Shown here in pieces: positions 1 to 64,000 of a stretch of 64,000 nt of DNA. The stretch is from contig DAOMFV010000012.1 of the NCBI GenBank assembly GCA_035430005.1, positions 591-64,590 of the forward strand, in the 5' to 3' direction. Source of the stretch: Gemmatales bacterium (GTDB taxonomy: Bacteria > Planctomycetota > Planctomycetia > Gemmatales > HRBIN36). How positions within the stretch are numbered: the stretch's first letter is position 1; each line of letters opens with the position of its first letter. The notes beneath the pieces were generated by a model. The model had not been told where the DNA came from. It made no database searches and saw only the letters and a list, made by a program, of their open reading frames with translations. Both the position numbers and the translations under genes were made by a program.

Positions 1-73
1 ATGAGAGGTACTATAGTCGAATTGTGTTAATGTGAGCAAGCTGTACAAGGAAAGTGAAGCTCATCATTCTTTC

Positions 74-1087
74 TTACCCCCCAATCGCATGCATCGTCCG
101 GCTCGGCTTCACAAACTTGGCTGTGTTAATCTCGTGCCCTTCCCACTTGTTGGCGACGTTGCGGCGGATGACATTGGTCAGGGCTGCTTCATCCACGACA
201 TCGGCACGCAGCAACGGTTTGACATCATCCTCTTCCAGTGCAAACAGGCAGTGCCGCAGTTTGCCATCAGCAGTCAGCCGAATGCGGTTACAGCTTTTGC
301 AGAACGGTCGGGAGACGCTGGCAATCATACCAAGCCGGCCAACGCCATCGCTGTACTTGAACTCCATCGCCGGGTTTCGGGGATCGTAGTCATCAGCGGG
401 GAGCAACGGGCCGAAGGCTTCTTCGAGTTGATCGATGATCTCATGGGCGAAGTAACATTTCTTTCGTTCCCAACTCTCCGCACCAATGGGCATGTATTCG
501 ATGTAGCGCATCTCCAGCCCATGCTCCCGACCGAAGCGGGCCAGGGGCACTACGTCCATATCGTTGATGCCACGGATGATGACTGCGTTGATCTTGATGC
601 GATCGAAGCCTGCCTTCTCGGCACATTCGATACCACGCAGTACCAGGTCCAACCCCGTTCGGCGGGAGAGTTGTTCAAAGCGCTGTGGGTCGAGGGTATC
701 GAGACTCAGGTTGATGCGATGCACACCCGACTGGAAAAGAGCATCCGCCTGTTGAGCGAGCAACAGGCCATTGGTGGTCAGGCCGATATCATCAATGCCG
801 GGAATGTCGCGCAGCATCTCAGCCAGGCGGTAGAGGTCTTTGCGAAGCAGCGGTTCGCCACCAGTCAAACGGAGCTTGTTCACCCCCAACGGGGCAGCGA
901 CACGAACGAACCGGGCGATCTCTTCGAAGGTCAGCAGCTCGCCTTTATCGAGGAACGTCACATCCTCCGGCATGCAGTAAACACAGCGGAGATTGCAGCG
1001 ATCGGTCACACTGATGCGCAGATTATTGTGAACACGCCCGAAGGTATCGATCAAGCGGGCATCCTTTTCAATCATCTGGATCGACAT
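74..1087 (-). CDS. moaA: GTP 3',8-cyclase MoaA (radical-SAM, molybdenum cofactor biosynthesis)
   Basis: 337-aa ORF. It has the radical-SAM cluster motif CNLRCVYCMPE near the N-terminus and the C-terminal second-cluster region CKSCNRIRLTADGKLRHCLF, both typical of MoaA. Confidence 0.9.
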   Translation of the reverse strand: MSIQMIEKDARLIDTFGRVHNNLRISVTDRCNLRCVYCMPEDVTFLDKGELLTFEEIARFVRVAAPLGVNKLRLTGGEPLLRKDLYRLAEMLRDIPGIDDIGLTTNGLLLAQQADALFQSGVHRINLSLDTLDPQRFEQLSRRTGLDLVLRGIECAEKAGFDRIKINAVIIRGINDMDVVPLARFGREHGLEMRYIEYMPIGAESWERKKCYFAHEIIDQLEEAFGPLLPADDYDPRNPAMEFKYSDGVGRLGMIASVSRPFCKSCNRIRLTADGKLRHCLFALEEDDVKPLLRADVVDEAALTNVIRRNVANKWEGHEINTAKFVKPSRTMHAIGG

Positions 1088-1251
1088 AAGTTCCTGAATC
1101 GTAGCGGTTTACGCTACCCGCCTTGGTCTTCTTGGAGTACCAGTCTACATCCCGGCAGTGAAATCGAACATGCTTGTTGCCGGGGTTATTGCTCTTTCTA
1201 TACTAACTGACCGGTCGATATTCTGCGCCGGAAGAGTTTCGGAGTACGGTC

Positions 1252-1419
1252 ATGGCCAAAGACAAGAACGTTCGCGGGATCATCAAGCTGCAAAGCACCG
1301 AAAGTAATCACGCTTATTATACCGAGAAGAATCGCCGTAACGTTACCGAGAAACTGGAGGTTCGCAAGTACGACCCGACCCTCCGCAAGCATGTGCTTTA
1401 CAAAGAAGGCAAGATGTAA
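1252..1419 (+). CDS. rpmG: 50S ribosomal protein L33 (Cys-less form)
   Basis: 55-aa ORF below the ORF-track cutoff, translated by hand: [55 protein letters not shown]. It fits the L33 pattern (KNxRN...LExxKYxPxxRKHxxxKExK). There is no CxxC zinc knuckle. Confidence 0.85.
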
Positions 1420-1503
1420 CCAGCCCCATTGATGGGGAGGGCGAGGCTCTCACCGAGCCGTTGTTGATACCAGACACACAATCAGACAGATTCAGGTGCG
1501 ACG

Positions 1504-1773
1504 ATGAAACCCAAGATTCACCCCGACTATCGTGACGTGATCTTCAAGGATACCGCAGCGAACTTCGCTTTTATGAGCCGTTCGACGGTCAAGACCAAAG
1601 ACACGATCCAGTGGGAAGATGGCAAGACCTACCCGTTGATCAAGCTCGACATTTCGAGCGCCAGCCATCCGTTCTTCACCGGTAAGATGAAGCTGCTCGA
1701 TTCCGCAGGCCAGATCGATCGCTTCAACAAGCGTTTCAAAGGCACTTACGGTAAGAAAGAAGAAAAGAAGTAA
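1504..1773 (+). CDS. rpmE: 50S ribosomal protein L31, type B (Cys-less)
   Basis: 89-aa ORF starting MKPKIHPDYRDV... and containing ...SHPFFTGK, a classical L31 signature. It has no Cys residues and a long C-terminus, as in type B L31. Confidence 0.9.
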   Translation: MKPKIHPDYRDVIFKDTAANFAFMSRSTVKTKDTIQWEDGKTYPLIKLDISSASHPFFTGKMKLLDSAGQIDRFNKRFKGTYGKKEEKK

Positions 1774-1840
1774 GTCCAGCGACTGCTGGATGATGTCAGA
1801 GAACAACACAACCGAGAGCGGTTGATGAGGAGCAAGAGCG

Positions 1841-2026
1841 ATGGGCAGTATCAAGCGATATGGTGGCAGCCGACCAGAAACCCGGGCTATGAAGCGACGC
1901 AAGATCGCCCGCCGTCTGGACCGGGCAGCACTCCGCAAGACCCCGAACAAGCTGGGTATTCCTCCCCAGGCCAATCTGCTCCGTAAGCAGATTCGTCTGG
2001 CGTTGGCTCAGGTTGGCACTGAGTAG
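1841..2026 (+). CDS. small basic hypothetical protein (doubtful)
   Basis: 61-aa Arg/Lys-rich ORF between rpmE and a strong terminator hairpin. I recognised no family. Confidence 0.2.
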   Translation: MGSIKRYGGSRPETRAMKRRKIARRLDRAALRKTPNKLGIPPQANLLRKQIRLALAQVGTE

Positions 2027-2056
2027 ATAACGCTGTTTTGTATGATATTCCAAAGC

Positions 2057-2090
2057 AACACCGCCCGAAACGTCCGGGCGGTGTTTCGTT
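2057..2090. terminator. Rho-independent-type hairpin between convergent genes
   Basis: The 11-bp stem AACACCGCCCG (2057-2067) pairs with CGGGCGGTGTT (2075-2085) around a 7-nt loop, followed by TCGTTTCC. It lies between the + strand rpmE unit and the stop of the - strand gene at 2097. Confidence 0.6.
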
Positions 2091-2096
2091 TCCTGT

Positions 2097-3446
2097 CTAC
2101 GCAGCTAGTTTAGTCTCGCTCCGCTCTATGTTGCCAACCACTGCCTTCTGCTGGGCGCGCAGTTGGCTGAGCGCCACCGCACAGCCTGCCAGCAATAGCA
2201 AGGTCTTGATGGTGACAGCTCCGTAGTACAAGCTGACCCGTGCCACATACTCGCCCCACCAGGTCAAGGCGATGAAGCCAATCAGGTTGGCAACGATGAA
2301 CAACGTGCCTATCGCCTTGCTTCGCTGCTCCCACGCTACCTTCGCCAGCATCATGCCGGGCAGGATCAGGATGCAGAAATGCGACTTGCTCGAAACTGGC
2401 GAAAAGAGCACCATCAGCATCAGCACCATGCTGTACTCCAGCCCCGGCTCATACGAGAAGATCGGAGCCGTGGTAGTGCCCTTGAAGCTGCCCCCTCGCC
2501 AGAACCCCAGGACGCAGATGGCCAGCAGCACTGCTTGAACTCCGAGCAAACCCAGCTTATAGACCATCGGGGGCAGAGCCGGCGTCAGGTTGATCAACTG
2601 CATCGATCCGTTCGACCAGGTCCAATCGTAAAGGAACATCCGGCTCATCATGCCGGCCAGAGCCTGGTTGTAATAGACGAGCGTTCCCCAACTGCCTGGT
2701 GTGTAGTTGGGATTCTGGAATTGCACGAGGTAGGTATTGATCCAACCCCCCAGCCAGGTGCTCGCTGTGGGACATTGGCTGATCAGATCAGGCAGAAGAT
2801 TGATGCCCACAGCCACTGCAATCATCCAGAGAGTAGCCAGCCACTGTCGATGCCAGAGTAGATAGAGACAAAAGAGAAACGGCGTGGCTTTCAGCCCGGC
2901 AGCGATGCCGAACATCGCAGCAGCCAGGAGTACCCGTCGAGACGACATAGCCACACAGCCTGCGATCATGAAGACAGCTTCGACGAGATCGGTCGCCTGG
3001 TTCGAGAGACCATTGAAGACATAGAAGATGCCCGTGAGAATACCGGCCAGCCAGATGAAATGGTTGGCAGTGAACTTCGTCACCGGTTCGAGTTTGAGGC
3101 CACCTGCCAGTTTCCACATCCACTGGCACAGCAGCACCAGGCACACGACATTGAGCATCCACCATGCCACTTGCTGCCCCCAGGCGGGAAGAGCCAGAAA
3201 CGGGACGATCAGCAGCGCTCGAGCCGGTGGGTAGGCAAAACCAAGCTTGTGTTCATACATGTCCTTGCCATGCACCATTTGATCGGCTGCACGGACATAT
3301 AGTTCAGTCCACGGAGAGTTCGGAGACGCCAGGTAGGTGACCAGGTATCCCAGCATGATGCAACTGGTGATCAAAGTAATCGGATGAGTGCGCAGCCAGT
3401 TGAGGATGCGAGACAACGGCGTGGTCGACACGGTGGTAAGATTCAT
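2097..3446 (-). CDS. polytopic membrane glycosyltransferase, GT87/DUF2029-like
   Basis: Multi-TM ORF with an early FAYPPARALLIVPF motif, reminiscent of DUF2029 mannosyltransferase-like proteins. The start is placed at ATG 3446 (MNLTTVS...) rather than at the TTG at 3503. Confidence 0.55.
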   Translation of the reverse strand: MNLTTVSTTPLSRILNWLRTHPITLITSCIMLGYLVTYLASPNSPWTELYVRAADQMVHGKDMYEHKLGFAYPPARALLIVPFLALPAWGQQVAWWMLNVVCLVLLCQWMWKLAGGLKLEPVTKFTANHFIWLAGILTGIFYVFNGLSNQATDLVEAVFMIAGCVAMSSRRVLLAAAMFGIAAGLKATPFLFCLYLLWHRQWLATLWMIAVAVGINLLPDLISQCPTASTWLGGWINTYLVQFQNPNYTPGSWGTLVYYNQALAGMMSRMFLYDWTWSNGSMQLINLTPALPPMVYKLGLLGVQAVLLAICVLGFWRGGSFKGTTTAPIFSYEPGLEYSMVLMLMVLFSPVSSKSHFCILILPGMMLAKVAWEQRSKAIGTLFIVANLIGFIALTWWGEYVARVSLYYGAVTIKTLLLLAGCAVALSQLRAQQKAVVGNIERSETKLAA

Positions 3447-3512
3447 TGTAGGGGTACCTGAATTTTGGTACCACTTCTTACCGCAATAGGTAATTTTGCA
3501 CAACCGCAGCCT

Positions 3513-3605
3513 GTAGACGCGGCTTCCAGCCGCGTCAGCGGAGATATGATCATAGTTCGAACAGGTAACTTAGTTACTGCTGACGCGGCTGGAAGCCGCG
3601 TCTAC
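3513..3605. repeat. 27-bp perfect inverted repeat with internally palindromic arms
   Basis: GTAGACGCGGCTTCCAGCCGCGTCAGC (3513-3539) and its exact reverse complement (3579-3605). Each arm is itself a hairpin (GACGCGGCT/AGCCGCGTC). The centre contains the palindrome GTAACTTAGTTAC. Confidence 0.9.
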
Positions 3606-3608
3606 TGG

Positions 3609-4217
3609 TCATGCCGCTTTTCGCAACACTGCTTCTGTCACTGCTGATCTTGTTGACTTTTTCGGCAACACTGCCCGCATCACCGAACTGGCGGCAACGC
3701 CGATCGCGGCGAACGCCATGAAAGGGTCGAAAAGGGCGTCCCAGAGGTTTTGGCTACCCGTCATCCCACAGGCAAAGCTCACCACGCCGATCAGCCAGGC
3801 GAGAGCAAGTGCCGGTTGTGTCTGCCAGGCCCAGAACATCAGGAGCCCCACGCCAATAAGAAGCCACTGGGGTTCGTATCCCCAGCCATAGAGGTCAAAC
3901 GTCAGGTAGCCAAGCGTCGAAGCGTACAAGGGTAGCAGAATCGCCAACAACACCCCCCCGACCTGGCCCCGGATTGGCTGATGCGTGCTGAACGGTTTCA
4001 AAAAGGTTCGACCATAGATCACGCACAACAACACCAGCGAGGCGACGCTCAGATCACCCACTACACCACGTACATAGTAGACCACCGAATGGCCGTTCCA
4101 GGGTACGAGCAAGATCACTAACGATACGCACAAATAAACCAACAGAGCCAGGCGCGACGCCCCGAATCGCTGTATCAGTGGCACCGGCAACCCAGCCATC
4201 AAGAGTGCCAGGCCCAT
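3609..4217 (-). CDS. integral membrane protein, unknown function
   Basis: Hydrophobic multi-TM ORF. ATG 4217 (MGLALLMAG...) is preferred because the longer start at 4277 would overlap the upstream gene's end. Confidence 0.5.
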   Translation of the reverse strand: MGLALLMAGLPVPLIQRFGASRLALLVYLCVSLVILLVPWNGHSVVYYVRGVVGDLSVASLVLLCVIYGRTFLKPFSTHQPIRGQVGGVLLAILLPLYASTLGYLTFDLYGWGYEPQWLLIGVGLLMFWAWQTQPALALAWLIGVVSFACGMTGSQNLWDALFDPFMAFAAIGVAASSVMRAVLPKKSTRSAVTEAVLRKAA

Positions 4218-4230
4218 AAAGCTGATGATC

Positions 4231-5373
4231 TCAGTCACGCAACTGCTCCTTGACCCATTGGGTGTTGAAGCGTGCATGACTGATCCCCCGTCGATGCCAG
4301 GTGTAGATCAGATCAATGGTGTCGCCCTGGATGACGAGCGTGGGATAGGAAAACTCGATATCGGGCTGGCTGGGGGTGCGCTCAATCTGATCAAGAACCT
4401 TGATGTCATGCCAGTCGATGCCATTCCTGGACGCAGCGAATGTGATGATCTCTCGATCAAAGGTTGGATTGTAGGCCATGATGAAGCAGTCAGCAGCGAG
4501 TCGCACCGCTGCCACCGGGCTATCGAGGTTCTTCACTGCAAGTGTTGCCGGTGCCGTCCAGGTGCGTCCGCCATCACTGGTCTTCTGATACCGGAGATGG
4601 GGATCTTCTTCAAAGAGTCGATTGCGTTCGTAAGCATAAGCTTCGGTGGGACTAGTGGGAACCATGCAGGCCTGGATGACGCCATGCTCGCCGGTCATAC
4701 GTACTTTGCGTACCATCTCGCCACGGGCATCGAACTCCAGGGTTTCGGGGAACTTGTTCGTCAGTTCATAGTAGACGGGCAACAAGAATCCACCGCTCTC
4801 CAGTGGCACCGCCGGGCTGCGAACGAGCGTGCTAATGTTGATGAGCGGCGTTGTCAGCAGCCTCTTGATGGGCGACCAGGTCTTTCCATCATCAGTGGAT
4901 GTCATCTGGTTCAGGCTACTGCACGACCAGCCAAAGTAGCCCACTGTGACAAAGAACAGATGCAACCTGCCCTGGGCATCTCGGTAGAGGGAACTGTTTC
5001 CTACACGGCGGGTATATCGCCGAGTCGCCTCGCCAACATCTTGCGGTGTGAGGAGCAAGCAGGGTTCTTCCCAGCTACCGTTGCGAAAGCGGGTCTGATA
5101 GAGTTTGACATCGAGTGTCGATTCGGAACTACCGCCGTAGTAGACCATGAAGAGTTCATGGCCTGGCAGCGCGACCACCGAGGAGCCATGTATCTGCTTG
5201 ACACCCTCAGGCCGCCATGCCATGTGTGATTCAAAGCGGGCAGTCGAGGATGACGGAATCTCCTTCTGGATGATGAGGAAACGAGGTTCTGCCCGAACCG
5301 GTCGCCAACTGGCGGCGAGCGCTATCACCGTGGCCAGCGTAAACAGAATGGTTCCCCAGGACTTTGATCGCAC
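4231..5373 (-). CDS. BNR-repeat (sialidase-fold) glycoside hydrolase-like secreted protein
   Basis: It has Asp-box/BNR motifs STDDGKTWS and TSDGGRTWT and an N-terminal signal-like segment. The GTG start at 5373 is preceded by AAGGAGG with 5-nt spacing. The TTG start at 5412 would run into a repeat element. Confidence 0.75.
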   Translation of the reverse strand: MRSKSWGTILFTLATVIALAASWRPVRAEPRFLIIQKEIPSSSTARFESHMAWRPEGVKQIHGSSVVALPGHELFMVYYGGSSESTLDVKLYQTRFRNGSWEEPCLLLTPQDVGEATRRYTRRVGNSSLYRDAQGRLHLFFVTVGYFGWSCSSLNQMTSTDDGKTWSPIKRLLTTPLINISTLVRSPAVPLESGGFLLPVYYELTNKFPETLEFDARGEMVRKVRMTGEHGVIQACMVPTSPTEAYAYERNRLFEEDPHLRYQKTSDGGRTWTAPATLAVKNLDSPVAAVRLAADCFIMAYNPTFDREIITFAASRNGIDWHDIKVLDQIERTPSQPDIEFSYPTLVIQGDTIDLIYTWHRRGISHARFNTQWVKEQLRD

Positions 5374-5396
5374 ACATGCCTCCTTGCATGTATTCT

Positions 5397-5483
5397 TCTC
5401 TCCCCTTTCCAAGGGGGAGTTGGAGGGGGTAAATACTCAGGGTAGAAGAACCCCACCCAACCTCCCCTTGGTAAGGGGAGGAG
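5397..5483. repeat. PAL-B double-hairpin repeat (long form)
   Basis: It contains two hairpins, CTCCCC-N7-GGGGAG and CCTCCCCTT-GG-TAAGGGGAGG. Its outer ~33-nt ends recur in reverse-complement orientation at 51810-51897. Confidence 0.85.
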
Positions 5484-5502
5484 CAATAACGGGCGAAGTC
5501 TA

Positions 5503-6498
5503 TCACGGAACGGGCAAACTACTCAAGATGTCCTGAATCACCCGGTCGCTGGTGACATCATCGGCTTCTGCTTCATAACTCATGAGGATGCGATGCCTGA
5601 GGACATCGGGGGCCACCGACTTGACATCCTGTGGCGTGACAAAATGGCGGCCAGCCAGGAATGCCTGAGCCTTGGCAGCCAGGGCTAACGAGATGGTGCC
5701 ACGAGGGCTGGCGCCGAACTGGATTAAGTGGGCCAAAGATAGACCGAACTGGGCCGGCTTGCGGGTCGCATGCACCACATCGACGATGTACTTCTCCACT
5801 TTGGTATCTAGATACATGCGATCGATTGCTGCGGAGAGCTGATGTAACACCGGTTCCGACAGTACTGCAGTGGACGTGGGCGGTGGAGCGATCCGGGCCA
5901 TCCGCTGCAGGATCGATTGCTCTTCCTCCGCGGTGGGGTAATCGAGCTTGAGCTTCATCAGGAAGCGATCAGCCTGGGCCTCAGCGAGGGGATAGGTGCC
6001 CTCATGTTCGATGGGGTTCTGCGTGGCCAGCACCAGAAAGGGTTTGGGAAGAGTGTGGGTCACGTCGCCGATAGTGACTTGCCCTTCCTGCATGGCTTCG
6101 AGGAGAGCGCTCTGCACTTTGGCTGGGGCGCGGTTGATTTCATCAGCCAGCACGATGTGGGCGAAGATGGGGCCCTTCTTGACCGTGAACTCGCCGGAGC
6201 GGGGATTGTAAATCTGGGTCCCCACGATGTCGGCGGGCAGTAGATCGGGAGTGAACTGAATGCGGCTGAAACTCAGATGCAGGCACGAGGCGAGTGTGCG
6301 AGCAGCCAGGGTCTTGGCCAAGCCCGGAACGCCTTCCAGGAGCAGGTGACCTCCAACGAGCAAACCTTCGACCATTCGTTCCAGCACAGCCCGCTGGCCG
6401 ACCATCACTTTGCCGATCTCGGCATAGAGCGGATCGAGGAGGGTACGAAGTTGCTTGAGTTCATCGACGGTGAGATGGGGTGGGGTATCTTCGGGCAT
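5503..6498 (-). CDS. MoxR-family AAA+ ATPase
   Basis: Walker A motif GVPGLAKT, Walker B motif LADEINR, and an overall MoxR-like sequence. The start is placed at ATG 6498 (MPEDTPP...) because the longer ORF start lies inside a palindromic repeat. Confidence 0.9.
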   Translation of the reverse strand: MPEDTPPHLTVDELKQLRTLLDPLYAEIGKVMVGQRAVLERMVEGLLVGGHLLLEGVPGLAKTLAARTLASCLHLSFSRIQFTPDLLPADIVGTQIYNPRSGEFTVKKGPIFAHIVLADEINRAPAKVQSALLEAMQEGQVTIGDVTHTLPKPFLVLATQNPIEHEGTYPLAEAQADRFLMKLKLDYPTAEEEQSILQRMARIAPPPTSTAVLSEPVLHQLSAAIDRMYLDTKVEKYIVDVVHATRKPAQFGLSLAHLIQFGASPRGTISLALAAKAQAFLAGRHFVTPQDVKSVAPDVLRHRILMSYEAEADDVTSDRVIQDILSSLPVP

Positions 6499-6532
6499 AT
6501 CGTGGATGCTTTGCTGGCTATGTATTCGTGTG

Positions 6533-6607
6533 ATACCAGCCCGACGCGCTAGCGAGGGAGGCCTTGGCGATTGCACGCGCTCCCTCGCTAGCGCGTCGGG
6601 CTGGTAT
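6533..6607. repeat. PAL-A palindromic element, copy 1
   Basis: The arm ATACCAGCCCGACGCGCTAGCGAGGG pairs with CCCTCGCTAGCGCGTCGGGCTGGTAT around a ~23-nt core (AGGCCTTGGCGATTGCACGCGCT). Confidence 0.9.
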
Positions 6608-6684
6608 GGTGCATAGTTGATATTACACGAAGCAGTGGGGACGAACGAGGGAAATGATTTGCTTTTGAGCTATATCATAGCCTC

Positions 6685-7773
6685 ATGGCTGAAGCATCAC
6701 GTCATCAGGGCATCCTGCACGCCTTCGTCGCTTTCGACTGGGGCGATAGTCTCGATTTGGAAAGAGCCAGGCTGTTGCAGCCCGCTGAGTTGCATGCACT
6801 GCCTCGACGAAGGCGGACGCCCAGTTCTTTCAACTTTCACCCGGCACCATTACGAACGCACCTACCGGAAGTGAGGCTGGCACTGCCGGAGATTGGTGAT
6901 TGCCATGCCGAAGCGGTGGCGACCCTCTTCGATTTCGCCGCGGTGAGCCTTGATCTCAATGTGCCTTTTGATCTCGATGCTTCGGGCATGGTGAAGCTGG
7001 CTGGCTGGCTTGCTGATCCGTTGCAGATAGTCGCAGTCGCTCGCTCCGCACTCATGCCGTTATATCAGCGTCTCAAGCCCGCCATTCGCTCACCCTCCTG
7101 GCATGATACCATGGTGGAGGAATACTTCGTTTTCCAGATGACCGATGGAACAGGCAATGCCAGGGATTGGCTTGCCGGCAATAATAACTGGCTGGGCAAT
7201 GTCCTTCGGCTGGAGCATGAGCCGTTGAGTGAAGACGAAACGGCAGATGCACTCAGACTGCGGTTGAGCTATTCCCCGGAAGATGTGTTTGTCCCCGATT
7301 GGGGCGCGGCCATCCTGCGTGATCATGACTGCGAGGAGACGCTGCAAGCCATCGAGTTCGCCAACCTGCAACTGCTTGAGTTACGCCATATCGATGATCG
7401 GCTCGATAGCATTCTGCTCGAAACGGAGAAGATCTTTGCGAAGGGGAGCCCAAGAATACTTCCCTGGCATGGGCCATCGCAGAAGCAGAAGTTGCTGGGC
7501 GAGATGAGCGTTGAAGCGAGCACGCTCTTTGAACGCTCCACCAACGCTCTCAAACTGGTGGGCGACACCTACCTGGCGCGCATCTATCGATTGCTGGCTG
7601 AACGCTTTCGCCTTTCGACATGGGAGACGGGCATTCAGCGGAAGCTCGACACCCTGGAAGGCATCTACGAAGTGGTGACCGACCGGGCGGAGGCAGCCCG
7701 TTCGACAGCTTTGGAATTGATCGTGATCGCACTCATTGCGGTGGAGTTGATCCTGGCGTTTGTACGTCACTAG
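6685..7773 (+). CDS. hypothetical protein with C-terminal TM helix (possibly DUF155/RMD1-like)
   Basis: 362-aa ORF with coding-like composition. The terminal segment ALELIVIALIAVELILAFV resembles the C-terminal helix of DUF155 proteins. This assignment is tentative. Confidence 0.55.
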   Translation: MAEASRHQGILHAFVAFDWGDSLDLERARLLQPAELHALPRRRRTPSSFNFHPAPLRTHLPEVRLALPEIGDCHAEAVATLFDFAAVSLDLNVPFDLDASGMVKLAGWLADPLQIVAVARSALMPLYQRLKPAIRSPSWHDTMVEEYFVFQMTDGTGNARDWLAGNNNWLGNVLRLEHEPLSEDETADALRLRLSYSPEDVFVPDWGAAILRDHDCEETLQAIEFANLQLLELRHIDDRLDSILLETEKIFAKGSPRILPWHGPSQKQKLLGEMSVEASTLFERSTNALKLVGDTYLARIYRLLAERFRLSTWETGIQRKLDTLEGIYEVVTDRAEAARSTALELIVIALIAVELILAFVRH

Positions 7774-7779
7774 TTTTTA

Positions 7780-7879
7780 GTGGCAGCGGTCAGAGGTACT
7801 CCTCTGCCCCCTGCTGCGCTCCCAGGGTCGATGAGCCATGCAGCAGGGGGCACAATGAGTACATTGTGACCCCTGCCAC
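7780..7879. repeat. PAL-C nested-hairpin element, copy 1
   Basis: GTGGCAG...TGCCCCCTGCTGC...GCAGCAGGGGGCA...GAGTACA..TGACCCCTGCCAC. The inner and outer arms are complementary. A second copy lies at 28604-28698. Confidence 0.85.
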
Positions 7880-7955
7880 ACCATACATCAATTTTTTGAT
7901 TGATTACCAAGTCATTTCCGGTTCAACTGAGGCCTACTCTCCGAGGTAGCCTGCC

Positions 7956-8960
7956 ATGCATCGTCGATCCTTCCTGACCACCAGCCTGACTGCGGTTGTC
8001 TGTACTCACATCAGCTATGCACGTGAAACGATGGGGGAAGTCGTTCGACTCGATCCACGGCTGGACGCTCTGATCGGCGCCGATGCCAGCATCGAAAAGG
8101 TCGCTGGCGGGTTCGACTGGGCTGAGGGACCTATCTGGCAGAAGAGCGACAAACGGCTGCTCTTCTCTGACATCCCCAAGAACATGGCCTGGCAGTGGTC
8201 AGCATCGAGCGGGTTGAAACCGTTCCTCTATCACAGTGGCTACACCGGCACCGAGAAGCGTGGCGGCGAGAGTGGCTGCAATGGCTTGACGCTCAGCCCT
8301 GAAGGCAAGCTCACCCTCTGTCAGCATGGCGATCGCCGCGTTGCCAGGCTGAACGACGATGGCAAGACCTTCACCACCCTCGCTGACCGCTACGAGGGCA
8401 AACGATTTAACAGCCCAAACGATCTGGTCTATCACACAAGCGGCGACCTCTACTTCACCGATCCACCCTACGGTTTGGAAAAAGGACCAGACGATCCCAA
8501 GCGGGAGATCACCTACTGTGGCGTCTATCGTCTTGGCAAGGATGGCAAAGTCACGCTGCTGACCAAAGAATTGTCTCGACCCAATGGCATCGGCTTCTCT
8601 TCTGATGAGAAGACTCTTTACGTCGCCAACTCTGATCCGAAGCAAGCGATCTGGATGGCTTATGCTATGAAAGATGATGGTACCTTGGGAGAAGGGAAGG
8701 TCTTCTTCGATGTGACGAAAGAGGCAGGCAAGATGAAGGGGCTGCCTGATGGGCTCAAGCTCGATGTGAATGGTAATCTCTTTGCTACGGGTCCGGGTGG
8801 AGTGTGGGTATTCACTCCGAAGGCTGAAGTGCTGGGGCGGATTGATCCCGGCTGTGCGACCGCCAACTGTGGCTGGGGCGAGGATGGTTCGACGCTGTTC
8901 CTGACAGCAGATAAGTCGTTGTGCAGGATTAGAACGAAGACGAAGGGGCAGGGGTTTTGA
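7956..8960 (+). CDS. SMP-30/gluconolactonase/LRE-family beta-propeller hydrolase (Tat/Sec-exported)
   Basis: N-terminal MHRRSFLTTSL signal. It also has FNSPNDLV, GDLYFTDP, RPNGIGFS and GLPDGLKLD motifs, typical of gluconolactonase-like six-bladed propellers. Confidence 0.85.
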   Translation: MHRRSFLTTSLTAVVCTHISYARETMGEVVRLDPRLDALIGADASIEKVAGGFDWAEGPIWQKSDKRLLFSDIPKNMAWQWSASSGLKPFLYHSGYTGTEKRGGESGCNGLTLSPEGKLTLCQHGDRRVARLNDDGKTFTTLADRYEGKRFNSPNDLVYHTSGDLYFTDPPYGLEKGPDDPKREITYCGVYRLGKDGKVTLLTKELSRPNGIGFSSDEKTLYVANSDPKQAIWMAYAMKDDGTLGEGKVFFDVTKEAGKMKGLPDGLKLDVNGNLFATGPGGVWVFTPKAEVLGRIDPGCATANCGWGEDGSTLFLTADKSLCRIRTKTKGQGF

Positions 8961-8967
8961 ATATGCC

Positions 8968-9034
8968 TTCTCTGCGTTCCTCTGCGATCTCTGCGTTTAT
9001 TTGAATCGCAAAGAGCGCAGAGGAACGCAGAGAA
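8968..9034. repeat. PAL-D element, copy 1
   Basis: TTCTCTGCGTTCCTCTGCG (8968-8986) pairs with CGCAGAGGAACGCAGAGAA (9016-9034). A related copy lies at 40840-40935. Confidence 0.85.
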
Positions 9035-9060
9035 CTCAAAGCAGACGAAGGCAACTCGCA

Positions 9061-11520
9061 GTGAATCCACCACCTTCACCACCGGCGCCGCTGGTACCGG
9101 TCGCTTTAGCTGTCGGCTTGGGGGTCTATCTCGAACGGCTGGTGCCACTGCCAACCCAGATGTTGGTGGCGCTGCTCATTGCCCTCGCCGCATCGTGGCT
9201 GTTGGCCATACGTCGAAAACAGTCAGCGCTCTCAGCCATACTTCTCTGGTGCGTCGCCGGAACACTGGCTGCCCAGTGGCATCGCATCACCCAGGCCTGG
9301 CCCAGCGATGCGATAGGCCATTTCGCTACTCCAGATCGAACGCTGGTGAAACTGCGGGGCGCGGTCGGTGAGGATGTTGTCTACCAGCAACCCAGGCGGC
9401 CGGAATTACTGTCGGGGCAGGGTACGCTGGGCCATAGTGTTTTCATAGTCGATGTGGCTGCCCTGCAATTGACTGATCGCTGGCAGCCCGTCTCCGGTCG
9501 AGTGCGGGTTTCCGTGGAAGGCGAGCTGAGGCAGTTAGCCATAGGCGATGGCGTTGAAATCGTCGGAGGTCTGTCGGCTCTTTCGTCATCAGTCAATCCG
9601 GGTGGCATCGACTTTCGCCAGAACTGGCTCGATCAGCAGATCCAAGCGAGCGTGGGGGTGAAGTCGATCGAGGGTATTACCCTGCACCGAGAATCGGATC
9701 GCTGGTCAATAGCAGGAATGATGGCGCAGGCACGGGCATGGGTACGGCAGACGCTTCAGCAACACATGCCTCCCCGCCAGGCGGGTATCGCTCAAGCTTT
9801 GCTCTGCGGTGAACAGTCAGCTCTAACGCCCGATCAGTTCGAAGGCTACCTGCAAACCGGCGTCTATCACGTCCTCGCTGTCTCCGGGCAGCACCTGGTC
9901 GTGCTCTGTGCCTTTATCGGCTTCATTCTCCGTTTTGCCGGCGGCGATATGCGCAGCAGGGCAATCTGGCTGGCAGCCTTCGTCATTGGGTTCACATTGC
10001 TCACCGGTGCGAGGCCGCCCGTGGTGAGGGCAGCGGTGATCGTGCTGGCCTGGTGTTTAGCCTTGTGGCTGCGGCGGCGGGTGAACGCACTCAACGCCCT
10101 CGCTCTGGCCTGGATCATCGTGGCCATGCTCAACCCGGCTGACCTGGCCAACACCGGTTGTCAGTTATCGTTCCTGGCGGTACTGGTGCTGATCCAGATC
10201 ATCGCCCCGTGGTACCTGTGGGAGAAAGAACACCTCTCACCTCTTGATCGACTTGAAGCAGAATTGCGCCCGGCCAGTTGGAGGCTGATCTACTGGCTAC
10301 TGCATCATCTGAAATGGGCGATGCTGACTTCGCTCGTCTGCTGGCTGGCGACGATGCCATTGGTCATGCAGCGGTTCCATCTCGTCTCGCCCGCTGCCCT
10401 ATTCCTGGGACCACTCCTGGCTCTGCCGATCACTTTCGCCATGGTGTCGGGCATGATGCTGGTGCTACTGAGTGGTCTACCGATCATCTCGACGCTGTTG
10501 GCCACGATGACTGCCTGGTCGCTGGAACTAAGCGACATGCTGGTCAACGCCTTCCGCGCGATCCCTTACAGCTTTGGCTACTGGCCCGATGTACCCCAGT
10601 GGTGGGTGCAGGGGTTCTATGCCGGGTTGCTGGCTGTTCTTCTCTACCCGAACTGGCAGCGCTGGTGGAAACTCTGGGCAGTCATTGGACTGGCCTGGTT
10701 GTTATTGGTATTGGTCATCACTCGCCCCGATGTGCCGAGCGGCTTGCGGATGACGGTGCTCTCAGTCGGGCATGGCACCGCTATTGTCATTGAAACGCCG
10801 GGCGGTCGCTGTCTTCTCTACGATGCCGGTTCACTGGCCGGGCCTGACGTGGCGTATCGACATGTGTCGAGTTATCTCTGGTATCGTCGTCGTTCCAAGA
10901 TCGATGAGGTGCTCCTCTCCCATGCTGATCTCGATCACTTCAATGCCCTGCCCGATCTGATTGACCGCTTTCGCGTGGGGATCATCCGCATGACGCCGAC
11001 TTTCTCAGCCAAGCCCGACCGTGGCACCCAGGCGACGATGAAACAGTTGCAGGCGAAGCTGGCCAACCTGACGTTAATTAGTCGTGGCGCGATGCTGGAG
11101 GAAGGAGACGTTCAGATCGAAGTACTCCATCCACCGGCTCAAGGCCCGGCAGGGACCGAGAACGCCCGCAGCCTGGTGCTGCTCATCAACTACGCCGGCT
11201 GCCGTATTCTTCTGACCGGTGATCTGGAAGAGCCGGGGCTGTCGCAGGTGACGCAGATTCCCATTGCTCCGGTCGATGTGCTGGTCTCGCCGCATCATGG
11301 TTCGAGAGTCTCGAACACTGAACGCTTCGCAGCATGGTGCAAACCGAAGCTGGTGATCAGTTCCGAAACCTTCCCCCGTGGGCCAAAGCCTGATCCCTAC
11401 ACACCGCTGAGAGCGACGTTATGGCGGACATGGATACACGGCGGCGTCACGGTGGAAGTCGATACGAAGGGCGTGCGAGCCAGAACACAGGTGACGGGGA
11501 GACGTTGGCCGGAGAAATAG
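9061..11520 (+). CDS. comEC: ComEC/Rec2 DNA internalisation channel with C-terminal metallo-beta-lactamase domain
   Basis: It has a competence-domain motif (GVYHVLAVSGQHL), many TM helices, and a C-terminal MBL motif (SHADLDHFNAL). The start is uncertain. GTG 9061 was chosen because the TTG at 9001 lies in a repeat. Confidence 0.85.
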   Translation: MNPPPSPPAPLVPVALAVGLGVYLERLVPLPTQMLVALLIALAASWLLAIRRKQSALSAILLWCVAGTLAAQWHRITQAWPSDAIGHFATPDRTLVKLRGAVGEDVVYQQPRRPELLSGQGTLGHSVFIVDVAALQLTDRWQPVSGRVRVSVEGELRQLAIGDGVEIVGGLSALSSSVNPGGIDFRQNWLDQQIQASVGVKSIEGITLHRESDRWSIAGMMAQARAWVRQTLQQHMPPRQAGIAQALLCGEQSALTPDQFEGYLQTGVYHVLAVSGQHLVVLCAFIGFILRFAGGDMRSRAIWLAAFVIGFTLLTGARPPVVRAAVIVLAWCLALWLRRRVNALNALALAWIIVAMLNPADLANTGCQLSFLAVLVLIQIIAPWYLWEKEHLSPLDRLEAELRPASWRLIYWLLHHLKWAMLTSLVCWLATMPLVMQRFHLVSPAALFLGPLLALPITFAMVSGMMLVLLSGLPIISTLLATMTAWSLELSDMLVNAFRAIPYSFGYWPDVPQWWVQGFYAGLLAVLLYPNWQRWWKLWAVIGLAWLLLVLVITRPDVPSGLRMTVLSVGHGTAIVIETPGGRCLLYDAGSLAGPDVAYRHVSSYLWYRRRSKIDEVLLSHADLDHFNALPDLIDRFRVGIIRMTPTFSAKPDRGTQATMKQLQAKLANLTLISRGAMLEEGDVQIEVLHPPAQGPAGTENARSLVLLINYAGCRILLTGDLEEPGLSQVTQIPIAPVDVLVSPHHGSRVSNTERFAAWCKPKLVISSETFPRGPKPDPYTPLRATLWRTWIHGGVTVEVDTKGVRARTQVTGRRWPEK

Positions 11521-11531
11521 ACACTGAACGT

Positions 11532-11562
11532 TCTCCCCTCTCCCTCCTGGGGAGAGGGGAGA
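11532..11562. terminator. PAL-B short hairpin directly after the comEC stop
   Basis: TCTCCCCTCTCC (11532-11543) pairs with GGAGAGGGGAGA (11551-11562), followed by an A-run. Confidence 0.5.
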
Positions 11563-11598
11563 AAAACGTCGGGTGGCTGGTCGCAACTAACTCGATGT

Positions 11599-12054
11599 TC
11601 ATCTGTGGCGGAGAATCTTCCAGTATTGAGGACGTAAACACTCAACATCTATCAGATGCATCGGCATATAGAACGTCTCTGCAAGCAGAGAATTGGCAAC
11701 ACGATACTCCACTGGATAGCGAAAGACTGCGCCGTTGTAGGCAGTCACCCTTTTAACAGTACCGAAATAGGTGCTGACATACACCAGCACAGCCAGACTC
11801 ATCTTCTCAGGCGATTCAACGAGTTTCCCATATGTGGTTTTGAGAGTAGAGACAATCTCTACTGAATGCTGAACCAGGGGATCCCATTGATCATGGAGCT
11901 GGGAGATTCTGACATTCTGGGCGTTAGCAAAGGAATGCGATGGCACTGTGGTCTTGGGATCAAGCCAGTTCACACTGAGCAACACGCCGGCAATCAGCAG
12001 GACGACTGTTGCCGTCAAGCCGAGGGCAATTCGGTTGGTGGTGTTTTGTCGCAT
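11599..12054 (-). CDS. hypothetical membrane-anchored protein
   Basis: 151-aa ORF with one N-terminal TM helix (IALGLTATVVLLIAGVLLSV). I recognised no family. Confidence 0.4.
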   Translation of the reverse strand: MRQNTTNRIALGLTATVVLLIAGVLLSVNWLDPKTTVPSHSFANAQNVRISQLHDQWDPLVQHSVEIVSTLKTTYGKLVESPEKMSLAVLVYVSTYFGTVKRVTAYNGAVFRYPVEYRVANSLLAETFYMPMHLIDVECLRPQYWKILRHR

Positions 12055-12222
12055 CGAGGAGTTCTCAGTTGGCGAGCATCCTCTCCATAGTAACCGAGGC
12101 CGGTGGCAATGCCACTGGAATTGAAGAGCAAGGGTGGGGTTGTGGTCGAAACAAGTACGAACGCAACCGGAAGAGTCGATTAAGAACCCCCTCTCCCCAG
12201 GAGGGAGAGAGAAAAAATAACT

Positions 12223-14694
12223 CTACTTCTTGAGCGCAGCACGAGTCTGCTCCAACGCCTTCTGGATACTCTGGATATCCTGTTCGATGTTCTTGTTGTT
12301 CTGCTTAGTGTTGTAGTCGGTCAACAGCTTCAGCCCTGCCTGGTAGGCTTCCATGGCTGCTTGAGGTTTGCCCAGTTTGTTATTTGCCAGGCCTGTTCGC
12401 AACACGACGCGCCCCAGCGTCGAGTGAGGACGATGATTGAGCGGATCGAGTGCGATGGCTGCGGTCTTCAGTTCGTAGGAGCGCTTCAGCACCACGAGCG
12501 CTTCCTCGTAAAGCTGCAGTTGCAACGACACATTGGAAATATGATCGTAGGAGGTGGAGCAATCGAGCAGCAACTGAGTATTCGTGTTGGCATAGGGTTC
12601 CATCTTCTGGCTGATGGCCAGTTCCTGGCGGAAAGCCGCCAGCGCGCCTTGTTTATCCCCTAAGCCTTTGATAGCATCTGCCAGGCGTGACCAGGAATTG
12701 GCGTAAGCCATCTGGGCATCCACATCATCGGGCTTGGCTTCAGCCAGTATCTTGTTGGTTGCCAATGCCTCACGGTAATACTTTTCCGCTTGCCGATACC
12801 CGGCCTTGAAGTCGTAGTGCCAATCGCCCAGCCATTCAGTTGCTTTGGCATACATGGCCTGGTTGCGCTGAGCTTTGTCGGCAGAGTCTTGGAGAGGTTT
12901 CAGCACCTGGCAGGCTTCCTCGAGGTTTTTTCTGGCCTCTTCCTGTTCGTTCACGCGCATCATCAAGTATGCGCCTTCCACCAGGGCTCGTCCCAGTTCA
13001 AACTGAGCATCCTCATCGCTGGAAGCAAAGATAAGTTCTCGGCGCAACTGGATGGTTTGCCTGGCCAAGGTCAGAGCACGCTGCATGACGGGTCGTTGCT
13101 TTTGCAGATTCGCCTGCGCTTCGGTGACTTCCCAACCCCAATCTTCCAGATATGTCAGATAGATCGAGTAGAGCAGGTAGGCATTAGCCAGATCAGCCTT
13201 GGCCTGCTGCTTATCTGTAGCTGTGTGATAGAGTTCCTCAAACAGACGGGTGGCCCGTTCGTAAAGTTGGCTGGTATTCTCCGTGCTGACGACCCCGGTG
13301 TCTTTGCCAAGCTGTCTGAAGGCCTCAGCTAGTTGTAAGCTGGCGTGAGCGGTATTGCGATCCACCCGTTGTTGGACTCGAAGCTGATCGGAGAGATTCT
13401 GTAAGCCGGTCAGCGCCGTTTGGAGAATCGCCCCTCGTACCTTTTGAGCGTTGGGCAAACCGGCCAGCTTCGATTGGATGTCAAAGATGACCGTTTCCAG
13501 CGTCTTCATGGCAAGCTGAGTTTGCTCGTCGGCAATAACCAGATTCTTGCGTGCCTCCTCAGCCGACCGATTGGCGATGTACGCCAGATAACTCGAAACA
13601 CAGATGCCGGCGATCAGAATCATGGTGGTCAGCGCCAGGGCAGCGGCCAGGGAGGGATTGCGACGACGCCAACGCCACAGGCGTTCCACCCAGTTGACCG
13701 GGCGAGCCTGGATCGGTTCATGGTTCAGATAACGACGCAGGTCTTCTGCTAAAGCCTCAGCGGACTGATAGCGCTTGCCTGCTTCTTTCTGCAGACATTT
13801 TAAGCAAATCGTTTCCAGATCGATGGAGATCGTGGGAATAAGTGATCGAGGTGGAACAGGGTCCTGATGGAGCACCTGATGGATCGTGTCCCAGACGCTC
13901 GCACCTCTAAACGGGGCTCGGCCTGTGAGCGCCTCATAGAGTATGGTGCCCAGTGCATAGACATCGGTAGCCGGGACAATGCGATCGTTGTGCCCCGACG
14001 CCTGTTCAGGAGCCATGTAGCTGGGAGTGCCCAGAATCGAACCGCTTTGTGTTTGCCCCGACGCCTGACTGACATACTTGGCCAGACCGAAGTCAGCGAT
14101 CTTGGGTTCGCCCGTTTGGGTGAGCAGGATATTGGCAGGCTTCAGATCACGGTGGATGATCCCGCGCTGATGTGCCGCCTGCACTGCCAGGGCCAGGGTA
14201 CGCACTAGTTCTGCACAGGCCTGTGGAGGCTGTGGCTTGCCCTGGAGGAACTTCGAATAACTGCCGCCAGCCACATACTCCAACGAAAAGTAGGGCTGCT
14301 GACGGACTTCCCCGATTTCGTAGACCTGAACGATGTTGGGATGCTGGAGTTGCGCCACCGCTTCGGCTTCGAGGCGAAACCGGGCGCGATGGGTGGGGTC
14401 ATCTTCGCCGGCCTGGACCATCTTGAGAGCGACTTCACGGTTGAGTCCATGCTGCCTGGCATGGTAGACGATCCCCATACCGCCCCGCCCCAGGATGCCG
14501 ATGATCTCGTAGCCAGGGACAATGGGCCAGGATGACTGATCCTGCTGATTCTCCGTCTTCAGAGAAAATGCAAGATCAGGCTCCGCATTGCCTGTATCAA
14601 GCCGAGTGTCCCCCATCGTTTGCCCCAGCGTAGTGGCCGGGGCAGCGACATGATCTACGGTAGCCAGTTCGTGTGGCTCGCGCACAGGAGGCAT
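12223..14694 (-). CDS. Ser/Thr protein kinase with TM segment and C-terminal TPR-like repeat region
   Basis: Hanks kinase motifs GRGGMGIVY, HRDLKPANILL, DFGLAK and APE, followed by a TM helix and a long helical-repeat region. Confidence 0.9.
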   Translation of the reverse strand: MPPVREPHELATVDHVAAPATTLGQTMGDTRLDTGNAEPDLAFSLKTENQQDQSSWPIVPGYEIIGILGRGGMGIVYHARQHGLNREVALKMVQAGEDDPTHRARFRLEAEAVAQLQHPNIVQVYEIGEVRQQPYFSLEYVAGGSYSKFLQGKPQPPQACAELVRTLALAVQAAHQRGIIHRDLKPANILLTQTGEPKIADFGLAKYVSQASGQTQSGSILGTPSYMAPEQASGHNDRIVPATDVYALGTILYEALTGRAPFRGASVWDTIHQVLHQDPVPPRSLIPTISIDLETICLKCLQKEAGKRYQSAEALAEDLRRYLNHEPIQARPVNWVERLWRWRRRNPSLAAALALTTMILIAGICVSSYLAYIANRSAEEARKNLVIADEQTQLAMKTLETVIFDIQSKLAGLPNAQKVRGAILQTALTGLQNLSDQLRVQQRVDRNTAHASLQLAEAFRQLGKDTGVVSTENTSQLYERATRLFEELYHTATDKQQAKADLANAYLLYSIYLTYLEDWGWEVTEAQANLQKQRPVMQRALTLARQTIQLRRELIFASSDEDAQFELGRALVEGAYLMMRVNEQEEARKNLEEACQVLKPLQDSADKAQRNQAMYAKATEWLGDWHYDFKAGYRQAEKYYREALATNKILAEAKPDDVDAQMAYANSWSRLADAIKGLGDKQGALAAFRQELAISQKMEPYANTNTQLLLDCSTSYDHISNVSLQLQLYEEALVVLKRSYELKTAAIALDPLNHRPHSTLGRVVLRTGLANNKLGKPQAAMEAYQAGLKLLTDYNTKQNNKNIEQDIQSIQKALEQTRAALKK

Positions 14695-14760
14695 GAGTAA
14701 TACTCAAAGGGCAGGACGCCTTGAGCATACTCATTTTCAGCATGAAAAACCACGAGGAAT

Positions 14761-14947
14761 ATTTAGCCCCCGGCTCTTCAAGCCGGGGGACGATCACGCG
14801 AAGACTGGATGGTAATGATGAAAGTACAACAAGGCGAGGCGCGCGGAGTAATGAGACACCATCACCGAGTTTCGCCTTTTGTTAATCTTGGAGACGTAAT
14901 ACTCGCCCAGCGTGATCGCCCCCGGCTTGAAGAGCCGGGGGCTAAAT
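14761..14947. repeat. 38-nt inverted repeat pair flanking a 110-bp core (MITE-like module)
   Basis: ATTTAGCCCCCGGCTCTTCAAGCCGGGGGACGATCACGC (14761-14799) matches the reverse complement of 14910-14947 with a 1-nt indel. Each arm contains its own 9-bp hairpin. The right arm starts 3 nt after the prfB stop. Confidence 0.85.
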
Positions 14948-14950
14948 GAT

Positions 14951-16061
14951 CTACGCTTTCTTGTTCCTCTTCATCACCATCATCTTGAGGTAATCCTCCA
15001 TGAACTGATCAAGGTCGCCATCGAGAACTTTGCCTACCTGAGCGGTTTCGGTGCCAGTACGGGTGTCCTTCGTCAGGGTATATGGTTGCAACACGTAGTT
15101 GCGGATCTGGTTACCCCAGGCGACTTCGCCCTTCTCGTCGTACTGCTTCTCGACCTCCGCCTTGCGGCGGTTCTCTTCCATCTTGTAGAGCTTGGCGTAG
15201 AGCATCTTCCAGCAGTTGTCCTTGTTCTTGTGCTGACTGCGCTCGGTGCGGCTTTCCGCTACCAGCCCCGTGGGATGGTGGATAAGGCGCACTCCCGACT
15301 GGGTCTTGTTCACATGCTGCCCGCCGGGGCCGCCGCAGGAGAAGGTCTGGGTTTCAACATCGTCGGGCTTGATCTCAATGGGCGACTGTTCGATTTCTGG
15401 CAGCACATCGACAGCGACGAAGCTGGTCTGCCGTTTATCACCGGAACCGAACGGGCTGATGCGGACGAGTCGATGCACGCCCACTTCCGATTGGAGTCGG
15501 CCATAGGCATAGTCTCCGGTGATGTAGAGGGTGGCGTTGCGAAGGCCCGCTTCTTCGTTGGCCAGTTCATCGGTCAGTTCTACCTTGTAGCCATGATCTT
15601 CCGCCCAGCGGGTGTACATGCGGAGAAGCATCGAGGCGAAGTCGCAGGCATCGGTGCCACCGGTGCCGGCCTGCAGGCGCAGGAAAGCGTTGCTGGCATC
15701 TTCGGGGCCGGAGAGCATCGCCTTGAATTCGAACTCGTTGAACTTCTTCTCGAACTTGCCCAACTCGCTTTGCAACTCCGCTTCCATCGAAGCGTCTTCG
15801 CTGGCGAACTCAGCCATCACGACCATGTCTTCCTTGGTCTTGTCGAGTTCGTCGTAGGGCTTGAGGATGTTATTGAGCGGCTTAAGCTGGCTGATAATCT
15901 GCTTGGCCTTGTCGGGGTTGTCCCAGAAGTTGGCTTCGCCCATGCGTGCTTCAAGCTTGGCCTTGTCGGCCTGTTTGCCGGCCAGGTCAAAGAGAGTCCC
16001 GGAGATTGGTGAGGCGTGCCACCACGTCATCGAGCCGACGACGTAATTCGGGATTGATCAC
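14951..16061 (-). CDS. prfB: peptide chain release factor 2, requires programmed +1 frameshift
   Basis: GGQ motif (GGQHVNKT) and SPF motif (SPFGSGDKRQTSF). Frame 0 starts at GTG 16061, after AAAGGAG, and runs 24 codons to CTT TGA C. The +1 frame then continues as DLAGKQ... to the stop at 14951. Confidence 0.9.
15987..15992 (-). other. RF2 autoregulatory +1 frameshift site CTT TGA(C)
   Basis: On the minus strand, CTT (15992-15990) is followed by in-frame TGA (15989-15987) and then C. The downstream ORF is in the +1 frame. Confidence 0.85.
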
Positions 16062-16084
16062 GGAGGACTCCTTTGGAGGTGATA

Positions 16085-16157
16085 TGACAGCCCGACGCGC
16101 TAGCGAGGGTGGACCTTGCGATTGTACGCGCCCCCTCGCTAGCGCGTCGGGCTGTCA
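16085..16157. repeat. PAL-A palindromic element, copy 2
   Basis: TGACAGCCCGACGCGCTAGCGAGGG ... CCCTCGCTAGCGCGTCGGGCTGTCA, with the core in the same orientation as copy 1. Confidence 0.9.
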
Positions 16158-16172
16158 TCAAACTGAGTATTG

Positions 16173-17381
16173 TCATTTTAAGTCTACTTCGACACTAGAC
16201 AATGCCTTGCTGAGCGTATCGCCGGCGGTGCTGAGGACGTGGCGGAGGGCTTTATCGAGTTGATCGGGGGTGACGGGCTTTCTCAGGAAGACTCGTCCTT
16301 CACCCAGCAGGTTCTCGGTGTAGCCCGACATGAAGACGAGCTTGAGCGTCGGCCGCACTTTCTTGGCTTGTTCACCGAGCTGTCGGCCATTCATGCCGGG
16401 AAGAATCATGTCAGTGAGGAGCACATCGATATTGATCTTCGTTTGCAGGCACTGGAAGAGCGCCTCGTTGCCATCCTTGGCGGCTATCACCTCGTAGCCC
16501 AGGTGATTCAGAGCAATGACGAGGTAATTCCGCACCAGCTCTTCATCGTCCACCACTAGGACAGTTTGTTTACCGGTGGTGTTCACGATGGGAGAAGTTG
16601 CCGCTTCGGTATTGGCCAGGGGCAGATCGATGGTGATCTCGGTGCCGGAGGAATCGGACGCCACATGCAGTGACCCTTTGGCCTGACGAATGATGCCAAA
16701 GGCGACTGCCAGACCCAGATCAGCGGTTTCGGGATCAACATCATGGAATGGTTCAAAGAGTTGCTGACGTTCCTCGTCGCGCAAGGCTGGCCCATTGTCG
16801 ATCAAGCTTAACTGTACGATGCCGGGTTGGTTTTTGGTGCGGATCGTCAGCGTGCCGACGCCGACCCGGGTATGCACCCACTTGAGCAACCTTACTACCG
16901 CTAACTGAAACTGGGTCGCGTCGACGAGCACCAGTGGATCTTTGGCATCGAGGAAAATATCGATGTGAAAATCGCCGCGGGCCAGGCTGCTGCCAAAGAG
17001 CGTGGTGAACTGCTCCGCCATCTGAGTGACGATGGCATTGACACTGACCAGTTCCAACTCGGGTGGCAGCCTGCACGAGAAGGTAATGAGTTGCTGCACC
17101 AGTTGCGAAGCTGCCCCGGCGGCAGACTTGATCTGCTCAATCCAGGGCCGGGATTTATCACCCGGTGGATGCAGGCCGAGGAGATAGTTGCTCTCTCCCA
17201 GAACGGTCATCAGGTACTTGCCCAGGCGTAAGCCAATATCGCCGGCGAACTGGCTGAGCGCCTCCATGTTTTCATGGGCGGGGGCTGCGCCAGTTGGATT
17301 CGTAGGATCGGGCATGGTGGGGCGCATCGCAACTACATGGGAGAGATAATCTATCTTGTCATAGCCTACGGGTGGTTGCAA
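16173..17381 (-). CDS. hybrid histidine-kinase-like protein (degenerate HisKA + HATPase_c + receiver)
   Basis: HATPase motifs (DNGPAL..., GLGLAVAFGII) and a C-terminal receiver domain (VLVVDDEELV..., LLTDMILPGMNG). The expected H-box reads AGDIGLRLGKYLMTVLG, which has Leu where [17 protein letters not shown]-type kinases carry the phospho-His. Confidence 0.75.
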   Translation of the reverse strand: MQPPVGYDKIDYLSHVVAMRPTMPDPTNPTGAAPAHENMEALSQFAGDIGLRLGKYLMTVLGESNYLLGLHPPGDKSRPWIEQIKSAAGAASQLVQQLITFSCRLPPELELVSVNAIVTQMAEQFTTLFGSSLARGDFHIDIFLDAKDPLVLVDATQFQLAVVRLLKWVHTRVGVGTLTIRTKNQPGIVQLSLIDNGPALRDEERQQLFEPFHDVDPETADLGLAVAFGIIRQAKGSLHVASDSSGTEITIDLPLANTEAATSPIVNTTGKQTVLVVDDEELVRNYLVIALNHLGYEVIAAKDGNEALFQCLQTKINIDVLLTDMILPGMNGRQLGEQAKKVRPTLKLVFMSGYTENLLGEGRVFLRKPVTPDQLDKALRHVLSTAGDTLSKALSSVEVDLK

Positions 17382-17525
17382 GCGAGTAGTTGGCGATCTT
17401 CGTCAAGATGTCGGGCGATGAAAGGTGAGACAACCGTGCTTTTGCTCCTTGCCGAGCGAGGCATTTAGGCCGAAGATCAGAGTATCATTCAACTACGTCG
17501 CCCCCGACTTTAATTGGTATCCGCC

Positions 17526-19373
17526 ATGTATCCCACGTTTCAAGACATGCAAGACCTCGCTGCCCAGCTTCGAGTCGACAGCATCCGCTGCACGACAACA
17601 GCCGGTTCGGGGCACCCTACCTCGTCCCTCTCCGCCGCCGACCTAATGGCGGTGTTGCAGTCCAAATACTTACGCTTCGACTGGAGCAACCCCAAGCGGC
17701 CCTCCAACGATCGGCTGATCTTCAGCAAGGGGCACGCCTGCCCGCTGCTCTATTCCATGTTCAAGGCTGCAGGGGCGATTGATGATCATGAGTTACTGCT
17801 GCTCCGCAAGAATCGTAGCCGGTTGCAGGGACACCCCAATCCACGGGTGCTGCCTTATGTCGATGTCGCCACCGGTTCTCTCGGAATGGGCCTGGCCATC
17901 GGCGTCGGCATGGCCATCGCCAGCAAGTACCTCGAACAAACCGAGAACCGTGTCTGGGTGCTTATGGGTGACAGCGAGATGGCGGAAGGTTCTGTTTGGG
18001 AAGCGTTCGACAAGGGTTGGACCTACAAGCTCAACCACCTGATCGCCGTGCTCGACATGAATCGCCTCGGACAGCGTGGGCAGACTAACCTGGGTTGGGA
18101 CAGCGCCGCCTACGCCAACCGGGCCAGGGCGTTTGGCTGGCATGCCCTCGAAATCGATGGCCACGACCTTGGGGCCATTGATCGAGCTTTTGACTATGCC
18201 TGCAAGCAGACGGATCGCCCAACGTGCATCATTGCCAAGACGGAGAAGGGCCATGGGGTGCCTGAGATTGCCAACAAGGAAGGCTGGCATGGCAAGGCGT
18301 TGCCGGCAGAGATGGCCGAGAAGGCCGTTGCTGCTCTGGGCGGAGTGAAGAACCGGGTCTTCCCGAACCTGCCGGCGGTGCTCAGCCATCCCCCCAAGAC
18401 GGTGCCACTCAGCCCGCCGAAGCTGCCAAGTTATGCTATGGGGACGAAGGAAGCGACCCGCAAAGCCTTTGGCGACACGCTGGCCCTCCTGGGAAAGAGC
18501 ATGCCTCAACTGGTCGTGCTTGATGCAGAAGTGGGCAACTCCACTTATTCCGAAGAGTTCGGCAAGGTTGATCCTGAGCGTTTCTTTGAGATGTACATTT
18601 CAGAGCAATGCATGGTCAGCGTCGCCAACGGCTTGGCGACGCAAGGCAAGCGCGTCTTCGCCGCGACTTTTGCCGCGTTCCTCACTCGCGCTTACGATCA
18701 GATCCGCATGGCTGCCATCGCCGGGGCTACCCTGTGCCTGAGCGGCTCGCATGCCGGTGTCAGCATTGGTGAAGATGGCCCTTCGCAGATGGCCCTTGAA
18801 GACCTTTCGATGATGCGATCCATCTTCGAATCGACGGTGCTCTATCCGAGCGACCCCAATCAAACCGCCCAACTCATTCAGCAGATGTCAGAATTGGACG
18901 GTATCAGCTACCTGCGCACTACCCGGGAGAAGCTACCGGTGCTCTACGCCCCCACCGAGAAGTTCACGATCGGCGGCAGCAAGACGCTGAAGACCTCGGC
19001 CAAGGATCAGGTCGCCATCATCGCAGCAGGCATCACAGTGCATGAGGCGCTGGCTGCTTACGAGTTGCTCGCCAAAGAGGGCATCGCTATCCGGGTGATT
19101 GATCTCTACTCGGTCAAGCCCGTAGATCGTCAGGCCATCATGCAGGCAGTCAAGGATTGCGGCAAGATCATCACCGTGGAAGACCACTGGCCCGAAGGTG
19201 GCATCGGCGATGCGGTGCTCGAGGCGCTCTCCGGCAAAGACCCCATCAACGCCACCGTACTTAAGATGGCCCCTCGCTCGATGCCCGGTTCAGCCTCCCC
19301 AGCGGAGATGTTGGATAACGAAGGCATCAATGCGGTAGCGATTGTCAAAGCAGTGAAGGGGTTGGTGTCATGA
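17526..19373 (+). CDS. tkt: transketolase
   Basis: Thiamine-diphosphate motif GSGHPTSSLSAADL and the GDSEMAEGSVWEA motif. All three transketolase domains are present. ATG 17526 is preferred over the TTG at 17514. Confidence 0.9.
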   Translation: MYPTFQDMQDLAAQLRVDSIRCTTTAGSGHPTSSLSAADLMAVLQSKYLRFDWSNPKRPSNDRLIFSKGHACPLLYSMFKAAGAIDDHELLLLRKNRSRLQGHPNPRVLPYVDVATGSLGMGLAIGVGMAIASKYLEQTENRVWVLMGDSEMAEGSVWEAFDKGWTYKLNHLIAVLDMNRLGQRGQTNLGWDSAAYANRARAFGWHALEIDGHDLGAIDRAFDYACKQTDRPTCIIAKTEKGHGVPEIANKEGWHGKALPAEMAEKAVAALGGVKNRVFPNLPAVLSHPPKTVPLSPPKLPSYAMGTKEATRKAFGDTLALLGKSMPQLVVLDAEVGNSTYSEEFGKVDPERFFEMYISEQCMVSVANGLATQGKRVFAATFAAFLTRAYDQIRMAAIAGATLCLSGSHAGVSIGEDGPSQMALEDLSMMRSIFESTVLYPSDPNQTAQLIQQMSELDGISYLRTTREKLPVLYAPTEKFTIGGSKTLKTSAKDQVAIIAAGITVHEALAAYELLAKEGIAIRVIDLYSVKPVDRQAIMQAVKDCGKIITVEDHWPEGGIGDAVLEALSGKDPINATVLKMAPRSMPGSASPAEMLDNEGINAVAIVKAVKGLVS

Positions 19374-19377
19374 CTTG

Positions 19378-19418
19378 CTCCCCTCTCCCCACTGGGGAGA
19401 GGGGCTGGGGGTGAGGGG
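19378..19418. repeat. PAL-B element (hairpin + CTGGGGGTGAGGGG tail)
   Basis: The 11-bp stem CCCCTCTCCCC/GGGGAGAGGGG has a 3-nt loop and starts right after the tkt stop. It is followed by CTGGGGGTGAGGGG, which recurs at 31836-31848 and, reverse-complemented, at 39893-39906. Confidence 0.8.
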
Positions 19419-19616
19419 CTTCTTCTTGTGGCGTAGCCCTTCGTGAATGACAGCTCATATTGAGTAACAAGGTTTCATGATTCAGCCCCTTCCCCTTTTC
19501 AGGGGCTGTCAATCGTAGTGTCTCAATCATGTTAATAGGGCGACCGGTCCTGCAAGCCACCACCAATTTGCCTCGACGAGCCACCCAGAGCAGGGTAGAA
19601 TGCTACTACCCTCCTG

Positions 19617-22001
19617 ATGAATAAACCTGCCTGCTTCGTCTGTGTACCTACCGGATTTCTGTGCATGCATACTGTGGTGTTCGCCACTGTGGAGTGCTGT
19701 CTAGCTATGGGCTGCCTGTTGTGGCTCAGTGCTGCCACGCCTACGGCTCTTGAAGCGGCACTGGTTCATGTCGATGAGTATCAGCAGACCATCACCCCGA
19801 TCTTCGCCAAATACTGCATCAGTTGCCATGGCGGGAAGAAGCCCAAGGGCGACTTCAACCTCGAAGATTACAAAGCCCCCGAAGCGCTGATCAAAAAAGT
19901 CGATGTGATGCAGGCAATCCTCAAGAACGTCAAGACCGGCGAGATGCCCCCCGAAGGCAAGCCCCGCCCCACCCGTGCCGAGCTTGATACCCTCACCGGC
20001 TGGCTTGACGGACAGGTCGTCAAAGCCCATCTCAACGGCAAGCGCGATCCAGGCCGGGTGACGATGCGACGGCTCAACCGCAACGAGTACAACAACACCA
20101 TCCGTGATCTCCTGGGTGTCGACTTCAACCCCGCTGACGACTTCCCTCTCGACGACGTAGGCTACGGCTTCGACAACATCGGCGATGTGCTCTCCCTGCC
20201 ACCGCTGCTGCTGGAGAAGTATCTCAACGCCGCTCAGCGCATCGTCGATCAGGCGATGATGCCCAGGCCCGATGCCAACGCCCCCACCTCGCGCCGCTTT
20301 CCGGGCCGGGACATGCTGCCCAAGAATGTCGGTTCTCTGTACGGCAGCAACAAGCAGTTCCGCATGCTCGCCACCAATGGCGAAGTCTTTATCGAGTTCG
20401 ACTTCGATAAATCTGGCAAGTACCTCCTCCGCTTTCGTGCCTTCGGTCAACAGGCAGGCAACGAACCGGCCAAGCTCGATCTCAAGCTCGATGGCAAGCT
20501 GCTCAAGACCTTCGATGTCCGCCCTGTCGAAACCGACACGGATGCCCGCAAGACCTTTGAATACCAGACGTCCATCTCAGCCGGTAAGCACAAGATCAGC
20601 CTTGGCTTCATCAACGACTTCTACGATCCCAATGCCAAAGACGAGAAGCAGCGTGATCGCAACCTGATCATCATGGGGATGGGCATCGAAGGGCCGACCG
20701 ATGCACCCAAGATCGAAGTCAAACACCCGGTACTTATGGTGAAGCCCAGCGACAAGATTACCCCTCGTGATGCTGCCAAGCGTAACCTCGCCCAGTTGGC
20801 CGAGCGTGCCTTCCGCCGACCGGTGACCAGTAGCGAGATCGACAAGTTCCTGACCCTGTTCGACCGAGCGACCAAGCGTGGCGACAACTTCACCGAGGCG
20901 ATGAAGCTGCCAGTGCAGGCGATCCTCATCTCTCCCCATTTCCTGTTCCGGGTCGAACTCGATGGTTCCACCGCTGCGGTACGCCCTCTGACCGATTACG
21001 AACTCGCCTCGCGACTGTCGTACTTCCTCTGGTGCAGCATGCCCGATGAGACGCTTTTCAACCTCGCCAAAGAGGGCAAACTCAAAGACCCCGAAGTGCT
21101 GGCCATCCAGACCCGCCGCATGCTCCGTGATCCCAAGGCGGCAGCCCTGGTTGAGAATTTCGCCGTGCAATGGTTGCAACTGCGGAACCTCAAGAACTCG
21201 ACTCCCGATCCCAAGCGATTCCCTTCGTTCGATGAACCGCTCCGCCAGGCGATGCAGAAGGAGACCGAACTCTTCTTCCTCGAACTGTTGCAAAAGGATC
21301 ACAAGATCAGCGAGTTCCTCGACGCCGACTTCACCTTCGTCAACGATCGCCTGGCCAGGCACTATGGCATCAAGGATGTCAAAGGCACGGAGTTCCGCCG
21401 TGTGAGTATCAAAGACACCCCTCGGCGAGGCGTACTCACCCAGGCCAGCATCCTGACGCTGACGAGCAACCCCACCCGTACTTCACCGGTGAAACGAGGC
21501 AAATGGGTGCTGGAAACGATCATGGGCACCCCGCCCGCCCCACCCCCGCCCGATGTTCCTGAGCTGAAGGAAACGGAAGAACTCAAGGGCACGCTCCGTC
21601 AGCGGATGGAACAGCACCGGGCCAACCCGAACTGTGCCACCTGCCATAACCGAATGGACCCCATAGGCTTCGGGTTCGAGAACTTCGATGCTGTCGGGGC
21701 CTGGCGCACCAAAGACGGCGCCTTCCCCGTCGAACCGGGGGGCACCCTGCCTAATGGCCAATCGTTCCAAACGCCGATGGAACTGGTGGCCCTCCTCAAG
21801 CAGCGCGACGAAGATTTCCGTCGCTGTCTCACCGAAAAGATGATAACCTTTGCTATCGGGCGCGGTTTGGAATCGAGCGACCGGCAATACATCAACGAGA
21901 TCGCCAAAGCCACCCAAAGCCACGGCGATACCATGACCGCCCTCATTCAAGAGATCGTCAAAAGCGAACCATTCCGCCAGCGAAGAACAGCTACGAAATA
22001 G
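19617..22001 (+). CDS. planctomycete cytochrome-c-domain protein of the DUF1587/DUF1592/DUF1595/DUF1588/DUF1585 type
   Basis: It has an N-terminal haem-binding CISCHG motif followed by the long conserved region typical of this family, and is paired with a downstream DUF1552 gene. Confidence 0.8.
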   Translation: MNKPACFVCVPTGFLCMHTVVFATVECCLAMGCLLWLSAATPTALEAALVHVDEYQQTITPIFAKYCISCHGGKKPKGDFNLEDYKAPEALIKKVDVMQAILKNVKTGEMPPEGKPRPTRAELDTLTGWLDGQVVKAHLNGKRDPGRVTMRRLNRNEYNNTIRDLLGVDFNPADDFPLDDVGYGFDNIGDVLSLPPLLLEKYLNAAQRIVDQAMMPRPDANAPTSRRFPGRDMLPKNVGSLYGSNKQFRMLATNGEVFIEFDFDKSGKYLLRFRAFGQQAGNEPAKLDLKLDGKLLKTFDVRPVETDTDARKTFEYQTSISAGKHKISLGFINDFYDPNAKDEKQRDRNLIIMGMGIEGPTDAPKIEVKHPVLMVKPSDKITPRDAAKRNLAQLAERAFRRPVTSSEIDKFLTLFDRATKRGDNFTEAMKLPVQAILISPHFLFRVELDGSTAAVRPLTDYELASRLSYFLWCSMPDETLFNLAKEGKLKDPEVLAIQTRRMLRDPKAAALVENFAVQWLQLRNLKNSTPDPKRFPSFDEPLRQAMQKETELFFLELLQKDHKISEFLDADFTFVNDRLARHYGIKDVKGTEFRRVSIKDTPRRGVLTQASILTLTSNPTRTSPVKRGKWVLETIMGTPPAPPPPDVPELKETEELKGTLRQRMEQHRANPNCATCHNRMDPIGFGFENFDAVGAWRTKDGAFPVEPGGTLPNGQSFQTPMELVALLKQRDEDFRRCLTEKMITFAIGRGLESSDRQYINEIAKATQSHGDTMTALIQEIVKSEPFRQRRTATK

Positions 22002-22006
22002 CTGAA

Positions 22007-22074
22007 TGACAGCCCGACGCGCAAGCGAGGGGCGCGTGCAATCGCAAGGTTCACCCTCGCTAGCGCGTCGGGCT
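22007..22074. repeat. PAL-A palindromic element, copy 3 (core inverted)
   Basis: TGACAGCCCGACGCGCAAGCGAGGG ... CCCTCGCTAGCGCGTCGGGCT. The core GCGCGTGCAATCGCAAGGTTCAC is the reverse complement of the core in copies 1 and 2. Confidence 0.9.
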
Positions 22075-22093
22075 ACCAAACTCAGGACTTAAC

Positions 22094-23407
22094 ATGACCC
22101 AGCCCATGCTCAATCGCCGAACGCTGCTCAAGGGAGTCGGAGCCGCCATTGCACTACCCTTCCTCGAAGGCATGCTGCCTCGAGGCATCATGGCTGCGTC
22201 CACCGAAGCCGCCAAGGCTCCGCTCCGCATGGCCTTCGTCTATGTGCCCAATGGCCTCAACATGGAGAACTTCACTCCAGCTGAGGTGGGCAGCGATTAC
22301 AAGCTCACCCCGCTGCTGAGCAAGCTGGCTGATCACAAGAACGACTTCAGCGTGCTCTCCGGCCTGACCGCTGACAAAGCCCGCGCCAACGGCGATGGCC
22401 CCGGCGACCATGCCCGTGCCATGTCCGCCTTCCTCACCGGTAGCCAGCCCAAGAAGACCAACGGGGCTGACATCCGCATCGGCATGTCGGTCGATCAGGT
22501 CGCTGCCTCCCGGCTGGGCCACCACACCAGGCTCGCTTCGCTCGAAATCGGCTGCGACAAAGGGGCCAACGCCGGCAACTGCGATTCGGGCTACTCCTGC
22601 GCCTACTCGAATAACCTCTCCTGGCGCAGCGAACAAACGCCGATGCCCAAGGAAGTCGATCCCAAGCAGATCTTCGACCGGCTCTACGGCTCACCCAAGA
22701 ACAACGACGACCGGTTGAGTGTCCTCGACGCCGTGAAGGACGACGCCAAGAGCCTGGAAAACCAGCTAGGCGGCGCGGACCGTCGCAAGCTCGATGAGTA
22801 CCTCACCTCCATCCGCGAGATGGAAGGCCGGCTCAACCGCAACAAGAAGGAAGACGCCAGGATCAAGCCGCCCATCGAGAAGCCCACCGGCATCCCGAAG
22901 GAATACAGCGAACACATGAAGACGCTGGCCGATCTACAGGTCCTCGCCTTCCAGGCCGACCTCACCCGCTTCAGCACCTTCGTCTTCGCCAACGAAGGCA
23001 GTAACCGCAGCTACAAGTTCATCGGCGTGCCCGAAGGCCACCACGACTGCTCCCACCACGGCGGCGACAAAGCCAAGCTCGAAAAGATCGCCAAGATCAA
23101 CGAGTTCCACGCCGAGCACCTCAACTACCTCATCACGAAGTTGAAGGCAGTGAAAGAAGGCAACGGCAACCTCCTCGACAACATGATGCTCCTCTACGGC
23201 TCCGGCATCGGCGACGGCAACCGCCACAACCACGATCAGCTACCCATTCTCCTGTTCGGTAAAGGCGGCGGCACGTTGAACCCCGGCCGCCATGTGAAGT
23301 ACGCTTTCAATACGCCGATCACGAATCTGTATGTCGCCATGCTACAACGCCTGGGGATTGAGCAGAAACGGTTTGGGGATAGCAATGGGGTGTTGGGGAA
23401 TTTGTAG
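22094..23407 (+). CDS. DUF1552-domain protein (Tat signal)
   Basis: N-terminal NRRTLLKGVGAAIALPFLE signal and sulfatase-like DUF1552 sequence features. It is the canonical partner of the upstream DUF1592 gene. Confidence 0.8.
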   Translation: MTQPMLNRRTLLKGVGAAIALPFLEGMLPRGIMAASTEAAKAPLRMAFVYVPNGLNMENFTPAEVGSDYKLTPLLSKLADHKNDFSVLSGLTADKARANGDGPGDHARAMSAFLTGSQPKKTNGADIRIGMSVDQVAASRLGHHTRLASLEIGCDKGANAGNCDSGYSCAYSNNLSWRSEQTPMPKEVDPKQIFDRLYGSPKNNDDRLSVLDAVKDDAKSLENQLGGADRRKLDEYLTSIREMEGRLNRNKKEDARIKPPIEKPTGIPKEYSEHMKTLADLQVLAFQADLTRFSTFVFANEGSNRSYKFIGVPEGHHDCSHHGGDKAKLEKIAKINEFHAEHLNYLITKLKAVKEGNGNLLDNMMLLYGSGIGDGNRHNHDQLPILLFGKGGGTLNPGRHVKYAFNTPITNLYVAMLQRLGIEQKRFGDSNGVLGNL

Positions 23408-23456
23408 GCGGGTATGATTGCGAGCGGGGGGCGTCAGCCGCATAAGACGCACACCA

Positions 23457-23726
23457 ATGGTAGTACGGATCGTTCTCGCAGACAAAGAGCCGATAGGCAA
23501 AGCCCTTCGGCGGTTTAAGAAGCTACTGGAACAAACTGGTCAATCCTATGAGATGAGACGCCGCGGAGTGTTCCTCAAATCCTCACAGGAACTCTGGTCA
23601 AAGGATTTCAAGAAGCGGTTCAAAGCACGTAGAGCTACCTTGATCGCACAGGTGGCAGGCAAGCAACCTGTTGCCTCAGTGGCCGAGGCGCAAATAGCGT
23701 TTTGGAAGAAGACTGGTAAACCGTGA
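23457..23726 (+). CDS. rpsU: 30S ribosomal protein S21 (with C-terminal extension)
   Basis: MVVRIVLADKEPIGKALRRFKKLLEQTGQSYEMRRR matches the S21 core (ALRRFKK). The start is placed at ATG 23457. Confidence 0.8.
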   Translation: MVVRIVLADKEPIGKALRRFKKLLEQTGQSYEMRRRGVFLKSSQELWSKDFKKRFKARRATLIAQVAGKQPVASVAEAQIAFWKKTGKP

Positions 23727-23876
23727 ATGTGGCATCGCGCTGGTGCCATAGCCTTGCTGACTATGCCTTGGTGCTAGGACACATTCTTTGCGCTATGAAA
23801 GATTGACTTCTCTTTTACAAAAGCACAGAATTGGCTTCACCACAGAAGAGCATTCAAGTAATAAGAAAGACAAGCA

Positions 23877-24659
23877 ATGGCCAAAGAACTGACATGGCGA
23901 AAGGCTATCGAAAAAGTCCTGAGTGAAGCTCCCGGAGCGATGCATTATAAAGATATTACCGAGAAGATTATTCAAGATGGGCTTCGTTCAAGTCTTGGAG
24001 CCACACCTGAACGAACCGTTGTGAGTGCAGCCATCACGGCAATCAAGAACGAAGGTGATGAGTGTCCGTTCCAGAAGATAGGTAGAGGCCTTTTGGTCTG
24101 GAAGGCCAAGGCGGGAATTACTCAGAAGCCCAGTGTTCCAGTGGAAGAGGTTGAGGAGGATCAGGAGGTTCAATATGAGATTATCTCTTCTTTTGGGATG
24201 TTCTGGCGACGTGATGCTATTGAATGGATGTCTACGCCAAAACTTCTCGGCATGCAACAAATTGGAGCGAAGGCGGTCGATTTCCACAAGCAGGTTGGTA
24301 TCTATCTTCTTTACGACGGAAGAGAAGTGATCTACGTTGGGCGAGCCACTGACCGGCCATTGGGAAGACGTCTTTTTGAGCATACAGCTGACAGGCTTTC
24401 AACTAGGTGGGATCGGTTTTCGTGGTTTGGTCTCCTCCCAGTTTCTGAAGCCGGCGAGTTAGGCAGTGTGCCAGAGTCCTATCTCGGAATGAAGATTGTC
24501 CCAGCAGTTGAAGCCATATTGATCGAAGCTTTAGAACCTCGTCAAAACCGAAAGCGAGGAGATGACCTTTCGGCTGTTGAGTACATTCAGAAAGAAGATC
24601 CAGAAATCCAGAGGAAAAAGGTAAAGCAAAGTGTGGAAGTTGCTCTTAGCAAATTATGA
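23877..24659 (+). CDS. HARE-HTH (RpoE-delta-like winged helix) + GIY-YIG nuclease fusion
   Basis: The N-terminus ELTWRKAIEKVLSEAPGAMHYKDITEKI is HARE-HTH-like. The C-terminal half carries GIY-YIG hallmarks: GIYLLYDGREVIYVGRA, RRLFEH, LIEALEPRQNRK. The gene is visibly AT-richer than its neighbours. Confidence 0.7.
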   Translation: MAKELTWRKAIEKVLSEAPGAMHYKDITEKIIQDGLRSSLGATPERTVVSAAITAIKNEGDECPFQKIGRGLLVWKAKAGITQKPSVPVEEVEEDQEVQYEIISSFGMFWRRDAIEWMSTPKLLGMQQIGAKAVDFHKQVGIYLLYDGREVIYVGRATDRPLGRRLFEHTADRLSTRWDRFSWFGLLPVSEAGELGSVPESYLGMKIVPAVEAILIEALEPRQNRKRGDDLSAVEYIQKEDPEIQRKKVKQSVEVALSKL

Positions 24660-25422
24660 TCTCTGCGGAGCCAAAGTGTACTATTCCAACGGCAGGGCAG
24701 CACGACTTTGAATACCCCCACTTGCCGTGGCACTGAACTGCTGTACTCAGCAGATCAGTGCTGAACCACGCAACGATGATGCCCCCAACCACTGATCGGT
24801 GGACTACCACCGTTCAGTGCCACAATCCATTCCCTTCTTGTACACTAGCCGAATAATATACTGATGTACAATTAGGGTAGAGAGTAGAGTGAGCGTCTTC
24901 AAAGATGCGAGAACTTCATTCCCATGCCTGAAGGGCATTACCACCAAAGCCCTGGGTTGCGATGTACTCATCGCTACCCAGGGTGCCTCTTCATTACCCA
25001 AGGTAGCCGAGAGTACTCGGCAACCTTGGGCTGTGGAGGCGATGCCTTTCAGGCAAAATAAAACACCAACTATCAGGGCCGCTCACCCGAGACAGCACGC
25101 GCGCACCCAGACAGCAGCTAATCCCTTTCCACTCAGACCTGAATTATGCCTACCGCAAAACCCTGTTCACTACTGAACAGTTCACCTGGCACTCCACCCA
25201 ACCCGCGCGCGCACGGCGCTGCGGTAGTTGAACCCTGCTACACCCCACCCCACCCCGGAATCAACTTGTGGAGTTCTCTGGCCTCTGCGCATCTCCACAT
25301 CTTCAATTCTTGAAGTTGAACCCACCGAAACAGGCGCGCGCACAGCACTGCGGCAGGTCATTTTGGCAGGTGTTCACTAGTGTACAAGCAAATCATCTCA
25401 CCCAGACAACTGAAGGGAACCC

Positions 25423-26208
25423 ATGTCGACAGGGGCACAATACGACACCATTGGCCAGGGATACTCGAAGACCAGGCGTGAGGAACCTTCCTTTCGAGAG
25501 AGGATTCATGCCGCTCTGGGCAGTGCCCGAACCGTGGTGAACGTCGGAGCAGGGGCCGGTTCCTACGAGCCGCGCGACCGCTATGTGGTAGCTATCGAAC
25601 CCAGCGATGTCATGGCTGCACAGAGATCAAGCGGGCTGGTCCCGGCAATCCGTGCTGGCGCCGGTGATCTGCCCCTCCGAGATAAGTCGGTCGATGCCGC
25701 GATGGCTGTGCTCAGTCTCCACCACTGGGACGACTGGAAGAAGGGCTTGAGCGAACTCCGCAGGGTGGCTCGAGGCCCGGTCGTCCTGCTGACCTACGAT
25801 GTCGAAGTATGTGTGCGCATGTGGCTGTTGGCCGACTACGCCCCGGAGATCGCCGAGTTGGACCGTCGCATCTTTCCCGATCCGAAGCAGTTGGGACACT
25901 GGCTCGGAGGGCAGTTGACCATCGAGGTCGTGCCTATCCCTCGAAATTGTGCAGACTGGATGGTGGGTTCCTTCTGGGCACACCCGGAACGGGTTCTCGA
26001 CCCGACCGCACGAGCAGGAACATCGGCGTTCGCCAGACTGTCGCCCGATGTTGTGGAGCGAATCGTTTCCGAAGTCTCGCGCGATCTGAAGTCTGGCACC
26101 TGGGACGCACGCTACGGGCATCTGCGAAAGCTCGATTTTTTTGATGCAGGGCTTCGCTTAGTCATTGCAACGTGCGCGGATGGACCGAGCAACTCGAGTG
26201 TGGCATAA
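25423..26208 (+). CDS. class I SAM-dependent methyltransferase
   Basis: SAM-binding motif I VVNVGAGAGSYEP and a downstream acidic loop. Its size and layout match small-molecule Methyltransf_11-type enzymes. Confidence 0.8.
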   Translation: MSTGAQYDTIGQGYSKTRREEPSFRERIHAALGSARTVVNVGAGAGSYEPRDRYVVAIEPSDVMAAQRSSGLVPAIRAGAGDLPLRDKSVDAAMAVLSLHHWDDWKKGLSELRRVARGPVVLLTYDVEVCVRMWLLADYAPEIAELDRRIFPDPKQLGHWLGGQLTIEVVPIPRNCADWMVGSFWAHPERVLDPTARAGTSAFARLSPDVVERIVSEVSRDLKSGTWDARYGHLRKLDFFDAGLRLVIATCADGPSNSSVA

Positions 26209-26256
26209 CGAACCTGCACATGGTACGCTGAGGCACCCAGCCACGGAGCAATCATC

Positions 26257-26442
26257 ATGAAAGCCAAACCACCCAGCAAACTCAAAGACGGCGATCGCTG
26301 CAAAGTGATCGGCGGCGTGCATGTGGGCAAATCAGGGAAGGTCACCGACATCAAGACCAGCAAAACAGGGCACGTGACCATTACCGTGGTGCAATCGAAC
26401 GGCGAACGATTCAAGACGCTGGCGAAGAATGTTGAAGTTTAG
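26257..26442 (+). CDS. small KOW-motif-like protein
   Basis: 61-aa ORF with a GGAGCA Shine-Dalgarno sequence. DGDRCKVIGGVHVGKSGKVTDI resembles a KOW/SH3-like motif. Confidence 0.45.
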   Translation: MKAKPPSKLKDGDRCKVIGGVHVGKSGKVTDIKTSKTGHVTITVVQSNGERFKTLAKNVEV

Positions 26443-26684
26443 GCCAGGTAACTTAGCTTTAATGCTCGGGCCGTCTCACAGATGTGCCTTCATGGCAATA
26501 CTGTCTTCACTTCATGAATAAGATGCTTGGGTATCATTCTATTACGACGAGTTAACTGGAATGCCAGGATGATTGGGTTGTATGGGTAAAATAGACTTTT
26601 CCATTATTTAGCGCTTGCCACATAATTATTGCCCAGTAAAAGTAGTTAAGCGTTTATCACTCTTCACCTAACGGAGTACACACC

Positions 26685-27548
26685 ATGCGAACGAACTTCA
26701 AGCCCACCTTGGATCTACTGGAAGACCGAACGGTTCCAGCCGTCACTTTAACGTTCTCGGCCAATGGCTATGCCGTCTTTACAGGCGACAGCAGTAAGGA
26801 TTGGGTCAAGATCGATGCCAGTCTCGATGGGGATCGCCTCTTGACTGCTCAATGGAATGGCAAGAATGGCGTGACCAAGACAGCCGTTCTCGATCTGGAT
26901 GAAACCCCTATCGCTGGTGCAGTGGTCAATCTGAAGGGTGGCGATGACATCTTCATATTCCGGAACCTGGACGACGGTTTTGCGGTCGAACAGAGCTTCG
27001 GCTTGTGGGTAGATATGGGTAATGGCAATGACAGGGTAATCGTCGCGCAAAATCAGAACATTGAAGGCGAAGGCACCGTCGCCACCTTGAACATTCAGGG
27101 TGGATCGGGCAGGGATAACATCAACGTGCAGTTCGCCGGCAACCTGCTAGGCGGCGCTACGCTGACCGGCACGATTGATGGTGGTGCCCACGACGACAAT
27201 ATTCTGGTCGCTCAATCGGGCATTGTTGATGGCACCGTCGCCTTGAACATCTTTGGCAGCCATGGTAACGACACCATCCGCTCCAGCTTCTTCGCTACTA
27301 ACCCGGAAGACGAAGACTTTTTCGGGTCCGTCCGAGTGAATGTCGATGGCGGCAGTGGTTACAATTCATTAACCCTGCTTGCATCCGCAGATGAAGGTGC
27401 AGTAGTCGATGCTGCCCTGAACATTTATGCCAGCAGCAGGGATGGCGTCTACTTCACTCCCGGCGTGGGAATCCACGGCCCAGTAAAGGCCTCCAACTGG
27501 CATCCATTCGCCTTCCATAACTTTGTCACCATCCCCAGCGTCATCTAA
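26685..27548 (+). CDS. secreted Ca-binding-repeat (RTX-like GGxGxD) protein with N-terminal LEDRTVP motif
   Basis: TLDLLEDRTVPA near the N-terminus, and repeated motifs GGDDIF, GNGNDRV, GGSGRDNI, GGAHDDNI, GSHGNDTI and GGSGYNSL. Confidence 0.65.
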   Translation: MRTNFKPTLDLLEDRTVPAVTLTFSANGYAVFTGDSSKDWVKIDASLDGDRLLTAQWNGKNGVTKTAVLDLDETPIAGAVVNLKGGDDIFIFRNLDDGFAVEQSFGLWVDMGNGNDRVIVAQNQNIEGEGTVATLNIQGGSGRDNINVQFAGNLLGGATLTGTIDGGAHDDNILVAQSGIVDGTVALNIFGSHGNDTIRSSFFATNPEDEDFFGSVRVNVDGGSGYNSLTLLASADEGAVVDAALNIYASSRDGVYFTPGVGIHGPVKASNWHPFAFHNFVTIPSVI

Positions 27549-27574
27549 GACCGCACATGATCAGTGACCCATCG

Positions 27575-27607
27575 ACCGGCTCCGTACAGGAGCCGGTTTT
27601 TTGTTTT
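27575..27607 (+). terminator. Rho-independent terminator
   Basis: ACCGGCTCC (27575-27583) pairs with GGAGCCGGT (27589-27597) around the loop GTACA, followed by TTTTTGTTTT. Confidence 0.8.
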
Positions 27608-27765
27608 AACTCTCTCGTCTCTGGCCCCCCGACCAGGGACGCACTGTAACGCCCCCTCTGCCGGAAGTCTGGTTGTGTTATGCAGGCGAGCCACACTTCA
27701 CTGACGTGTGGCGGAGCCGGACTTGCAGCCCGTGTCCTGTGAGAGACAGGGCACCAGTTCACTTG

Positions 27766-28521
27766 CTAGTTTTCCTTCGTCCGCACCCTCGGCAGCAACC
27801 ACCAGCAGAGCAGATGGGTTGGGAGATAAATCCCTACCGTCAGCAGTGCCAGGTACATCACGAAATATTCATCCGGGTGCATCGCCATCTGAGCATGCTC
27901 TTCGCCGGTCAGCCCGTAAACGTAGTTGATGTTGGCAGGCATGTCGGGGTCGCGGAGTTGCTGTTTGGTAACGGGATCGACACAGGGGCTGGGTGCGGGC
28001 ATGTAGACATAGCAGATGGTGAGCAGCACCCAGGCGCCGACGATCCAGATCACCACGCCGCGCTTGTCGTAGCCGACCCGCCAGACGAGATAGAGCAACA
28101 GAAACGGCAGCCAGAAGTGGAAGAACGAGAGGAACCGCAGCATCCAGGGTGGGCGGAACATGTATTCGGTCATGCCCATCAGGTGCGTGCTCCAGAAGCC
28201 GAGGTAGTTGCCCAGTTCAAAGAAGAAGTCGAGCACCCACAAGAGTTGGGGTAGCAGAATGCCCACCAGGCAGGCGGAAAGCAGTTGCGGACTTTCGAGC
28301 CAGATCGCAATCAGTGTTACGATGGCAGCAACGTCGCAGAAGTAGAGGAAGTTCGTGGGGCCATATCGCTTCAGGTAGATGGGCAGGAGGATCGCCATGA
28401 ACAGCGTGTATGCCACTTTGAGCCAGAGCGGGATGCGGTTCTTCGCTGGGAGAGGAAACATATCTAATCTCGTGGGCAACAGTCTCCGCATCGTACCGGG
28501 GTAGAATGGGGAACACAACAA
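27766..28521 (-). CDS. polytopic membrane protein, unknown function
   Basis: 251-aa strongly hydrophobic ORF with about 6 TM segments. Confidence 0.55.
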   Translation of the reverse strand: MLCSPFYPGTMRRLLPTRLDMFPLPAKNRIPLWLKVAYTLFMAILLPIYLKRYGPTNFLYFCDVAAIVTLIAIWLESPQLLSACLVGILLPQLLWVLDFFFELGNYLGFWSTHLMGMTEYMFRPPWMLRFLSFFHFWLPFLLLYLVWRVGYDKRGVVIWIVGAWVLLTICYVYMPAPSPCVDPVTKQQLRDPDMPANINYVYGLTGEEHAQMAMHPDEYFVMYLALLTVGIYLPTHLLCWWLLPRVRTKEN

Positions 28522-28603
28522 CTAACGGCGATAAGCTGGAGGCGGGGAATGTGGTGATATATAACACGACTAGTGATTATTACTTCTACTAACATGGTGG
28601 GGC

Positions 28604-28698
28604 GTGGCAGGGGTCAACGGTACCCCGTTGCCCCCTGCATAAGGTGCAATACCTTCACCATGCAGCAGGGGCAGTTGAGTACAACTGACCCCTGCCAC
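28604..28698. repeat. PAL-C nested-hairpin element, copy 2
   Basis: GTGGCAGGGGTCA...TGCCCCCTGCAT...CATGCAGCAGGGGCA..GAGTACA..TGACCCCTGCCAC. The architecture and arm sequences match those at 7780-7879. Confidence 0.85.
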
Positions 28699-28735
28699 GA
28701 TTCCATTCACGCTGGTTAACACAAGGGCAAATCTC

Positions 28736-29137
28736 ATGTCGCATCACGCCAAAGGAACCTTCGAGGTCAAACTGGTTCCACAGTCTGTCACCCATACTGA
28801 ACTGGCAGAATCGATTGGCCGCATGTCGATCGATAAGAAGTTCGTCGGCGACCTGACCGGCTCCAGCCTGGGCGAGATGCTCTCCGCCATGGGCACGGTC
28901 AAAGGCTCGGCAGGGTATGTCGCCATCGAGAAAGTCACCGGTTCGCTTCAGGGGAAGACCGGCACGTTCTGCCTGCAGCACACCGGCGTCATGAACCGTG
29001 GGGCACCATCGCTTGTCGTCACGGTCATCCCCGATTCGGGCACCGGTGAACTGGCCGGCCTCAGCGGCACGCTTACGATCAAGATTGAAAACAAGCAGCA
29101 CTACTATGAGTTTGAATATATGTTGCCGGCTTCATAG
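28736..29137 (+). CDS. DUF3224-domain protein
   Basis: MSHHAKGTFEVKLVPQ..., GRMSIDKKFVGDL, GSAGYVAIEKVTGSLQGKTGTF and VIPDSGTGELAGL match my recollection of the DUF3224 consensus. Confidence 0.7.
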   Translation: MSHHAKGTFEVKLVPQSVTHTELAESIGRMSIDKKFVGDLTGSSLGEMLSAMGTVKGSAGYVAIEKVTGSLQGKTGTFCLQHTGVMNRGAPSLVVTVIPDSGTGELAGLSGTLTIKIENKQHYYEFEYMLPAS

Positions 29138-29215
29138 TTGCCATTACGCTCCGCGTGATGGAGCAGAGAATTTCTGCCATCGGCAAGGGTAATTGAAATA
29201 CGTCACGCCTCCGCT

Positions 29216-29236
29216 CCCTCATGCGGAGCATGAGGG
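29216..29236. terminator. hairpin between convergent genes
   Basis: CCCTCATG pairs with CATGAGGG around a 5-nt loop, between the stops at 29137 (+) and 29242 (-). Confidence 0.45.
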
Positions 29237-29241
29237 CAACT

Positions 29242-30042
29242 CTAGCGAAACCTTTTGCACTGCTTGAAGAACGTCAACGGATTATCAAATACCACCTTCT
29301 GAATCACCGCCTCGCTGTGACCACGCCGTTTCATCTCTTGAATAAACTCAGGCACCGCCAGCGGATCGGACTTGCCCCAGTCGCCGGCTGAGTTGACCAT
29401 GATGCGGTCGGTGCCTACTCGTTCAATCACATCGGCAGCACGGGCCGGGGTGCATTTGGTAATCGGGTAAAGCGTCATGCCACACCAGTGACCGGCATCA
29501 AGAGCGAGCTTGACGGTGTGCTCTTCGACATGATCAATCAGCACCCGATGGGGGGTAATGCGTTTGTCGTTCTTGAACATGTCAAGAATCATCCGGGTGC
29601 CCTGATACTTGTCTTCCAGGTGAGGCGTATGGACGAGGATAAGTTCATCGGTCTTCATCGCCAGGTCGAGATGTTCCAGAAAGACCGTAGCTTCGTTGCG
29701 GGTGTTCTTGTTGAGGCCAATCTCACCGATGCCCAGCACATTGGGGCGATCGAGAAACTCGGGGATGATCTTGATCACCTCACGAGAGAGGGCGACGTTC
29801 TCCGCTTCCTTGGCATTGATGCAGAGCCAACTGTAGTGCTTGATGCCGAACAGCGCCGCCCGCTTGGGTTCGACCTCAACCAAATGGCGGAAGTAATCCC
29901 GGAAGCCTTCAGCGGAGCCCCGATCAAACCCGGCCCAGAAGGCAGGTTCCGATACCAACTGACAGCCTGCATAGGCCATCCGCTGGTAGTCGTCGGTGAC
30001 ACGGGAGATCATGTGGATATGCGGGTCGATGTAGTGAGGCAA
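29242..30042 (-). CDS. TatD-related metal-dependent hydrolase
   Basis: N-terminal YIDPHIHM metal-binding motif and a TIM-barrel amidohydrolase-like pattern (LVHTPH, IDHVEE). The start codon at 30042 is TTG. Confidence 0.7.
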   Translation of the reverse strand: MPHYIDPHIHMISRVTDDYQRMAYAGCQLVSEPAFWAGFDRGSAEGFRDYFRHLVEVEPKRAALFGIKHYSWLCINAKEAENVALSREVIKIIPEFLDRPNVLGIGEIGLNKNTRNEATVFLEHLDLAMKTDELILVHTPHLEDKYQGTRMILDMFKNDKRITPHRVLIDHVEEHTVKLALDAGHWCGMTLYPITKCTPARAADVIERVGTDRIMVNSAGDWGKSDPLAVPEFIQEMKRRGHSEAVIQKVVFDNPLTFFKQCKRFR

Positions 30043-30318
30043 GGCACGGGCACCTTCGATGAAATCATGACGAGGTTGATTCTATTCCATCATAACCACT
30101 CGATGGCTACTTGTACGAGGTTTCATTTACAACCACCGAACCACAGTGGGCGATTCTCGTCCAGGATGGATGTTATTTAGCTAATTGTTGTCGCTTCATG
30201 GGCTTTTGTTCTGTCCTGTCCTGGTGTGACAGTAAATCACATACTCAATTAAGTCTTATTTAGACTGCTCATCTGCCTCTACAGCTGAATGAAACCTTAA
30301 CGGCACTTCGCATGCCAA

Positions 30319-30334
30319 TGGCACGCATTTCGCT
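30319..30334 (+). promoter_or_regulatory. candidate sigma54 (-24/-12) promoter of the RND efflux operon
   Basis: TGGCACG-CATT-TCGCT compared with the consensus TGGCACG-N4-TTGCW. GG (30320-21) and GC (30332-33) have the canonical 12-nt offset. A sigma54-dependent activator gene lies at the other end of the operon. Confidence 0.5.
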
Positions 30335-30371
30335 TAATGCACCTCGTCCGCATCTACTTGAATCACTCTTG

Positions 30372-30413
30372 TCTAACAAACCACATGAAATCTCTAACAA
30401 ACCACATGAAATC
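30372..30413 (+). repeat. perfect 21-bp tandem duplication (x2)
   Basis: TCTAACAAACCACATGAAATC occurs at 30372-30392 and again at 30393-30413. It duplicates an in-frame ATG (30385 and 30406). Confidence 0.95.
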
Positions 30414-31785
30414 TATCGTGAAAGTCCTGGGATCATCGATCAAATCGCTGGCAGTGATTTGCATGGTCGTCTTATTGCTGGTGGGCAGCATAGCCGGTGG
30501 TTGGATGCTGCTGCGAAGTACCGCTCGTGCTGAATCGCCGGCGACGAGCAACAAGACGGTCAAAGTAGAAACCTTGAAGAGACTGGGGCTCAATCGTTTT
30601 ACCTTGCCACAAGGTTATGCGGAACGAGTGGGACTACAGCTTGGAGAGATCAAGCGTTCGGATCAGCCTTTCCAGTTGCCACCACTGCAAGGAACGCTGG
30701 CCCTGGATGCTGACCAGCAGGTGCGCATTCACAGTCGATTCGCGGGCGAGATCGTTTCGCTGGGAACGACGAAGGTAAAGCTCAACACCAGTCCTGGCGA
30801 AACCGACCGGTTCGAGACTCGTCCGCTGCGCTATCTTGACCAGGTCAAGAAAGGCGATCTGCTGGCAGTGGTCTGGAGTAAGGATCTCGGGGAAAAGAAG
30901 AGTGAACTGATCGAAGCCTGTTCCAAGCTCAAGACCGATGAAGAGACGTTGAACCGGCTCAAGACTTTGGGACAGGAAGGCGCTTCCTCGGAACGAAGCA
31001 TTCGAGACGCTCAGCGGACCTACGATGCTGACCGCATCGCTCTCGAACGAGCCGAGCGGACGCTGCGGTCCTGGAGGCTGACCGATGAAGAGATCAAGGA
31101 GGTTCGACAGGAAGCGGTTCTGAACAAAAACGGAACCCGTACCGAGAACCAGCAGAACTGGGCAAGGGTCGAAGTACGCGCCCCTCAGGACGGCGTCATC
31201 CTCGAAAAGAACTTCAGCGTGGGTGACATCATCGATACCAATTTCGATCTCTTCAAGCTGGGCCATCTCAAGCAGCTCAAAGTATGGGCACATGCGTATG
31301 AGGAAGACCTGCCTCTGCTCGAATCGCTGCCCAAACCCTATCGCTGCGAAATCTGTCTGCCTGCCCAATCGGGCGCCAACTGTACTGGTGAGATTCAACA
31401 GATCGGAGCGGTGGTCGATCCGAATCAGCATACCGTGCTGGTGATGGGCACCGTCAACAACGATCAGGGCCATTTGAGAATCGGGCAGTTCGTCACGGTC
31501 AAGCTATCGCTTCCTCCCCGGCATGATGAACTGCTTTTGCCTGCGGAAGCTCTGGTCGAAGATGGGAAGGAGAGCGTGATCTTCCTCAAGAAAGCTGACA
31601 ACGACTATGAACGACGGGCGGTGCACGTTCTCCGGCGTACCAGAGAAAATGTGGTGCTCCGCAACTCTACCGATGGACTGCAACCTGGACAGCAGATCGT
31701 CACCCGCGGGGCACTGCTCTTGCGAGAAGCTCTGGAAGAGCAAAAGAACGACGAGCCTGTAGAGAAGAACGCTCCCAAGTCTTAG
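30385..31785 (+). CDS. efflux RND periplasmic adaptor (membrane fusion protein)
   Basis: N-terminal anchor helix, coiled-coil hairpin region (ERSIRDAQRTYDADRIALERAERTLRSW) and beta-barrel C-terminal part. It sits immediately upstream of the RND permease. Candidate starts are 30337, 30385 and 30406. ATG 30337 lies upstream of the predicted sigma54 transcription start. Confidence 0.85.
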   Translation: MKSLTNHMKSIVKVLGSSIKSLAVICMVVLLLVGSIAGGWMLLRSTARAESPATSNKTVKVETLKRLGLNRFTLPQGYAERVGLQLGEIKRSDQPFQLPPLQGTLALDADQQVRIHSRFAGEIVSLGTTKVKLNTSPGETDRFETRPLRYLDQVKKGDLLAVVWSKDLGEKKSELIEACSKLKTDEETLNRLKTLGQEGASSERSIRDAQRTYDADRIALERAERTLRSWRLTDEEIKEVRQEAVLNKNGTRTENQQNWARVEVRAPQDGVILEKNFSVGDIIDTNFDLFKLGHLKQLKVWAHAYEEDLPLLESLPKPYRCEICLPAQSGANCTGEIQQIGAVVDPNQHTVLVMGTVNNDQGHLRIGQFVTVKLSLPPRHDELLLPAEALVEDGKESVIFLKKADNDYERRAVHVLRRTRENVVLRNSTDGLQPGQQIVTRGALLLREALEEQKNDEPVEKNAPKS

Positions 31786-31790
31786 GTATT

Positions 31791-31848
31791 CTCCCCCCAC
31801 CCTTTTCTCTCAGTTCCCCTCGGAAGAGAAAAGGGCTGGGGTGAGGGG
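31791..31848. repeat. PAL-B variant
   Basis: CCCTTTTCTCT (31800-31810) pairs with AGAGAAAAGGG (31825-31835), followed by CTGGGGTGAGGGG. Confidence 0.7.
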
Positions 31849-31886
31849 ATACTTGATGCTAAGTAATTCCTCAGAAGTCATTAGGA

Positions 31887-31933
31887 GGGCCAGACATTCC
31901 TGTCTGTGCCAGCCAGACAGGAATGTCTGGCCC
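31887..31933. repeat. 20-bp perfect-stem hairpin in the MFP-RND spacer
   Basis: GGGCCAGACATTCCTGTCTG (31887-31906) pairs with CAGACAGGAATGTCTGGCCC (31914-31933) around a 7-nt loop. Confidence 0.9.
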
Positions 31934-31999
31934 ACCAACCTAATAATTCTGCAAGAGCACTTATTTCTTTCCACTTAGAATAATCAAAAGGCTGTTACA

Positions 32000-34900
32000 G
32001 TGGTTCGCCAACTCATTGCCTGGTCCCTTGCCAACCCGCTTATCGTCTGTCTGCTAGCCATCACGCTCTTCGTGCTGGGTGGCTACGCTTTCACCGCGGT
32101 AAACATCGAAGCCTATCCTGATCCCGCACCGGCCATCATTGAGGTGGTTGCCCAATACCCGGGTGCTTCAGCGGAAGAGATCGAACGCCTGGTCACTATA
32201 CCTCTGGAAGTAGCGCTGGCCGGCATGCCCGGACTCGAATCGTGCCGATCCAAATCGCTGTTTGGCCTGGCCCATCTTCGCAATCAATTCAGTTATGCCC
32301 GTGACTATGAACAGGCGAAGCAGGATGTGATCAATCGCCTGGCCATGGCGACTCTGCCCAATGGGGTTAGCCCTCAGATATCGCCTGCCTCGCCGATCGG
32401 GGAGATTCTGCGCTACACTCTCAAGAACCCTCGTGATGCACACGGCCAACCACTCTATACGATCAATGACCTGAAAGCGCTTCAAGACTACACCATCCAG
32501 CGCGAACTGCTTCGGGTGCCACGCATTGCCGGCGTGACGGCGGCGGGCGGCATGACCAAGCGCTACGAAGTCCAGCCCGATCCGGTGCGGCTCAATCGCT
32601 ATGGCATCAGCTTGAGTCAGTTGCAAACCGCGCTGGGCAACGCAAACACCAACGGCTCAGGCGACAACGTGACCCAGGGGGCCATGAACATTGTTGTCCG
32701 TACGCTGGGCCTCTTTGGCCAGGGACAGGATCCCCAACAGCAGGTGCTGGGGATGAAAGACCCGGTAACTGCAGCCCGTTATCTTCGAGATGAGGAAGCC
32801 CGGCGGTGCATCGAAATCCGTCAGACTGTAGTAGCCAGCAATAATAATGTTCCCATCCGGGTTGATCAACTTGTTGATGGCGGCCCGCTGCTTAACAGCG
32901 AGGGACAGCCCAATGTCGATAATCGGGAGTTGGTCAAGCGAGGTGTGGTCGTCAGCAATCAAACCAGGCAGGGACGGGTCAGCATCACCAAACCGCGGCT
33001 CGATGCTAACGAAAAACCGGTGTTGAACGAGCAGGGCAAGCCCATCTGGGACGATGAAGACGATGTAGTACAGGGAATTGTCCTGCTCCGCAAAGGGCAG
33101 GAATCGTTACCGGCCCTGCGAGACCTGTTGAAGAAGGTCGAAGAGCTGAATCAGCCGGGGCGACTGCTGCCCGGCGTCGAAATCGTTCCGTTCTACAATC
33201 GCACTGATTTGATTAATCGGACGACGGAGACGGTGCATGAGAACCTGCTGGTGGGCATGGCACTGGTCAGCGTCATCCTGCTGATGTTCCTGGGCAATGT
33301 CCGGGCTACCATTATTGTTGCCTTGAATATCCCCCTGGCCTTGCTCTTTGCCTTCGGTGTGCTCTATGCTCGCAACAAGTCAGCCAATCTGCTTTCCATC
33401 GGCGCGGTGGACTTTGGCATCATCGTCGATTCCACGGTGATCATTGTCGAAAGCATCTTCACAGCACTCACCGCAGATTCCTTGAACCACCTCACTATCG
33501 AAGACAAGATCAAGCAGGCCTGCGGGCGGGTCGAACGCAGCCTCTTTTTTGCTACCGTGGTGATGGTCTGTGCGCTGTTACCGCTCTTCACCATGAAGGG
33601 ACCGGAAGGCCAAATCTTCGGGCCTATGGCTGATACCTATGCCTTCTCGCTGGCTGGTGCATTGCTGTTGGCGCTCACCGTTTCTCCCGTCCTCTGCTTC
33701 CTGTTGTTACGACGGCTGAAACCTCGCAAAGAGAATCTGTTGGTTCGTGCCTTGCAGGCCTTCTTCGTCCTCCAACTTCGGCTCCTGTTGACAGTACGCT
33801 GGATCACCCTGGCCCTTTTCCTCGGCTTGTTGAGCATGACGGCTGCGGTGCTCTACGACACAGGCCGTGAGTTCATGCCCGAACTGGAAGAAGGCAACAT
33901 GATGATTCGTGGCACCTTCCCCGTTAATGTGTCGCTCGATGAAGTGACCCGCTATGCCAGAGAGTTCCGTGCCGGCCTGCAACAGTTCGGCGAACTAGCG
34001 GTTATCGTCCCCGCTATCGGTCGTCCCGATGATGGCACCGATCCAACGGGCTACTACAACATGGAGACGTTCATCCCGCTCCTACCCGATGACAAATGGC
34101 CTGTCATCGAGAAGCTGGGCCGCAAGCACACCAAGGCTGAACTGGTGGATGATATCAATCAGTATCTTGATGAACGCTTTCCCGGAGTGGATTGGGACAT
34201 CTCGCAGATCATCCGTGACAACGTGATGGAAGCATTGTCGGGAGTGAAGGGCGAGAACTCGATCAAGATCTTCGGGCCTGACTTGAACACGCTGGAAGAA
34301 ACAGCGATGAAGATGAAGGAAGTGCTACAGAACATCAAAGGGGTCGATAATCCCGGTGTCTTCCGCACCCAGGGACAATCAAATCTCGAACTTCCTGTTG
34401 ATCGTAACAAGTGTGCCCGTTGGAACGTCTCGGTGGCTGACGTGCAATCGACGGTGCAAGCTGCGGTCGGGGCCAAAGCTGTCACCCAAATGCAGGAAGG
34501 CGGCAAGTCGTTCGATATCTCCATCCGGTGGCCCGAACGACTAAGGAAGGATGAGACCGCCATCCTGCAGATCACCGTCCCGGTCAGCAACCAGGTCAGC
34601 TCCAATAATCAACTGACCCAGAATGGCACGCTGGTCAGTAGTGCGGCCACTGGCTTGTCGACCTCAGGAACCAACATTCCAGCCCCCGTTATTACTGGCA
34701 GCACGCTCGATTCCGCTCAGGTATCGCCGCTGAATCCCTCTCGCCGGCTGGTTGATCTGGTGACACCTCAGCCGGGCCAGTCTGCCAAGCCGGGCGACCC
34801 CTTGTCGTACCTGCGGCCCGGCGCTTCCACCATCTATCGAGAATCGGGACAGCGGCTCATCGCTGTGAAGTTTGGCGTCCGTGAGCGTGACCTGGCGAGC

Positions 34901-35512
34901 ACCGTGGCCGAGGCCAAGCTCAAAGTAGAGCCGATGTTGAAGGCTCCTTATCGTGCTGAGTGGTCGGGCGAGTTTCAGGAAATGGAAGAAGCTGAGGCCC
35001 GCCTGGCCAAGACCTTCCTGGTTTCATTGGCTCTGATCGCTTTGCTCATTTACATGGCATTCCGCTCATTCCTCGATGCTGCGGTGGTCTTTGGCAACGT
35101 CCTGGCGATGGGGATCGGAGGAGTCTGGGCACTCAAGCTGGCGGGGCTCAATCTCAACATCTCGGCTGCGGTGGGCTTTATTTCGATCCTGGGTGTCGCA
35201 GTGATGAATGGCTTGCTGCTGGTGTCGTCCTTCAACCGGCTGCGGTCGCAAGGAGTCGAATTGAACGAAGCCTTGATACAGGGCACCCGGTCTTTGATTC
35301 GGCCTATCGTCATGACAGCGCTGGCTGCGATTCTTGGCCTCTTGCCTGCTGCCTTTTCGACCAAGATTGGATCGCAATCGCAGCGCCCCCTGGCTGTCGT
35401 CGTGGTGGGCGGGATGACCTTCACCCTGATCGCCCTGAACATTGTGCCGGTGCTCTACAGCTTCTATGGCAAACGCAAGCCGAATGCCTCAGCCGGCGAT
35501 ATGGGGCACTAG
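32000..35512 (+). CDS. RND efflux permease, CzcA/CusA-like
   Basis: 1170 aa with a 12-TM RND layout. The N-terminus (LANPLIVCLLAITLFVLGGYAF..VNIEAYPDPAPAIIEV) is typical of the heavy-metal-efflux RND class. The start codon is GTG. Confidence 0.9.
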   Translation: MVRQLIAWSLANPLIVCLLAITLFVLGGYAFTAVNIEAYPDPAPAIIEVVAQYPGASAEEIERLVTIPLEVALAGMPGLESCRSKSLFGLAHLRNQFSYARDYEQAKQDVINRLAMATLPNGVSPQISPASPIGEILRYTLKNPRDAHGQPLYTINDLKALQDYTIQRELLRVPRIAGVTAAGGMTKRYEVQPDPVRLNRYGISLSQLQTALGNANTNGSGDNVTQGAMNIVVRTLGLFGQGQDPQQQVLGMKDPVTAARYLRDEEARRCIEIRQTVVASNNNVPIRVDQLVDGGPLLNSEGQPNVDNRELVKRGVVVSNQTRQGRVSITKPRLDANEKPVLNEQGKPIWDDEDDVVQGIVLLRKGQESLPALRDLLKKVEELNQPGRLLPGVEIVPFYNRTDLINRTTETVHENLLVGMALVSVILLMFLGNVRATIIVALNIPLALLFAFGVLYARNKSANLLSIGAVDFGIIVDSTVIIVESIFTALTADSLNHLTIEDKIKQACGRVERSLFFATVVMVCALLPLFTMKGPEGQIFGPMADTYAFSLAGALLLALTVSPVLCFLLLRRLKPRKENLLVRALQAFFVLQLRLLLTVRWITLALFLGLLSMTAAVLYDTGREFMPELEEGNMMIRGTFPVNVSLDEVTRYAREFRAGLQQFGELAVIVPAIGRPDDGTDPTGYYNMETFIPLLPDDKWPVIEKLGRKHTKAELVDDINQYLDERFPGVDWDISQIIRDNVMEALSGVKGENSIKIFGPDLNTLEETAMKMKEVLQNIKGVDNPGVFRTQGQSNLELPVDRNKCARWNVSVADVQSTVQAAVGAKAVTQMQEGGKSFDISIRWPERLRKDETAILQITVPVSNQVSSNNQLTQNGTLVSSAATGLSTSGTNIPAPVITGSTLDSAQVSPLNPSRRLVDLVTPQPGQSAKPGDPLSYLRPGASTIYRESGQRLIAVKFGVRERDLASTVAEAKLKVEPMLKAPYRAEWSGEFQEMEEAEARLAKTFLVSLALIALLIYMAFRSFLDAAVVFGNVLAMGIGGVWALKLAGLNLNISAAVGFISILGVAVMNGLLLVSSFNRLRSQGVELNEALIQGTRSLIRPIVMTALAAILGLLPAAFSTKIGSQSQRPLAVVVVGGMTFTLIALNIVPVLYSFYGKRKPNASAGDMGH

Positions 35513-35522
35513 GCTTTCTACC

Positions 35523-36971
35523 CTATTCCGGCTCTTCCTGTGAAATGACGTTGGAACGCTCTACGGTGATGTTCAGCGAACGGAGTTTCTGTCGCAACGT
35601 GGATCGTGTGATCCCCAAAAGTTCTGCTGCACGCAGTTGATTGCCCCGAGTATGTTGCAGTACCCCCGGCAGGAGTTGTCGTTCCATGACAGCCAGGCAT
35701 TCGTCATAGATGTCACGGGACCCCGATTCGAGACGCTCGGCGATGAAGCGATTCCAATCGAAGGTGGATGACGATGATCCTGCCTCTTCAAATGACGGCA
35801 CACCGATGAGCACGGGAAGGAACTCGGGCAGCAACACGGTTCCTGACATCTGTAGCACAGCCTGCTTCAAGACGCTTTGAAGTTCACGGACATTGCCCGG
35901 CCAATGGTATTTGCGCAAGACAAGCCGGGTCTCGGTCGGGATGACCGGCACTTCCCGCTTAATCTCCTGGGCGAAGCGCTGAATGCAATAATCGGTGAGA
36001 AGATCGAGGTCGTCGCCCCGTTCCCGCAGGGGTGGCACACGAATCGAGAAAACATTGAGTCGATAATAGAGATCGGACCGAAACTGCCCGGCAGCCATGC
36101 GCTTATCGAGGTCAGCGTTGGTGGCAGCCAGGACACGCACATCGACCTGGATGGTATCGGTTCCGCCTACCCGCTCAAAGCACCGTTCTTGGAGCACTCG
36201 CAGCAGCTTGACCTGGGCTGATACTGTCATCTCGCCGATTTCATCCAGCAGCAACGTGCCGCCGGTGCATTGTTCAAACTTGCCGATACGGCGGCGGTCG
36301 GCTCCGGTGAACGCTCCCTTTTCGTGACCAAACAGTTCACTTTCGATCAGGCTGTCTGGAATGGCCCCACAGTTGATGGCGACGAATGGTTTCTCCTTCC
36401 GCTGGCTGTGCTGGTAGATGGCCCGAGCGATGAGTTCCTTGCCGGTGCCACTTTCGCCAAGGATAAGGACGGTCTCGTCGGTGGAAGCGACCCGACCGAT
36501 GGCCTTGTAGACTTCCTGCATGGTGGGACAGCGGCCGATCAAGGCGTCGCCTTCGATCTTTCCATTAGTGTCGTTTGTTTCGGAAAGCAGTGCCGGAACC
36601 GTCATGAGTCTGCTGCTGGCGCAGGCTCGTGACACTACGTCTTGCAGGCGGCTGTACTCCACTGGCTTAAGTAGATAGTCGTAGGCACCACGCTTGATGG
36701 CTTCGATGGCCAGGTCCGCGGTGCCATGCCCGGTGATAAGAATGATGGGCACACGGGCATCGAACTGCTTCAGACGGTCAAATCCATTGAGGCCCGCCGC
36801 ATCGGGTAGATTCAGATCAAGGACGATGACATCAGGCTTGTCTTTCGTCAAAGCCTTGAGAGCATCCTGAATGTTGACTGCTTCCTGTACCGCATACTCC
36901 GGAGCATGAAAGGCCCGGCGAAACGCATGGCGGATGGCAGCTTCGTCATCAACAATCAACAGGCTATTCAT
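35523..36971 (-). CDS. sigma54-dependent response regulator (NtrC/AtoC type: REC + AAA+ + Fis HTH)
   Basis: Receiver domain (LLIVDDEAAIR, DVIVLDLNLPD), Walker A motif GESGTGKE, the GAFTGA motif (EKGAFTGA), and a C-terminal HTH (AAELLGITRSTLRQKL). Confidence 0.9.
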   Translation of the reverse strand: MNSLLIVDDEAAIRHAFRRAFHAPEYAVQEAVNIQDALKALTKDKPDVIVLDLNLPDAAGLNGFDRLKQFDARVPIILITGHGTADLAIEAIKRGAYDYLLKPVEYSRLQDVVSRACASSRLMTVPALLSETNDTNGKIEGDALIGRCPTMQEVYKAIGRVASTDETVLILGESGTGKELIARAIYQHSQRKEKPFVAINCGAIPDSLIESELFGHEKGAFTGADRRRIGKFEQCTGGTLLLDEIGEMTVSAQVKLLRVLQERCFERVGGTDTIQVDVRVLAATNADLDKRMAAGQFRSDLYYRLNVFSIRVPPLRERGDDLDLLTDYCIQRFAQEIKREVPVIPTETRLVLRKYHWPGNVRELQSVLKQAVLQMSGTVLLPEFLPVLIGVPSFEEAGSSSSTFDWNRFIAERLESGSRDIYDECLAVMERQLLPGVLQHTRGNQLRAAELLGITRSTLRQKLRSLNITVERSNVISQEEPE

Positions 36972-36976
36972 CTCAG

Positions 36977-38422
36977 TTACCGTGGGCTGGAGACTGTACT
37001 CAGCTTAGCAGAAGGGAGTCGAATCTGAAAGCACGCTCCGCCCGCTTCTCGATTGCTTCCCTGCAGCGTGCCCCCGTGTTCGTTGATAATTCTCTGAGAA
37101 ACGACCAGCCCCAGGCCTATGCCGGTCTCCTTGCTCGTGACGAAGGGCTGAAACAACTTCACCTGAATATCAGGGGGGATTCCCTTGCCGGTATCTTCCA
37201 CCTTGCATTCCACCGCATCGGTGGTGGGGCTGCTTATCGTCAAAGTGAGCGTCCCACCCGTCGGCATGGCATCAATGGAGTTCAGGAAAAGGTTGACAAA
37301 GACCTGTCGTAATTGCAGTCCATCCACCGAGAGAGTAATCGGGTCGGCGGGAAACCGGGTTACCACCTGGACCTGCTGCTGATCTGCCTTGCCTCGGATC
37401 AATTGCAGGCCTTCCGTGGCGACATCTGCCAGGTTAACCATGCTTCGTTCCAGCCTGGGAGGGCGAGCATAGTCGAGGAAGGTTTGGATTGATTGCTCGA
37501 TACGCCTGATCTCCGATTCCATCAACTGAAGGTCATCTTTCGAGAGGCCGGCATTGGTGGAGTCATGCTGGGCGCACTGCACCAGCAGCTTGACGGAGGT
37601 CAGTGGATTGCGAATCTCATGGGCGATGCCCGAGGCTAGTTGGCCCACGGAAGCAAGCTGTTCAGCGCGACGAACCTCGCGCTCGCGCTGCTGAAGTTTC
37701 TCGACGACATTTTCGACCTGTACCACCAGGCTTTGAGAGAGTTCCTGCAGCCCCTGGGGAGATTCGACAACTTCAGCGACCGGACTTTCCTGGTTGAGTT
37801 TATCGGAAGCCCCCTGCACCCGGATGAGCAACTGATCGAGGTTGAACCGCAGGCTGCGAGCCAGACCGTAGCCGAACACCAGGCCGGCGAGGGAACCCAT
37901 GCCACCAACTATGGCCAGCCCCCAGGCCATGTGCCTGAGCGTGGTGCGGTGCTTGGCTTCGGAGTCGCGCAATTGATCGCCATTGAAATTACGCAGCGCC
38001 TGGACGGAGGGGATCATCTTATTCTGCAGGATGGCAATGGCTTCGATCTGCTTTCGGGCTATTGCCTCCTTACTAGTCCAGATTACACGATATTGATTCA
38101 AATCGGTTCGAAGCTTGCCGGCGATGACCTGCTCTTCGGGCTTGTCAGCAAACTCTTCGATCTCTTTTTGAAAGAGCTGTACCTTTTCCCAAAGAGCCTC
38201 GACTTGCTCGGCGCCACGCTGATGCAATGCCAGCAAATCGTTGAGGGTGACTTCAAGATTGAGGGCAGCTCCTCGGCTGCCGATGTTCTCGCCGAGGATT
38301 TCCGCGCTGATCGATTGCTGCGAGTAAAGATATGCCGCCAGTGAGAAACAGAACACCAGCATGACGAGGCTGGTGCCCACAGCGAAGAAAAACAAGCGGG
38401 TGGGATAGTAGCGAAGGGACAT
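36977..38422 (-). CDS. sensor histidine kinase (2 TM, HAMP, HisKA, HATPase_c)
   Basis: H-box HEIRNPLTS, N-box and G-box motifs (DTGKGI, GIGLGL). It lies 5 nt upstream of the response regulator gene. The start is placed at ATG 38422 (MSLRYYP...). Confidence 0.85.
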   Translation of the reverse strand: MSLRYYPTRLFFFAVGTSLVMLVFCFSLAAYLYSQQSISAEILGENIGSRGAALNLEVTLNDLLALHQRGAEQVEALWEKVQLFQKEIEEFADKPEEQVIAGKLRTDLNQYRVIWTSKEAIARKQIEAIAILQNKMIPSVQALRNFNGDQLRDSEAKHRTTLRHMAWGLAIVGGMGSLAGLVFGYGLARSLRFNLDQLLIRVQGASDKLNQESPVAEVVESPQGLQELSQSLVVQVENVVEKLQQREREVRRAEQLASVGQLASGIAHEIRNPLTSVKLLVQCAQHDSTNAGLSKDDLQLMESEIRRIEQSIQTFLDYARPPRLERSMVNLADVATEGLQLIRGKADQQQVQVVTRFPADPITLSVDGLQLRQVFVNLFLNSIDAMPTGGTLTLTISSPTTDAVECKVEDTGKGIPPDIQVKLFQPFVTSKETGIGLGLVVSQRIINEHGGTLQGSNREAGGACFQIRLPSAKLSTVSSPR

Positions 38423-38621
38423 GGGGAGTTCCACTGGCTCAGTAGTTAAGTTACAGCTTCGGAGTTCGATGGTGGGAGGTTTTTTCGCGTTGGATCGTCT
38501 TCTATGGCATGATGTACGGCTTCCCACGACATAACTTCCCCTTGCCCCATTTTCCCCATTGCTTTAAGCTACGCCGACGAACTTATCCGGTTTCATCTCT
38601 CCAGGGCGAAAGGATGTGCCC

Positions 38622-39656
38622 ATGGCTGCGATACTACCACTGCTGCGCATCAGTCAGATAGCGGAACTAGTCGGGGGCACGCTGGTCGGGAACGCTGATC
38701 TGGCAATCACCGGAGCGAGAGCGATCCTGGAAGCGGGTGAGCACGACATTTCGTTTGTGGCTGATGATCGGCAGCAGAAGAACCTAAGCCTCACAAAAGC
38801 GGCGGCTCTGATCGCCAAACCCGGCATCCGACACAATGATTTGACTGTCATCGAAGTCGCTGACCCCTTCACGGCGTTTCTCAAGATCTACGAGCACTTC
38901 CATCCGGCGATTCAGGCTTATGATGCCCAGATTGATCCTCGTGCCGCAGTTGATCCGTCAGCGGTGATTGGCCAGGGCTGCTACATCGGGCCGTTCGCCG
39001 TGGTCGGGGCCGGCTCGGTCATCGGCGACCATTGCCTGATTCATGCCGGGGTGTCGATTGGCAGGAACTGCAAGGTGGGCAGCCATAGTCAACTCTATCC
39101 TCATGCAGTGGTGTACGACGGCTGCTCGCTCGGCCAGCGGGTAATCCTGCATGCTAACTCTGTCATCGGTGCCGATGGTTTTGGCTATCGACTCGATAAG
39201 GGCAAACACGTCAAGATTCCGCAGATGGCTGGGGTCGATATCGCTGATGATGTCGAAGTCGGGGCAGGCACGATGATTGATCGGGGCACCTTTGAACCTA
39301 CCACTGTTGGTGCAGGCACCAAGATCGACAACATGGTGCAGATCGGCCACAACTGCAAGATCGGCAAGCACAACTTGCTTGTCAGTCAGGTCGGCATCGG
39401 TGGTTCCAGTTGCACAGGCGATTACGTGGTGATGGCTGGCCAGGTCGGCATCGCTGATCACGTTCATATTGGCGATCAAGCGGTGATCGGCGCGAAGGCC
39501 GGCGTACCCAGTGATATCGCAGCCAAGGCTCGTGTGCTGGGTGCCCCTGCTCGGCCTGAGCGTGATGCCAAGGTGATCCTGCTCAGCCTCGATAAGCTGC
39601 CTGAGATTCGGCAGGATGTTCGAAAGATCAAGCAGCATTTGGGGATGACGGGGTGA
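38622..39656 (+). CDS. lpxD: UDP-3-O-acylglucosamine N-acyltransferase
   Basis: N-terminal LpxD domain (ISQIAELVGGTLVGNADLAITG) followed by left-handed beta-helix hexapeptide repeats. ATG 38622 lies 8 nt after AAGGA. Confidence 0.9.
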   Translation: MAAILPLLRISQIAELVGGTLVGNADLAITGARAILEAGEHDISFVADDRQQKNLSLTKAAALIAKPGIRHNDLTVIEVADPFTAFLKIYEHFHPAIQAYDAQIDPRAAVDPSAVIGQGCYIGPFAVVGAGSVIGDHCLIHAGVSIGRNCKVGSHSQLYPHAVVYDGCSLGQRVILHANSVIGADGFGYRLDKGKHVKIPQMAGVDIADDVEVGAGTMIDRGTFEPTTVGAGTKIDNMVQIGHNCKIGKHNLLVSQVGIGGSSCTGDYVVMAGQVGIADHVHIGDQAVIGAKAGVPSDIAAKARVLGAPARPERDAKVILLSLDKLPEIRQDVRKIKQHLGMTG

Positions 39657-39689
39657 GTCTTATGGAGAATGGTTAGCATGAGTACACGC

Positions 39690-39841
39690 AGAGGCCGTCC
39701 GGTAATTCGAAAGACGAGGAACATGATTCCAGGCCTTATTAAGATGGGTAAATCAGAGAGGACAGCAAATGACTTTGTCCCCTCTAACTACACATACAAA
39801 ATGGCCCTGAAAATAGCCTCTTGAATTACCGGACGGCCTCT
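39690..39841. repeat. 19-bp perfect inverted repeat flanking a 114-bp core (MITE-like module)
   Basis: AGAGGCCGTCCGGTAATTC (39690-39708) and GAATTACCGGACGGCCTCT (39823-39841). Confidence 0.85.
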
Positions 39842-39953
39842 ACACGCAAACCATGGCACACAGAGCTCAGCGTTGTGAGCTAACCGCCGCTCCCCCTCAC
39901 CCCCAGCCCCTCTCCCTCCGGGTGAGAGGGAAGCCAGACGAAGACCAACAACT

Positions 39954-40823
39954 ATGCACATCAACCAACCACCACTGGGCCTGCTTGCCGGCTGGGGACG
40001 CTTTCCTCTGGTAGTCACCCAGAAAGCGCAGTCGATGGGCACTCGTGTTTTCTGCGTCGGCATTACCCACGAAGCTGACCCCGAACTCGCTACCCTGGCT
40101 GACGGCTTTGCCTGGGCCGGCGTCGCCAAGCTTGGCCGGATCATCCGTCACTTCAAACAAGCGGGCTGCAAGAAGATCGTTATGAGTGGGAAGATTCACA
40201 AGTATCGCTTCCTCTACGCACCCTGGGGTCTTTTCAGCCTGATCCCCGATGCACGCTGCGTGCGATTCTGGTATCGCCGACAGATGCGTGACAGAAAGGA
40301 CGATACCTTGCTCCTGGCCATGATTGACGAGTTCAAGGAAGATGGGCTCGAATTCGGTTCCGCCCTCGATTTCTATCCGGACCTGCTCGCCCCGGAAGGT
40401 GTGCTCACTCACAGGAAACCAACCTTCCATGAACAGGGGGACATTGCCTTCGGCTGGGAACTGGCCCGAGAAATGGGCCGGCTCGACGTGGGGCAGAGTG
40501 TCTGCGTTAAAGACAAATCGGTGCTGGCCGTCGAGGCGGTGGAAGGCACCGACGCGGCAATCAAACGGGCAGGGGAGCTTTGCCCCGCAGGCGGTTTCAC
40601 CGTCGTAAAAGTTGCCAAGCCTCAGCAGGATATGAGGTTCGATGTGCCGACGATTGGTCTGTTTACGATTGATAACCTGATTCAAGCCGGGGCCAAGACG
40701 CTGGCCATTGAAGCAGGTAAGACGATTATTCTAGATCGTGAAGCGGTGATTGAGATGGCTGATCGATATGGGCTCAGCATCGTCGCCTGGCGGGAGGTGG
40801 AAGCATTACGATTAGCAGGGTAA
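39954..40823 (+). CDS. lpxI: UDP-2,3-diacylglucosamine diphosphatase LpxI (DUF1009)
   Basis: LGLLAGWGRFPLVV..., VMSGKIHK and GTDAAIKRAG match the LpxI/DUF1009 pattern. It lies next to lpxD. Confidence 0.8.
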   Translation: MHINQPPLGLLAGWGRFPLVVTQKAQSMGTRVFCVGITHEADPELATLADGFAWAGVAKLGRIIRHFKQAGCKKIVMSGKIHKYRFLYAPWGLFSLIPDARCVRFWYRRQMRDRKDDTLLLAMIDEFKEDGLEFGSALDFYPDLLAPEGVLTHRKPTFHEQGDIAFGWELAREMGRLDVGQSVCVKDKSVLAVEAVEGTDAAIKRAGELCPAGGFTVVKVAKPQQDMRFDVPTIGLFTIDNLIQAGAKTLAIEAGKTIILDREAVIEMADRYGLSIVAWREVEALRLAG

Positions 40824-40839
40824 GGTGGGAATCAGTGTA

Positions 40840-40935
40840 TTCTCTGCGCCCCTCTATTATTCTGATCTTCTCTGCGTGCTCTGCGGTTTAGTTTTCTTAG
40901 CGCAAAGAGACGCAGAGGAATAGCACAAAGAACGC
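40840..40935. repeat. PAL-D element, copy 2
   Basis: TTCTCTGCGTGCTCTGCG (40868-40885) and CGCAAAGAGACGCAGAGGAA (40901-40920). Compare copy 1 at 8968-9034. Confidence 0.8.
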
Positions 40936-40957
40936 TGAGCAAAAATGTTATCAGTAC

Positions 40958-41524
40958 CTAACTCTTCATCGAACGAACGAAGAAGCTGCCCCCACACGCC
41001 AGAATCACGAAGCCGATGGCGATGACGAAATGCCCGGCATAGGGGAAGGTCACAAACCGGCCGCTCTTGTTGCCAAACCAGAGAAACAACCCGCCGGCCA
41101 TCACAGCGAGACCGACCAGGGGCAGGACGATCCCCAGCAGCATACTGATGACAGGATTATCCTGGCAGAATTTGTGAAACACCGCCGTGCTGATCGCCTC
41201 ATCGGCAGGTTCAGGCTTGGCTCCCTGAGCCGTCAACACCGTTTTGACTTCGTCCTGGGTTTTACCCTGGTTGAGAAGGGCCAGGGCGTCGGCAACGAAG
41301 ATGCGCTGCTGGGCCAGTTCGATGATCTTAGCAGCCTGCGCGGCTTCCAGTTTTTGGCTCATCAGGTTTTGGTGTGTGACTTCCAGGGAAGAGCCTCCTC
41401 GCAGCATCTCTCGGGCTTCCGAAATCAGTTTCTTTTTGAGGCGTTCGTTCTGAAGCCAGACGAAGCCGATGAGGCCAAGCACCAGGATTCCAAAGCCACC
41501 GAGGTAAAGAGGCAGGTATTCCAT
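40958..41524 (-). CDS. membrane protein (1 N-terminal TM + helical linker + C-terminal TM bundle), paralogue of the next gene
   Basis: 188-aa ORF. It shares the N-terminal TM and the motif AAQAAKIIELAQQRIF with the ORF at 41592-41867 (AEHAAKIVLAAQQRFI). Confidence 0.55.
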   Translation of the reverse strand: MEYLPLYLGGFGILVLGLIGFVWLQNERLKKKLISEAREMLRGGSSLEVTHQNLMSQKLEAAQAAKIIELAQQRIFVADALALLNQGKTQDEVKTVLTAQGAKPEPADEAISTAVFHKFCQDNPVISMLLGIVLPLVGLAVMAGGLFLWFGNKSGRFVTFPYAGHFVIAIGFVILACGGSFFVRSMKS

Positions 41525-41591
41525 TGATCTGCTCCAACGTGTGCAGGTACACGCATCCTACCAAAGGAATCTCAAAAGAAGCGGCAGGGTC

Positions 41592-41867
41592 TTAACGAGT
41601 GTGTTGCAGGTTTGTCAGAGTTCCGCCCTGTTCTCGAATGAATCGTTGCTGAGCAGCCAGGACAATTTTGGCTGCGTGCTCCGCCTTGACTCCATGCGCA
41701 ACAAGATGCTCCTCGACTGTCTTTTCATCGGGACAGTAGCGCAACATCCCTTTTGAGTAGACGATCAACTGTCGAGTTAGTCTGGTGTGTAATACCAATG
41801 CCAACGTGTACATGGAAATAGCCACCAGGAATATACTGGTGAAATAAAGCGTCCCATTCTCCATCAA
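41592..41867 (-). CDS. small membrane-anchored protein, paralogue of 40958-41524
   Basis: 91-aa ORF with an N-terminal TM helix and the shared helical motif. Confidence 0.45.
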   Translation of the reverse strand: MMENGTLYFTSIFLVAISMYTLALVLHTRLTRQLIVYSKGMLRYCPDEKTVEEHLVAHGVKAEHAAKIVLAAQQRFIREQGGTLTNLQHTR

Positions 41868-42086
41868 TCTGCTCCGTGTGAAGGTCCTCTACCCGCTCAG
41901 CACGGATTTCAGAAAAAAATGCCTCGCTTTCACGAGATATAGGGTGAAGGCCAGAAAGAGCCTTTCATTTCTGACATCAATCAACGTCGATCTCTTCCTT
42001 TGCGCCAGACCTGAAGATTCATTTGAGAGTTGCGAATGAGTTTGTTAAGCTAAGTCATATTAATGCACCATTGAGGAAATGAAGTA

Positions 42087-45000
42087 ATGCCACAGGACGC
42101 AAATCAACCCAAAGGCTGGCGGGGCGATGGCAACCAGCCTAAACGAACCGCAAAGTATGGTTGGAAGCCGAAATCGGCGGGCATTGAGAAATCTCTTTTA
42201 ATGCGTCGTGGCACGCAGGTGAGTTTGGCGCTGAGTGTGCTCATGTGCATGGCAGTGATGGTATTCTTGTACCTCCTGTGGAGACCCCCTGAGCAAACCA
42301 GCATCATAATTGTTGCCGCCAGGCCTTCTGCAGATGCCACCGATTTGCGGGCTCCGCTGGACTTCCATGGTTGGGAGGGTTGTCAGAAATTGATGCGCTA
42401 TGTGAAAGACGCTAAGGATATCAAAGCTGCAGAAATTCTGCCCAAAGACAAAGACCACTTATCCTTATCAGATCAGAACAGCCTTCTTGAACTAGTCACC
42501 CTGGTGCAGAACAGCAAAACCAGCAGAGTGATTGTCTATTTCGGCCTCTTTGGTTTCGCTGGAGAACATGGCCCCTGTTTATTTGGCTCACATGGCGAGA
42601 TCATCCAGGTGAGCAAAATCATTGAGGAATTGGGAAAAGTTGCCGGGAAAGGTAAGGATATCGTCCTCCTTTTCGATGCTGCCCGCTTGCCAGTCGCCCC
42701 GGAACTCGGAGTTTTGCGCAACGACTTTGTGAGTTCACTTAAGGAGAATTTGGGTGAAAAGATCAAAAATACGAACCATCTTGCGGTGATCTGTAGCAGC
42801 AGCCCTGAAGAGCGTGCCTGGAACAGCGATGAATGGGGTTGTTCTGTTTTCCTTCAGCAGGTGATTGAAGCGTTACGTGGAAAGGCCAAAGGCAAGAGTG
42901 ACGATATTACGCTGATTCAATTCTTTAAGACGGTCGAGGAGGAAACCAAACGTTGGACCCAACTGCGCTTTGTGAGCCCGCAAATCCCGACTCTATTCTG
43001 TTCTGATGAAATGAAATCTGAAAAGAGTCCCGTCATTGTCACCCAGCAAAATAAGCATGAACCACTGAAAGACACCGAAGCCTCTAACGCACCCGGGTAC
43101 GACTGGGTAGTCAATGCTGACACGCATTTGGAAAAGCTCAAGAAACATTACATTGACACCTCCAATCTGGCCAAAGCCAGGCCGCACCCGGCTGTCTATA
43201 CTCCGGTTTCCTGGCGGCGGTATCGTGAGTTGCTGGTCAGACTGGAGCAAGCTGTTCGTATGAATGGCATCATGGCATCAGACACAGCAAGAAAACTGGA
43301 CGATGAATTAATCACATTGGAACAGTTCATCAGCAAATCGCAAGCTCTAGGCTTTGAAAAAGTTAGGGATACCAACACCATCTGGCCCATCATACTGGCT
43401 GGCAAAGCAGAGGAAGTTGAAACAGCAGACGTGTTCGCAGGGAATACGGCAAATTTGGCTCAGGAAACGTTCCACAAACCCTTCAACAGCGCTGATCCAC
43501 CACCTCCAGGCGCCGAACTACACCTGGCGTACAAGCTGGCGCAGTTCTGGGATAAAGGTTCTAAGCCATTACCAGATACCTTGAAACTCGCCATCGAGAC
43601 CCGCCAACTGGCGGAACGGGCCGCTCTCGGCTGCCCTGCGAAACCTATGGAGTATTTCTACACCGAACGGCTTTGGGAATGGATACAACCTGAACTCGAG
43701 AAACTGGATGCCAGGCGGCGCATCGCTGAAGACTATCTCTTCAGTGATGAACATCAAAAAGCTGTCGAGGACTTGAATGCGTTGAAACTGGAATATCAGA
43801 CTCTGATCAACAAATGTCTGCCGCTGCAAAAAGCCTGGGATGTGTATCATTATGCCGTCTCTGAAGCCTCCTTCCTCACGAAGTGGCATGTCTTTTGCGC
43901 GGAAGAATTGCAAGACAAAGACAAAGCAACGCGTCTCCAGGAGCTTTGGCGGGAGGTTCATCTATTGGAAGAAAACTTGCGGACAATCAAATTGGAAGAA
44001 TACTTCCGGACAGTCAATCGGGATTCTACTGCCAAAGAGATGGAGGAGATGGTGAAAAGATGCCGGGAGATCAATCTGTTGATGAAAACAGAGATGAAGG
44101 ACTTCCTTATTGCGGCCAACGATAAAATCGAAAAGGCGGCTGGTTCGCAAATTCCCCGGCATCAACTTGAGCTGCTGCTGTCGTTCCCCTGGCCGATTCC
44201 GAGAGAGAGCGATGCTGACAATAGACCGGTTGCAGATCGAGTGCTCGCCATCAACAAAGCTCGCGGAGCTAGCAGAGATTTGCACAAGACCGAAGGCCCA
44301 AGCAATATTACCCCCGATCCGAAAGTCTTGGACAAGATCGTTCAGTATCGAGGCGAATTGATTAAATCGATGATGCAGAAGGTCAATCCACGTTCCGATT
44401 CATTCCCCTTCGATGGTGGCCAAAAACAAGCGAAGGAGTTGGGCAAAGAGATAGAAGCATTTTGGAGGATGTTGGCTGTTGAAGGAGCCAAAGAACAAAA
44501 GCTTGATCTTGCAGATGTCAATTCTCGATATGCCTTGGCATTTACTGCAGGAACACCTGTCGAAGTCGCCCTGAACCAGCGCGATGCAAGGTATCGAACG
44601 CTCCTGAGAGAGCACGCCAAGCGTATTTGTCGGGATCACTGGTACGATGAGACGACGGCCTATTTCAAAGCAACTGCTGATAAGTACCTGAATAACGAGG
44701 GCGTTTTTTTTATTGATCCAGATAAGGACAATGACCCGGAGCTAAGGGACTTGTTGAAAACGGACCAACTGAAATGGAAACCCTCTACGTTAGAGAGGGC
44801 TTGGACGAGTGAGCCGAGCCGGGAATGGCCAATCGAAGTAGAGAATCCACTCAAGAAGATCGAAGGTCGGATTACGCTCTGGGCTGAAAACGGTACCGAG
44901 ACGGCAATCATGTTGAAAGAGGGGGGGGAGCGACGACTCTCGATGCCGCTGAACGAAGCCAGGCGAACGCTCACTTTGGAAGCCAAGGATGCCAGCGGCG

Positions 45001-47009
45001 TGGAAAAGAGGAAAATCGATCTGGCGTTTGCACCCAAAGCTTATTTCCGGGGGCAGAAGCCCTATGAGAGTATGGGTTTTTCCCTCAATCGCCAGCCTAG
45101 CTTGATTGTGACGGAACATCCCATGAAGGAAGGCGGGACGTTTACGTTGACCAAGGCAAAGGACTTACGTTTGGGATTGGGGCATTTGGCGATTGTGTTG
45201 GATTATTCACATAGTATGAGAGTGAGTGGTGAGGCTACCAAATACAACAAGGACGGCAAGGCTATCGACTGGAATTGGCGGCGAGAGGATAGTCGTATTC
45301 GGCAAGCCATTGATGGATTGGACAAACTGCTGAAAACTTTGTCTGATGATGTAAATGAAATTGATCTAAGTATTCATGTTTTCAGTGAGGAGAACGAAAA
45401 GACGAAAGCAATTCAAGAAAAGATTAGTTTCAAAGAAGGAGATCCGTTACGAAGTGACAAAATCCAGGATTTGACGCAGCAGATAGAAATTACTGAAATG
45501 TTCATTGGCATACTTAAGAAACGAGGTGGCAAGCGAGTATTAGTACCTCATGATAATAAGATGCCAGAACTTACTTTGGATGAATTTGGTATGCAACTAC
45601 AGCGACTAACACCCTATTCAAGTACTCCTCTGCTAAAATCGATGATTGGGGCCGTCAAACCTGTAAGAAATAAGCAGAACGTTACCTTACTTGTTTTGAC
45701 TGATGGTGCCGATACATCGCTTGGAGAACTGGAAAAAACAGACGATGCCAAGATTGATACTCTCAGGAAAAGCTTTGAGAATGAGTTTTTCAATAGCGGA
45801 TTATCAATCAACATTATTCTGTTCACCACTGATAAAGACGAAAAGGCTATTGCACATAGGCAGTTCAAAGAATTCAAGAGCGACACAAGTTCGTGCGTAG
45901 TAAAGGAAGCTATTGATTCGCAAGAGCTTCTGATAGCCTTGAAAGATTCATTCAAGGCAAGAATGGAAGTTTTTGATAAGAGTAATCAAGCCATACATTC
46001 AAAGGAAAAGGATTCTCCACCATATTTTACTGCCCAAAAGATAAACTCAACAATAGGAGAACTGTCTATTTCTCCTCTACTTACAACTGGCACCTATGAC
46101 TCCCAAGTTCGTGTTGATAAGCAGCTGTTATCTTTTTTCCCAGGTGATCACTTATTTATCAAGTTGGAAAATGCGCCTCGAGGAGTGAAGTACAAACGAG
46201 AATTGTTCAAAGACGTGCTACCATTCAGCCAACCCGGACCATCTGAACGCTACATTCCTGGAGAAATCGACGGCAAGAAGACGCTGTGGCATTTGACTGT
46301 GGCGGAGAATCTCGCTCCTGGACACTTGAGGCTAACACTCGAACACGAAAAACATCGAGTGGAATCCTCAGAAGGAACTCTACCTGTTCTCAGCATGTAC
46401 CGACCGGAATTCGTCTGGTGGGATGTCAAGGCTGTGGGAACGAGCGGAAAAGAGCAGCCAGCTCAAGGCACGATTCACATCACCAAACTGCCACATTACT
46501 ACGCGCCCGGTTGGGATATCGATCAAATAGGAACCAAGAAGGATGAGAAGCTCAGGTTTCAGGCATGGGTTAGTGAAAATATTATTCAAAAGCAGCACCT
46601 CCATTCTTTTGTTCGTAGTGAATTGAAAAAGAACAACGATTGGCAAAAAATCAACAACCAGCTAATATCTGTTTCGTGCGAAACGCATGATCTCACGAAT
46701 GGTTCTCAACCGATCTCGAAGCAGGTTCCTTGCCTAGTGGTACGTTATCGACTAAGCAGTTCTGAACAACGTGTCTGGTTCGAAAAGCCTACTAGTAGCG
46801 TGAATCGATCGGATCACTATTACTTTCCTGATGCTCAGACGATGACAGTATTCTTTTCTCCGTTTAACCCCGAAGGCGATCCCGACGAGAAACTCTCGTT
46901 GGAAATGATCGACCTGGACAACTTCAAGCAACTCAAAAAGCCCGTCGTTGACACCAAAATTGACGTGTTCAAGAACTGGCAAGGTCCTCCGAATCTCGAC
47001 AGCAAGTAA
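42087..47009 (+). CDS. giant single-pass membrane protein: basic N-tail, TM, caspase-like (C14-fold) module lacking the catalytic Cys, long helical region, vWA/MIDAS domain, beta-rich C-terminus
   Basis: 1640-aa uninterrupted ORF with a GAGGAA Shine-Dalgarno sequence 8 nt upstream. The TM is at about aa 45-65. The caspase-like strands are VIVYFG..AGEHG, IVLLFDAAR and LAVICSSSPEERAWNSD..CSVFLQQVIEALRG. The vWA motifs are VLDYSHSM (DxSxS), SSTPL and LLVLTDGADT. Confidence 0.85.
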   Translation: MPQDANQPKGWRGDGNQPKRTAKYGWKPKSAGIEKSLLMRRGTQVSLALSVLMCMAVMVFLYLLWRPPEQTSIIIVAARPSADATDLRAPLDFHGWEGCQKLMRYVKDAKDIKAAEILPKDKDHLSLSDQNSLLELVTLVQNSKTSRVIVYFGLFGFAGEHGPCLFGSHGEIIQVSKIIEELGKVAGKGKDIVLLFDAARLPVAPELGVLRNDFVSSLKENLGEKIKNTNHLAVICSSSPEERAWNSDEWGCSVFLQQVIEALRGKAKGKSDDITLIQFFKTVEEETKRWTQLRFVSPQIPTLFCSDEMKSEKSPVIVTQQNKHEPLKDTEASNAPGYDWVVNADTHLEKLKKHYIDTSNLAKARPHPAVYTPVSWRRYRELLVRLEQAVRMNGIMASDTARKLDDELITLEQFISKSQALGFEKVRDTNTIWPIILAGKAEEVETADVFAGNTANLAQETFHKPFNSADPPPPGAELHLAYKLAQFWDKGSKPLPDTLKLAIETRQLAERAALGCPAKPMEYFYTERLWEWIQPELEKLDARRRIAEDYLFSDEHQKAVEDLNALKLEYQTLINKCLPLQKAWDVYHYAVSEASFLTKWHVFCAEELQDKDKATRLQELWREVHLLEENLRTIKLEEYFRTVNRDSTAKEMEEMVKRCREINLLMKTEMKDFLIAANDKIEKAAGSQIPRHQLELLLSFPWPIPRESDADNRPVADRVLAINKARGASRDLHKTEGPSNITPDPKVLDKIVQYRGELIKSMMQKVNPRSDSFPFDGGQKQAKELGKEIEAFWRMLAVEGAKEQKLDLADVNSRYALAFTAGTPVEVALNQRDARYRTLLREHAKRICRDHWYDETTAYFKATADKYLNNEGVFFIDPDKDNDPELRDLLKTDQLKWKPSTLERAWTSEPSREWPIEVENPLKKIEGRITLWAENGTETAIMLKEGGERRLSMPLNEARRTLTLEAKDASGVEKRKIDLAFAPKAYFRGQKPYESMGFSLNRQPSLIVTEHPMKEGGTFTLTKAKDLRLGLGHLAIVLDYSHSMRVSGEATKYNKDGKAIDWNWRREDSRIRQAIDGLDKLLKTLSDDVNEIDLSIHVFSEENEKTKAIQEKISFKEGDPLRSDKIQDLTQQIEITEMFIGILKKRGGKRVLVPHDNKMPELTLDEFGMQLQRLTPYSSTPLLKSMIGAVKPVRNKQNVTLLVLTDGADTSLGELEKTDDAKIDTLRKSFENEFFNSGLSINIILFTTDKDEKAIAHRQFKEFKSDTSSCVVKEAIDSQELLIALKDSFKARMEVFDKSNQAIHSKEKDSPPYFTAQKINSTIGELSISPLLTTGTYDSQVRVDKQLLSFFPGDHLFIKLENAPRGVKYKRELFKDVLPFSQPGPSERYIPGEIDGKKTLWHLTVAENLAPGHLRLTLEHEKHRVESSEGTLPVLSMYRPEFVWWDVKAVGTSGKEQPAQGTIHITKLPHYYAPGWDIDQIGTKKDEKLRFQAWVSENIIQKQHLHSFVRSELKKNNDWQKINNQLISVSCETHDLTNGSQPISKQVPCLVVRYRLSSSEQRVWFEKPTSSVNRSDHYYFPDAQTMTVFFSPFNPEGDPDEKLSLEMIDLDNFKQLKKPVVDTKIDVFKNWQGPPNLDSK

Positions 47010-47029
47010 TACCCCAGGAACCGCCCAAC

Positions 47030-49846
47030 ATGTCTGAAGCGAAGCCTGTTCCTTCTGGTCCTGAACGCCGTTGGCGGAAGGAGCAACCTTCGGAGTTCAA
47101 GAGCATCGAGAGGCGCGGACGGATGGCGATCTTGGCCATCGGCGCGGTCGTGCTGGCCGGTATCCTCATCGGAAGTTTATTCATGTGGGGAAGCGCTAAG
47201 CAAACCCATCTCGATTGCTACCCCTATGGCAGATACGACAACGAACTACGGGCACCGGCCCCCTGGTTCTTTCACGACGCAAACCAACTCTATCAGACCT
47301 TTGGCGTTCTGGAGACCAGAAACCCTCTTACTAAGTTGCAGCACGACTTCCTCATCAGTGATCTGAAGAGTCGTAAAGAAGAAACCATCATCATCTATAT
47401 CGCAGGTCGGGGCATTGCGCGGAATAACAAGGTCTACGTACTGCCCAGCGACGCAACGGACGTTGAGTCCAGTTGGATTTCGCTTGCTTCCATTATCGAG
47501 GCAATTACAGAAAGCCCATCAAAACACAAACTGTTGCTGTTAGACATCGCCGGCACTGCGCCCAATCTCTACACCGGGCCATTGCAGGACAGCATCGCCA
47601 ATAAGATTGATGACTATCTCGCCAAAACGTCGCCTCCCCCTTTCCCCATGCTGACCTCTTGCTCTAGAGATGAAACCAGCAACGTCATGGCTGTCACGGG
47701 CAGCAGCGTCTTTGGTCATTACCTGAATCAGGGGCTACAGGGATTAGCGAATGGCTTTGTCGACGGTCATAAAGATCAAGAAATCACCGTCAAGGAACTG
47801 GTGAAGTTTGTCAACACACGAGTCAATCGCTGGACTTGCCTGAACCTGGGACGAACGCAAACCCCCAAGTGTTACGGCCCAGAGGATATTGATTTCCTGG
47901 TAGTCCATCGACATAAAATAGCAAACTGGCTGGAAGAGCTACCCAAGCCTGCTGAAACGCCGGCACCACCCGATGAAAGCAACTTGAAAGACAAGGAGAA
48001 GCAGGAGAATAACGAGAAAAGAGAGAAAGAGCAAAAGGCGAAAGATCAGGAGAAGCTTAGATTCGTCTTCCCGAAAGAACTGGAAGAAGGCTGGAAGGTT
48101 TACGAAGTAGCCAAGAACACGCCTGAGTACGCGCTGCGCCTGGCCACGTTGAATCGTTTTGCGCATCATCTCCGCCAGTACGAGGGAACGGTGATGTTGT
48201 TCAATAACAGCCCGGAGACCGAGCGAACCCTGAACAAGCGATTGCTTACGGATTTGAGTAAACATGTTACCGATGTCACTTCAGACTTATCCAAAATTGA
48301 ACTCCAAACACGCCTGAAACAGCTTCCTAACAGCATCACTGCCCTGTGGCCCCGAAGCTGGCTGCAACTACGAACCAGGGCACCGAGAGAGATTCCCACC
48401 GAACTGGTAGATGGCTTTAACAATCTCTATTCTTCGTGGCCAAGCACTTCTGCAGGCAGCGTAAAAGCTGATCCGACGGAGAGGGAAAAAGCGTTTCTTG
48501 ATCTCGTCAGCGGCAAGAAGGACGAGAAGAACCCAGCTCCCTCTCGCTATGAGGAAGCTCTGTTTCTTTGCTGGGATAAGCTTTGTGCCGAGGATACTCG
48601 CCTCACGCTGGATCTGTTGAAACGCTCAGTGGATCTGATGACGAAGCTTCTTCCCGATGCCGTGCGCAACAAACTTCATGAGCGATGCAACGAACTGGAT
48701 ATGCTCAGATGGATTATCGAACAAAGTGAAGGAGACTCGGAATGGAACTTTTCCGGCAAAGAGTATGAGACAAACAGGGAACTTGGCCAGTATTACTTCG
48801 ACATGATTCACCAATGGCTGATGGCGGAGTATCTGTCTGAGCGATGCGCGAACGGCTATCTGCCAGACGGCGTCGGGTTTGCCAGCCGACAAGCTTCATT
48901 GGAATCAGTTAAGAAGCAGCATCAACGAATAGTCCAACAACTGCTGGAACTCAGAAATAGGAAGAGTTATCGGCCACTCTCCTCAGAAATGGTCGAGTTT
49001 GCCAAGCAATTCAAGTCTTTGTCCGGTGACTACACTAATTGCCTGAAAGACATGGATCAGGAGCGGGCTGCCCTGGATGCCTGGTGGGCCTCCGTGGCGG
49101 TCCTCCAGGCAACCGCAGAAATGATGGTCAGTGAAGATAATTCCGAGCGTTGGCAGTTGTGGGATACGCTGGCGAATAAGACCCTCCTGTTGAAGCGCCT
49201 TCTGAAAGCGACGTCTCTGGATCCATCGGCCCGGACCGACGTTATCAAGGCCCGCGACAAACTGGTTAATTCCTTCAACGACCTGAAGGATAACTTGCTG
49301 AAGAGTGGCAACCAGGAGGGAGTGAAATGGAAATCGTGCCGAGGCATTGAACGAGTGTTGAAATGCGGATTGCTCACCACAGCCGACCGAAGAAAGCTGC
49401 ATGAGTTACTCATGAAGCTACAGGAGGAGATTCACATCAGCACGGTGAATATCGAAATTCGAGATGATAAAGGCACAGAACCGCCCACTAAGCCAGAGGC
49501 ATCGCCTATGAACTCCGCTCTTCAGGCGGATCGACGAGCTGTCATTTCACGGCAATTGTTATTGCTGGGAGGGTCGACCAGGATGGAAAAAGCCAACACG
49601 ACACCCTCGGAAGAGGAGCTGCGAAATGCCTGGACCGAGGAAATGCCCGAGCTCCTTAAGGTCGCCCGCGGCAAAGAGAACTGGCTCGACGCGGCTCGCA
49701 TCGAAGCGGTATTGCCACAAACTAATACAACTGATGCTCTGTTGCAATGGCGACTCAAATCCAGCAAAACGTATTACCTATGGTTGGAAGAGCGACAAAA
49801 GCAGCTGGAAGCCCGGCAATTGCATGTTCCAGACCAACGGAAATAA
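47030..49846 (+). CDS. large single-pass membrane protein: TM + pseudo-caspase module (His->Arg, Cys->Ala) + charged linker + helical region
   Basis: 938-aa ORF starting 20 nt after the previous stop. The caspase-fold pattern is TIIIYIAGRGIARNNKVYVLPSDA, KLLLLDIAGTAP, MLTSCSRDETSNV and SSVFGHYLNQGLQGLA...ITVKELVKFVNTRV...QTPKCYG. Confidence 0.85.
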   Translation: MSEAKPVPSGPERRWRKEQPSEFKSIERRGRMAILAIGAVVLAGILIGSLFMWGSAKQTHLDCYPYGRYDNELRAPAPWFFHDANQLYQTFGVLETRNPLTKLQHDFLISDLKSRKEETIIIYIAGRGIARNNKVYVLPSDATDVESSWISLASIIEAITESPSKHKLLLLDIAGTAPNLYTGPLQDSIANKIDDYLAKTSPPPFPMLTSCSRDETSNVMAVTGSSVFGHYLNQGLQGLANGFVDGHKDQEITVKELVKFVNTRVNRWTCLNLGRTQTPKCYGPEDIDFLVVHRHKIANWLEELPKPAETPAPPDESNLKDKEKQENNEKREKEQKAKDQEKLRFVFPKELEEGWKVYEVAKNTPEYALRLATLNRFAHHLRQYEGTVMLFNNSPETERTLNKRLLTDLSKHVTDVTSDLSKIELQTRLKQLPNSITALWPRSWLQLRTRAPREIPTELVDGFNNLYSSWPSTSAGSVKADPTEREKAFLDLVSGKKDEKNPAPSRYEEALFLCWDKLCAEDTRLTLDLLKRSVDLMTKLLPDAVRNKLHERCNELDMLRWIIEQSEGDSEWNFSGKEYETNRELGQYYFDMIHQWLMAEYLSERCANGYLPDGVGFASRQASLESVKKQHQRIVQQLLELRNRKSYRPLSSEMVEFAKQFKSLSGDYTNCLKDMDQERAALDAWWASVAVLQATAEMMVSEDNSERWQLWDTLANKTLLLKRLLKATSLDPSARTDVIKARDKLVNSFNDLKDNLLKSGNQEGVKWKSCRGIERVLKCGLLTTADRRKLHELLMKLQEEIHISTVNIEIRDDKGTEPPTKPEASPMNSALQADRRAVISRQLLLLGGSTRMEKANTTPSEEELRNAWTEEMPELLKVARGKENWLDAARIEAVLPQTNTTDALLQWRLKSSKTYYLWLEERQKQLEARQLHVPDQRK

Positions 49847-49932
49847 ATTGACACTGGCCGCGTTTGCCGCAAGAATAGCCGGTGTCACCATTCGATTTGC
49901 TCGCTAGGCCAGATTGTTTCAAGGATCACGTT

Positions 49933-51762
49933 ATGTCTTCTCAAGTCAAGGTTCTTATCTCGCTGGCGCTGCTGTTGTGGAGCGGCCCTTCTTTTCTGTC
50001 AGCTCAAGAACGGTTAACGGGGCCGAAATTGGCTTTCGGTACCGACTCGGACGCGGAACGAGCGAGTGCCGAGATGAAGTCTTTTGACCTGCGGCCCAAT
50101 GTCAAATTGCCTTTTTATGTCTTCATCAAGAACTCCGAAATTGATCCAAGGACTATGGTCTTGACTATCACCTGTCTGCAAATGCAGGAACCGACGAAGC
50201 AAGCCGAATCCAAAAAGCTGACTATCGAGGACCTGAAGATTCCGGGCAAAGGTAAAAACGACCTAAAAGATAAGATCCTGGCCGTCCCCTTTCCCAAACT
50301 CGATGACAAGGGAATTAACCTGGGCCTTGCTCAGCAACTGATCTTTAAGCTCGAAGATTCTGAGCGAAGAGTGAAGCTCGATGAAAAAACGATCCAGCTG
50401 AACGTCATGAAAACCGAAGAATATCTTTCGTTCGATCCGTCGCCGGAAATTAACAGTAAAGGGCAACTGGTGGTCAGCGTGAAGCCTACGGCGAAATTCC
50501 GCGGGCCGCCCTGCCAGTTGGAACTTGACTGGTCACGACTGAAGAACCTGGTGCCCGATCAATCCCCCAGCGGCGCCATGAAAGGCGAGGTAGACGATCA
50601 GGAAAACAAGAAAGCCACTCTCTCCATCAATAAATTGCGATTCAACAAGGATAGCAGCGATCATGGCTTCTTCTCCATCAAAGTAGATGACGTGGCGCGA
50701 GCCAGGACCTGGCTGGCTACTGACATGGAATCCACCGCCCGGCTCGATACGCTCCCGGCCAATACGCTCCGCATCGTCACAGAGAAGTATTTCCTGTCGG
50801 ATGCCAAGGACAAGCTCATGGTTTGCTTTGAAGTGGATAACCCGTCAGACCCCGGCAACACTAAACTGGATTTCGGAAGAGATTTATCGGAAACCGGTAA
50901 GTTTGTTGAGTATCATCGTCCCCACTATCGCAACGAAAGTGTTTCCCTACAGACAGATGAGAAAGAGAAAAACGCACTCTTCTTGAAGCCGAACGTCTCT
51001 GATTGGAAGCTGGAGATCTCTTCAGAAGGCCTGGCGGGAACGGCCTTGTTTCGAGCCAGTCTGATTACTCCCAATGATCGTTTTGATAAAGAGACAAAGA
51101 CGATCTTCAGCAAGGCAGTGGCCAAGATCGACCCAATTACCATCCGGGACAGCAAAAACCAGGTCAAAGAGCCGCAGGCGACTTTTCTTCCCGGCGAGAT
51201 GATCAACATCGAGGTGAAGGCACGATGTCCTGAAACTGAGATAACGGAAGTGATGGTGTACGCCGGCGAAGCGGTGCCCGTCCGGGCGGACAACAACAAA
51301 CTCTACGATACCACCAAGCTTATCAGGGCGACATTCAATAATGGAGCCTGGTCAGCTGGCGTGGAAGTGCCCGATAAGAAAGGCAGTTACAAACTGTTCG
51401 CGATCGCCTGGAATGGCGTCGGGCTTCCCTCGACGGAACGACGGGAACTGAAAGTCGTCGACCCGGTACCCGTCACGGATAAGGAGAAATTAGGCAGCAT
51501 CAAGGGAAGGGTAGTCGGCGGGACTGATGAGGTTTCGCAGAAAGAAGTGCCGGTAACCCTCGAAGACAACAATAAGAAGGTTATCAAATCGACGAAGACG
51601 GATGATAAGGGCGCTTTTGAATTCAAGGATGTTCCTGCCGGCAGCTATCTCATTCAGTGCAAACGAGGCACAGGGATAGCAACGGTCAAAGACAAGGTTG
51701 ATGTGACTGTTGAAAACGGCAAAGAAACCATATTGAAGAAGCCTTTGAATCTACACCGATAA
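49933..51762 (+). CDS. secreted beta-rich protein with C-terminal carboxypeptidase-regulatory-like (CarboxypepD_reg) domain
   Basis: Signal peptide MSSQVKVLISLALLLWSGPSFLSAQE, with AAGGAT 6 nt upstream of ATG 49933. The C-terminus GSIKGRVVGG...TKTDDKGAFEFKDVPAGSYLIQC fits the CarboxypepD_reg fold. Confidence 0.8.
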   Translation: MSSQVKVLISLALLLWSGPSFLSAQERLTGPKLAFGTDSDAERASAEMKSFDLRPNVKLPFYVFIKNSEIDPRTMVLTITCLQMQEPTKQAESKKLTIEDLKIPGKGKNDLKDKILAVPFPKLDDKGINLGLAQQLIFKLEDSERRVKLDEKTIQLNVMKTEEYLSFDPSPEINSKGQLVVSVKPTAKFRGPPCQLELDWSRLKNLVPDQSPSGAMKGEVDDQENKKATLSINKLRFNKDSSDHGFFSIKVDDVARARTWLATDMESTARLDTLPANTLRIVTEKYFLSDAKDKLMVCFEVDNPSDPGNTKLDFGRDLSETGKFVEYHRPHYRNESVSLQTDEKEKNALFLKPNVSDWKLEISSEGLAGTALFRASLITPNDRFDKETKTIFSKAVAKIDPITIRDSKNQVKEPQATFLPGEMINIEVKARCPETEITEVMVYAGEAVPVRADNNKLYDTTKLIRATFNNGAWSAGVEVPDKKGSYKLFAIAWNGVGLPSTERRELKVVDPVPVTDKEKLGSIKGRVVGGTDEVSQKEVPVTLEDNNKKVIKSTKTDDKGAFEFKDVPAGSYLIQCKRGTGIATVKDKVDVTVENGKETILKKPLNLHR

Positions 51763-51809
51763 TCGTCGGCGAACTAGTGCCATACTCAAGGAGGTAGTGG
51801 CTCAGATTA

Positions 51810-51897
51810 CTCCTCCCCTTACCAAGGGGAGGTTGGGTGGGGTTAATTACTACGAAGAAATTACCCCCTCCAACTCCCCCTTGGAAAGGGGGAGAGA
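51810..51897. repeat. PAL-B double-hairpin repeat (long form), inverted copy of 5397-5483
   Basis: CTCCTCCCCTTACCAAGGGGAGGTTGGGTGGGG ... TTACCCCCTCCAACTCCCCCTTGGAAAGGGGGAGAGA is the reverse complement of the two ends of the 5397-5483 copy, with a different centre. Confidence 0.85.
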
Positions 51898-52000
51898 ATG
51901 AAACTGACCCACTACCCTCAAGGAAGAAGGTGCGGTTGGGATTGTGTCGAATTTTGCTGGTTGATAGTTCGACAGATCAAAAGTCATCCGGAGTGATACC

Positions 52001-52408
52001 ATGCCGTTCTCTATTCCCTGGTTGTCGGTTATGGCAGCGGCGATCGCCTACTTTGTGCTGGGCGCGCTGTGGTATGGTTACTTCGGCGATGCCTGGCTGA
52101 AAGAACTGCATAAACGTAAAGAACAACTCGATACCAAAGACCCTGCCCCCTATCTGGTAGCGGCTCTGGGGGCCGTGCTGAACGCGACAGCTACCGCTGC
52201 CGTTCTCGGCTGGGTGATGCCTTCTACGCAAACCACGCTTCTGGCAGTGTTCATCACCACGCTCTTTCTGGGTGGAGCTGTAGTGGCTGCCGGCGCGGCC
52301 AAACATTATGCTTTTTCGGGCTGGTCGTGGAGACTTTACGCCATCGATATGGGGCATGATCTGGCAGGCTTCTTCCTCATGAGCCTGATCATCGCACTAC
52401 TGAAGTAG
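52001..52408 (+). CDS. DUF1761-family membrane protein
   Basis: N-terminus WLSVMAAAIAYFVLGALWYGYFGDAWLK, four TM segments, and a length of about 135 aa. Confidence 0.6.
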   Translation: MPFSIPWLSVMAAAIAYFVLGALWYGYFGDAWLKELHKRKEQLDTKDPAPYLVAALGAVLNATATAAVLGWVMPSTQTTLLAVFITTLFLGGAVVAAGAAKHYAFSGWSWRLYAIDMGHDLAGFFLMSLIIALLK

Positions 52409-53519
52409 CGACTTCAGGAATCGCTCCACCCCTGACGGGCCTGCCTTTCCACTGCACGAGAATCATCATCGCCATCCCGGCGGCAAATAACCCGATGCTG
52501 ATTGTCTGCGAGATGGTGAAGTTGCCTACATACTCAGGATTATCCAACCGCAGTTGTTCAATGAGGTAGCGGTTGATGGAGTAGGTCATCATAAGCAGGG
52601 CGATGACCGCCCCTTCTCTGCGTCGCAACGGATAGTATGCCGAAAGCAGCAGGCACAGGATGATTCCATCCAGCGCCATGTAGAGTTGCGTTGGCAACAG
52701 GGGCAGGCTCGGCGGGGGCACAAACGTCAGATTCTTCGTTTCTCCATGGCGTTTGACGGTGATCGTCACTTCTTCGTAAGGTCTGACAGCGATCAATGCC
52801 TGGTTGATGGCATCTCGTGTCAGCGTGGCGTGCCCATTGATCGATTCAACGAGATCGTCTTTTTGCAGTCCAGCCTTCTCAGCCGAAGAACCAAAGTCAA
52901 CAGCAACGATGGTGCAGTCATCCTTGATATCCATGCCCAGTTGCATACCAAATGTTGTCTGCCAGCCTCGCAGCCAGACGACTTCATGATAAGGATTGCT
53001 ATTGGCAGGAAATTGCACAGTCATCGAACTGGGCACATGCGCGGGGTCAGCGACATCGCCATAACAGCAGCCATTGAGGAAGCAGCCTATCCGACCGAAA
53101 GCAATGCCCAAGGCAATGGAAGGCGCCAACCAGTCGGCGATTTGCAGCGTTCGCACCTTGGCCGGCTTTGCTACATAGCGATACGCCAGCAGGTACCCCA
53201 GAAGACCCCCTGGAATCGCACCATAGAGCACCAGGCCCCCTTCCCAGATCTTGACGAACTGCTGAATGCCTTCCCAGAGGTTTATGGGCGGTTTCTGATC
53301 GACAAACATTGAGAGCAACCGAGCACCAATGACACCGCCAACGAAGATATACAGCCCCACGTCCCACGGTATGGTAGAGAAATACCCTTCCCGCTTCGCC
53401 CGTCGTCCCGCGAGCCAAGCCGATGCCACGAAGGCGATGATCAGCATCACGCCGAAGCCAAAGATGGGCATTCTGGCATCGCCGAAGGGCAGGGGGATGT
53501 AGAAGAGGACTTGTCGCAT
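52389..53519 (-). CDS. lgt: prolipoprotein diacylglyceryl transferase with an inserted PDZ-like domain
   Basis: Lgt signature FGRIGCFLNGCCYG and an Lgt-like N-terminus. An extra ~90-aa segment (AVDFGSSAEKAGLQKDDLVESINGH...VTITVKRHGE) looks PDZ-like. The gene overlaps the convergent DUF1761 gene by 20 nt. Confidence 0.85.
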   Translation of the reverse strand: MRQVLFYIPLPFGDARMPIFGFGVMLIIAFVASAWLAGRRAKREGYFSTIPWDVGLYIFVGGVIGARLLSMFVDQKPPINLWEGIQQFVKIWEGGLVLYGAIPGGLLGYLLAYRYVAKPAKVRTLQIADWLAPSIALGIAFGRIGCFLNGCCYGDVADPAHVPSSMTVQFPANSNPYHEVVWLRGWQTTFGMQLGMDIKDDCTIVAVDFGSSAEKAGLQKDDLVESINGHATLTRDAINQALIAVRPYEEVTITVKRHGETKNLTFVPPPSLPLLPTQLYMALDGIILCLLLSAYYPLRRREGAVIALLMMTYSINRYLIEQLRLDNPEYVGNFTISQTISIGLFAAGMAMMILVQWKGRPVRGGAIPEVATSVVR

Positions 53520-53581
53520 GGGGGTATTCTACACAAGAGTCGAAAATCGCACTATGGCAGATGACAATGATTAGAGAGCCA

Positions 53582-55099
53582 TTACCAATCGATTTGCTCC
53601 CAGACAGCCAACAGCTTGGCTCCCTTTGCTCGATTAACCTCTGCCATTGCAGCAATTCTGCCTCGAAGATGTTCAGGAAAATCAGGATGTTGATAACGGT
53701 TCTGGCTGGCACCCCCCTGCTTGTTGCAGTTATGCAGAATCGCTTTCAGTTCGTCATACTCGGCACGGCGGACATTGCACTTTTCGTTGACGACTACGCC
53801 GCACACTTCCTGTCTTTGACTTTGCCGCATGAGATGGGTTTTCTTCAGGTTCAATCGGAAGCCTTCTTGTTCAACGATGGTGTGCATCAATGTCATCATC
53901 GAAAGACGTGTACGCCCTAGTGGACGATCTCCGGAGAGAGTGAGATCATCGGCGTAGCGGGTGTAGTGCCAGCCTTTTTGTTTTGCCAGATAAGCTAGGC
54001 GAAGATCAAGATGATAGGCAGCCAGATTGGCCAATGCCGGTGAAGTGGGCGCGCCCTGGGGCAAGTGACGTTCACGCCAGCATTTCATCTGCAGCCATTG
54101 CTCAGGCTGATGATCGTACCGTGGATGGGTACGCCAAACCTCATCCGGGGTGGCCTTGGTACAGAGCGCAGCCAGGTTGCGAGCTACCGTCCGGGGATAC
54201 CCCATGCGGCGGAAGATGGCCATCACCTTGAACTGATGCACGGAAGGAAAGAAGTCAGCCAGATCGAAGCTAATGACCACTTCCTGCTTCAGATGCTGTT
54301 TGGCATTGGTCACGATCGATCGCCCGGCACGAAAGCCATGGACCGCAGCGTGTGGCGGAGCCTGATCGAGGATGCCATGCAGAATCTTCCGCTGAACGTT
54401 CTTGAGTCTGAGCTTGGGTATCTCCAGCAACCGGACTTTTCCCCGCTTGGAAGGTACCCAGCGGTAGCGGTAGTGATGCCGTGGGCCGAGGGGGAGATGC
54501 TGCTGTATCCCATGAAGATCAGCGAGTCCTTCGAGTTGATGAACCGACAGTCCCAGGTACTCGGCCAAGGCCGATAATGTAGTAATTGCCGGCACAGGCC
54601 ATCGTTCCCAGATTGTCTGCATCTGTGGTGAAGGACTGGGGATCTTCCGAAGTCTGCCTTTTGATTCTCGGTCGGTCAGCCAGGTGATTAATTTAAGTTG
54701 TATCAACTCGCCATAATCCTTGGTCCAATGCCGTCCTGGTGTTCCAATCTTCGGACAACGATAAAGCTGATGCAACAACGACTCTTCATCCATCATTCTG
54801 TTCTGAATGAGTCGATAATACTCGGCCACCGGTTTGGCTAAAGACTTGGGCAGCCCCAGTCGCTTCTTCAGATGTGCAACGAATTCATCAGCCGACCGGG
54901 TCTCCAGCAGCACAATAGCTACCAGCCGAAGCAGACGCCTTTTCAGTTTATATCGATGGTTGATCACTATCGGGCGTCTCACGCATTTCTGCGGTAAGAC
55001 TGTCGAGGTAAAGGAAAAGTGCCTGGCAGCCCAACGAGGCTCGTGATGCGAGGCCAATTCTGTGTGAAGCACAGTCGCGGCCTTGCTCGGAAATGTCAC
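53582..55099 (-). CDS. retron-type reverse transcriptase with N-terminal extension
   Basis: RT motifs are close to Ec86: HYRYRWVPSKRGKVRLLEIPK, NAKQH (NAxxH), ISFDLADFFPSV, LPQGAPTSPALANL, YTRYADDLTLS, VCGVVVNEK (VTG-like) and HLRGRIAAMAEVN. The longest ORF starts at GTG 55099. In-frame GTG 54982 or 54967 are alternative starts downstream of the candidate ncRNA. Confidence 0.85.
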   Translation of the reverse strand: MTFPSKAATVLHTELASHHEPRWAARHFSFTSTVLPQKCVRRPIVINHRYKLKRRLLRLVAIVLLETRSADEFVAHLKKRLGLPKSLAKPVAEYYRLIQNRMMDEESLLHQLYRCPKIGTPGRHWTKDYGELIQLKLITWLTDRESKGRLRKIPSPSPQMQTIWERWPVPAITTLSALAEYLGLSVHQLEGLADLHGIQQHLPLGPRHHYRYRWVPSKRGKVRLLEIPKLRLKNVQRKILHGILDQAPPHAAVHGFRAGRSIVTNAKQHLKQEVVISFDLADFFPSVHQFKVMAIFRRMGYPRTVARNLAALCTKATPDEVWRTHPRYDHQPEQWLQMKCWRERHLPQGAPTSPALANLAAYHLDLRLAYLAKQKGWHYTRYADDLTLSGDRPLGRTRLSMMTLMHTIVEQEGFRLNLKKTHLMRQSQRQEVCGVVVNEKCNVRRAEYDELKAILHNCNKQGGASQNRYQHPDFPEHLRGRIAAMAEVNRAKGAKLLAVWEQIDW

Positions 55100-55182
55100 A
55101 GGCAGGATATCCCCGGGGTAACCCCGGAGTGCTCATCACTCTGTTTCCAAAGTAACAAACTGCTTGAGCTGCCAGGCACTTT
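55016..55182 (-). ncRNA. candidate retron msr/msd non-coding RNA (a1/a2 inverted repeats)
   Basis: On the RT strand, AAAGUGCCUGGCAGCUCAA (55182->55164) pairs with UUGGGCUGCCAGGCACUUU (55034->55016). That is 19 bp, of which 15 are contiguous perfect and one is a G-U pair. The first unpaired base after a1 is G (55163) in an A-G-C context. Internal hairpins are GAGUG/CACUC, CUCCGGGG/CCCCGGGG and CUGUG/CACAG. Confidence 0.4.
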
Positions 55183-55204
55183 GGCATCATAACACTCTTT
55201 CGCA

Positions 55205-55243
55205 CGATGAAAACGACAAAACGGGGAACCATGGTCCCCGTTT
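55205..55243 (-). terminator. Rho-independent terminator of tsf
   Basis: On the minus strand, AAACGGGGA pairs with TCCCCGTTT around a 7-nt loop, followed by TTGTCGTTTTC. It begins 31 nt after the tsf stop. Confidence 0.75.
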
Positions 55244-55273
55244 ATCGCTTGTCATTATTTAGGATGCAAATGA

Positions 55274-56122
55274 CTAGCTCAACTCACCCACCTTGAACCG
55301 CTTGAAGCTCACCACTTCCAGTTTGGTGGGGGCCAGCACGTCGGCGATGGTCTTGCTGTCGTCCTTGACGAACTTCTGTTCGACCAGCACGTTCTCGCTT
55401 GTCCAGGTCTTGACCTTGCCTTCGACGATCATCTGAATGACCTTCTCGGGTTTGCCGGTAGCCTTGGCCTGAGCTTCAGCGATCTCGCGTTCCTTGGCGA
55501 GCACTTCAGCGGGAATGTCGCCACGCAGGGCATACTTGGTCTGCGAAGCGGTGATGTGCATGCCCACTTCCTTGAGCAGGGCATCGTTCACATTGGTGGT
55601 CGCGCCCTTGAGCTGGAGCAGAGTACCGACCGTGCCATCGTGGTGGATGTACTGGCCAAACGGACCGCCGGTGAGGACAGCGAACCTGGCAATCTTCATG
55701 TTCTCACGGATGAGGCCGATCAACTCTTCGATGCGATCCTTGACCGTTCGCTTGCCATCGAAGCTGGCAGCGTTGAACTCATCGACGGAAGAAGGAACCT
55801 TGGCAGCCTTCACCAGCCACTCGGCAAGCTCGTTACCGAGCTTGATGAATCCATCAGCCTTCGTGACCGGCGCGCTTTCGCAGCGTAGTTCGACGATGGC
55901 AGCTTTGCTGTGATCGGGAGTGACATGGATGAAGACTCGCCCCTCGGCTGCTTCACGGTCGGCTTTGCCGGCAGCGATGTTGGCGTTGCGTTTGCGGAGT
56001 TCGTCCATCGCCTTCTGGAAGTCGCCGCCCGCTTCGGTGAGGGCCTTCTTGCATTCCATCATCGGGCGGTCGGTCATGTTACGCAGCCGCATCACGTCGG
56101 CGGCATTGATTGCAGTGCTCAT
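55274..56122 (-). CDS. tsf: elongation factor Ts
   Basis: The N-terminal UBA-like motif VMRLRNMTDRPMMECKKALTEAGGDFQKAMDELRK is typical of EF-Ts. It lies downstream of rpsB, as in the conserved operon. Confidence 0.92.
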   Translation of the reverse strand: MSTAINAADVMRLRNMTDRPMMECKKALTEAGGDFQKAMDELRKRNANIAAGKADREAAEGRVFIHVTPDHSKAAIVELRCESAPVTKADGFIKLGNELAEWLVKAAKVPSSVDEFNAASFDGKRTVKDRIEELIGLIRENMKIARFAVLTGGPFGQYIHHDGTVGTLLQLKGATTNVNDALLKEVGMHITASQTKYALRGDIPAEVLAKEREIAEAQAKATGKPEKVIQMIVEGKVKTWTSENVLVEQKFVKDDSKTIADVLAPTKLEVVSFKRFKVGELS

Positions 56123-56140
56123 GGGTCAGTCCTTCATAGA

Positions 56141-56303
56141 GGAGTCAGGAGCCAGGAGTCAGAATCAAGCAGAGACTGAGCTTGGGCTACCGAGTCCTGA
56201 TTATCGTTAGTCAGGTCAACGAAGTTATTAGTTGAGAAGCAGAAGTCAGTGAGCATGTTCGCCAGATTGTCTTATTCTGGCTACTGACTCCTGACTTCTG
56301 GCT
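56141..56303. repeat. imperfect inverted GAGTCAG/CTGACTC-rich arms in the rpsB-tsf spacer
   Basis: GGAGTCAGGAGCCAGGAGTCAGAAT (56141-56165) against ATTCTGGCTACTGACTCCTGACTTCTGGCTACT (about 56275-56303). Confidence 0.5.
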
Positions 56304-56304
56304 A

Positions 56305-57255
56305 CTATTCACCAGCGGGCTCGGCTGCAGGGGCTGCCGGCACTTCGGGCTTGTCGCTGGAAGGATCGGCTGGGGCGTTACGACCACGATCGCCACCTCG
56401 GCCGCCGCCACGATTATCGCTGCGACCGCCACGTCCACCACGATCTCCATCACGCCCGCCGCGATCACCGCCTCGACCGCCACCGCCTCCACGGCGATCA
56501 CCCTTGCCTCGGCCTCGCTCGCCACGTTCTTCACGTGGCTTCTCTTCGAGTTGCTTCAGCAGTTCGGGAGGAATCGCTGCCTTGCCTTCGATGACTGCCT
56601 GGGCCAGCTTGGACAGAATCAGCTCAATGGAACGGATGCTATCGTCGTTGCCGGGAATGGGAAGATCGACCATGTCAGGATCGCTGTCGGTATCAATCAG
56701 GGCCACCACGGTGACGCCCATCTTGCGGGCTTCCTTGACGGCAATGTGTTCCTTGTGCGGATCAATGATGATGAGCGCTTCCGGGATGCGGTTCATGTCG
56801 CGGATGCCGGAGAGATTGCGGTCGATCTTCTTTCGTTCACGGGTGATCGAGCTGATCATCTTCTTGGAGTAGGTGTTGATCTGGCCGGTCGTTTCAAGAG
56901 ATTCGAGGTGGGTCAATCGCTGGAGTCGGCTACGGATGGTACGGAAGTTGGTGAGTGTGCCACCCAACCAGCGTTCGCTCACGCAGGGCATGCCGCAGCG
57001 CTGAGCTTCCCGAACGACGATTTCCTTAGCCTGTCGCTTGGTGCCGACGAACATCACCAACTTGCCCTGGCTGACGATCTTGGTGACATACTTGTAGGCA
57101 CGCAGCAGACCACGCAGGGTTTCGCGGAGATCAATAATATGGATGAGATTTCGTTTGCCGTAGATATACGGCCGCATCTTAGGGTTCCAGCGACTGGATC
57201 GGTGTCCATAGTGTACGCCGGCATCGACTAGTTCTTTCACTTCGATCAGAGCCAC
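56305..57255 (-). CDS. rpsB: 30S ribosomal protein S2 with Arg/Gly-rich C-terminal extension
   Basis: [31 protein letters not shown] is the S2 signature. The C-terminal ~80 aa are RGG/RGD-rich ([49 protein letters not shown]). Confidence 0.92.
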
Positions 57256-57406
57256 ACAATCCTCCAGGCCCTAGTGTAGGGCAGCTTGCAATCCCTGGTC
57301 ACGGCGGCCTAGACAAGGCCGATGCCGTTACGCGCCATGCACAACCACGGGTCTATTAATGTAGGGTTGAAAGGGGCCGCTGGACAGGGTATGGTAGCCA
57401 ACATCT

Positions 57407-59569
<2,163 letters not shown>

Positions 59570-59570
59570 C

Positions 59571-60800
59571 TTACCCCACATCCAACCCCTGCAACCTCGC
59601 CACCTCAAAGCAATCCTTATCACCACGCCCACTGAAGCAGACGACGACGATATTATCCTTGGGCAGCCTGGCGGCAATCTTCATGGCTTCCACGACACCA
59701 TGTGATGTTTCGAGAGCAGGGATGATTCCTTCCATTCTGCTGCAAAGCTGGAACCCTGCGAGGGCAGCATCGTCTTCGGTTTGGGTGTAGCTCACCCGTC
59801 CGAGCTCTTTCCAGTAGCTGTGTTCAGGGCCAACGCCGGGATAGTCCAAACCTGCGGAGACAGAGTGTACGTCAGCGGTCTGGCCATCTTCGTCTTGCAG
59901 AACATAACTGTAGGTGCCATGCAGCACGCCAGGTTTACCAAGGCTGAGGGTAGCGGCATGCTGGCCGGGTTGAATGCCCCGTCCCCCGGCTTCAACACCA
60001 ACGAGTTTGACACCGGTGTCATCCACAAAAGGATAGAACATGCCCGCCGCGTTGGAACCGCCGCCGACACAGGCGATGACGACATCGGGAAGTCTGCCCA
60101 GTTGATTCATGGACTGTTGCCTGGTTTCCCGACCGATGACGCTCTGGAAATCGCGGACGATAAGGGGGAAGGGGTGCGGGCCGACAACGGAACCCAGGAT
60201 GTAGTGTGTGGTTTCGACGGTGCCCATCCACTCGCGCATCGCTTCGTTGACCGCATCACGCAGCGTTCTGCTGCCGGTAGTCACTTCGAATACTTCCGCA
60301 CCAAGGGCACGCATCTTGAAGACGTTGAGCTTCTGCCGGCGGATATCCTCAGCACCCATGTAGACCCGGCAAGGCAGGCCAAAGAGGGCACAGGCGGTAG
60401 CAGTCGCCACGCCATGCTGGCCGGCACCCGTTTCTGCAATCACCCGGGGCTTGCCCATGCGTTTGGTGAGCAGTGCCTGGCCGATGGTGTTGTTGATCTT
60501 GTGGGCGCCGGTATGGAGCAGGTCTTCCCGCTTCAGAAAGATGCGAGCGCCACCGGCTTGTTTGGTCAAACGTTCAGCAAAGGTCAGTGGTGTGGGCCGT
60601 CCGACGTAGTTGTTGAGATACCCTGTCAATTCCTTTTGGAACGCGGGATCACTCCGGGCCTCTTCGTAGGCGGCGCTGAGTTGATCGAGGGCATGTATCA
60701 AGGTTTCGGGAACGTACCGGCCTCCGAACGAGCCGTAGCGGCCGGCTGCGTCGGGAACCTGGGAGCATTTACCGGGCAGGGGTGCAGTCATGGAGATCAA
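59571..60800 (-). CDS. trpB: tryptophan synthase beta chain
   Basis: PLP-lysine motif HTGAHKINN and the GGGSNAAG loop. Its stop codon is 1 nt from the convergent ligA stop. Confidence 0.92.
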
Positions 60801-60841
60801 TCAAAATAGGGAAGATGCCATCATTGTACAAAGCGAACTGG

Positions 60842-61252
60842 CTACGTTCTGTGTGGTTCATTGTCAAACTGTTCAGCAATACGAGTCAAAAGCGTTGCAG
60901 CCGGTTGAGCGTAGGCCTTGATCCACCGTTCGTAGACGTGCTGAACCGGAACGACGTTGAGATAGTGCAGCTTGCATCGGCCCTGCCTTTTGGTGATGAG
61001 CAGTTCAGCCTCTTCGAGCACCCGCAGGTGCAGCATCACGGTGCATCGATCAAGATCAGAGAGATGATCACAGAACTCGGTTGTCATCCGGGGCTGCTCC
61101 TGCACCAGGTCGAGCATCGCCCGGCGATCCCGGTTAGCGAGCGCCTTGAAGACAAGGTCTTCTTTCTTTCGCTCCTTCGCTGTTATACCTGATGAGTTGC
61201 CCATCGGTCGTTGCTTCACCGAATCTCCTCCTTGCTCTTTACCGGCAGTCAT
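60842..61252 (-). CDS. ArsR/SmtB-family transcriptional regulator
   Basis: Winged HTH: ALANRDRRAMLDLV...TTEFCDHLSDLDRCTVMLHLRVLEEAELL. Confidence 0.8.
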   Translation of the reverse strand: MTAGKEQGGDSVKQRPMGNSSGITAKERKKEDLVFKALANRDRRAMLDLVQEQPRMTTEFCDHLSDLDRCTVMLHLRVLEEAELLITKRQGRCKLHYLNVVPVQHVYERWIKAYAQPAATLLTRIAEQFDNEPHRT

Positions 61253-61253
61253 G

Positions 61254-61277
61254 ATATGTTATATTATTATAACGTAT
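61254..61277. promoter_or_regulatory. candidate ArsR-type operator (24-bp imperfect palindrome)
   Basis: ATATGTTATATTATTATAACGTAT has 20 of 24 positions self-complementary. It lies in the 50-bp divergent spacer between the ArsR-family and SRPBCC genes. Confidence 0.4.
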
Positions 61278-61302
61278 TGTCAAACCCCTCCGGGAGCCTT
61301 TC

Positions 61303-61791
61303 ATGTCGCCTCGCAATTACACCGTTCAGACCAAGATCAACAAGCCGGTGCGCATCGTCTTCGACGCCATCGTTCAGGCTGACCACATGTGCAAGTACTT
61401 CGTCGACAAGACCAGCGGCCCGCTGGTCGAAGGTAAGGTCATCACCTGGAATTGGGGCCAGTGGGGCGACTACCCTGTTACCGTCACCAGGCTGGTACCC
61501 CACAAACTCATCGAACTGGAAGCCAACAGCACTGCCTGGAAGAAGACGACCGGAGCGGGATACAGCGTCAAGATGCTCTTCGAGCTCGAACCGCTGAGCG
61601 ACACCAGCACATTGCTTACGATCAGCGAAGCGGGCTGGCTGCACGATGAGCCAGGCTACAAAGCCAGTCACGAAAACTGTGGCGGTTGGACGCATATGGC
61701 CCTCTGCCTGAAAGCGTACCTGGAATATGGTCTAGACCTTCGAGGACTATCCCCTGAGATTCCTAATCCAGCAACTCCAGTCGTCAGCTAA
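61303..61791 (+). CDS. SRPBCC/AHSA1-like domain protein
   Basis: INKPVRIVFDAIVQADHMCKYF..., and the common divergent pairing with an ArsR-family regulator. A GGGAG Shine-Dalgarno sequence lies 7 nt upstream. Confidence 0.7.
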   Translation: MSPRNYTVQTKINKPVRIVFDAIVQADHMCKYFVDKTSGPLVEGKVITWNWGQWGDYPVTVTRLVPHKLIELEANSTAWKKTTGAGYSVKMLFELEPLSDTSTLLTISEAGWLHDEPGYKASHENCGGWTHMALCLKAYLEYGLDLRGLSPEIPNPATPVVS

Positions 61792-61846
61792 TGCCAGATC
61801 GTTGGTGAGATGCTACGTTATAGGCATCTCACCAAGGAACCTACCA

Positions 61847-62548
61847 ATGGCAGCCGCCAGGAAAACGAAGAAAAAAACCAAACGCAAACCGAAGAAATCC
61901 ACTGTCCAAAAGAGCGCTGCTCGAAAGAAGCCGGCTCCTCGCAAGAAACCTTCCAAGCCAAGGCTACATTCGCTGGCTGTTCTCAAAAAGGAACTAACCC
62001 GTCATACGGATGCCATCTGCAAGGCTGCGCTCAACAAAGAATACCAAAGCATGTGCCGGATGATGGTGAAGGGATTCTGCATCGAGGAGTCGCCCGGTCG
62101 CAAAGGGGACATCAAAACCTGGGCTGCTGCCGTGGTGGGGGCAGTGGGGTATGTCAATGCACTGTTCAAGAAAGGCAGCGAACCGCATCTGACCAAAGCT
62201 CAGGTTGCCAAGAAGGCAGGGGTTCCGCTGGCGGAGTTCAACAAGCATCTCAAGATCATGATTAACGGATTTGACCTGATCGAGTACGATCCCGATTTCA
62301 CGCTGCCCAGCATGATCCCGATGAACCCGTTGATTGCAATGGCGACATCACCCACGCTGCTGAGCGAAGACGAGAACCAGATCACGATCTGCGATGCACA
62401 AGTCTGCTGCGGTGGAGAAAGCTGCTCCATGGAAGAATGCGCCGAAGGCGAGTGTTCCATGGAAGGATGCGAACGGGAGGACTGCTGTCAGAATCAGGCT
62501 GTGCCAACAGGCCGGGAGCAGGAACAACCAGCGGTGATGCCGGCGTAA
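61847..62548 (+). CDS. hypothetical protein: Lys-rich N-tail, conserved middle, Cys/Glu-rich C-tail
   Basis: It starts at ATG 61847 (MAAARKTKKKTKRKPKK...). The C-terminal ~35 aa contain nine Cys residues (CDAQVCCGGESCSMEECAEGECSMEGCEREDCC). Confidence 0.6.
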   Translation: MAAARKTKKKTKRKPKKSTVQKSAARKKPAPRKKPSKPRLHSLAVLKKELTRHTDAICKAALNKEYQSMCRMMVKGFCIEESPGRKGDIKTWAAAVVGAVGYVNALFKKGSEPHLTKAQVAKKAGVPLAEFNKHLKIMINGFDLIEYDPDFTLPSMIPMNPLIAMATSPTLLSEDENQITICDAQVCCGGESCSMEECAEGECSMEGCEREDCCQNQAVPTGREQEQPAVMPA

Positions 62549-62558
62549 ACGATGTAGA

Positions 62559-62598
62559 CAAGCAATAAGCCCTCGGAATTCCGAGGGCTTATTGCTTG
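62559..62598. terminator. bidirectional terminator, 40-bp perfect palindrome
   Basis: CAAGCAATAAGCCCTCGGAATTCCGAGGGCTTATTGCTTG lies between the convergent stops at 62548 (+) and 62621 (-). Confidence 0.8.
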
Positions 62599-62620
62599 CT
62601 GTAACACTTGTGAAGTCTAG

Positions 62621-63208
62621 TTACTTCTTATCAGCCTGGTTGATGACGAGCACCTTGATAGCGGTGTCGATTTCGGGGGCAAGACTGAGCTTCACTTCGT
62701 AGAGGCCCAGTTCCTTGATCACGCCTTCGAGCTTGACAGCTTCGACATCGACGACGAGGTTCTGCTGCTTGAGAGCGGCGACGATCTCAGCGGCGCTGAC
62801 GGAGCCATAGAGATGGCCTTCTTCGTTGGCGTTCGACTGGATGGTGACGCTGACGCGCTGGAGCTGCTCAGCCATGGCACGAAGATCAGCCAGCTTGGCT
62901 TCGCGAATCTTCTGCACCTTGATCTTGTGCAGTTCGAGGAGCTTAGTGTTGTGCGAGGTGACATAGGTTGCCAGGCCGCGGGGCATCAGGTAGTTGCGGC
63001 CATAGCCCATCTTGACCTCGACGACATCGCCGGCTTTGCCGACATGGGTGACGTCTTCGATCAGCATGATCTGCATGCCGCCATGCTTGCCGCGGGGCAC
63101 GTGATGATGCTTGACCTTCTTTTGAGGCAGTTTCTTCTTAGGCTCAGCCGCCTTAGCGGAGGCCTTGGACTTCTTTTCGGTCTTGGGTGCGGTTGCTGTT
63201 TTTGCCAT
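62621..63208 (-). CDS. rplI: 50S ribosomal protein L9 with Lys-rich N-terminal extension
   Basis: The core MQIMLIEDVTHVGKAGDVVEVKMGYGRNYLMPRGLA is canonical L9. It is preceded by 44 in-frame Lys/Ala-rich codons. An alternative start is ATG 63076. Confidence 0.85.
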   Translation of the reverse strand: MAKTATAPKTEKKSKASAKAAEPKKKLPQKKVKHHHVPRGKHGGMQIMLIEDVTHVGKAGDVVEVKMGYGRNYLMPRGLATYVTSHNTKLLELHKIKVQKIREAKLADLRAMAEQLQRVSVTIQSNANEEGHLYGSVSAAEIVAALKQQNLVVDVEAVKLEGVIKELGLYEVKLSLAPEIDTAIKVLVINQADKK

Positions 63209-63254
63209 GGCTCTTATCGGGGTTCAGTGTTTATGTTTCGGGGTTGTGTTTCAG

Positions 63255-63746
63255 TTAGAAAGGAATCTCGTCCTTGCCGCCCACGCTCTCATCGGGAGCA
63301 AAGTTCGGCGTGGAATCGGAACCTTCATCGGGATTCGGAGCATCGTAATGGTTGGAAGCAGGGGCCGAGCGGGCTCCGCCACCTGAACCACCTTCGCGGC
63401 TGTCGAGGAACTGCATGTATTCCCCCACCACCACGATCTTGCTTTTCTTCTGGCCATCCTGGCTGGTCCAGCTTTGCAGGGTCAGCTTGCCTTCGAGGAA
63501 GATCTGCTTGCCCTTGGCGAGGTACTGCTCAGCGGTGTCGGCCAGCTTGCCGAACTCGCCGCGGTTGAACAGTTCCACATCGAGGAAGCAGGGTTCATCT
63601 TCCCACTTGCCTGTCTGGGCGTTCTTCTTGCGGCTGCCGGTGACGGCAAAGCCAAACTTGGCCACTTTGCCGCCGTTGGAGAACGTGCGCATTTCGACAT
63701 CACGGGTCAAGCGACCGATCAACATCACCTTGTTCAAATTAGCCAT
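63255..63746 (-). CDS. ssb: single-stranded DNA-binding protein
   Basis: OB-fold N-terminus MANLNKVMLIGRLTRDVEMR, a Gly-rich linker and the acidic tip DEIPF. The start is placed at ATG 63746. Confidence 0.9.
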   Translation of the reverse strand: MANLNKVMLIGRLTRDVEMRTFSNGGKVAKFGFAVTGSRKKNAQTGKWEDEPCFLDVELFNRGEFGKLADTAEQYLAKGKQIFLEGKLTLQSWTSQDGQKKSKIVVVGEYMQFLDSREGGSGGGARSAPASNHYDAPNPDEGSDSTPNFAPDESVGGKDEIPF

Positions 63747-63896
63747 CTTCGTACTCCGACAATGACCGTGGGACTCTGAACTTAGCCTAAAGGGGATGTT
63801 GATAGTTCGCAAGCTGTACAGGCCGCGATTTTGTCAAACTCGCCGGGAAGAAAGCTCGGCCGGAACCTCGCCCTCCCAACCCGATCCTCGCCTTCA

Positions 63897-64000
63897 CTAG
63901 CGTCCGCCACCCATGGCCATGCCCATGATGTCTTCTTCAGCCAAACCCGGAGCATGCAGTGCCACGGCGGCATGTTCATCCTTGGCGATCGTGATCATCT
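63897..64000 (-). CDS. 3' end of a gene truncated by the window edge (Gly/Met-rich tail, GroEL-like?)
   Basis: The frame reads ...MITIAKDEHAAVALHAPGLAEEDIMGMAMGGGR-stop. The GM-rich terminus is reminiscent of chaperonin tails. Only 33 codons are visible. Confidence 0.25.
   Translation of the reverse strand, partial: MITIAKDEHAAVALHAPGLAEEDIMGMAMGGGR

Follow-up and report, generated by a model that had tools for sequence, protein, structure and literature searches.

The interval between tsf and lgt in the 64-kb window analysed here (the whole stretch of 64,000 nucleotides from a Gemmatales genome) very probably carries a complete two-component, stand-alone retron. A structured non-coding RNA (ncRNA) of ~167 nt lies directly upstream of a retron-type reverse transcriptase (RT) with an N-terminal domain, and no conserved partner gene adjoins the pair. 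The current view of retrons is that of three-part phage defences resembling toxin-antitoxin systems, and they also serve in genome editing. The role of retrons devoid of an effector is an acknowledged open question (PMC7736814; 10.1101/2020.06.21.156273), for which the Gemmatales locus provides a clean example with its parts mapped to the base. To this it adds the traits of its lineage: large size, a covarying ncRNA, a private N-terminal domain, evolution at a housekeeping pace in this Gemmatales lineage, and no conserved partner in 84 loci. The finding adds no new kind of system; the retron type itself is not new and joins a large, catalogued lineage of toxin-less retrons.

The reverse transcriptase and its reading frame

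A 505-codon open reading frame (ORF) is present at 53582..55099 on the minus strand, which also carries the retron parts mapped below. The true start of the RT lies inside this ORF, at a GTG at 54967 or 54982 (461-466 aa), because the retron ncRNA overlaps the first 28 codons; the first 84 nt of the ORF (55099-55016) are part of that RNA. Homologues start at about residue 45-50 of the 505-aa ORF, a database protein identical to the RT starts at V45 (461 aa), and GenBank HQR05941.1 places the start at V40 (466 aa). This leaves 53582-54967 or 53582-54982 as the coding region, with the 461-aa protein from GTG 54967 used here and GTG 54982 as the alternative.

Retron RTs are defined by the NAxxH motif of region X, the VTG motif of region Y, in which the G is most conserved, and the YxDD core (PMC7736814). 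All three are found here as NAKQH at 54307-54293, VCG at 53806-53798, with C replacing T, and the catalytic YADD at 53956-53945. The palm and fingers (Pfam RVT_1) occupy 53792..54451, residues 217-436 of the 505-aa ORF (E 8e-23), and LPQGAPTSP lies at 54064-54038. The YADD sits in a YTRYADDLTLS block (53965-53933) that is identical to the Ec86 RT in the PDB alignment, and HLRGRI follows at 53671-53654, in agreement with the preliminary description. H269 and G434 are invariant among 30 homologues.

Profile and structure comparisons agree with the motifs. The best PADLOC models are RT_other (PDLC02949; 3e-138, 460 bits) and RT_outgroup (PDLC03740; 4e-131, 436 bits), while RT_XIII (3e-99, 331 bits) scores ~130 bits under RT_other and RT_Ec107-like reaches 4e-59. 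The NCBIfam retron models all score under their cutoffs, so they assign no type. The best PDB sequence matches are Ec86 (4e-32) and Ec67 (1e-26). The AF2 model (pLDDT 89; pTM 0.82 at full length) has the Ec86 RT (7v9x) as its top Foldseek match (E 1e-19, TM 0.80, 28% identity), and 17 more retron RT chains rank before the first group II intron RT and DGR matches. Identification as a retron-type RT, which the preliminary description had made dependent on the enzyme not clustering outside retrons, holds: the best HMMs are retron RT models, and the group II intron model TIGR04416 scores 60.8 bits, the cutoff being 300. The RT is intact and selectively constrained, with a dN/dS of 0.11-0.17 (individual values 0.17 and 0.11).

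The ncRNA and its transcription unit

The ncRNA directly upstream of the RT did not feature in the preliminary description. This msr-msd RNA runs from a1 to a2 over ~167 nt (55016..55182) and has a minimum free energy of -84.4 kcal/mol (z = -5.3). Its ends are the inverted repeats a1 (AAAGUGCCUGGCAGCUCAA, 55164..55182) and a2 (UUGGGCUGCCAGGCACUUU, 55016..55034), 19-nt arms that are 95% complementary and spaced 129 nt apart. They enclose msr hairpins and an msd hairpin in one contiguous RNA, as in retrons generally. The first unpaired base past a1 in the fold, G55163 in the context CAA-G-C, is the candidate priming (branching) guanosine, as judged from characterised retrons (PMC6868368, PMC10849725); in most family members the G after a1 is preceded by CAA or CGA. 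G55035, immediately 5' of a2 and an invariant column in alignment A3, faces the priming G and is the putative first templated base. Retrons characteristically have opposing G residues at the inner ends of a1 and a2 (PMC7736814, Fig. 2 legend), a feature that, judging from the sequence, the Gemmatales RNA shares.

Between the arms, msr hairpin 1 (55131..55160) forms a 13-bp stem in the minimum free energy fold; its sequence varies across the family and it falls outside the covariance model. Hairpin 2 (55111..55129), with the sequence CUCCGGGG-UUA-CCCCGGGG, is nearly invariant across the family. Its exact motif recurs in about 30 loci and it is 99.4% paired across 83 sequences, and it may serve as the element recognised by the RT. 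The msd region (55039..55103), whose hairpin has its core stem at 55086-55048, would template an msDNA of ~55-70 nt, a length predicted from where the start G and the AU-rich stretch past hairpin 2 lie (PMC10849725). An Rfam scan of 51500-57600 (E <= 5) returned no retron msr and no group II intron, and its only matches were chance miRNA-like ones to an unrelated hairpin.

Conservation of this RNA is widespread. Covariance model R1 matches it at 114.9 bits (E 4e-21), the sole real match in the window, and gives one match, on the same strand and immediately 5' of the RT, in 83 of the 84 sources scanned first; the four loci fetched later all have one as well. Homologous loci contain equivalent a1/a2 arms and the same architecture with differing arm sequences, and RNAalifold finds a compensatory change at 20 of the 32 ncRNA pairs. 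In the R1 alignment, which is fitted to the model and favours structure, 96.6% of cells pair versus 38-48% with slid partners, and changes on both sides occur at 29 of the 32 pairs. All 13 modelled a1/a2 pairs have compensatory changes on this model-fitted alignment. Each of the three msd helices covaries, one pair being changed on both sides in 33 of 81 sequences. At the nucleotide level the ncRNA shares 86-91% identity with its counterparts in relatives L084 and L087, compared with 69-82% for the RT gene; at 91% identity where the RT gene has 69% and tsf 82%, it is the best-conserved part of the locus. The preliminary description had staked its reading on a conserved upstream ncRNA, and one is present with retron anatomy and strong covariation.

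An intrinsic terminator of tsf (55219..55243), a stem-loop with a T-run, parts tsf from the retron transcription unit, and its hairpin is preserved via compensatory changes in L084 and L087. Past it lies a promoter-like site (TTTTCA, 16 nt, TG-n-TATGAT; 55186..55213) that matches the consensus and ends 4 nt before a1. Both of its hexamers are conserved in the same two relatives, and it is the putative promoter of the ncRNA-RT unit. From this position just past the terminator it would drive a transcript encompassing the ncRNA and the RT. The RT would then bind the invariant msr hairpin (55129-55111), prime at the 2'-OH of G55163, located on the inner side of the a1/a2 stem, copy the msd from G55035 and halt near the AU-rich stretch past hairpin 2. 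The predicted product, a branched msDNA of some 55-70 nt, would remain bound to the RT.

Genomic setting and the effector question

The retron is flanked upstream by tsf and rpsB and downstream by lgt, all on the minus strand, and a DUF1761 gene is also nearby. The order tsf, retron, lgt is shared by relatives whose RTs are 81% and 67% identical, and the dS of the RT (0.78) falls between those of tsf (0.55) and lgt (1.18). The retron is old and vertically inherited in this Gemmatales lineage. One closer relative, L095, has no retron between tsf and lgt. Local alignment of L095 with the window sets the downstream edge of the retron-bearing segment at 53546..53581, where similarity to the retron-free spacer resumes at TGCCATAGTGCGATT, about 53560-53546. 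The word "inserted" in the preliminary description is thus fair as a statement of presence and absence, since lgt comes straight after tsf in a close relative, but it does not hold as one of recent arrival. L095 was the one close relative in a metagenome scan with Tsf for empty and occupied sites; the others, 35-49% identical, were uninformative and gave no covariance model match. No integrase, transposase or repeats were seen flanking the retron.

The gene was also said to differ in composition from its housekeeping neighbours. Its GC3 (0.565) does lie below that of tsf, lgt and ligA (0.64-0.76), but the difference is weak: other nearby ORFs have 0.60-0.61, and the GC content of 0.531 versus a window mean of 0.551 corresponds to the 23rd percentile of same-size windows. 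An argument for horizontal transfer from composition was dropped, the signal being too weak.

All-versus-all clustering of ORFs from 84 loci yielded no shared neighbour family save shadow ORFs overlapping the RT gene, and the neighbours that recur are housekeeping genes or paralogous kinases. A PADLOC scan of ten flanking ORFs produced no defence match except a generic AAA+ regulator 17 kb off. Neither an effector gene adjoining the RT nor a recognisable effector domain fused to it was found, so the earlier remark that no effector is visible applies to the locus and extends to the family. Of the places then proposed for one (fused as the N-terminal extension, encoded elsewhere, or novel), none has been shown, and the extension has no enzymatic or toxin-like fold. 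In a divergent planctomycete subclade (L052, L066, L079 and others) a conserved membrane protein of ~260 aa adjoins the RT, so some branches of the family may have an associated effector.

Because the flanks are housekeeping genes, inheritance is vertical and there are no defence neighbours, our working view is that the RT-msDNA particle acts without a dedicated adjacent toxin; it would either rely on an unlinked partner in the host or serve a purpose other than classical abortive infection. A more specific version is tentative: the particle of this lineage, which is very widespread in soil and freshwater, may be a domesticated, toxin-less, vertically inherited two-component system beside core genes, whose N-terminal domain gives it a function unlike that of abortive-infection retrons. 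Such a function might, for instance, be a housekeeping one in regulation or nucleic-acid sensing, or a new effector mechanism built into the RT.

It is unlikely that the locus is instead a classical anti-phage retron served in trans by an effector gene located in another part of the genome. Mestre et al. raised this possibility for orphan retrons, but most of the genomes that carry them are without homologues of known retron effectors (PMC7736814). Functionally tested retrons mostly need an effector (10.1101/2020.06.21.156273), genes for an Mrr-like nuclease and an RNase H adjoin the RT in the Myxococcus xanthus member of the family, and the presence/absence polymorphism at the tsf-lgt site resembles the behaviour of accessory genes. 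Yet the housekeeping synteny is stable over long divergence, with substitution rates that match those of the flanks, and the searches above recovered neither defence genes among the flanking ORFs nor a recurrent neighbour. The window is 64 kb of a MAG, and the absence of a conserved neighbour is compatible with an effector encoded in trans.

A fused tripartite retron, in which the N-terminal domain is an effector or sensor restrained by the RT-msDNA and freed when a phage infects, on the model of the RT-fused types I-C, XI and XII, is quite improbable. AF2 models this domain as five helices at 54602..54967, residues 1-122 of the 461-aa protein. Residue 167 (461-aa numbering) aligns to Ec86 residue 47; the extension beyond the Ec86 core previously put at 120-160 aa therefore exists, but at about 120 aa does not reach the upper figure. 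Fused effectors are known among retrons (PMC7736814), and the full-length pTM would be consistent with one compact protein. Those of types I-C, VII-A1, XI and XII, however, are C-terminal enzymatic domains (Mestre Table 1), whereas the N-terminal domain is all alpha-helical in the model, with no catalytic-looking, enzymatic or toxin-like fold. In isolation it has no significant Foldseek match in the PDB (best E = 3, probability at most 0.41). Pfam and NCBIfam matches to the whole protein stop short of it, and the best-stretch PADLOC matches start at residue 149 or later. N-terminal extensions are also carried by myxobacterial retron RTs with separate effectors (PMC6868368).

The evolution of the domain bears on the same question. 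It is conserved family-wide and under purifying selection, with a dN/dS of 0.21. A profile search of 1.84 billion representatives recovered 809 cluster representatives, and the domain is specific to the RT family in the 11 matches inspected, all of which were RT family members or truncated or frameshifted fragments. The Gemmatales version, in contrast, has diverged strongly while the RT core stayed conserved, which argues against a fused effector. Other family members match RT_other and RT_outgroup at full length, N-terminal domain included; in the Gemmatales subclade the first ~100 aa have diverged so far that the PADLOC profiles do not begin to match before position ~126-142.

A decaying or purely selfish remnant without current function would account for the lack of a known phenotype and for loss in at least one close relative, but it is highly improbable given an intact ORF with all catalytic motifs, the low dN/dS of the RT, an ncRNA more conserved than any other segment of the locus, thousands of full-length homologues with a cognate ncRNA in nearly all sources scanned, and flanks free of mobility genes and repeats. 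Membership in another RT class (group II intron, DGR or Abi/UG/DRT), all of which share the RVT_1 domain, can practically be dismissed: the best fold matches are retron RTs, a retron-type ncRNA is present, Drt2 and Drt3a score 31 bits (cutoff 390) and 22 bits (cutoff 200), a group II intron was rejected on the low TIGR04416 score and the lack of an Rfam intron RNA match, and a DGR was rejected with no template/variable repeats near the RT (none of the TR/VR type within 8.5 kb, the sole direct repeats in 50000-58500 being in the rpsB tail).

Relation to catalogued retrons

The lineage to which this stand-alone retron belongs is very large, with 7863 of 8000 scored candidates reaching E <= 1e-20, and its hosts include Burkholderia, Actinomycetota, Acidobacteriota, Planctomycetota and Myxococcota. 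By its sequence the RT matches the PADLOC RT_other/RT_outgroup lineage, which probably corresponds to the stand-alone clade 11 of Mestre et al. 2020 (clade11-A/B in the 2026 SPIRE survey) if RT_outgroup, as we infer, equates to that clade. Stand-alone (msr-msd)-RT cassettes have been described for clade 11 and for a branch of clade 2 (PMC7736814), and the neighbour clustering, covariance model and flank scan find the same arrangement here, an ncRNA and RT cassette without an associated protein. The non-defence context and vertical-looking inheritance also resemble those discussed for clade 11 (PMC7736814). Clade 11 was reported as an essentially actinobacterial group, unlike the present family with its many members from Planctomycetota, Acidobacteriota and Myxococcota; the host range partly matches that reported for clade11-A, namely Pseudomonadota, Actinomycetota and Acidobacteriota (10.64898/2026.05.14.725207). 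The strongly diverged N-terminal ~100 aa of this Gemmatales subclade are a second difference from clade 11 and the PADLOC models. A census preprint gives intermediate RT-DNA output for clades other than 2, 9, 10, 3 and 4 and names no member of this RT family (PMC10849725).

Type XIII (RT clade 10: Retron-Mxa1/Mx162, Mxa2/Mx65, Sau1/Sa163 and Nex2/Ne144) shares an N-terminal RT extension (PMC6868368), vertical inheritance and myxobacteria among its hosts. RT_XIII is the next-best RT model after RT_other and RT_outgroup but does not span the N-terminal domain here, and some Planctomycetota RTs were assigned to type XIII in the SPIRE survey. This type is defined by SWIM/winged-helix (DEDE) and HEAT/ARM proteins beside the RT (PMC7736814). 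Pfam detects no SWIM Zn-finger/winged-helix (DEDE) or HEAT/ARM protein beside the Gemmatales RT, and none recurs in the 84 loci.

The closest solved structure is that of Retron-Eco1 (Ec86, type II-A3), the retron best known in structural terms. Both RTs have the NAxxH, QGAP-SP and VxG regions, and both ncRNAs follow the same logic of a1/a2 stem, priming G, msr hairpins and msd hairpin. The Ec86 RT, however, has 320 aa and no N-terminal domain, the ncRNA sequences are unrelated, and the nucleoside deoxyribosyltransferase-like effector gene adjacent to Ec86 has no equivalent at the Gemmatales locus. The Ec107-like retrons (a branch of RT clade 2) are the other catalogued effector-less lineage (PMC7736814). 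They differ in a far weaker RT match (4e-59 versus 3e-138), in a short RT without the N-terminal domain and in their hosts, which are Gammaproteobacteria (PMC7736814) and Bacillota (SPIRE survey).

One family member (P0125/Q1D0F5, locus L093) comes from Myxococcus xanthus, a genetically tractable species, and carries the same ncRNA, so the role of an effector-less retron is directly testable. This member invites comparison with Mx65, a name not found among its source names. The Mx65 RNA, which we take to be 49 nt, does not fit the RNA length of the M. xanthus member. The priming context is CAGC in this member versus the GAGC quoted for Mx65 in PMC6868368. Two hints point towards Mx65: the msDNA predicted for the M. 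xanthus member is ~65 nt, and its close relatives L011 and L037 carry a substituted Asn in NAxxH, a change reported for Mx65 too.

The reverse transcriptase gene and its noncoding RNA

The preliminary description placed an Ec86-like retron reverse transcriptase (RT) with no visible effector between tsf and lgt. The open reading frame is present as claimed (505 codons, 53582..55099, minus strand), with tsf (55274-56122) and rpsB (56305-57255) upstream, lgt (52389-53519) downstream, all on the minus strand, and a DUF1761 gene after lgt. The Pfam domain RVT_1 covers residues 217-436 of this frame (E = 8e-23), and every motif previously named was found on the same strand: NAKQH (54307-54293), YTRYADDLTLS with its YADD (53965-53933), VCG (53806-53798), and HLRGRI (53671-53654). 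Alignment with the PDB sequence shows YTRYADDLTLS to be the same, residue for residue, in Ec86 RT. The compositional contrast with neighbouring genes proved weak: with a GC content of 0.531, compared with 0.551 over the whole window, the RT gene ranks at the 23rd percentile of segments of its size, and its GC3 of 0.565 is lower than that of highly expressed neighbours and near that of other nearby ORFs. Because codons 1-28 of the 505-codon frame are overlapped by the noncoding RNA (ncRNA), and because RT homologues begin at about residue 45-50, an identical database protein at V45 (461 aa), and GenBank HQR05941.1 from a Gemmatales MAG at V40, the coding sequence is predicted to span 53582-54967 (or 53582-54982).

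Profiles and structures agree that the enzyme is a retron RT. Its best PADLOC matches are RT_other (3e-138), RT_outgroup, labelled retron (4e-131), and RT_XIII (3e-99), followed by other retron types. NCBIfam retron models match under their cutoffs, and those for group II introns and DRTs score much lower still. The top sequence matches among solved structures are the retron RTs Ec86, Ec67, Kva2, Ec78, and Ec83, and the AlphaFold model (pLDDT 89, pTM 0.82) has Ec86 RT as its closest fold (E 1e-19, TM 0.80). The RT does not fall outside the retrons, and the ncRNA strengthens that reading. A DGR was also considered and rejected, as TR/VR-like repeats are absent from 50000-58500.

The preliminary description missed a 19-nt inverted repeat between the tsf terminator (55243-55219) and the RT gene. 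Its arms, a1 (55182-55164) and a2 (55034-55016), are 95% complementary and 129 nt apart, and the RNA that they enclose folds at -84.4 kcal/mol (z = -5.3 versus shuffles). On the minus strand, like the terminator and both arms, the fold contains the a1/a2 stem, an unpaired G directly after a1 (55163), msr hairpins 1 (55160-55131) and 2 (55129-55111), a long msd hairpin with its core at 55086-55048, and a G directly before a2 (55035). A flanking stem, msr and msd hairpins, and two opposing Gs constitute the canonical retron ncRNA layout (PMC7736814; PMC6868368), which the window RNA shows, the G pair included. A putative sigma-70-like promoter on the same strand (TTTTCA, 16 nt, TG-n-TATGAT; 55213-55186) stops 4 nt short of a1, and both this site and the tsf terminator are kept in two relatives. 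No Rfam family matches the window ncRNA.

Conservation of the RNA and history of the site

Pairs of a1/a2 arms with differing sequence lie at an equal distance upstream of the RT in three homologous loci, and a regular expression for msr hairpin 2 (CCGGGG-NNN-CCCCGG) had a match in about 30 loci, some 425 nt ahead of the RT match. All 27 loci checked have a flanking inverted-repeat pair, which forms a convincing a1/a2 stem in 24, with a span of 156-186 nt. In an alignment of 26 sequences, RNAalifold finds compensatory changes in 20 of 32 consensus pairs. A conserved upstream ncRNA, whose lack the preliminary description held would speak against a retron, is what the family has: the covariance model built from this alignment gives a single match in each locus, immediately ahead of the RT and on its strand, for 83 of 84 sources, and it also matches in four loci fetched later. 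The one source with no match has too little upstream sequence. The window match (55014-55184, 114.9 bits, E 4e-21) is the only credible one in the 64 kb. In an 83-sequence alignment, whose fit to the model biases it toward the structure, 96.6% of cells pair, compared with 38-48% once partners are slid by 1-3 columns, and both sides vary in 29 of 32 pairs; the independent MAFFT/RNAalifold result on the 26 sequences agrees in direction. Among three related lineages, sequence identity is 86-91% for the ncRNA, 69-82% for the RT gene, and 82-89% for tsf.

The order rpsB-tsf-[ncRNA-RT]-lgt also occurs with homologues P0002 (RT 81% identical) and P0003 (67%), while a sister subclade (P0004-P0006) has another context, conserved within it, upstream of an AP_endonuc_2 gene. 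In the metagenomic relative L095 (Tsf 88% identical), tsf is followed by 108 nt (L095:397-504) and then lgt, and this site has no retron and no match to the covariance model. Homology with the window restarts about 22 nt past the RT stop codon, at TGCCATAGTGCGATT. Set against 53546-55273 of the window, this empty site places the segment that carries the retron at approximately 55270-53561. Over the Tsf C-terminus, identity to the window is higher for L095 (88%) than for L087 (83%), which carries the retron; since L095 is thus nearer the window, one loss of the retron is more parsimonious than two gains, on a comparison whose 124 aa give limited resolution. The dN/dS of the RT is 0.17 against relative L084 and 0.11 against L087, with 0.21 for its N-terminal domain and 0.14 for its core, compared to 0.105 for lgt and 0.05 for tsf. 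Its dS of 0.78 lies between those of tsf (0.55) and lgt (1.18). Under purifying selection, the retron has diverged in step with its flanks, and it is neither a recent insertion nor a pseudogene.

Neighbourhoods across the family

The family is large: 7863 of 8000 candidate proteins scored match the RT at E <= 1e-20, typically with 440-460 aa, and a genome scan gave 80 loci from Planctomycetota, Acidobacteriota (Bryobacterales), Myxococcota, Burkholderia, Actinomycetota (Solirubrobacterales), and others. When the ORFs of 84 loci were called and clustered all-against-all, no gene family was common to more than eight loci besides the RT and shadow ORFs overlapping it, and the absence of a visible effector holds at the window locus as well. 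Recurring neighbours include histidine kinases, an ABC-type transport protein, MutL, and DUF1501. PADLOC finds no defence match in the ten flanking ORFs except a generic AAA+ regulator 17 kb away. This sigma-54-type protein (35523-36971, minus strand) has strong RtcR/PspF-like matches (3e-108), probably generic domain matches rather than the mark of a defence gene.

A divergent planctomycete subclade (L013, L044, L052, L055, L066, L075, L079) has the weakest covariance model scores, 28-46 bits. In these seven loci a conserved multi-pass membrane protein of about 260 aa, with no Pfam match, directly adjoins the RT, downstream on the same strand in six (L052:3282-4061; L066:5114-5905); in L055 (4541-5359) it is encoded on the other strand, upstream of the RT. 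It may be an effector akin to the 2TM protein of type IV, or its position may be mere synteny; the window has no homologue of it.

Several features surround the window locus. The lgt product carries an inserted PDZ domain (about residues 190-265), as in L084 and L095, and the end of rpsB (56405-56526, minus strand) encodes a Gly/Arg/Asp-rich tail from imperfect tandem repeats, 21-33 nt start to start. Two adjacent very large plus-strand ORFs (42087-47009, 1640 aa; 47030-49846, 938 aa) are matched by neither Pfam nor PADLOC and are followed by a 626-aa protein with a CarboxypepD_reg-like C-terminus; the 938- and 626-aa ORFs are syntenic in L084. The 626-aa ORF and the DUF1761 gene are separated by a near-perfect hairpin about 90 nt long (51807-51899), possibly a terminator or repeat element, to which Rfam microRNA models matched spuriously.

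Retron class and possible roles

At this locus, a retron RT that is intact and under constraint is joined by a cognate ncRNA, which covaries and bears every sequence hallmark, and by a promoter-like site of its own, with no partner gene. The locus is likely to synthesize msDNA. The RT would bind the invariant msr hairpin, prime at the 2'-OH of G55163, and copy from G55035 toward the AU-rich stretch past hairpin 2, yielding a branched msDNA of about 55-70 nt; the rules applied for initiation and termination are those of PMC10849725.

Such a locus belongs to an already catalogued effector-less class, of which it is a typical member. Mestre et al. defined 13 retron types by effector and described (msr-msd)-RT cassettes that stand alone, both in RT clade 11 and in the Ec107-like branch of clade 2 (PMC7736814); Millman et al. 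likewise saw two RT clades seldom near defence genes (10.1101/2020.06.21.156273). A 2026 survey lists clade11-A/B as known lineages that have covariance models of their own, with clade11-A hosts among Pseudomonadota, Actinomycetota, and Acidobacteriota (10.64898/2026.05.14.725207). RT_Ec107-like and RT_outgroup are additional retron RT models in PADLOC, which we infer to correspond to the two stand-alone lineages. Because of this inferred equivalence, the host range, and the architecture, clade 11 is most likely the home of the window RT. Of the types that have an effector, XIII (Mx162, Mx65, and relatives) comes closest, and its RTs share with the window RT an N-terminal extension (PMC6868368). 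In contrast to type XIII, of which SWIM and HEAT/ARM genes are the hallmark (PMC7736814), Pfam searches of the neighbours found no SWIM or HEAT/ARM protein near the window RT.

Mestre et al. suggested that stand-alone retrons may use unknown trans effectors or serve another function (PMC7736814). A non-canonical or non-defence role of the RT-msDNA particle is a possibility to be taken seriously, if short of probable, while a classical defence role with an effector encoded in trans seems rather unlikely.

The N-terminal extension past the Ec86-alignable core is present, at about 120 aa in the PDB alignment rather than the 160 that had been allowed for. Both AlphaFold models show a five-helix bundle at residues ~2-102, then a linker and two short helices leading into the RT. 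Foldseek found no PDB fold match for the isolated domain (best E = 3). Its profile has 809 matches among 1.84 billion representative proteins; each of the 11 inspected is either a member of the same RT family or a fragment of one, truncated or frameshifted. The domain is specific to this family, and no sign marks it as an enzyme or toxin. Other family members match RT_other and RT_outgroup over their full length, N-domain included. The domain has diverged in the window subclade, since the window RT and its nearest relatives match these profiles only from position ~126-142; direct alignment shows the family layout kept, with two insertions. That this domain is a fused effector is doubtful indeed.

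For the question of what role stand-alone retrons play, the Myxococcus xanthus orthologue (Q1D0F5), which has the same ncRNA, offers a tractable entry point. RNase H is required for msDNA maturation in other retrons. At the M. xanthus locus (L093:7346-9035), genes for Mrr_cat, which is restriction-endonuclease-like, and RNase H follow the RT on the opposite strand.

Follow-up and report, generated by a model that had tools for sequence, protein, structure and literature searches.

A predicted msr-msd RNA of conserved size upstream of an effector-less retron reverse transcriptase in a Gemmatales bacterium and its relatives in at least five phyla

The region at 55182-55016 on the minus strand of the window (the whole stretch of DNA that was analysed, 64 kb from a Gemmatales bacterium) is, with a probability that we put at roughly 0.85, the msr-msd non-coding RNA (ncRNA) of a stand-alone, that is effector-less, retron whose reverse transcriptase (RT) is encoded immediately downstream. 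Comparative analysis showed a conserved, covarying RNA that has the anatomy by which retrons are defined and is strictly linked to a retron-type RT. At the level of sequence comparison, a single homologous RNA of about 169 nt, predicted to be msr-msd, was shown to accompany a large, untyped and effector-less family of retron RTs in at least five phyla. The type of element is already described; what is new are the coordinates, a corrected start of the RT and the sharing of the RNA across the family. The features are the following.

55219-55243, minus strand: intrinsic terminator of tsf, with a 9-bp stem, a 7-nt loop and a T-tract
55186-55213, minus strand: promoter-like element TTTTCA-16 nt-TATGAT with TG before the -10, by consensus match
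55016-55182, minus strand: whole predicted retron ncRNA (msr-msd), 167 nt, from the fold, the close-clade homologues and a covariance model
55164-55182, minus strand: a1, the 5' arm of the closing stem, from the inverted-repeat search and compensatory changes
55163, minus strand: predicted branching (priming) guanosine, first unpaired base after a1
55131-55160, minus strand: msr hairpin 1, 13 bp with many G-U pairs and a GAAA loop
55111-55129, minus strand: msr hairpin 2, CUCCGGGG-UUA-CCCCGGGG, an 8-bp G+C hairpin and the most conserved element
55104-55110, minus strand: AU-rich linker AUAUCCU, read from the sequence, predicted stop of reverse transcription
55035-55103, minus strand: msd, the predicted template, which would be copied from G55035 towards 55103
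55086-55048, minus strand: conserved msd hairpin with covarying pairs
55016-55034, minus strand: a2, the 3' arm of the closing stem, from the inverted-repeat search and compensatory changes
53582-54967, minus strand: retron-type reverse transcriptase, 461 aa from the conserved GTG 54967

On the minus strand, a1 (55182-55164) reads AAAGTGCCTGGCAGCTCAA, also written AAAGUGCCUGGCAGCUCAA, and a2 (55034-55016) reads TTGGGCTGCCAGGCACTTT, also written UUGGGCUGCCAGGCACUUU. In the repeat search these arms of 19 nt each were 95% complementary as DNA and lay 129 nt apart. As RNA on the RT strand, they form 15 perfect pairs, one U-G pair and then three more pairs, which gives a stem of 19 bp with 18 Watson-Crick pairs and one G-U pair. 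The original prediction had described precisely such a 19-bp pairing with a perfect run of 15 nt, and both the reading of the strand and the repeat search confirmed it. Ungapped stems with arms 70-280 nt apart and a score of at least 47 numbered only six on the minus strand of the whole 64-kb window; the best stem score was 47 at a1/a2, compared to a median best score of 28-30 in shuffled or control regions of 650 nt.

RNAfold, which the original prediction had proposed as a check, was run on the 181-nt segment 55190-55010 (minus strand) and gave an energy of -84.4 kcal/mol. The corresponding value for 200 dinucleotide shuffles of the same segment was -57.4 +/- 4.3 kcal/mol, and 0 of the 200 matched the native energy (z = -6.3). 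The minimum free energy (MFE) fold contained the closing a1/a2 stem, the 13-bp G-U-rich hairpin, the 8-bp G+C hairpin with its UUA loop and a longer imperfect hairpin. The opposite (plus) strand also folds well, with -80.2 kcal/mol, and therefore energy alone cannot assign the strand. We take the strand of the RNA to be fixed by conserved G-U pairs, those of msr hairpin 1 being of this kind, together with the co-orientation with the RT. A search of 53000-57500 against Rfam 15 at permissive thresholds matched no relevant family.

Conservation of this RNA was analysed at two evolutionary depths. The close clade consists of the window and five other distinct sequences, with RTs 58-81% identical to the window RT; the contig of P0007 ends before the RNA and contributes no RNA sequence. 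In all five other sequences, an RNA of about 167 nt was found directly upstream of the RT, and the two subclades of the clade differ from each other by compensatory changes. Among the six sequences both sides have changed in 15 of the 59 modelled pairs (five in a1/a2, five in hairpin 1 and five in the msd hairpin), and 90.9% of the cells of the alignment were paired versus 37-44% in slid controls. A metagenome-wide scan with the core motif of hairpin 2 returned only a contig that was already included and one chance match, from which we conclude that the close clade is rare in that collection. The chance match reads as coding sequence and, in our reading, carries motifs typical of a histidine kinase.

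The wider family comprises 80 loci from a genome scan, with RTs 39-51% identical, which belong to Planctomycetota, Acidobacteriota (Bryobacterales), Myxococcota, Solirubrobacterales and other Actinomycetota, as well as Burkholderia and other Proteobacteria. A covariance model, R1, was built from the six close-clade sequences only, the window included, and scored the window RNA at 182.9 bits. In 77 of the 80 distant loci, R1 found a full-length match on the strand of the RT and immediately upstream of it (median length 169 nt, E-values of about 1e-15 to 5e-4). Homologues lacking a conserved inverted repeat had been named beforehand as the observation that would speak against a retron; the opposite was found, with the stem conserved through compensatory changes and present at these 77 loci. 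The family alignment was fitted to the R1 structure, so that its pairing percentages lean high: 88.6% of cells were paired against 35-46% in slid controls, with compensatory changes in 56 of the 59 pairs, and in the case of a1/a2 all 18 modelled pairs covary and 94% of cells are paired (87 rows). The slid controls and a stem search carried out free of any alignment guard against this bias. The latter recovered, in at least 31 loci, stems in which an arm ending in CAA and followed by G pairs with an arm beginning with UUG, at a distance of about 165-175 nt.

Two guanosines stand out at the inner end of the closing stem. G55163 lies in the context A55164-G55163-C55162, and 74 of 78 family sequences have a G right after a1, with A before this base in 73 and C after it in 62. 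This bears out its earlier designation as the first unpaired base after a1 within an A-G-C context. At the position of G55035, immediately 5' of a2, a G is likewise found in 74 of the 78 sequences. A priming G within a conserved AGC at the inner stem end is the classical retron geometry (PMC6868368). Judged by the retron criteria for the priming G and the template-start base (PMC6868368, PMC10849725), G55163 and G55035 match the two guanosines of classical retrons.

In the enclosed part of the RNA, compensatory changes extend family-wide to all 13 pairs of msr hairpin 1. Msr hairpin 2 is invariant in the close clade; across the family it is 99% paired with five covarying pairs, has a U-G wobble in 73 of 87 rows and follows the consensus CTccGGGGttACCCCngGG. 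It is the probable recognition hairpin of the RT. The AU-rich linker follows, and the end of retron RT-DNA usually comes before an AT-rich stretch (PMC10849725). Helices 7-10 of the msd hairpin are 85-99% paired family-wide. With both ends placed by prediction, the msDNA would be roughly 65-70 nt long. Of the internal structure originally proposed, a long-range GUGAUG/CAUCAC helix found no comparative support. This helix is present in our MFE fold, yet in the close clade it is 74% paired without covariation, family-wide the figure is 48-58%, and the helix was rejected as a conserved element. A small ACGA/UCGU hairpin beside a2, suggested by RNAalifold, contains only invariant or broken pairs and was likewise regarded as unsupported.

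Upstream, the RNA had been placed after the tsf terminator and just downstream of a TATGAT hexamer. This arrangement is correct: the terminator occupies 55243-55219, and TATGAT, at 55191-55186, ends 3 nt before a1. The terminator would set the retron transcript apart from rpsB-tsf, and transcription from the promoter-like site would begin near the 5' end of a1. At the equivalent position, the sequences of the other subclade show a TTGACA-16-TA(C/A)CGT element.

The protein encoded downstream is a retron-type RT, as supported by PADLOC models, PDB sequence matches and fold matches. The open reading frame 53582-55099 (minus strand) matched RVT_1 with 8e-23, and the PADLOC models RT_other, RT_outgroup and RT_XIII gave 3e-138, 4e-131 and 3e-99 (460, 436 and 331 bits, respectively). 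NAKQH at 221-225 (region X), YADD at 338-341 and VCG at 388-390 (region Y) were identified, and the columns of the NAxxH histidine, the V-x-G glycine and YADD are invariant across 65 homologues. NAxxH and VTG are retron-specific motifs (PMC7736814); the window RT has VCG in place of VTG (T to C), and the family motif is V(T/C)G. A sequence search of the PDB returned retron RTs exclusively, with Ec86 as the best match (4e-32). Using an AF2 model of the RT (pLDDT 84.8), the best 18 PDB matches of the fold search were all retron RTs, led by Ec86 7v9x_A (E-value 1.9e-19, target-normalised TM 0.81). The N-terminal approximately 120 aa form a helical extension modelled with low confidence; the PDB matches align with the RT core alone, and this extension had no match in Pfam.

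Where the RT begins decides whether part of the RNA region could be coding. The longest open reading frame in the RT frame starts at GTG 55099 and spans 505 aa, so that 39-44 N-terminal residues would be read from within the predicted RNA. The frame is open from 55099, and the gene call of locus L084 also starts inside the RNA, with an HHE(L/P)R(C/W) stretch in the same frame there. An identical protein of 461 aa is however on record (P0001) and starts at GTG 54967, and in L085 the equivalent RNA segment and the RT lie in different frames. Of 77 family loci, 65 have a stop codon in the frame of the RT either within the RNA or behind it. Moreover, the substitutions are compensatory in base pairing and not codon-like. 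We therefore consider the 55099 start an artefact, as the original prediction had suspected when it noted that this start would translate through a2, and a coding nature of the region highly improbable. As to the true start, the GTG 54982 named previously is in frame and would add 5 aa but is not conserved, and it is the less likely of the two; the start is probably the conserved GTG 54967, around which the codon context I-V-(I/A)-N is common to the window, L081 and L090. Depending on this choice, the RT would begin 33-48 nt downstream of the RNA in the window; across the family, a median of 10 nt separates a2 and the first start codon, and the start assigned by PGAP in Burkholderia agrees with a start after a2. 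Public gene calls in the RT family often begin inside the RNA or too far downstream. A chance origin of the inverted repeat, or its being a terminator or a REP-type palindrome without relation to the RT, is just as improbable as a coding region. The window does hold other long palindromes, and the good fold of the plus strand could be read in the same way. The tsf terminator is however a separate element upstream, the strand is fixed by the conserved G-U pairs, and the RNA accompanies the RT at 77 of 80 loci, in differing contexts and always on the RT strand. The comparative data refute a chance repeat.

A further explanation accepts the RNA and its link to the RT and disputes its use as a template. 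It could be a structured 5' leader that only regulates translation or stability of the RT, with a2 occluding the region of ribosome binding, and that is never reverse transcribed. The short median distance between a2 and the start codon would allow the stem to mask the ribosome-binding site, an effector is absent, and heterologous tests of some retron clades yielded no RT-DNA (PMC10849725). Such a leader would nevertheless have no need for two conserved guanosines at the inner stem end, nor for a covarying internal hairpin of fixed size or a length kept near 169 nt in at least five phyla, and every characterised RT of the clade uses such an RNA as primer-template (PMC6868368, PMC7736814). We hence regard it as unlikely. 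Slightly less probable again is a non-retron RT-ncRNA system similar to DRT2 or DRT9, in which the RNA would template concatemeric or homopolymeric cDNA and not branched msDNA. DRT2 and DRT9 RT-ncRNA complexes do appear among the fold matches, at ranks 19, 28 and 48, and several DRTs are stand-alone like the present RT. Against this, retron RTs reached E-values of 1e-19 to 1e-11 with a target-normalised TM of up to 0.82, versus 1e-9 and 0.43 for DRT2; the PDB sequence search gave retron RTs only, the retron motifs NAxxH and V-x-G are present, and a closing a1/a2 stem with its G is a retron signature. Altogether, an msr-msd RNA of a retron remains the preferred reading.

In retron ncRNAs, an msd hairpin comes after one to three msr stem-loops. 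The present locus shows the corresponding features: a structured ncRNA upstream on the same strand, a1/a2, the predicted priming G, two msr hairpins and one msd hairpin. Genes in the neighbourhood of the window RT are rpsB, tsf, an lgt-PDZ gene, a DUF1761 gene, ligA and a PALP-domain (PLP-dependent) enzyme. All-against-all clustering of the open reading frames of 92 loci revealed no conserved partner gene besides the RT; an open reading frame of 238 aa further downstream was common to only 7 loci. Neither the accessory domains of type XIII nor defence genes were found around the window RT, and no effector gene adjoins the RT in the window or is conserved in the 80 related loci. Apart from the N-terminal domain of about 120 aa of the RT itself, no additional module is present. 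The conserved or fused effector of the typed tripartite defence retrons (I-XIII) is consequently missing, which leaves the tripartite defence model incomplete.

The order tsf-RT-lgt is shared with L081 and in part with L090 and L094, and the identities run in parallel (tsf 95% and 87%, RT 81% and 67%, lgt 82%), which fits vertical descent within this planctomycete-like lineage. The sister subclade has its retron immediately downstream of a 23S-5S rRNA operon. These are core-genome positions (after rpsB-tsf, after the 23S-5S rRNA operon), and the divergence is in step with tsf and lgt. In Burkholderia, the neighbours of the retron are metabolic genes. In collections of phages and plasmids, the matches were limited to Burkholderia chromid copies and to distant RTs with the generic annotation 'reverse transcriptase family protein'.

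Among described systems, the retron is closest to the PADLOC RT_other and RT_outgroup models, which are untyped. Stand-alone (msr-msd)-RT cassettes are known from RT clade 11 and, within clade 2, from the Retron-Eco5 (Ec107) branch (PMC7736814). Like these, the present family consists of an RT with an upstream ncRNA, has no effector, is located away from defence islands and bears signs of vertical inheritance. Members from Actinomycetota are a further likeness to clade 11. Clade 11 was however described as essentially actinobacterial, whereas the present family has many members in Planctomycetota, Acidobacteriota and Myxococcota and is found in Burkholderia as well. In the case of Ec107, related RTs score far lower on the window RT (4e-59). 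Judging by its stand-alone architecture, its fit to an untyped model and its relatives in actinobacteria, our best guess is that the family corresponds to Mestre clade 11.

The nearest typed model is RT_XIII (3e-99), which represents RT clade 10 with Mx162, Mx65, Sa163 and Ne144. Similarities to type XIII are the N-terminal extension of the RT, a priming G in (C/G)AGC that ends a long a1/a2 and vertical inheritance in the hosts (PMC6868368, PMC7736814). Type XIII however has linked genes for a SWIM Zn-finger/winged-helix protein and a HEAT/ARM protein, and neither is conserved beside the RT family or the window RT. Type XIII is recognised by an RT of clade 10 that is linked to cluster-114 DEDE/WH/SWIM and HEAT/ARM genes; at the present locus RT_XIII ranks only third among the models and no such genes were found, and in 8 family members, myxobacterial ones included, RT_other/outgroup scored above RT_XIII by 170-230 bits. 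Judged from these scores and genes, the family is a relative of type XIII (Mx162/Mx65) and not a member of it. With Retron-Eco1 (Ec86), the structural reference, the locus shares the logic of the ncRNA (a1/a2, an AGC with the branching G, hairpins in the msr and one in the msd), but Ec86 is a type II-A3 retron with an NDT effector, and its RT has 320 aa, is without the N-terminal domain of about 120 aa and is 27-28% identical to the window RT.

From these features, the following sequence of events can be proposed. A promoter between the tsf terminator and a1 would drive a transcript that carries the ncRNA and the RT open reading frame. Pairing of a1 with a2 would bring G55163 and G55035 face to face at the inner end of the stem, and the RT would dock on the msr hairpins, most likely on the near-invariant CUCCGGGG-UUA-CCCCGGGG. 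The 2'-OH of G55163 would then prime synthesis, the RT would copy the msd from G55035 through the conserved hairpin, and it would stop near the AU-rich linker at about 55104-55110. The product would be a branched msDNA of roughly 65-70 nt.

In terms of function, sensing of phages through a partner in trans or through the N-terminal domain of the RT appears most likely, and a role other than defence is a real alternative. More specifically, a vertically inherited, effector-less retron lineage that was domesticated for a role other than defence can be put forward as a tentative idea, less probable than not being so. That certain RT clades are rarely near defence genes was noted earlier (bioRxiv 10.1101/2020.06.21.156273), and the function of orphan retrons was called an open question (PMC7736814). 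Among retrons in general, msd stems vary widely, from 10 to 50 bp (PMC7736814); in contrast, the RNA of the present family keeps its length of about 169 nt and its conserved msd hairpin across at least five phyla. If true, this fixed length and conserved hairpin would fit an msDNA with a cellular partner that is specific for its sequence or shape, or alternatively an N-terminal domain of the RT that acts as a built-in effector.

The analysis provides coordinates that can be tested, namely G55163 as the predicted branch point, G55035 as the predicted start of the template and a length of about 65-70 nt for the msDNA. The covariance model R1 could be used to annotate members of the RT family, and the family may supply compact RT/ncRNA pairs for editing tools. 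Its size, its frequent chromosomal location and its housekeeping surroundings make the family a sensible starting point for asking what orphan retrons do.

In the sister subclade of the close relatives, the retron was located directly 3' of an rRNA operon (L084:1-470, L084 being the contig of one such relative). The rRNA features at this locus are:

L084:1-125, 3' end of the 23S rRNA
L084:315-424, 5S rRNA

The 5S rRNA is followed by a terminator hairpin, by a promoter-like TTGACA of the retron and then by the ncRNA. This rRNA-operon site is a further core-genome insertion context of the same retron lineage.

In public records the retron RNA has led gene calling astray at L082:907-1137, L083:504-734, L085:1905-2081 and L084:657, and antisense ORFs of 58-76 aa were annotated over it. 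Among the recorded RT proteins of close relatives, the start of P0004 was called within the retron RNA, and those of P0003 and P0006 were called far 3' of the true N-terminus.

Regarding the genes that flank the retron in the window, the one 3' of the RT (52389-53519) encodes Lgt, the prolipoprotein diacylglyceryl transferase, into which a PDZ domain is inserted (residues ~198-265). This architecture is kept in the related contigs L081 and L094. On the other side, 56305-56560 (minus strand) is the C-terminal part of rpsB. Beyond the Pfam S2 domain (residues 9-224), the encoded ribosomal protein S2 extends into a C-terminal tail of ~90 aa in which RGG/GDR repeats abound.

Several inverted repeats were detected elsewhere in the window. 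A near-identical perfect palindrome is present in two copies (6533-6607 and 16084-16158), both with arms of 26-28 bp (CAGCCCGACGCGCTAGCGAGGG...CCCTCGCTAGCGCGTCGGGCTG) and each adjoining the end of a long ORF; the pair has the look of a repeated palindromic element of the REP-like kind. At the 6533-6607 copy the retron covariance model gave a weak, spurious match. Between an 823-aa ORF and a 359/366-aa ORF, 14760-14948 holds inverted repeats of 30 bp spaced by 129 nt, with both arms themselves G+C hairpins (GCCCCCGGCTCTTCAAGCCGGGGG). Paired bidirectional terminators are one possible reading of them, and a small cassette (mobile or sRNA) is another. At 39683-39848, within an intergenic gap, 26-bp terminal inverted repeats enclose ~110 nt of A+T-rich sequence in a MITE-like layout. 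Lastly, a perfect inverted repeat of 27-29 bp with a 35-nt spacer (3513-3605) lies just beyond ORF 2097-3503.

In the case of the distant loci, a 238-aa ORF was found downstream of the RT and on the same strand at L010:1524-2240 and in six other loci, so that no more than 7 of the 80 share it. Possibly this ORF is a lineage-specific accessory gene in the present, otherwise stand-alone, retron family.
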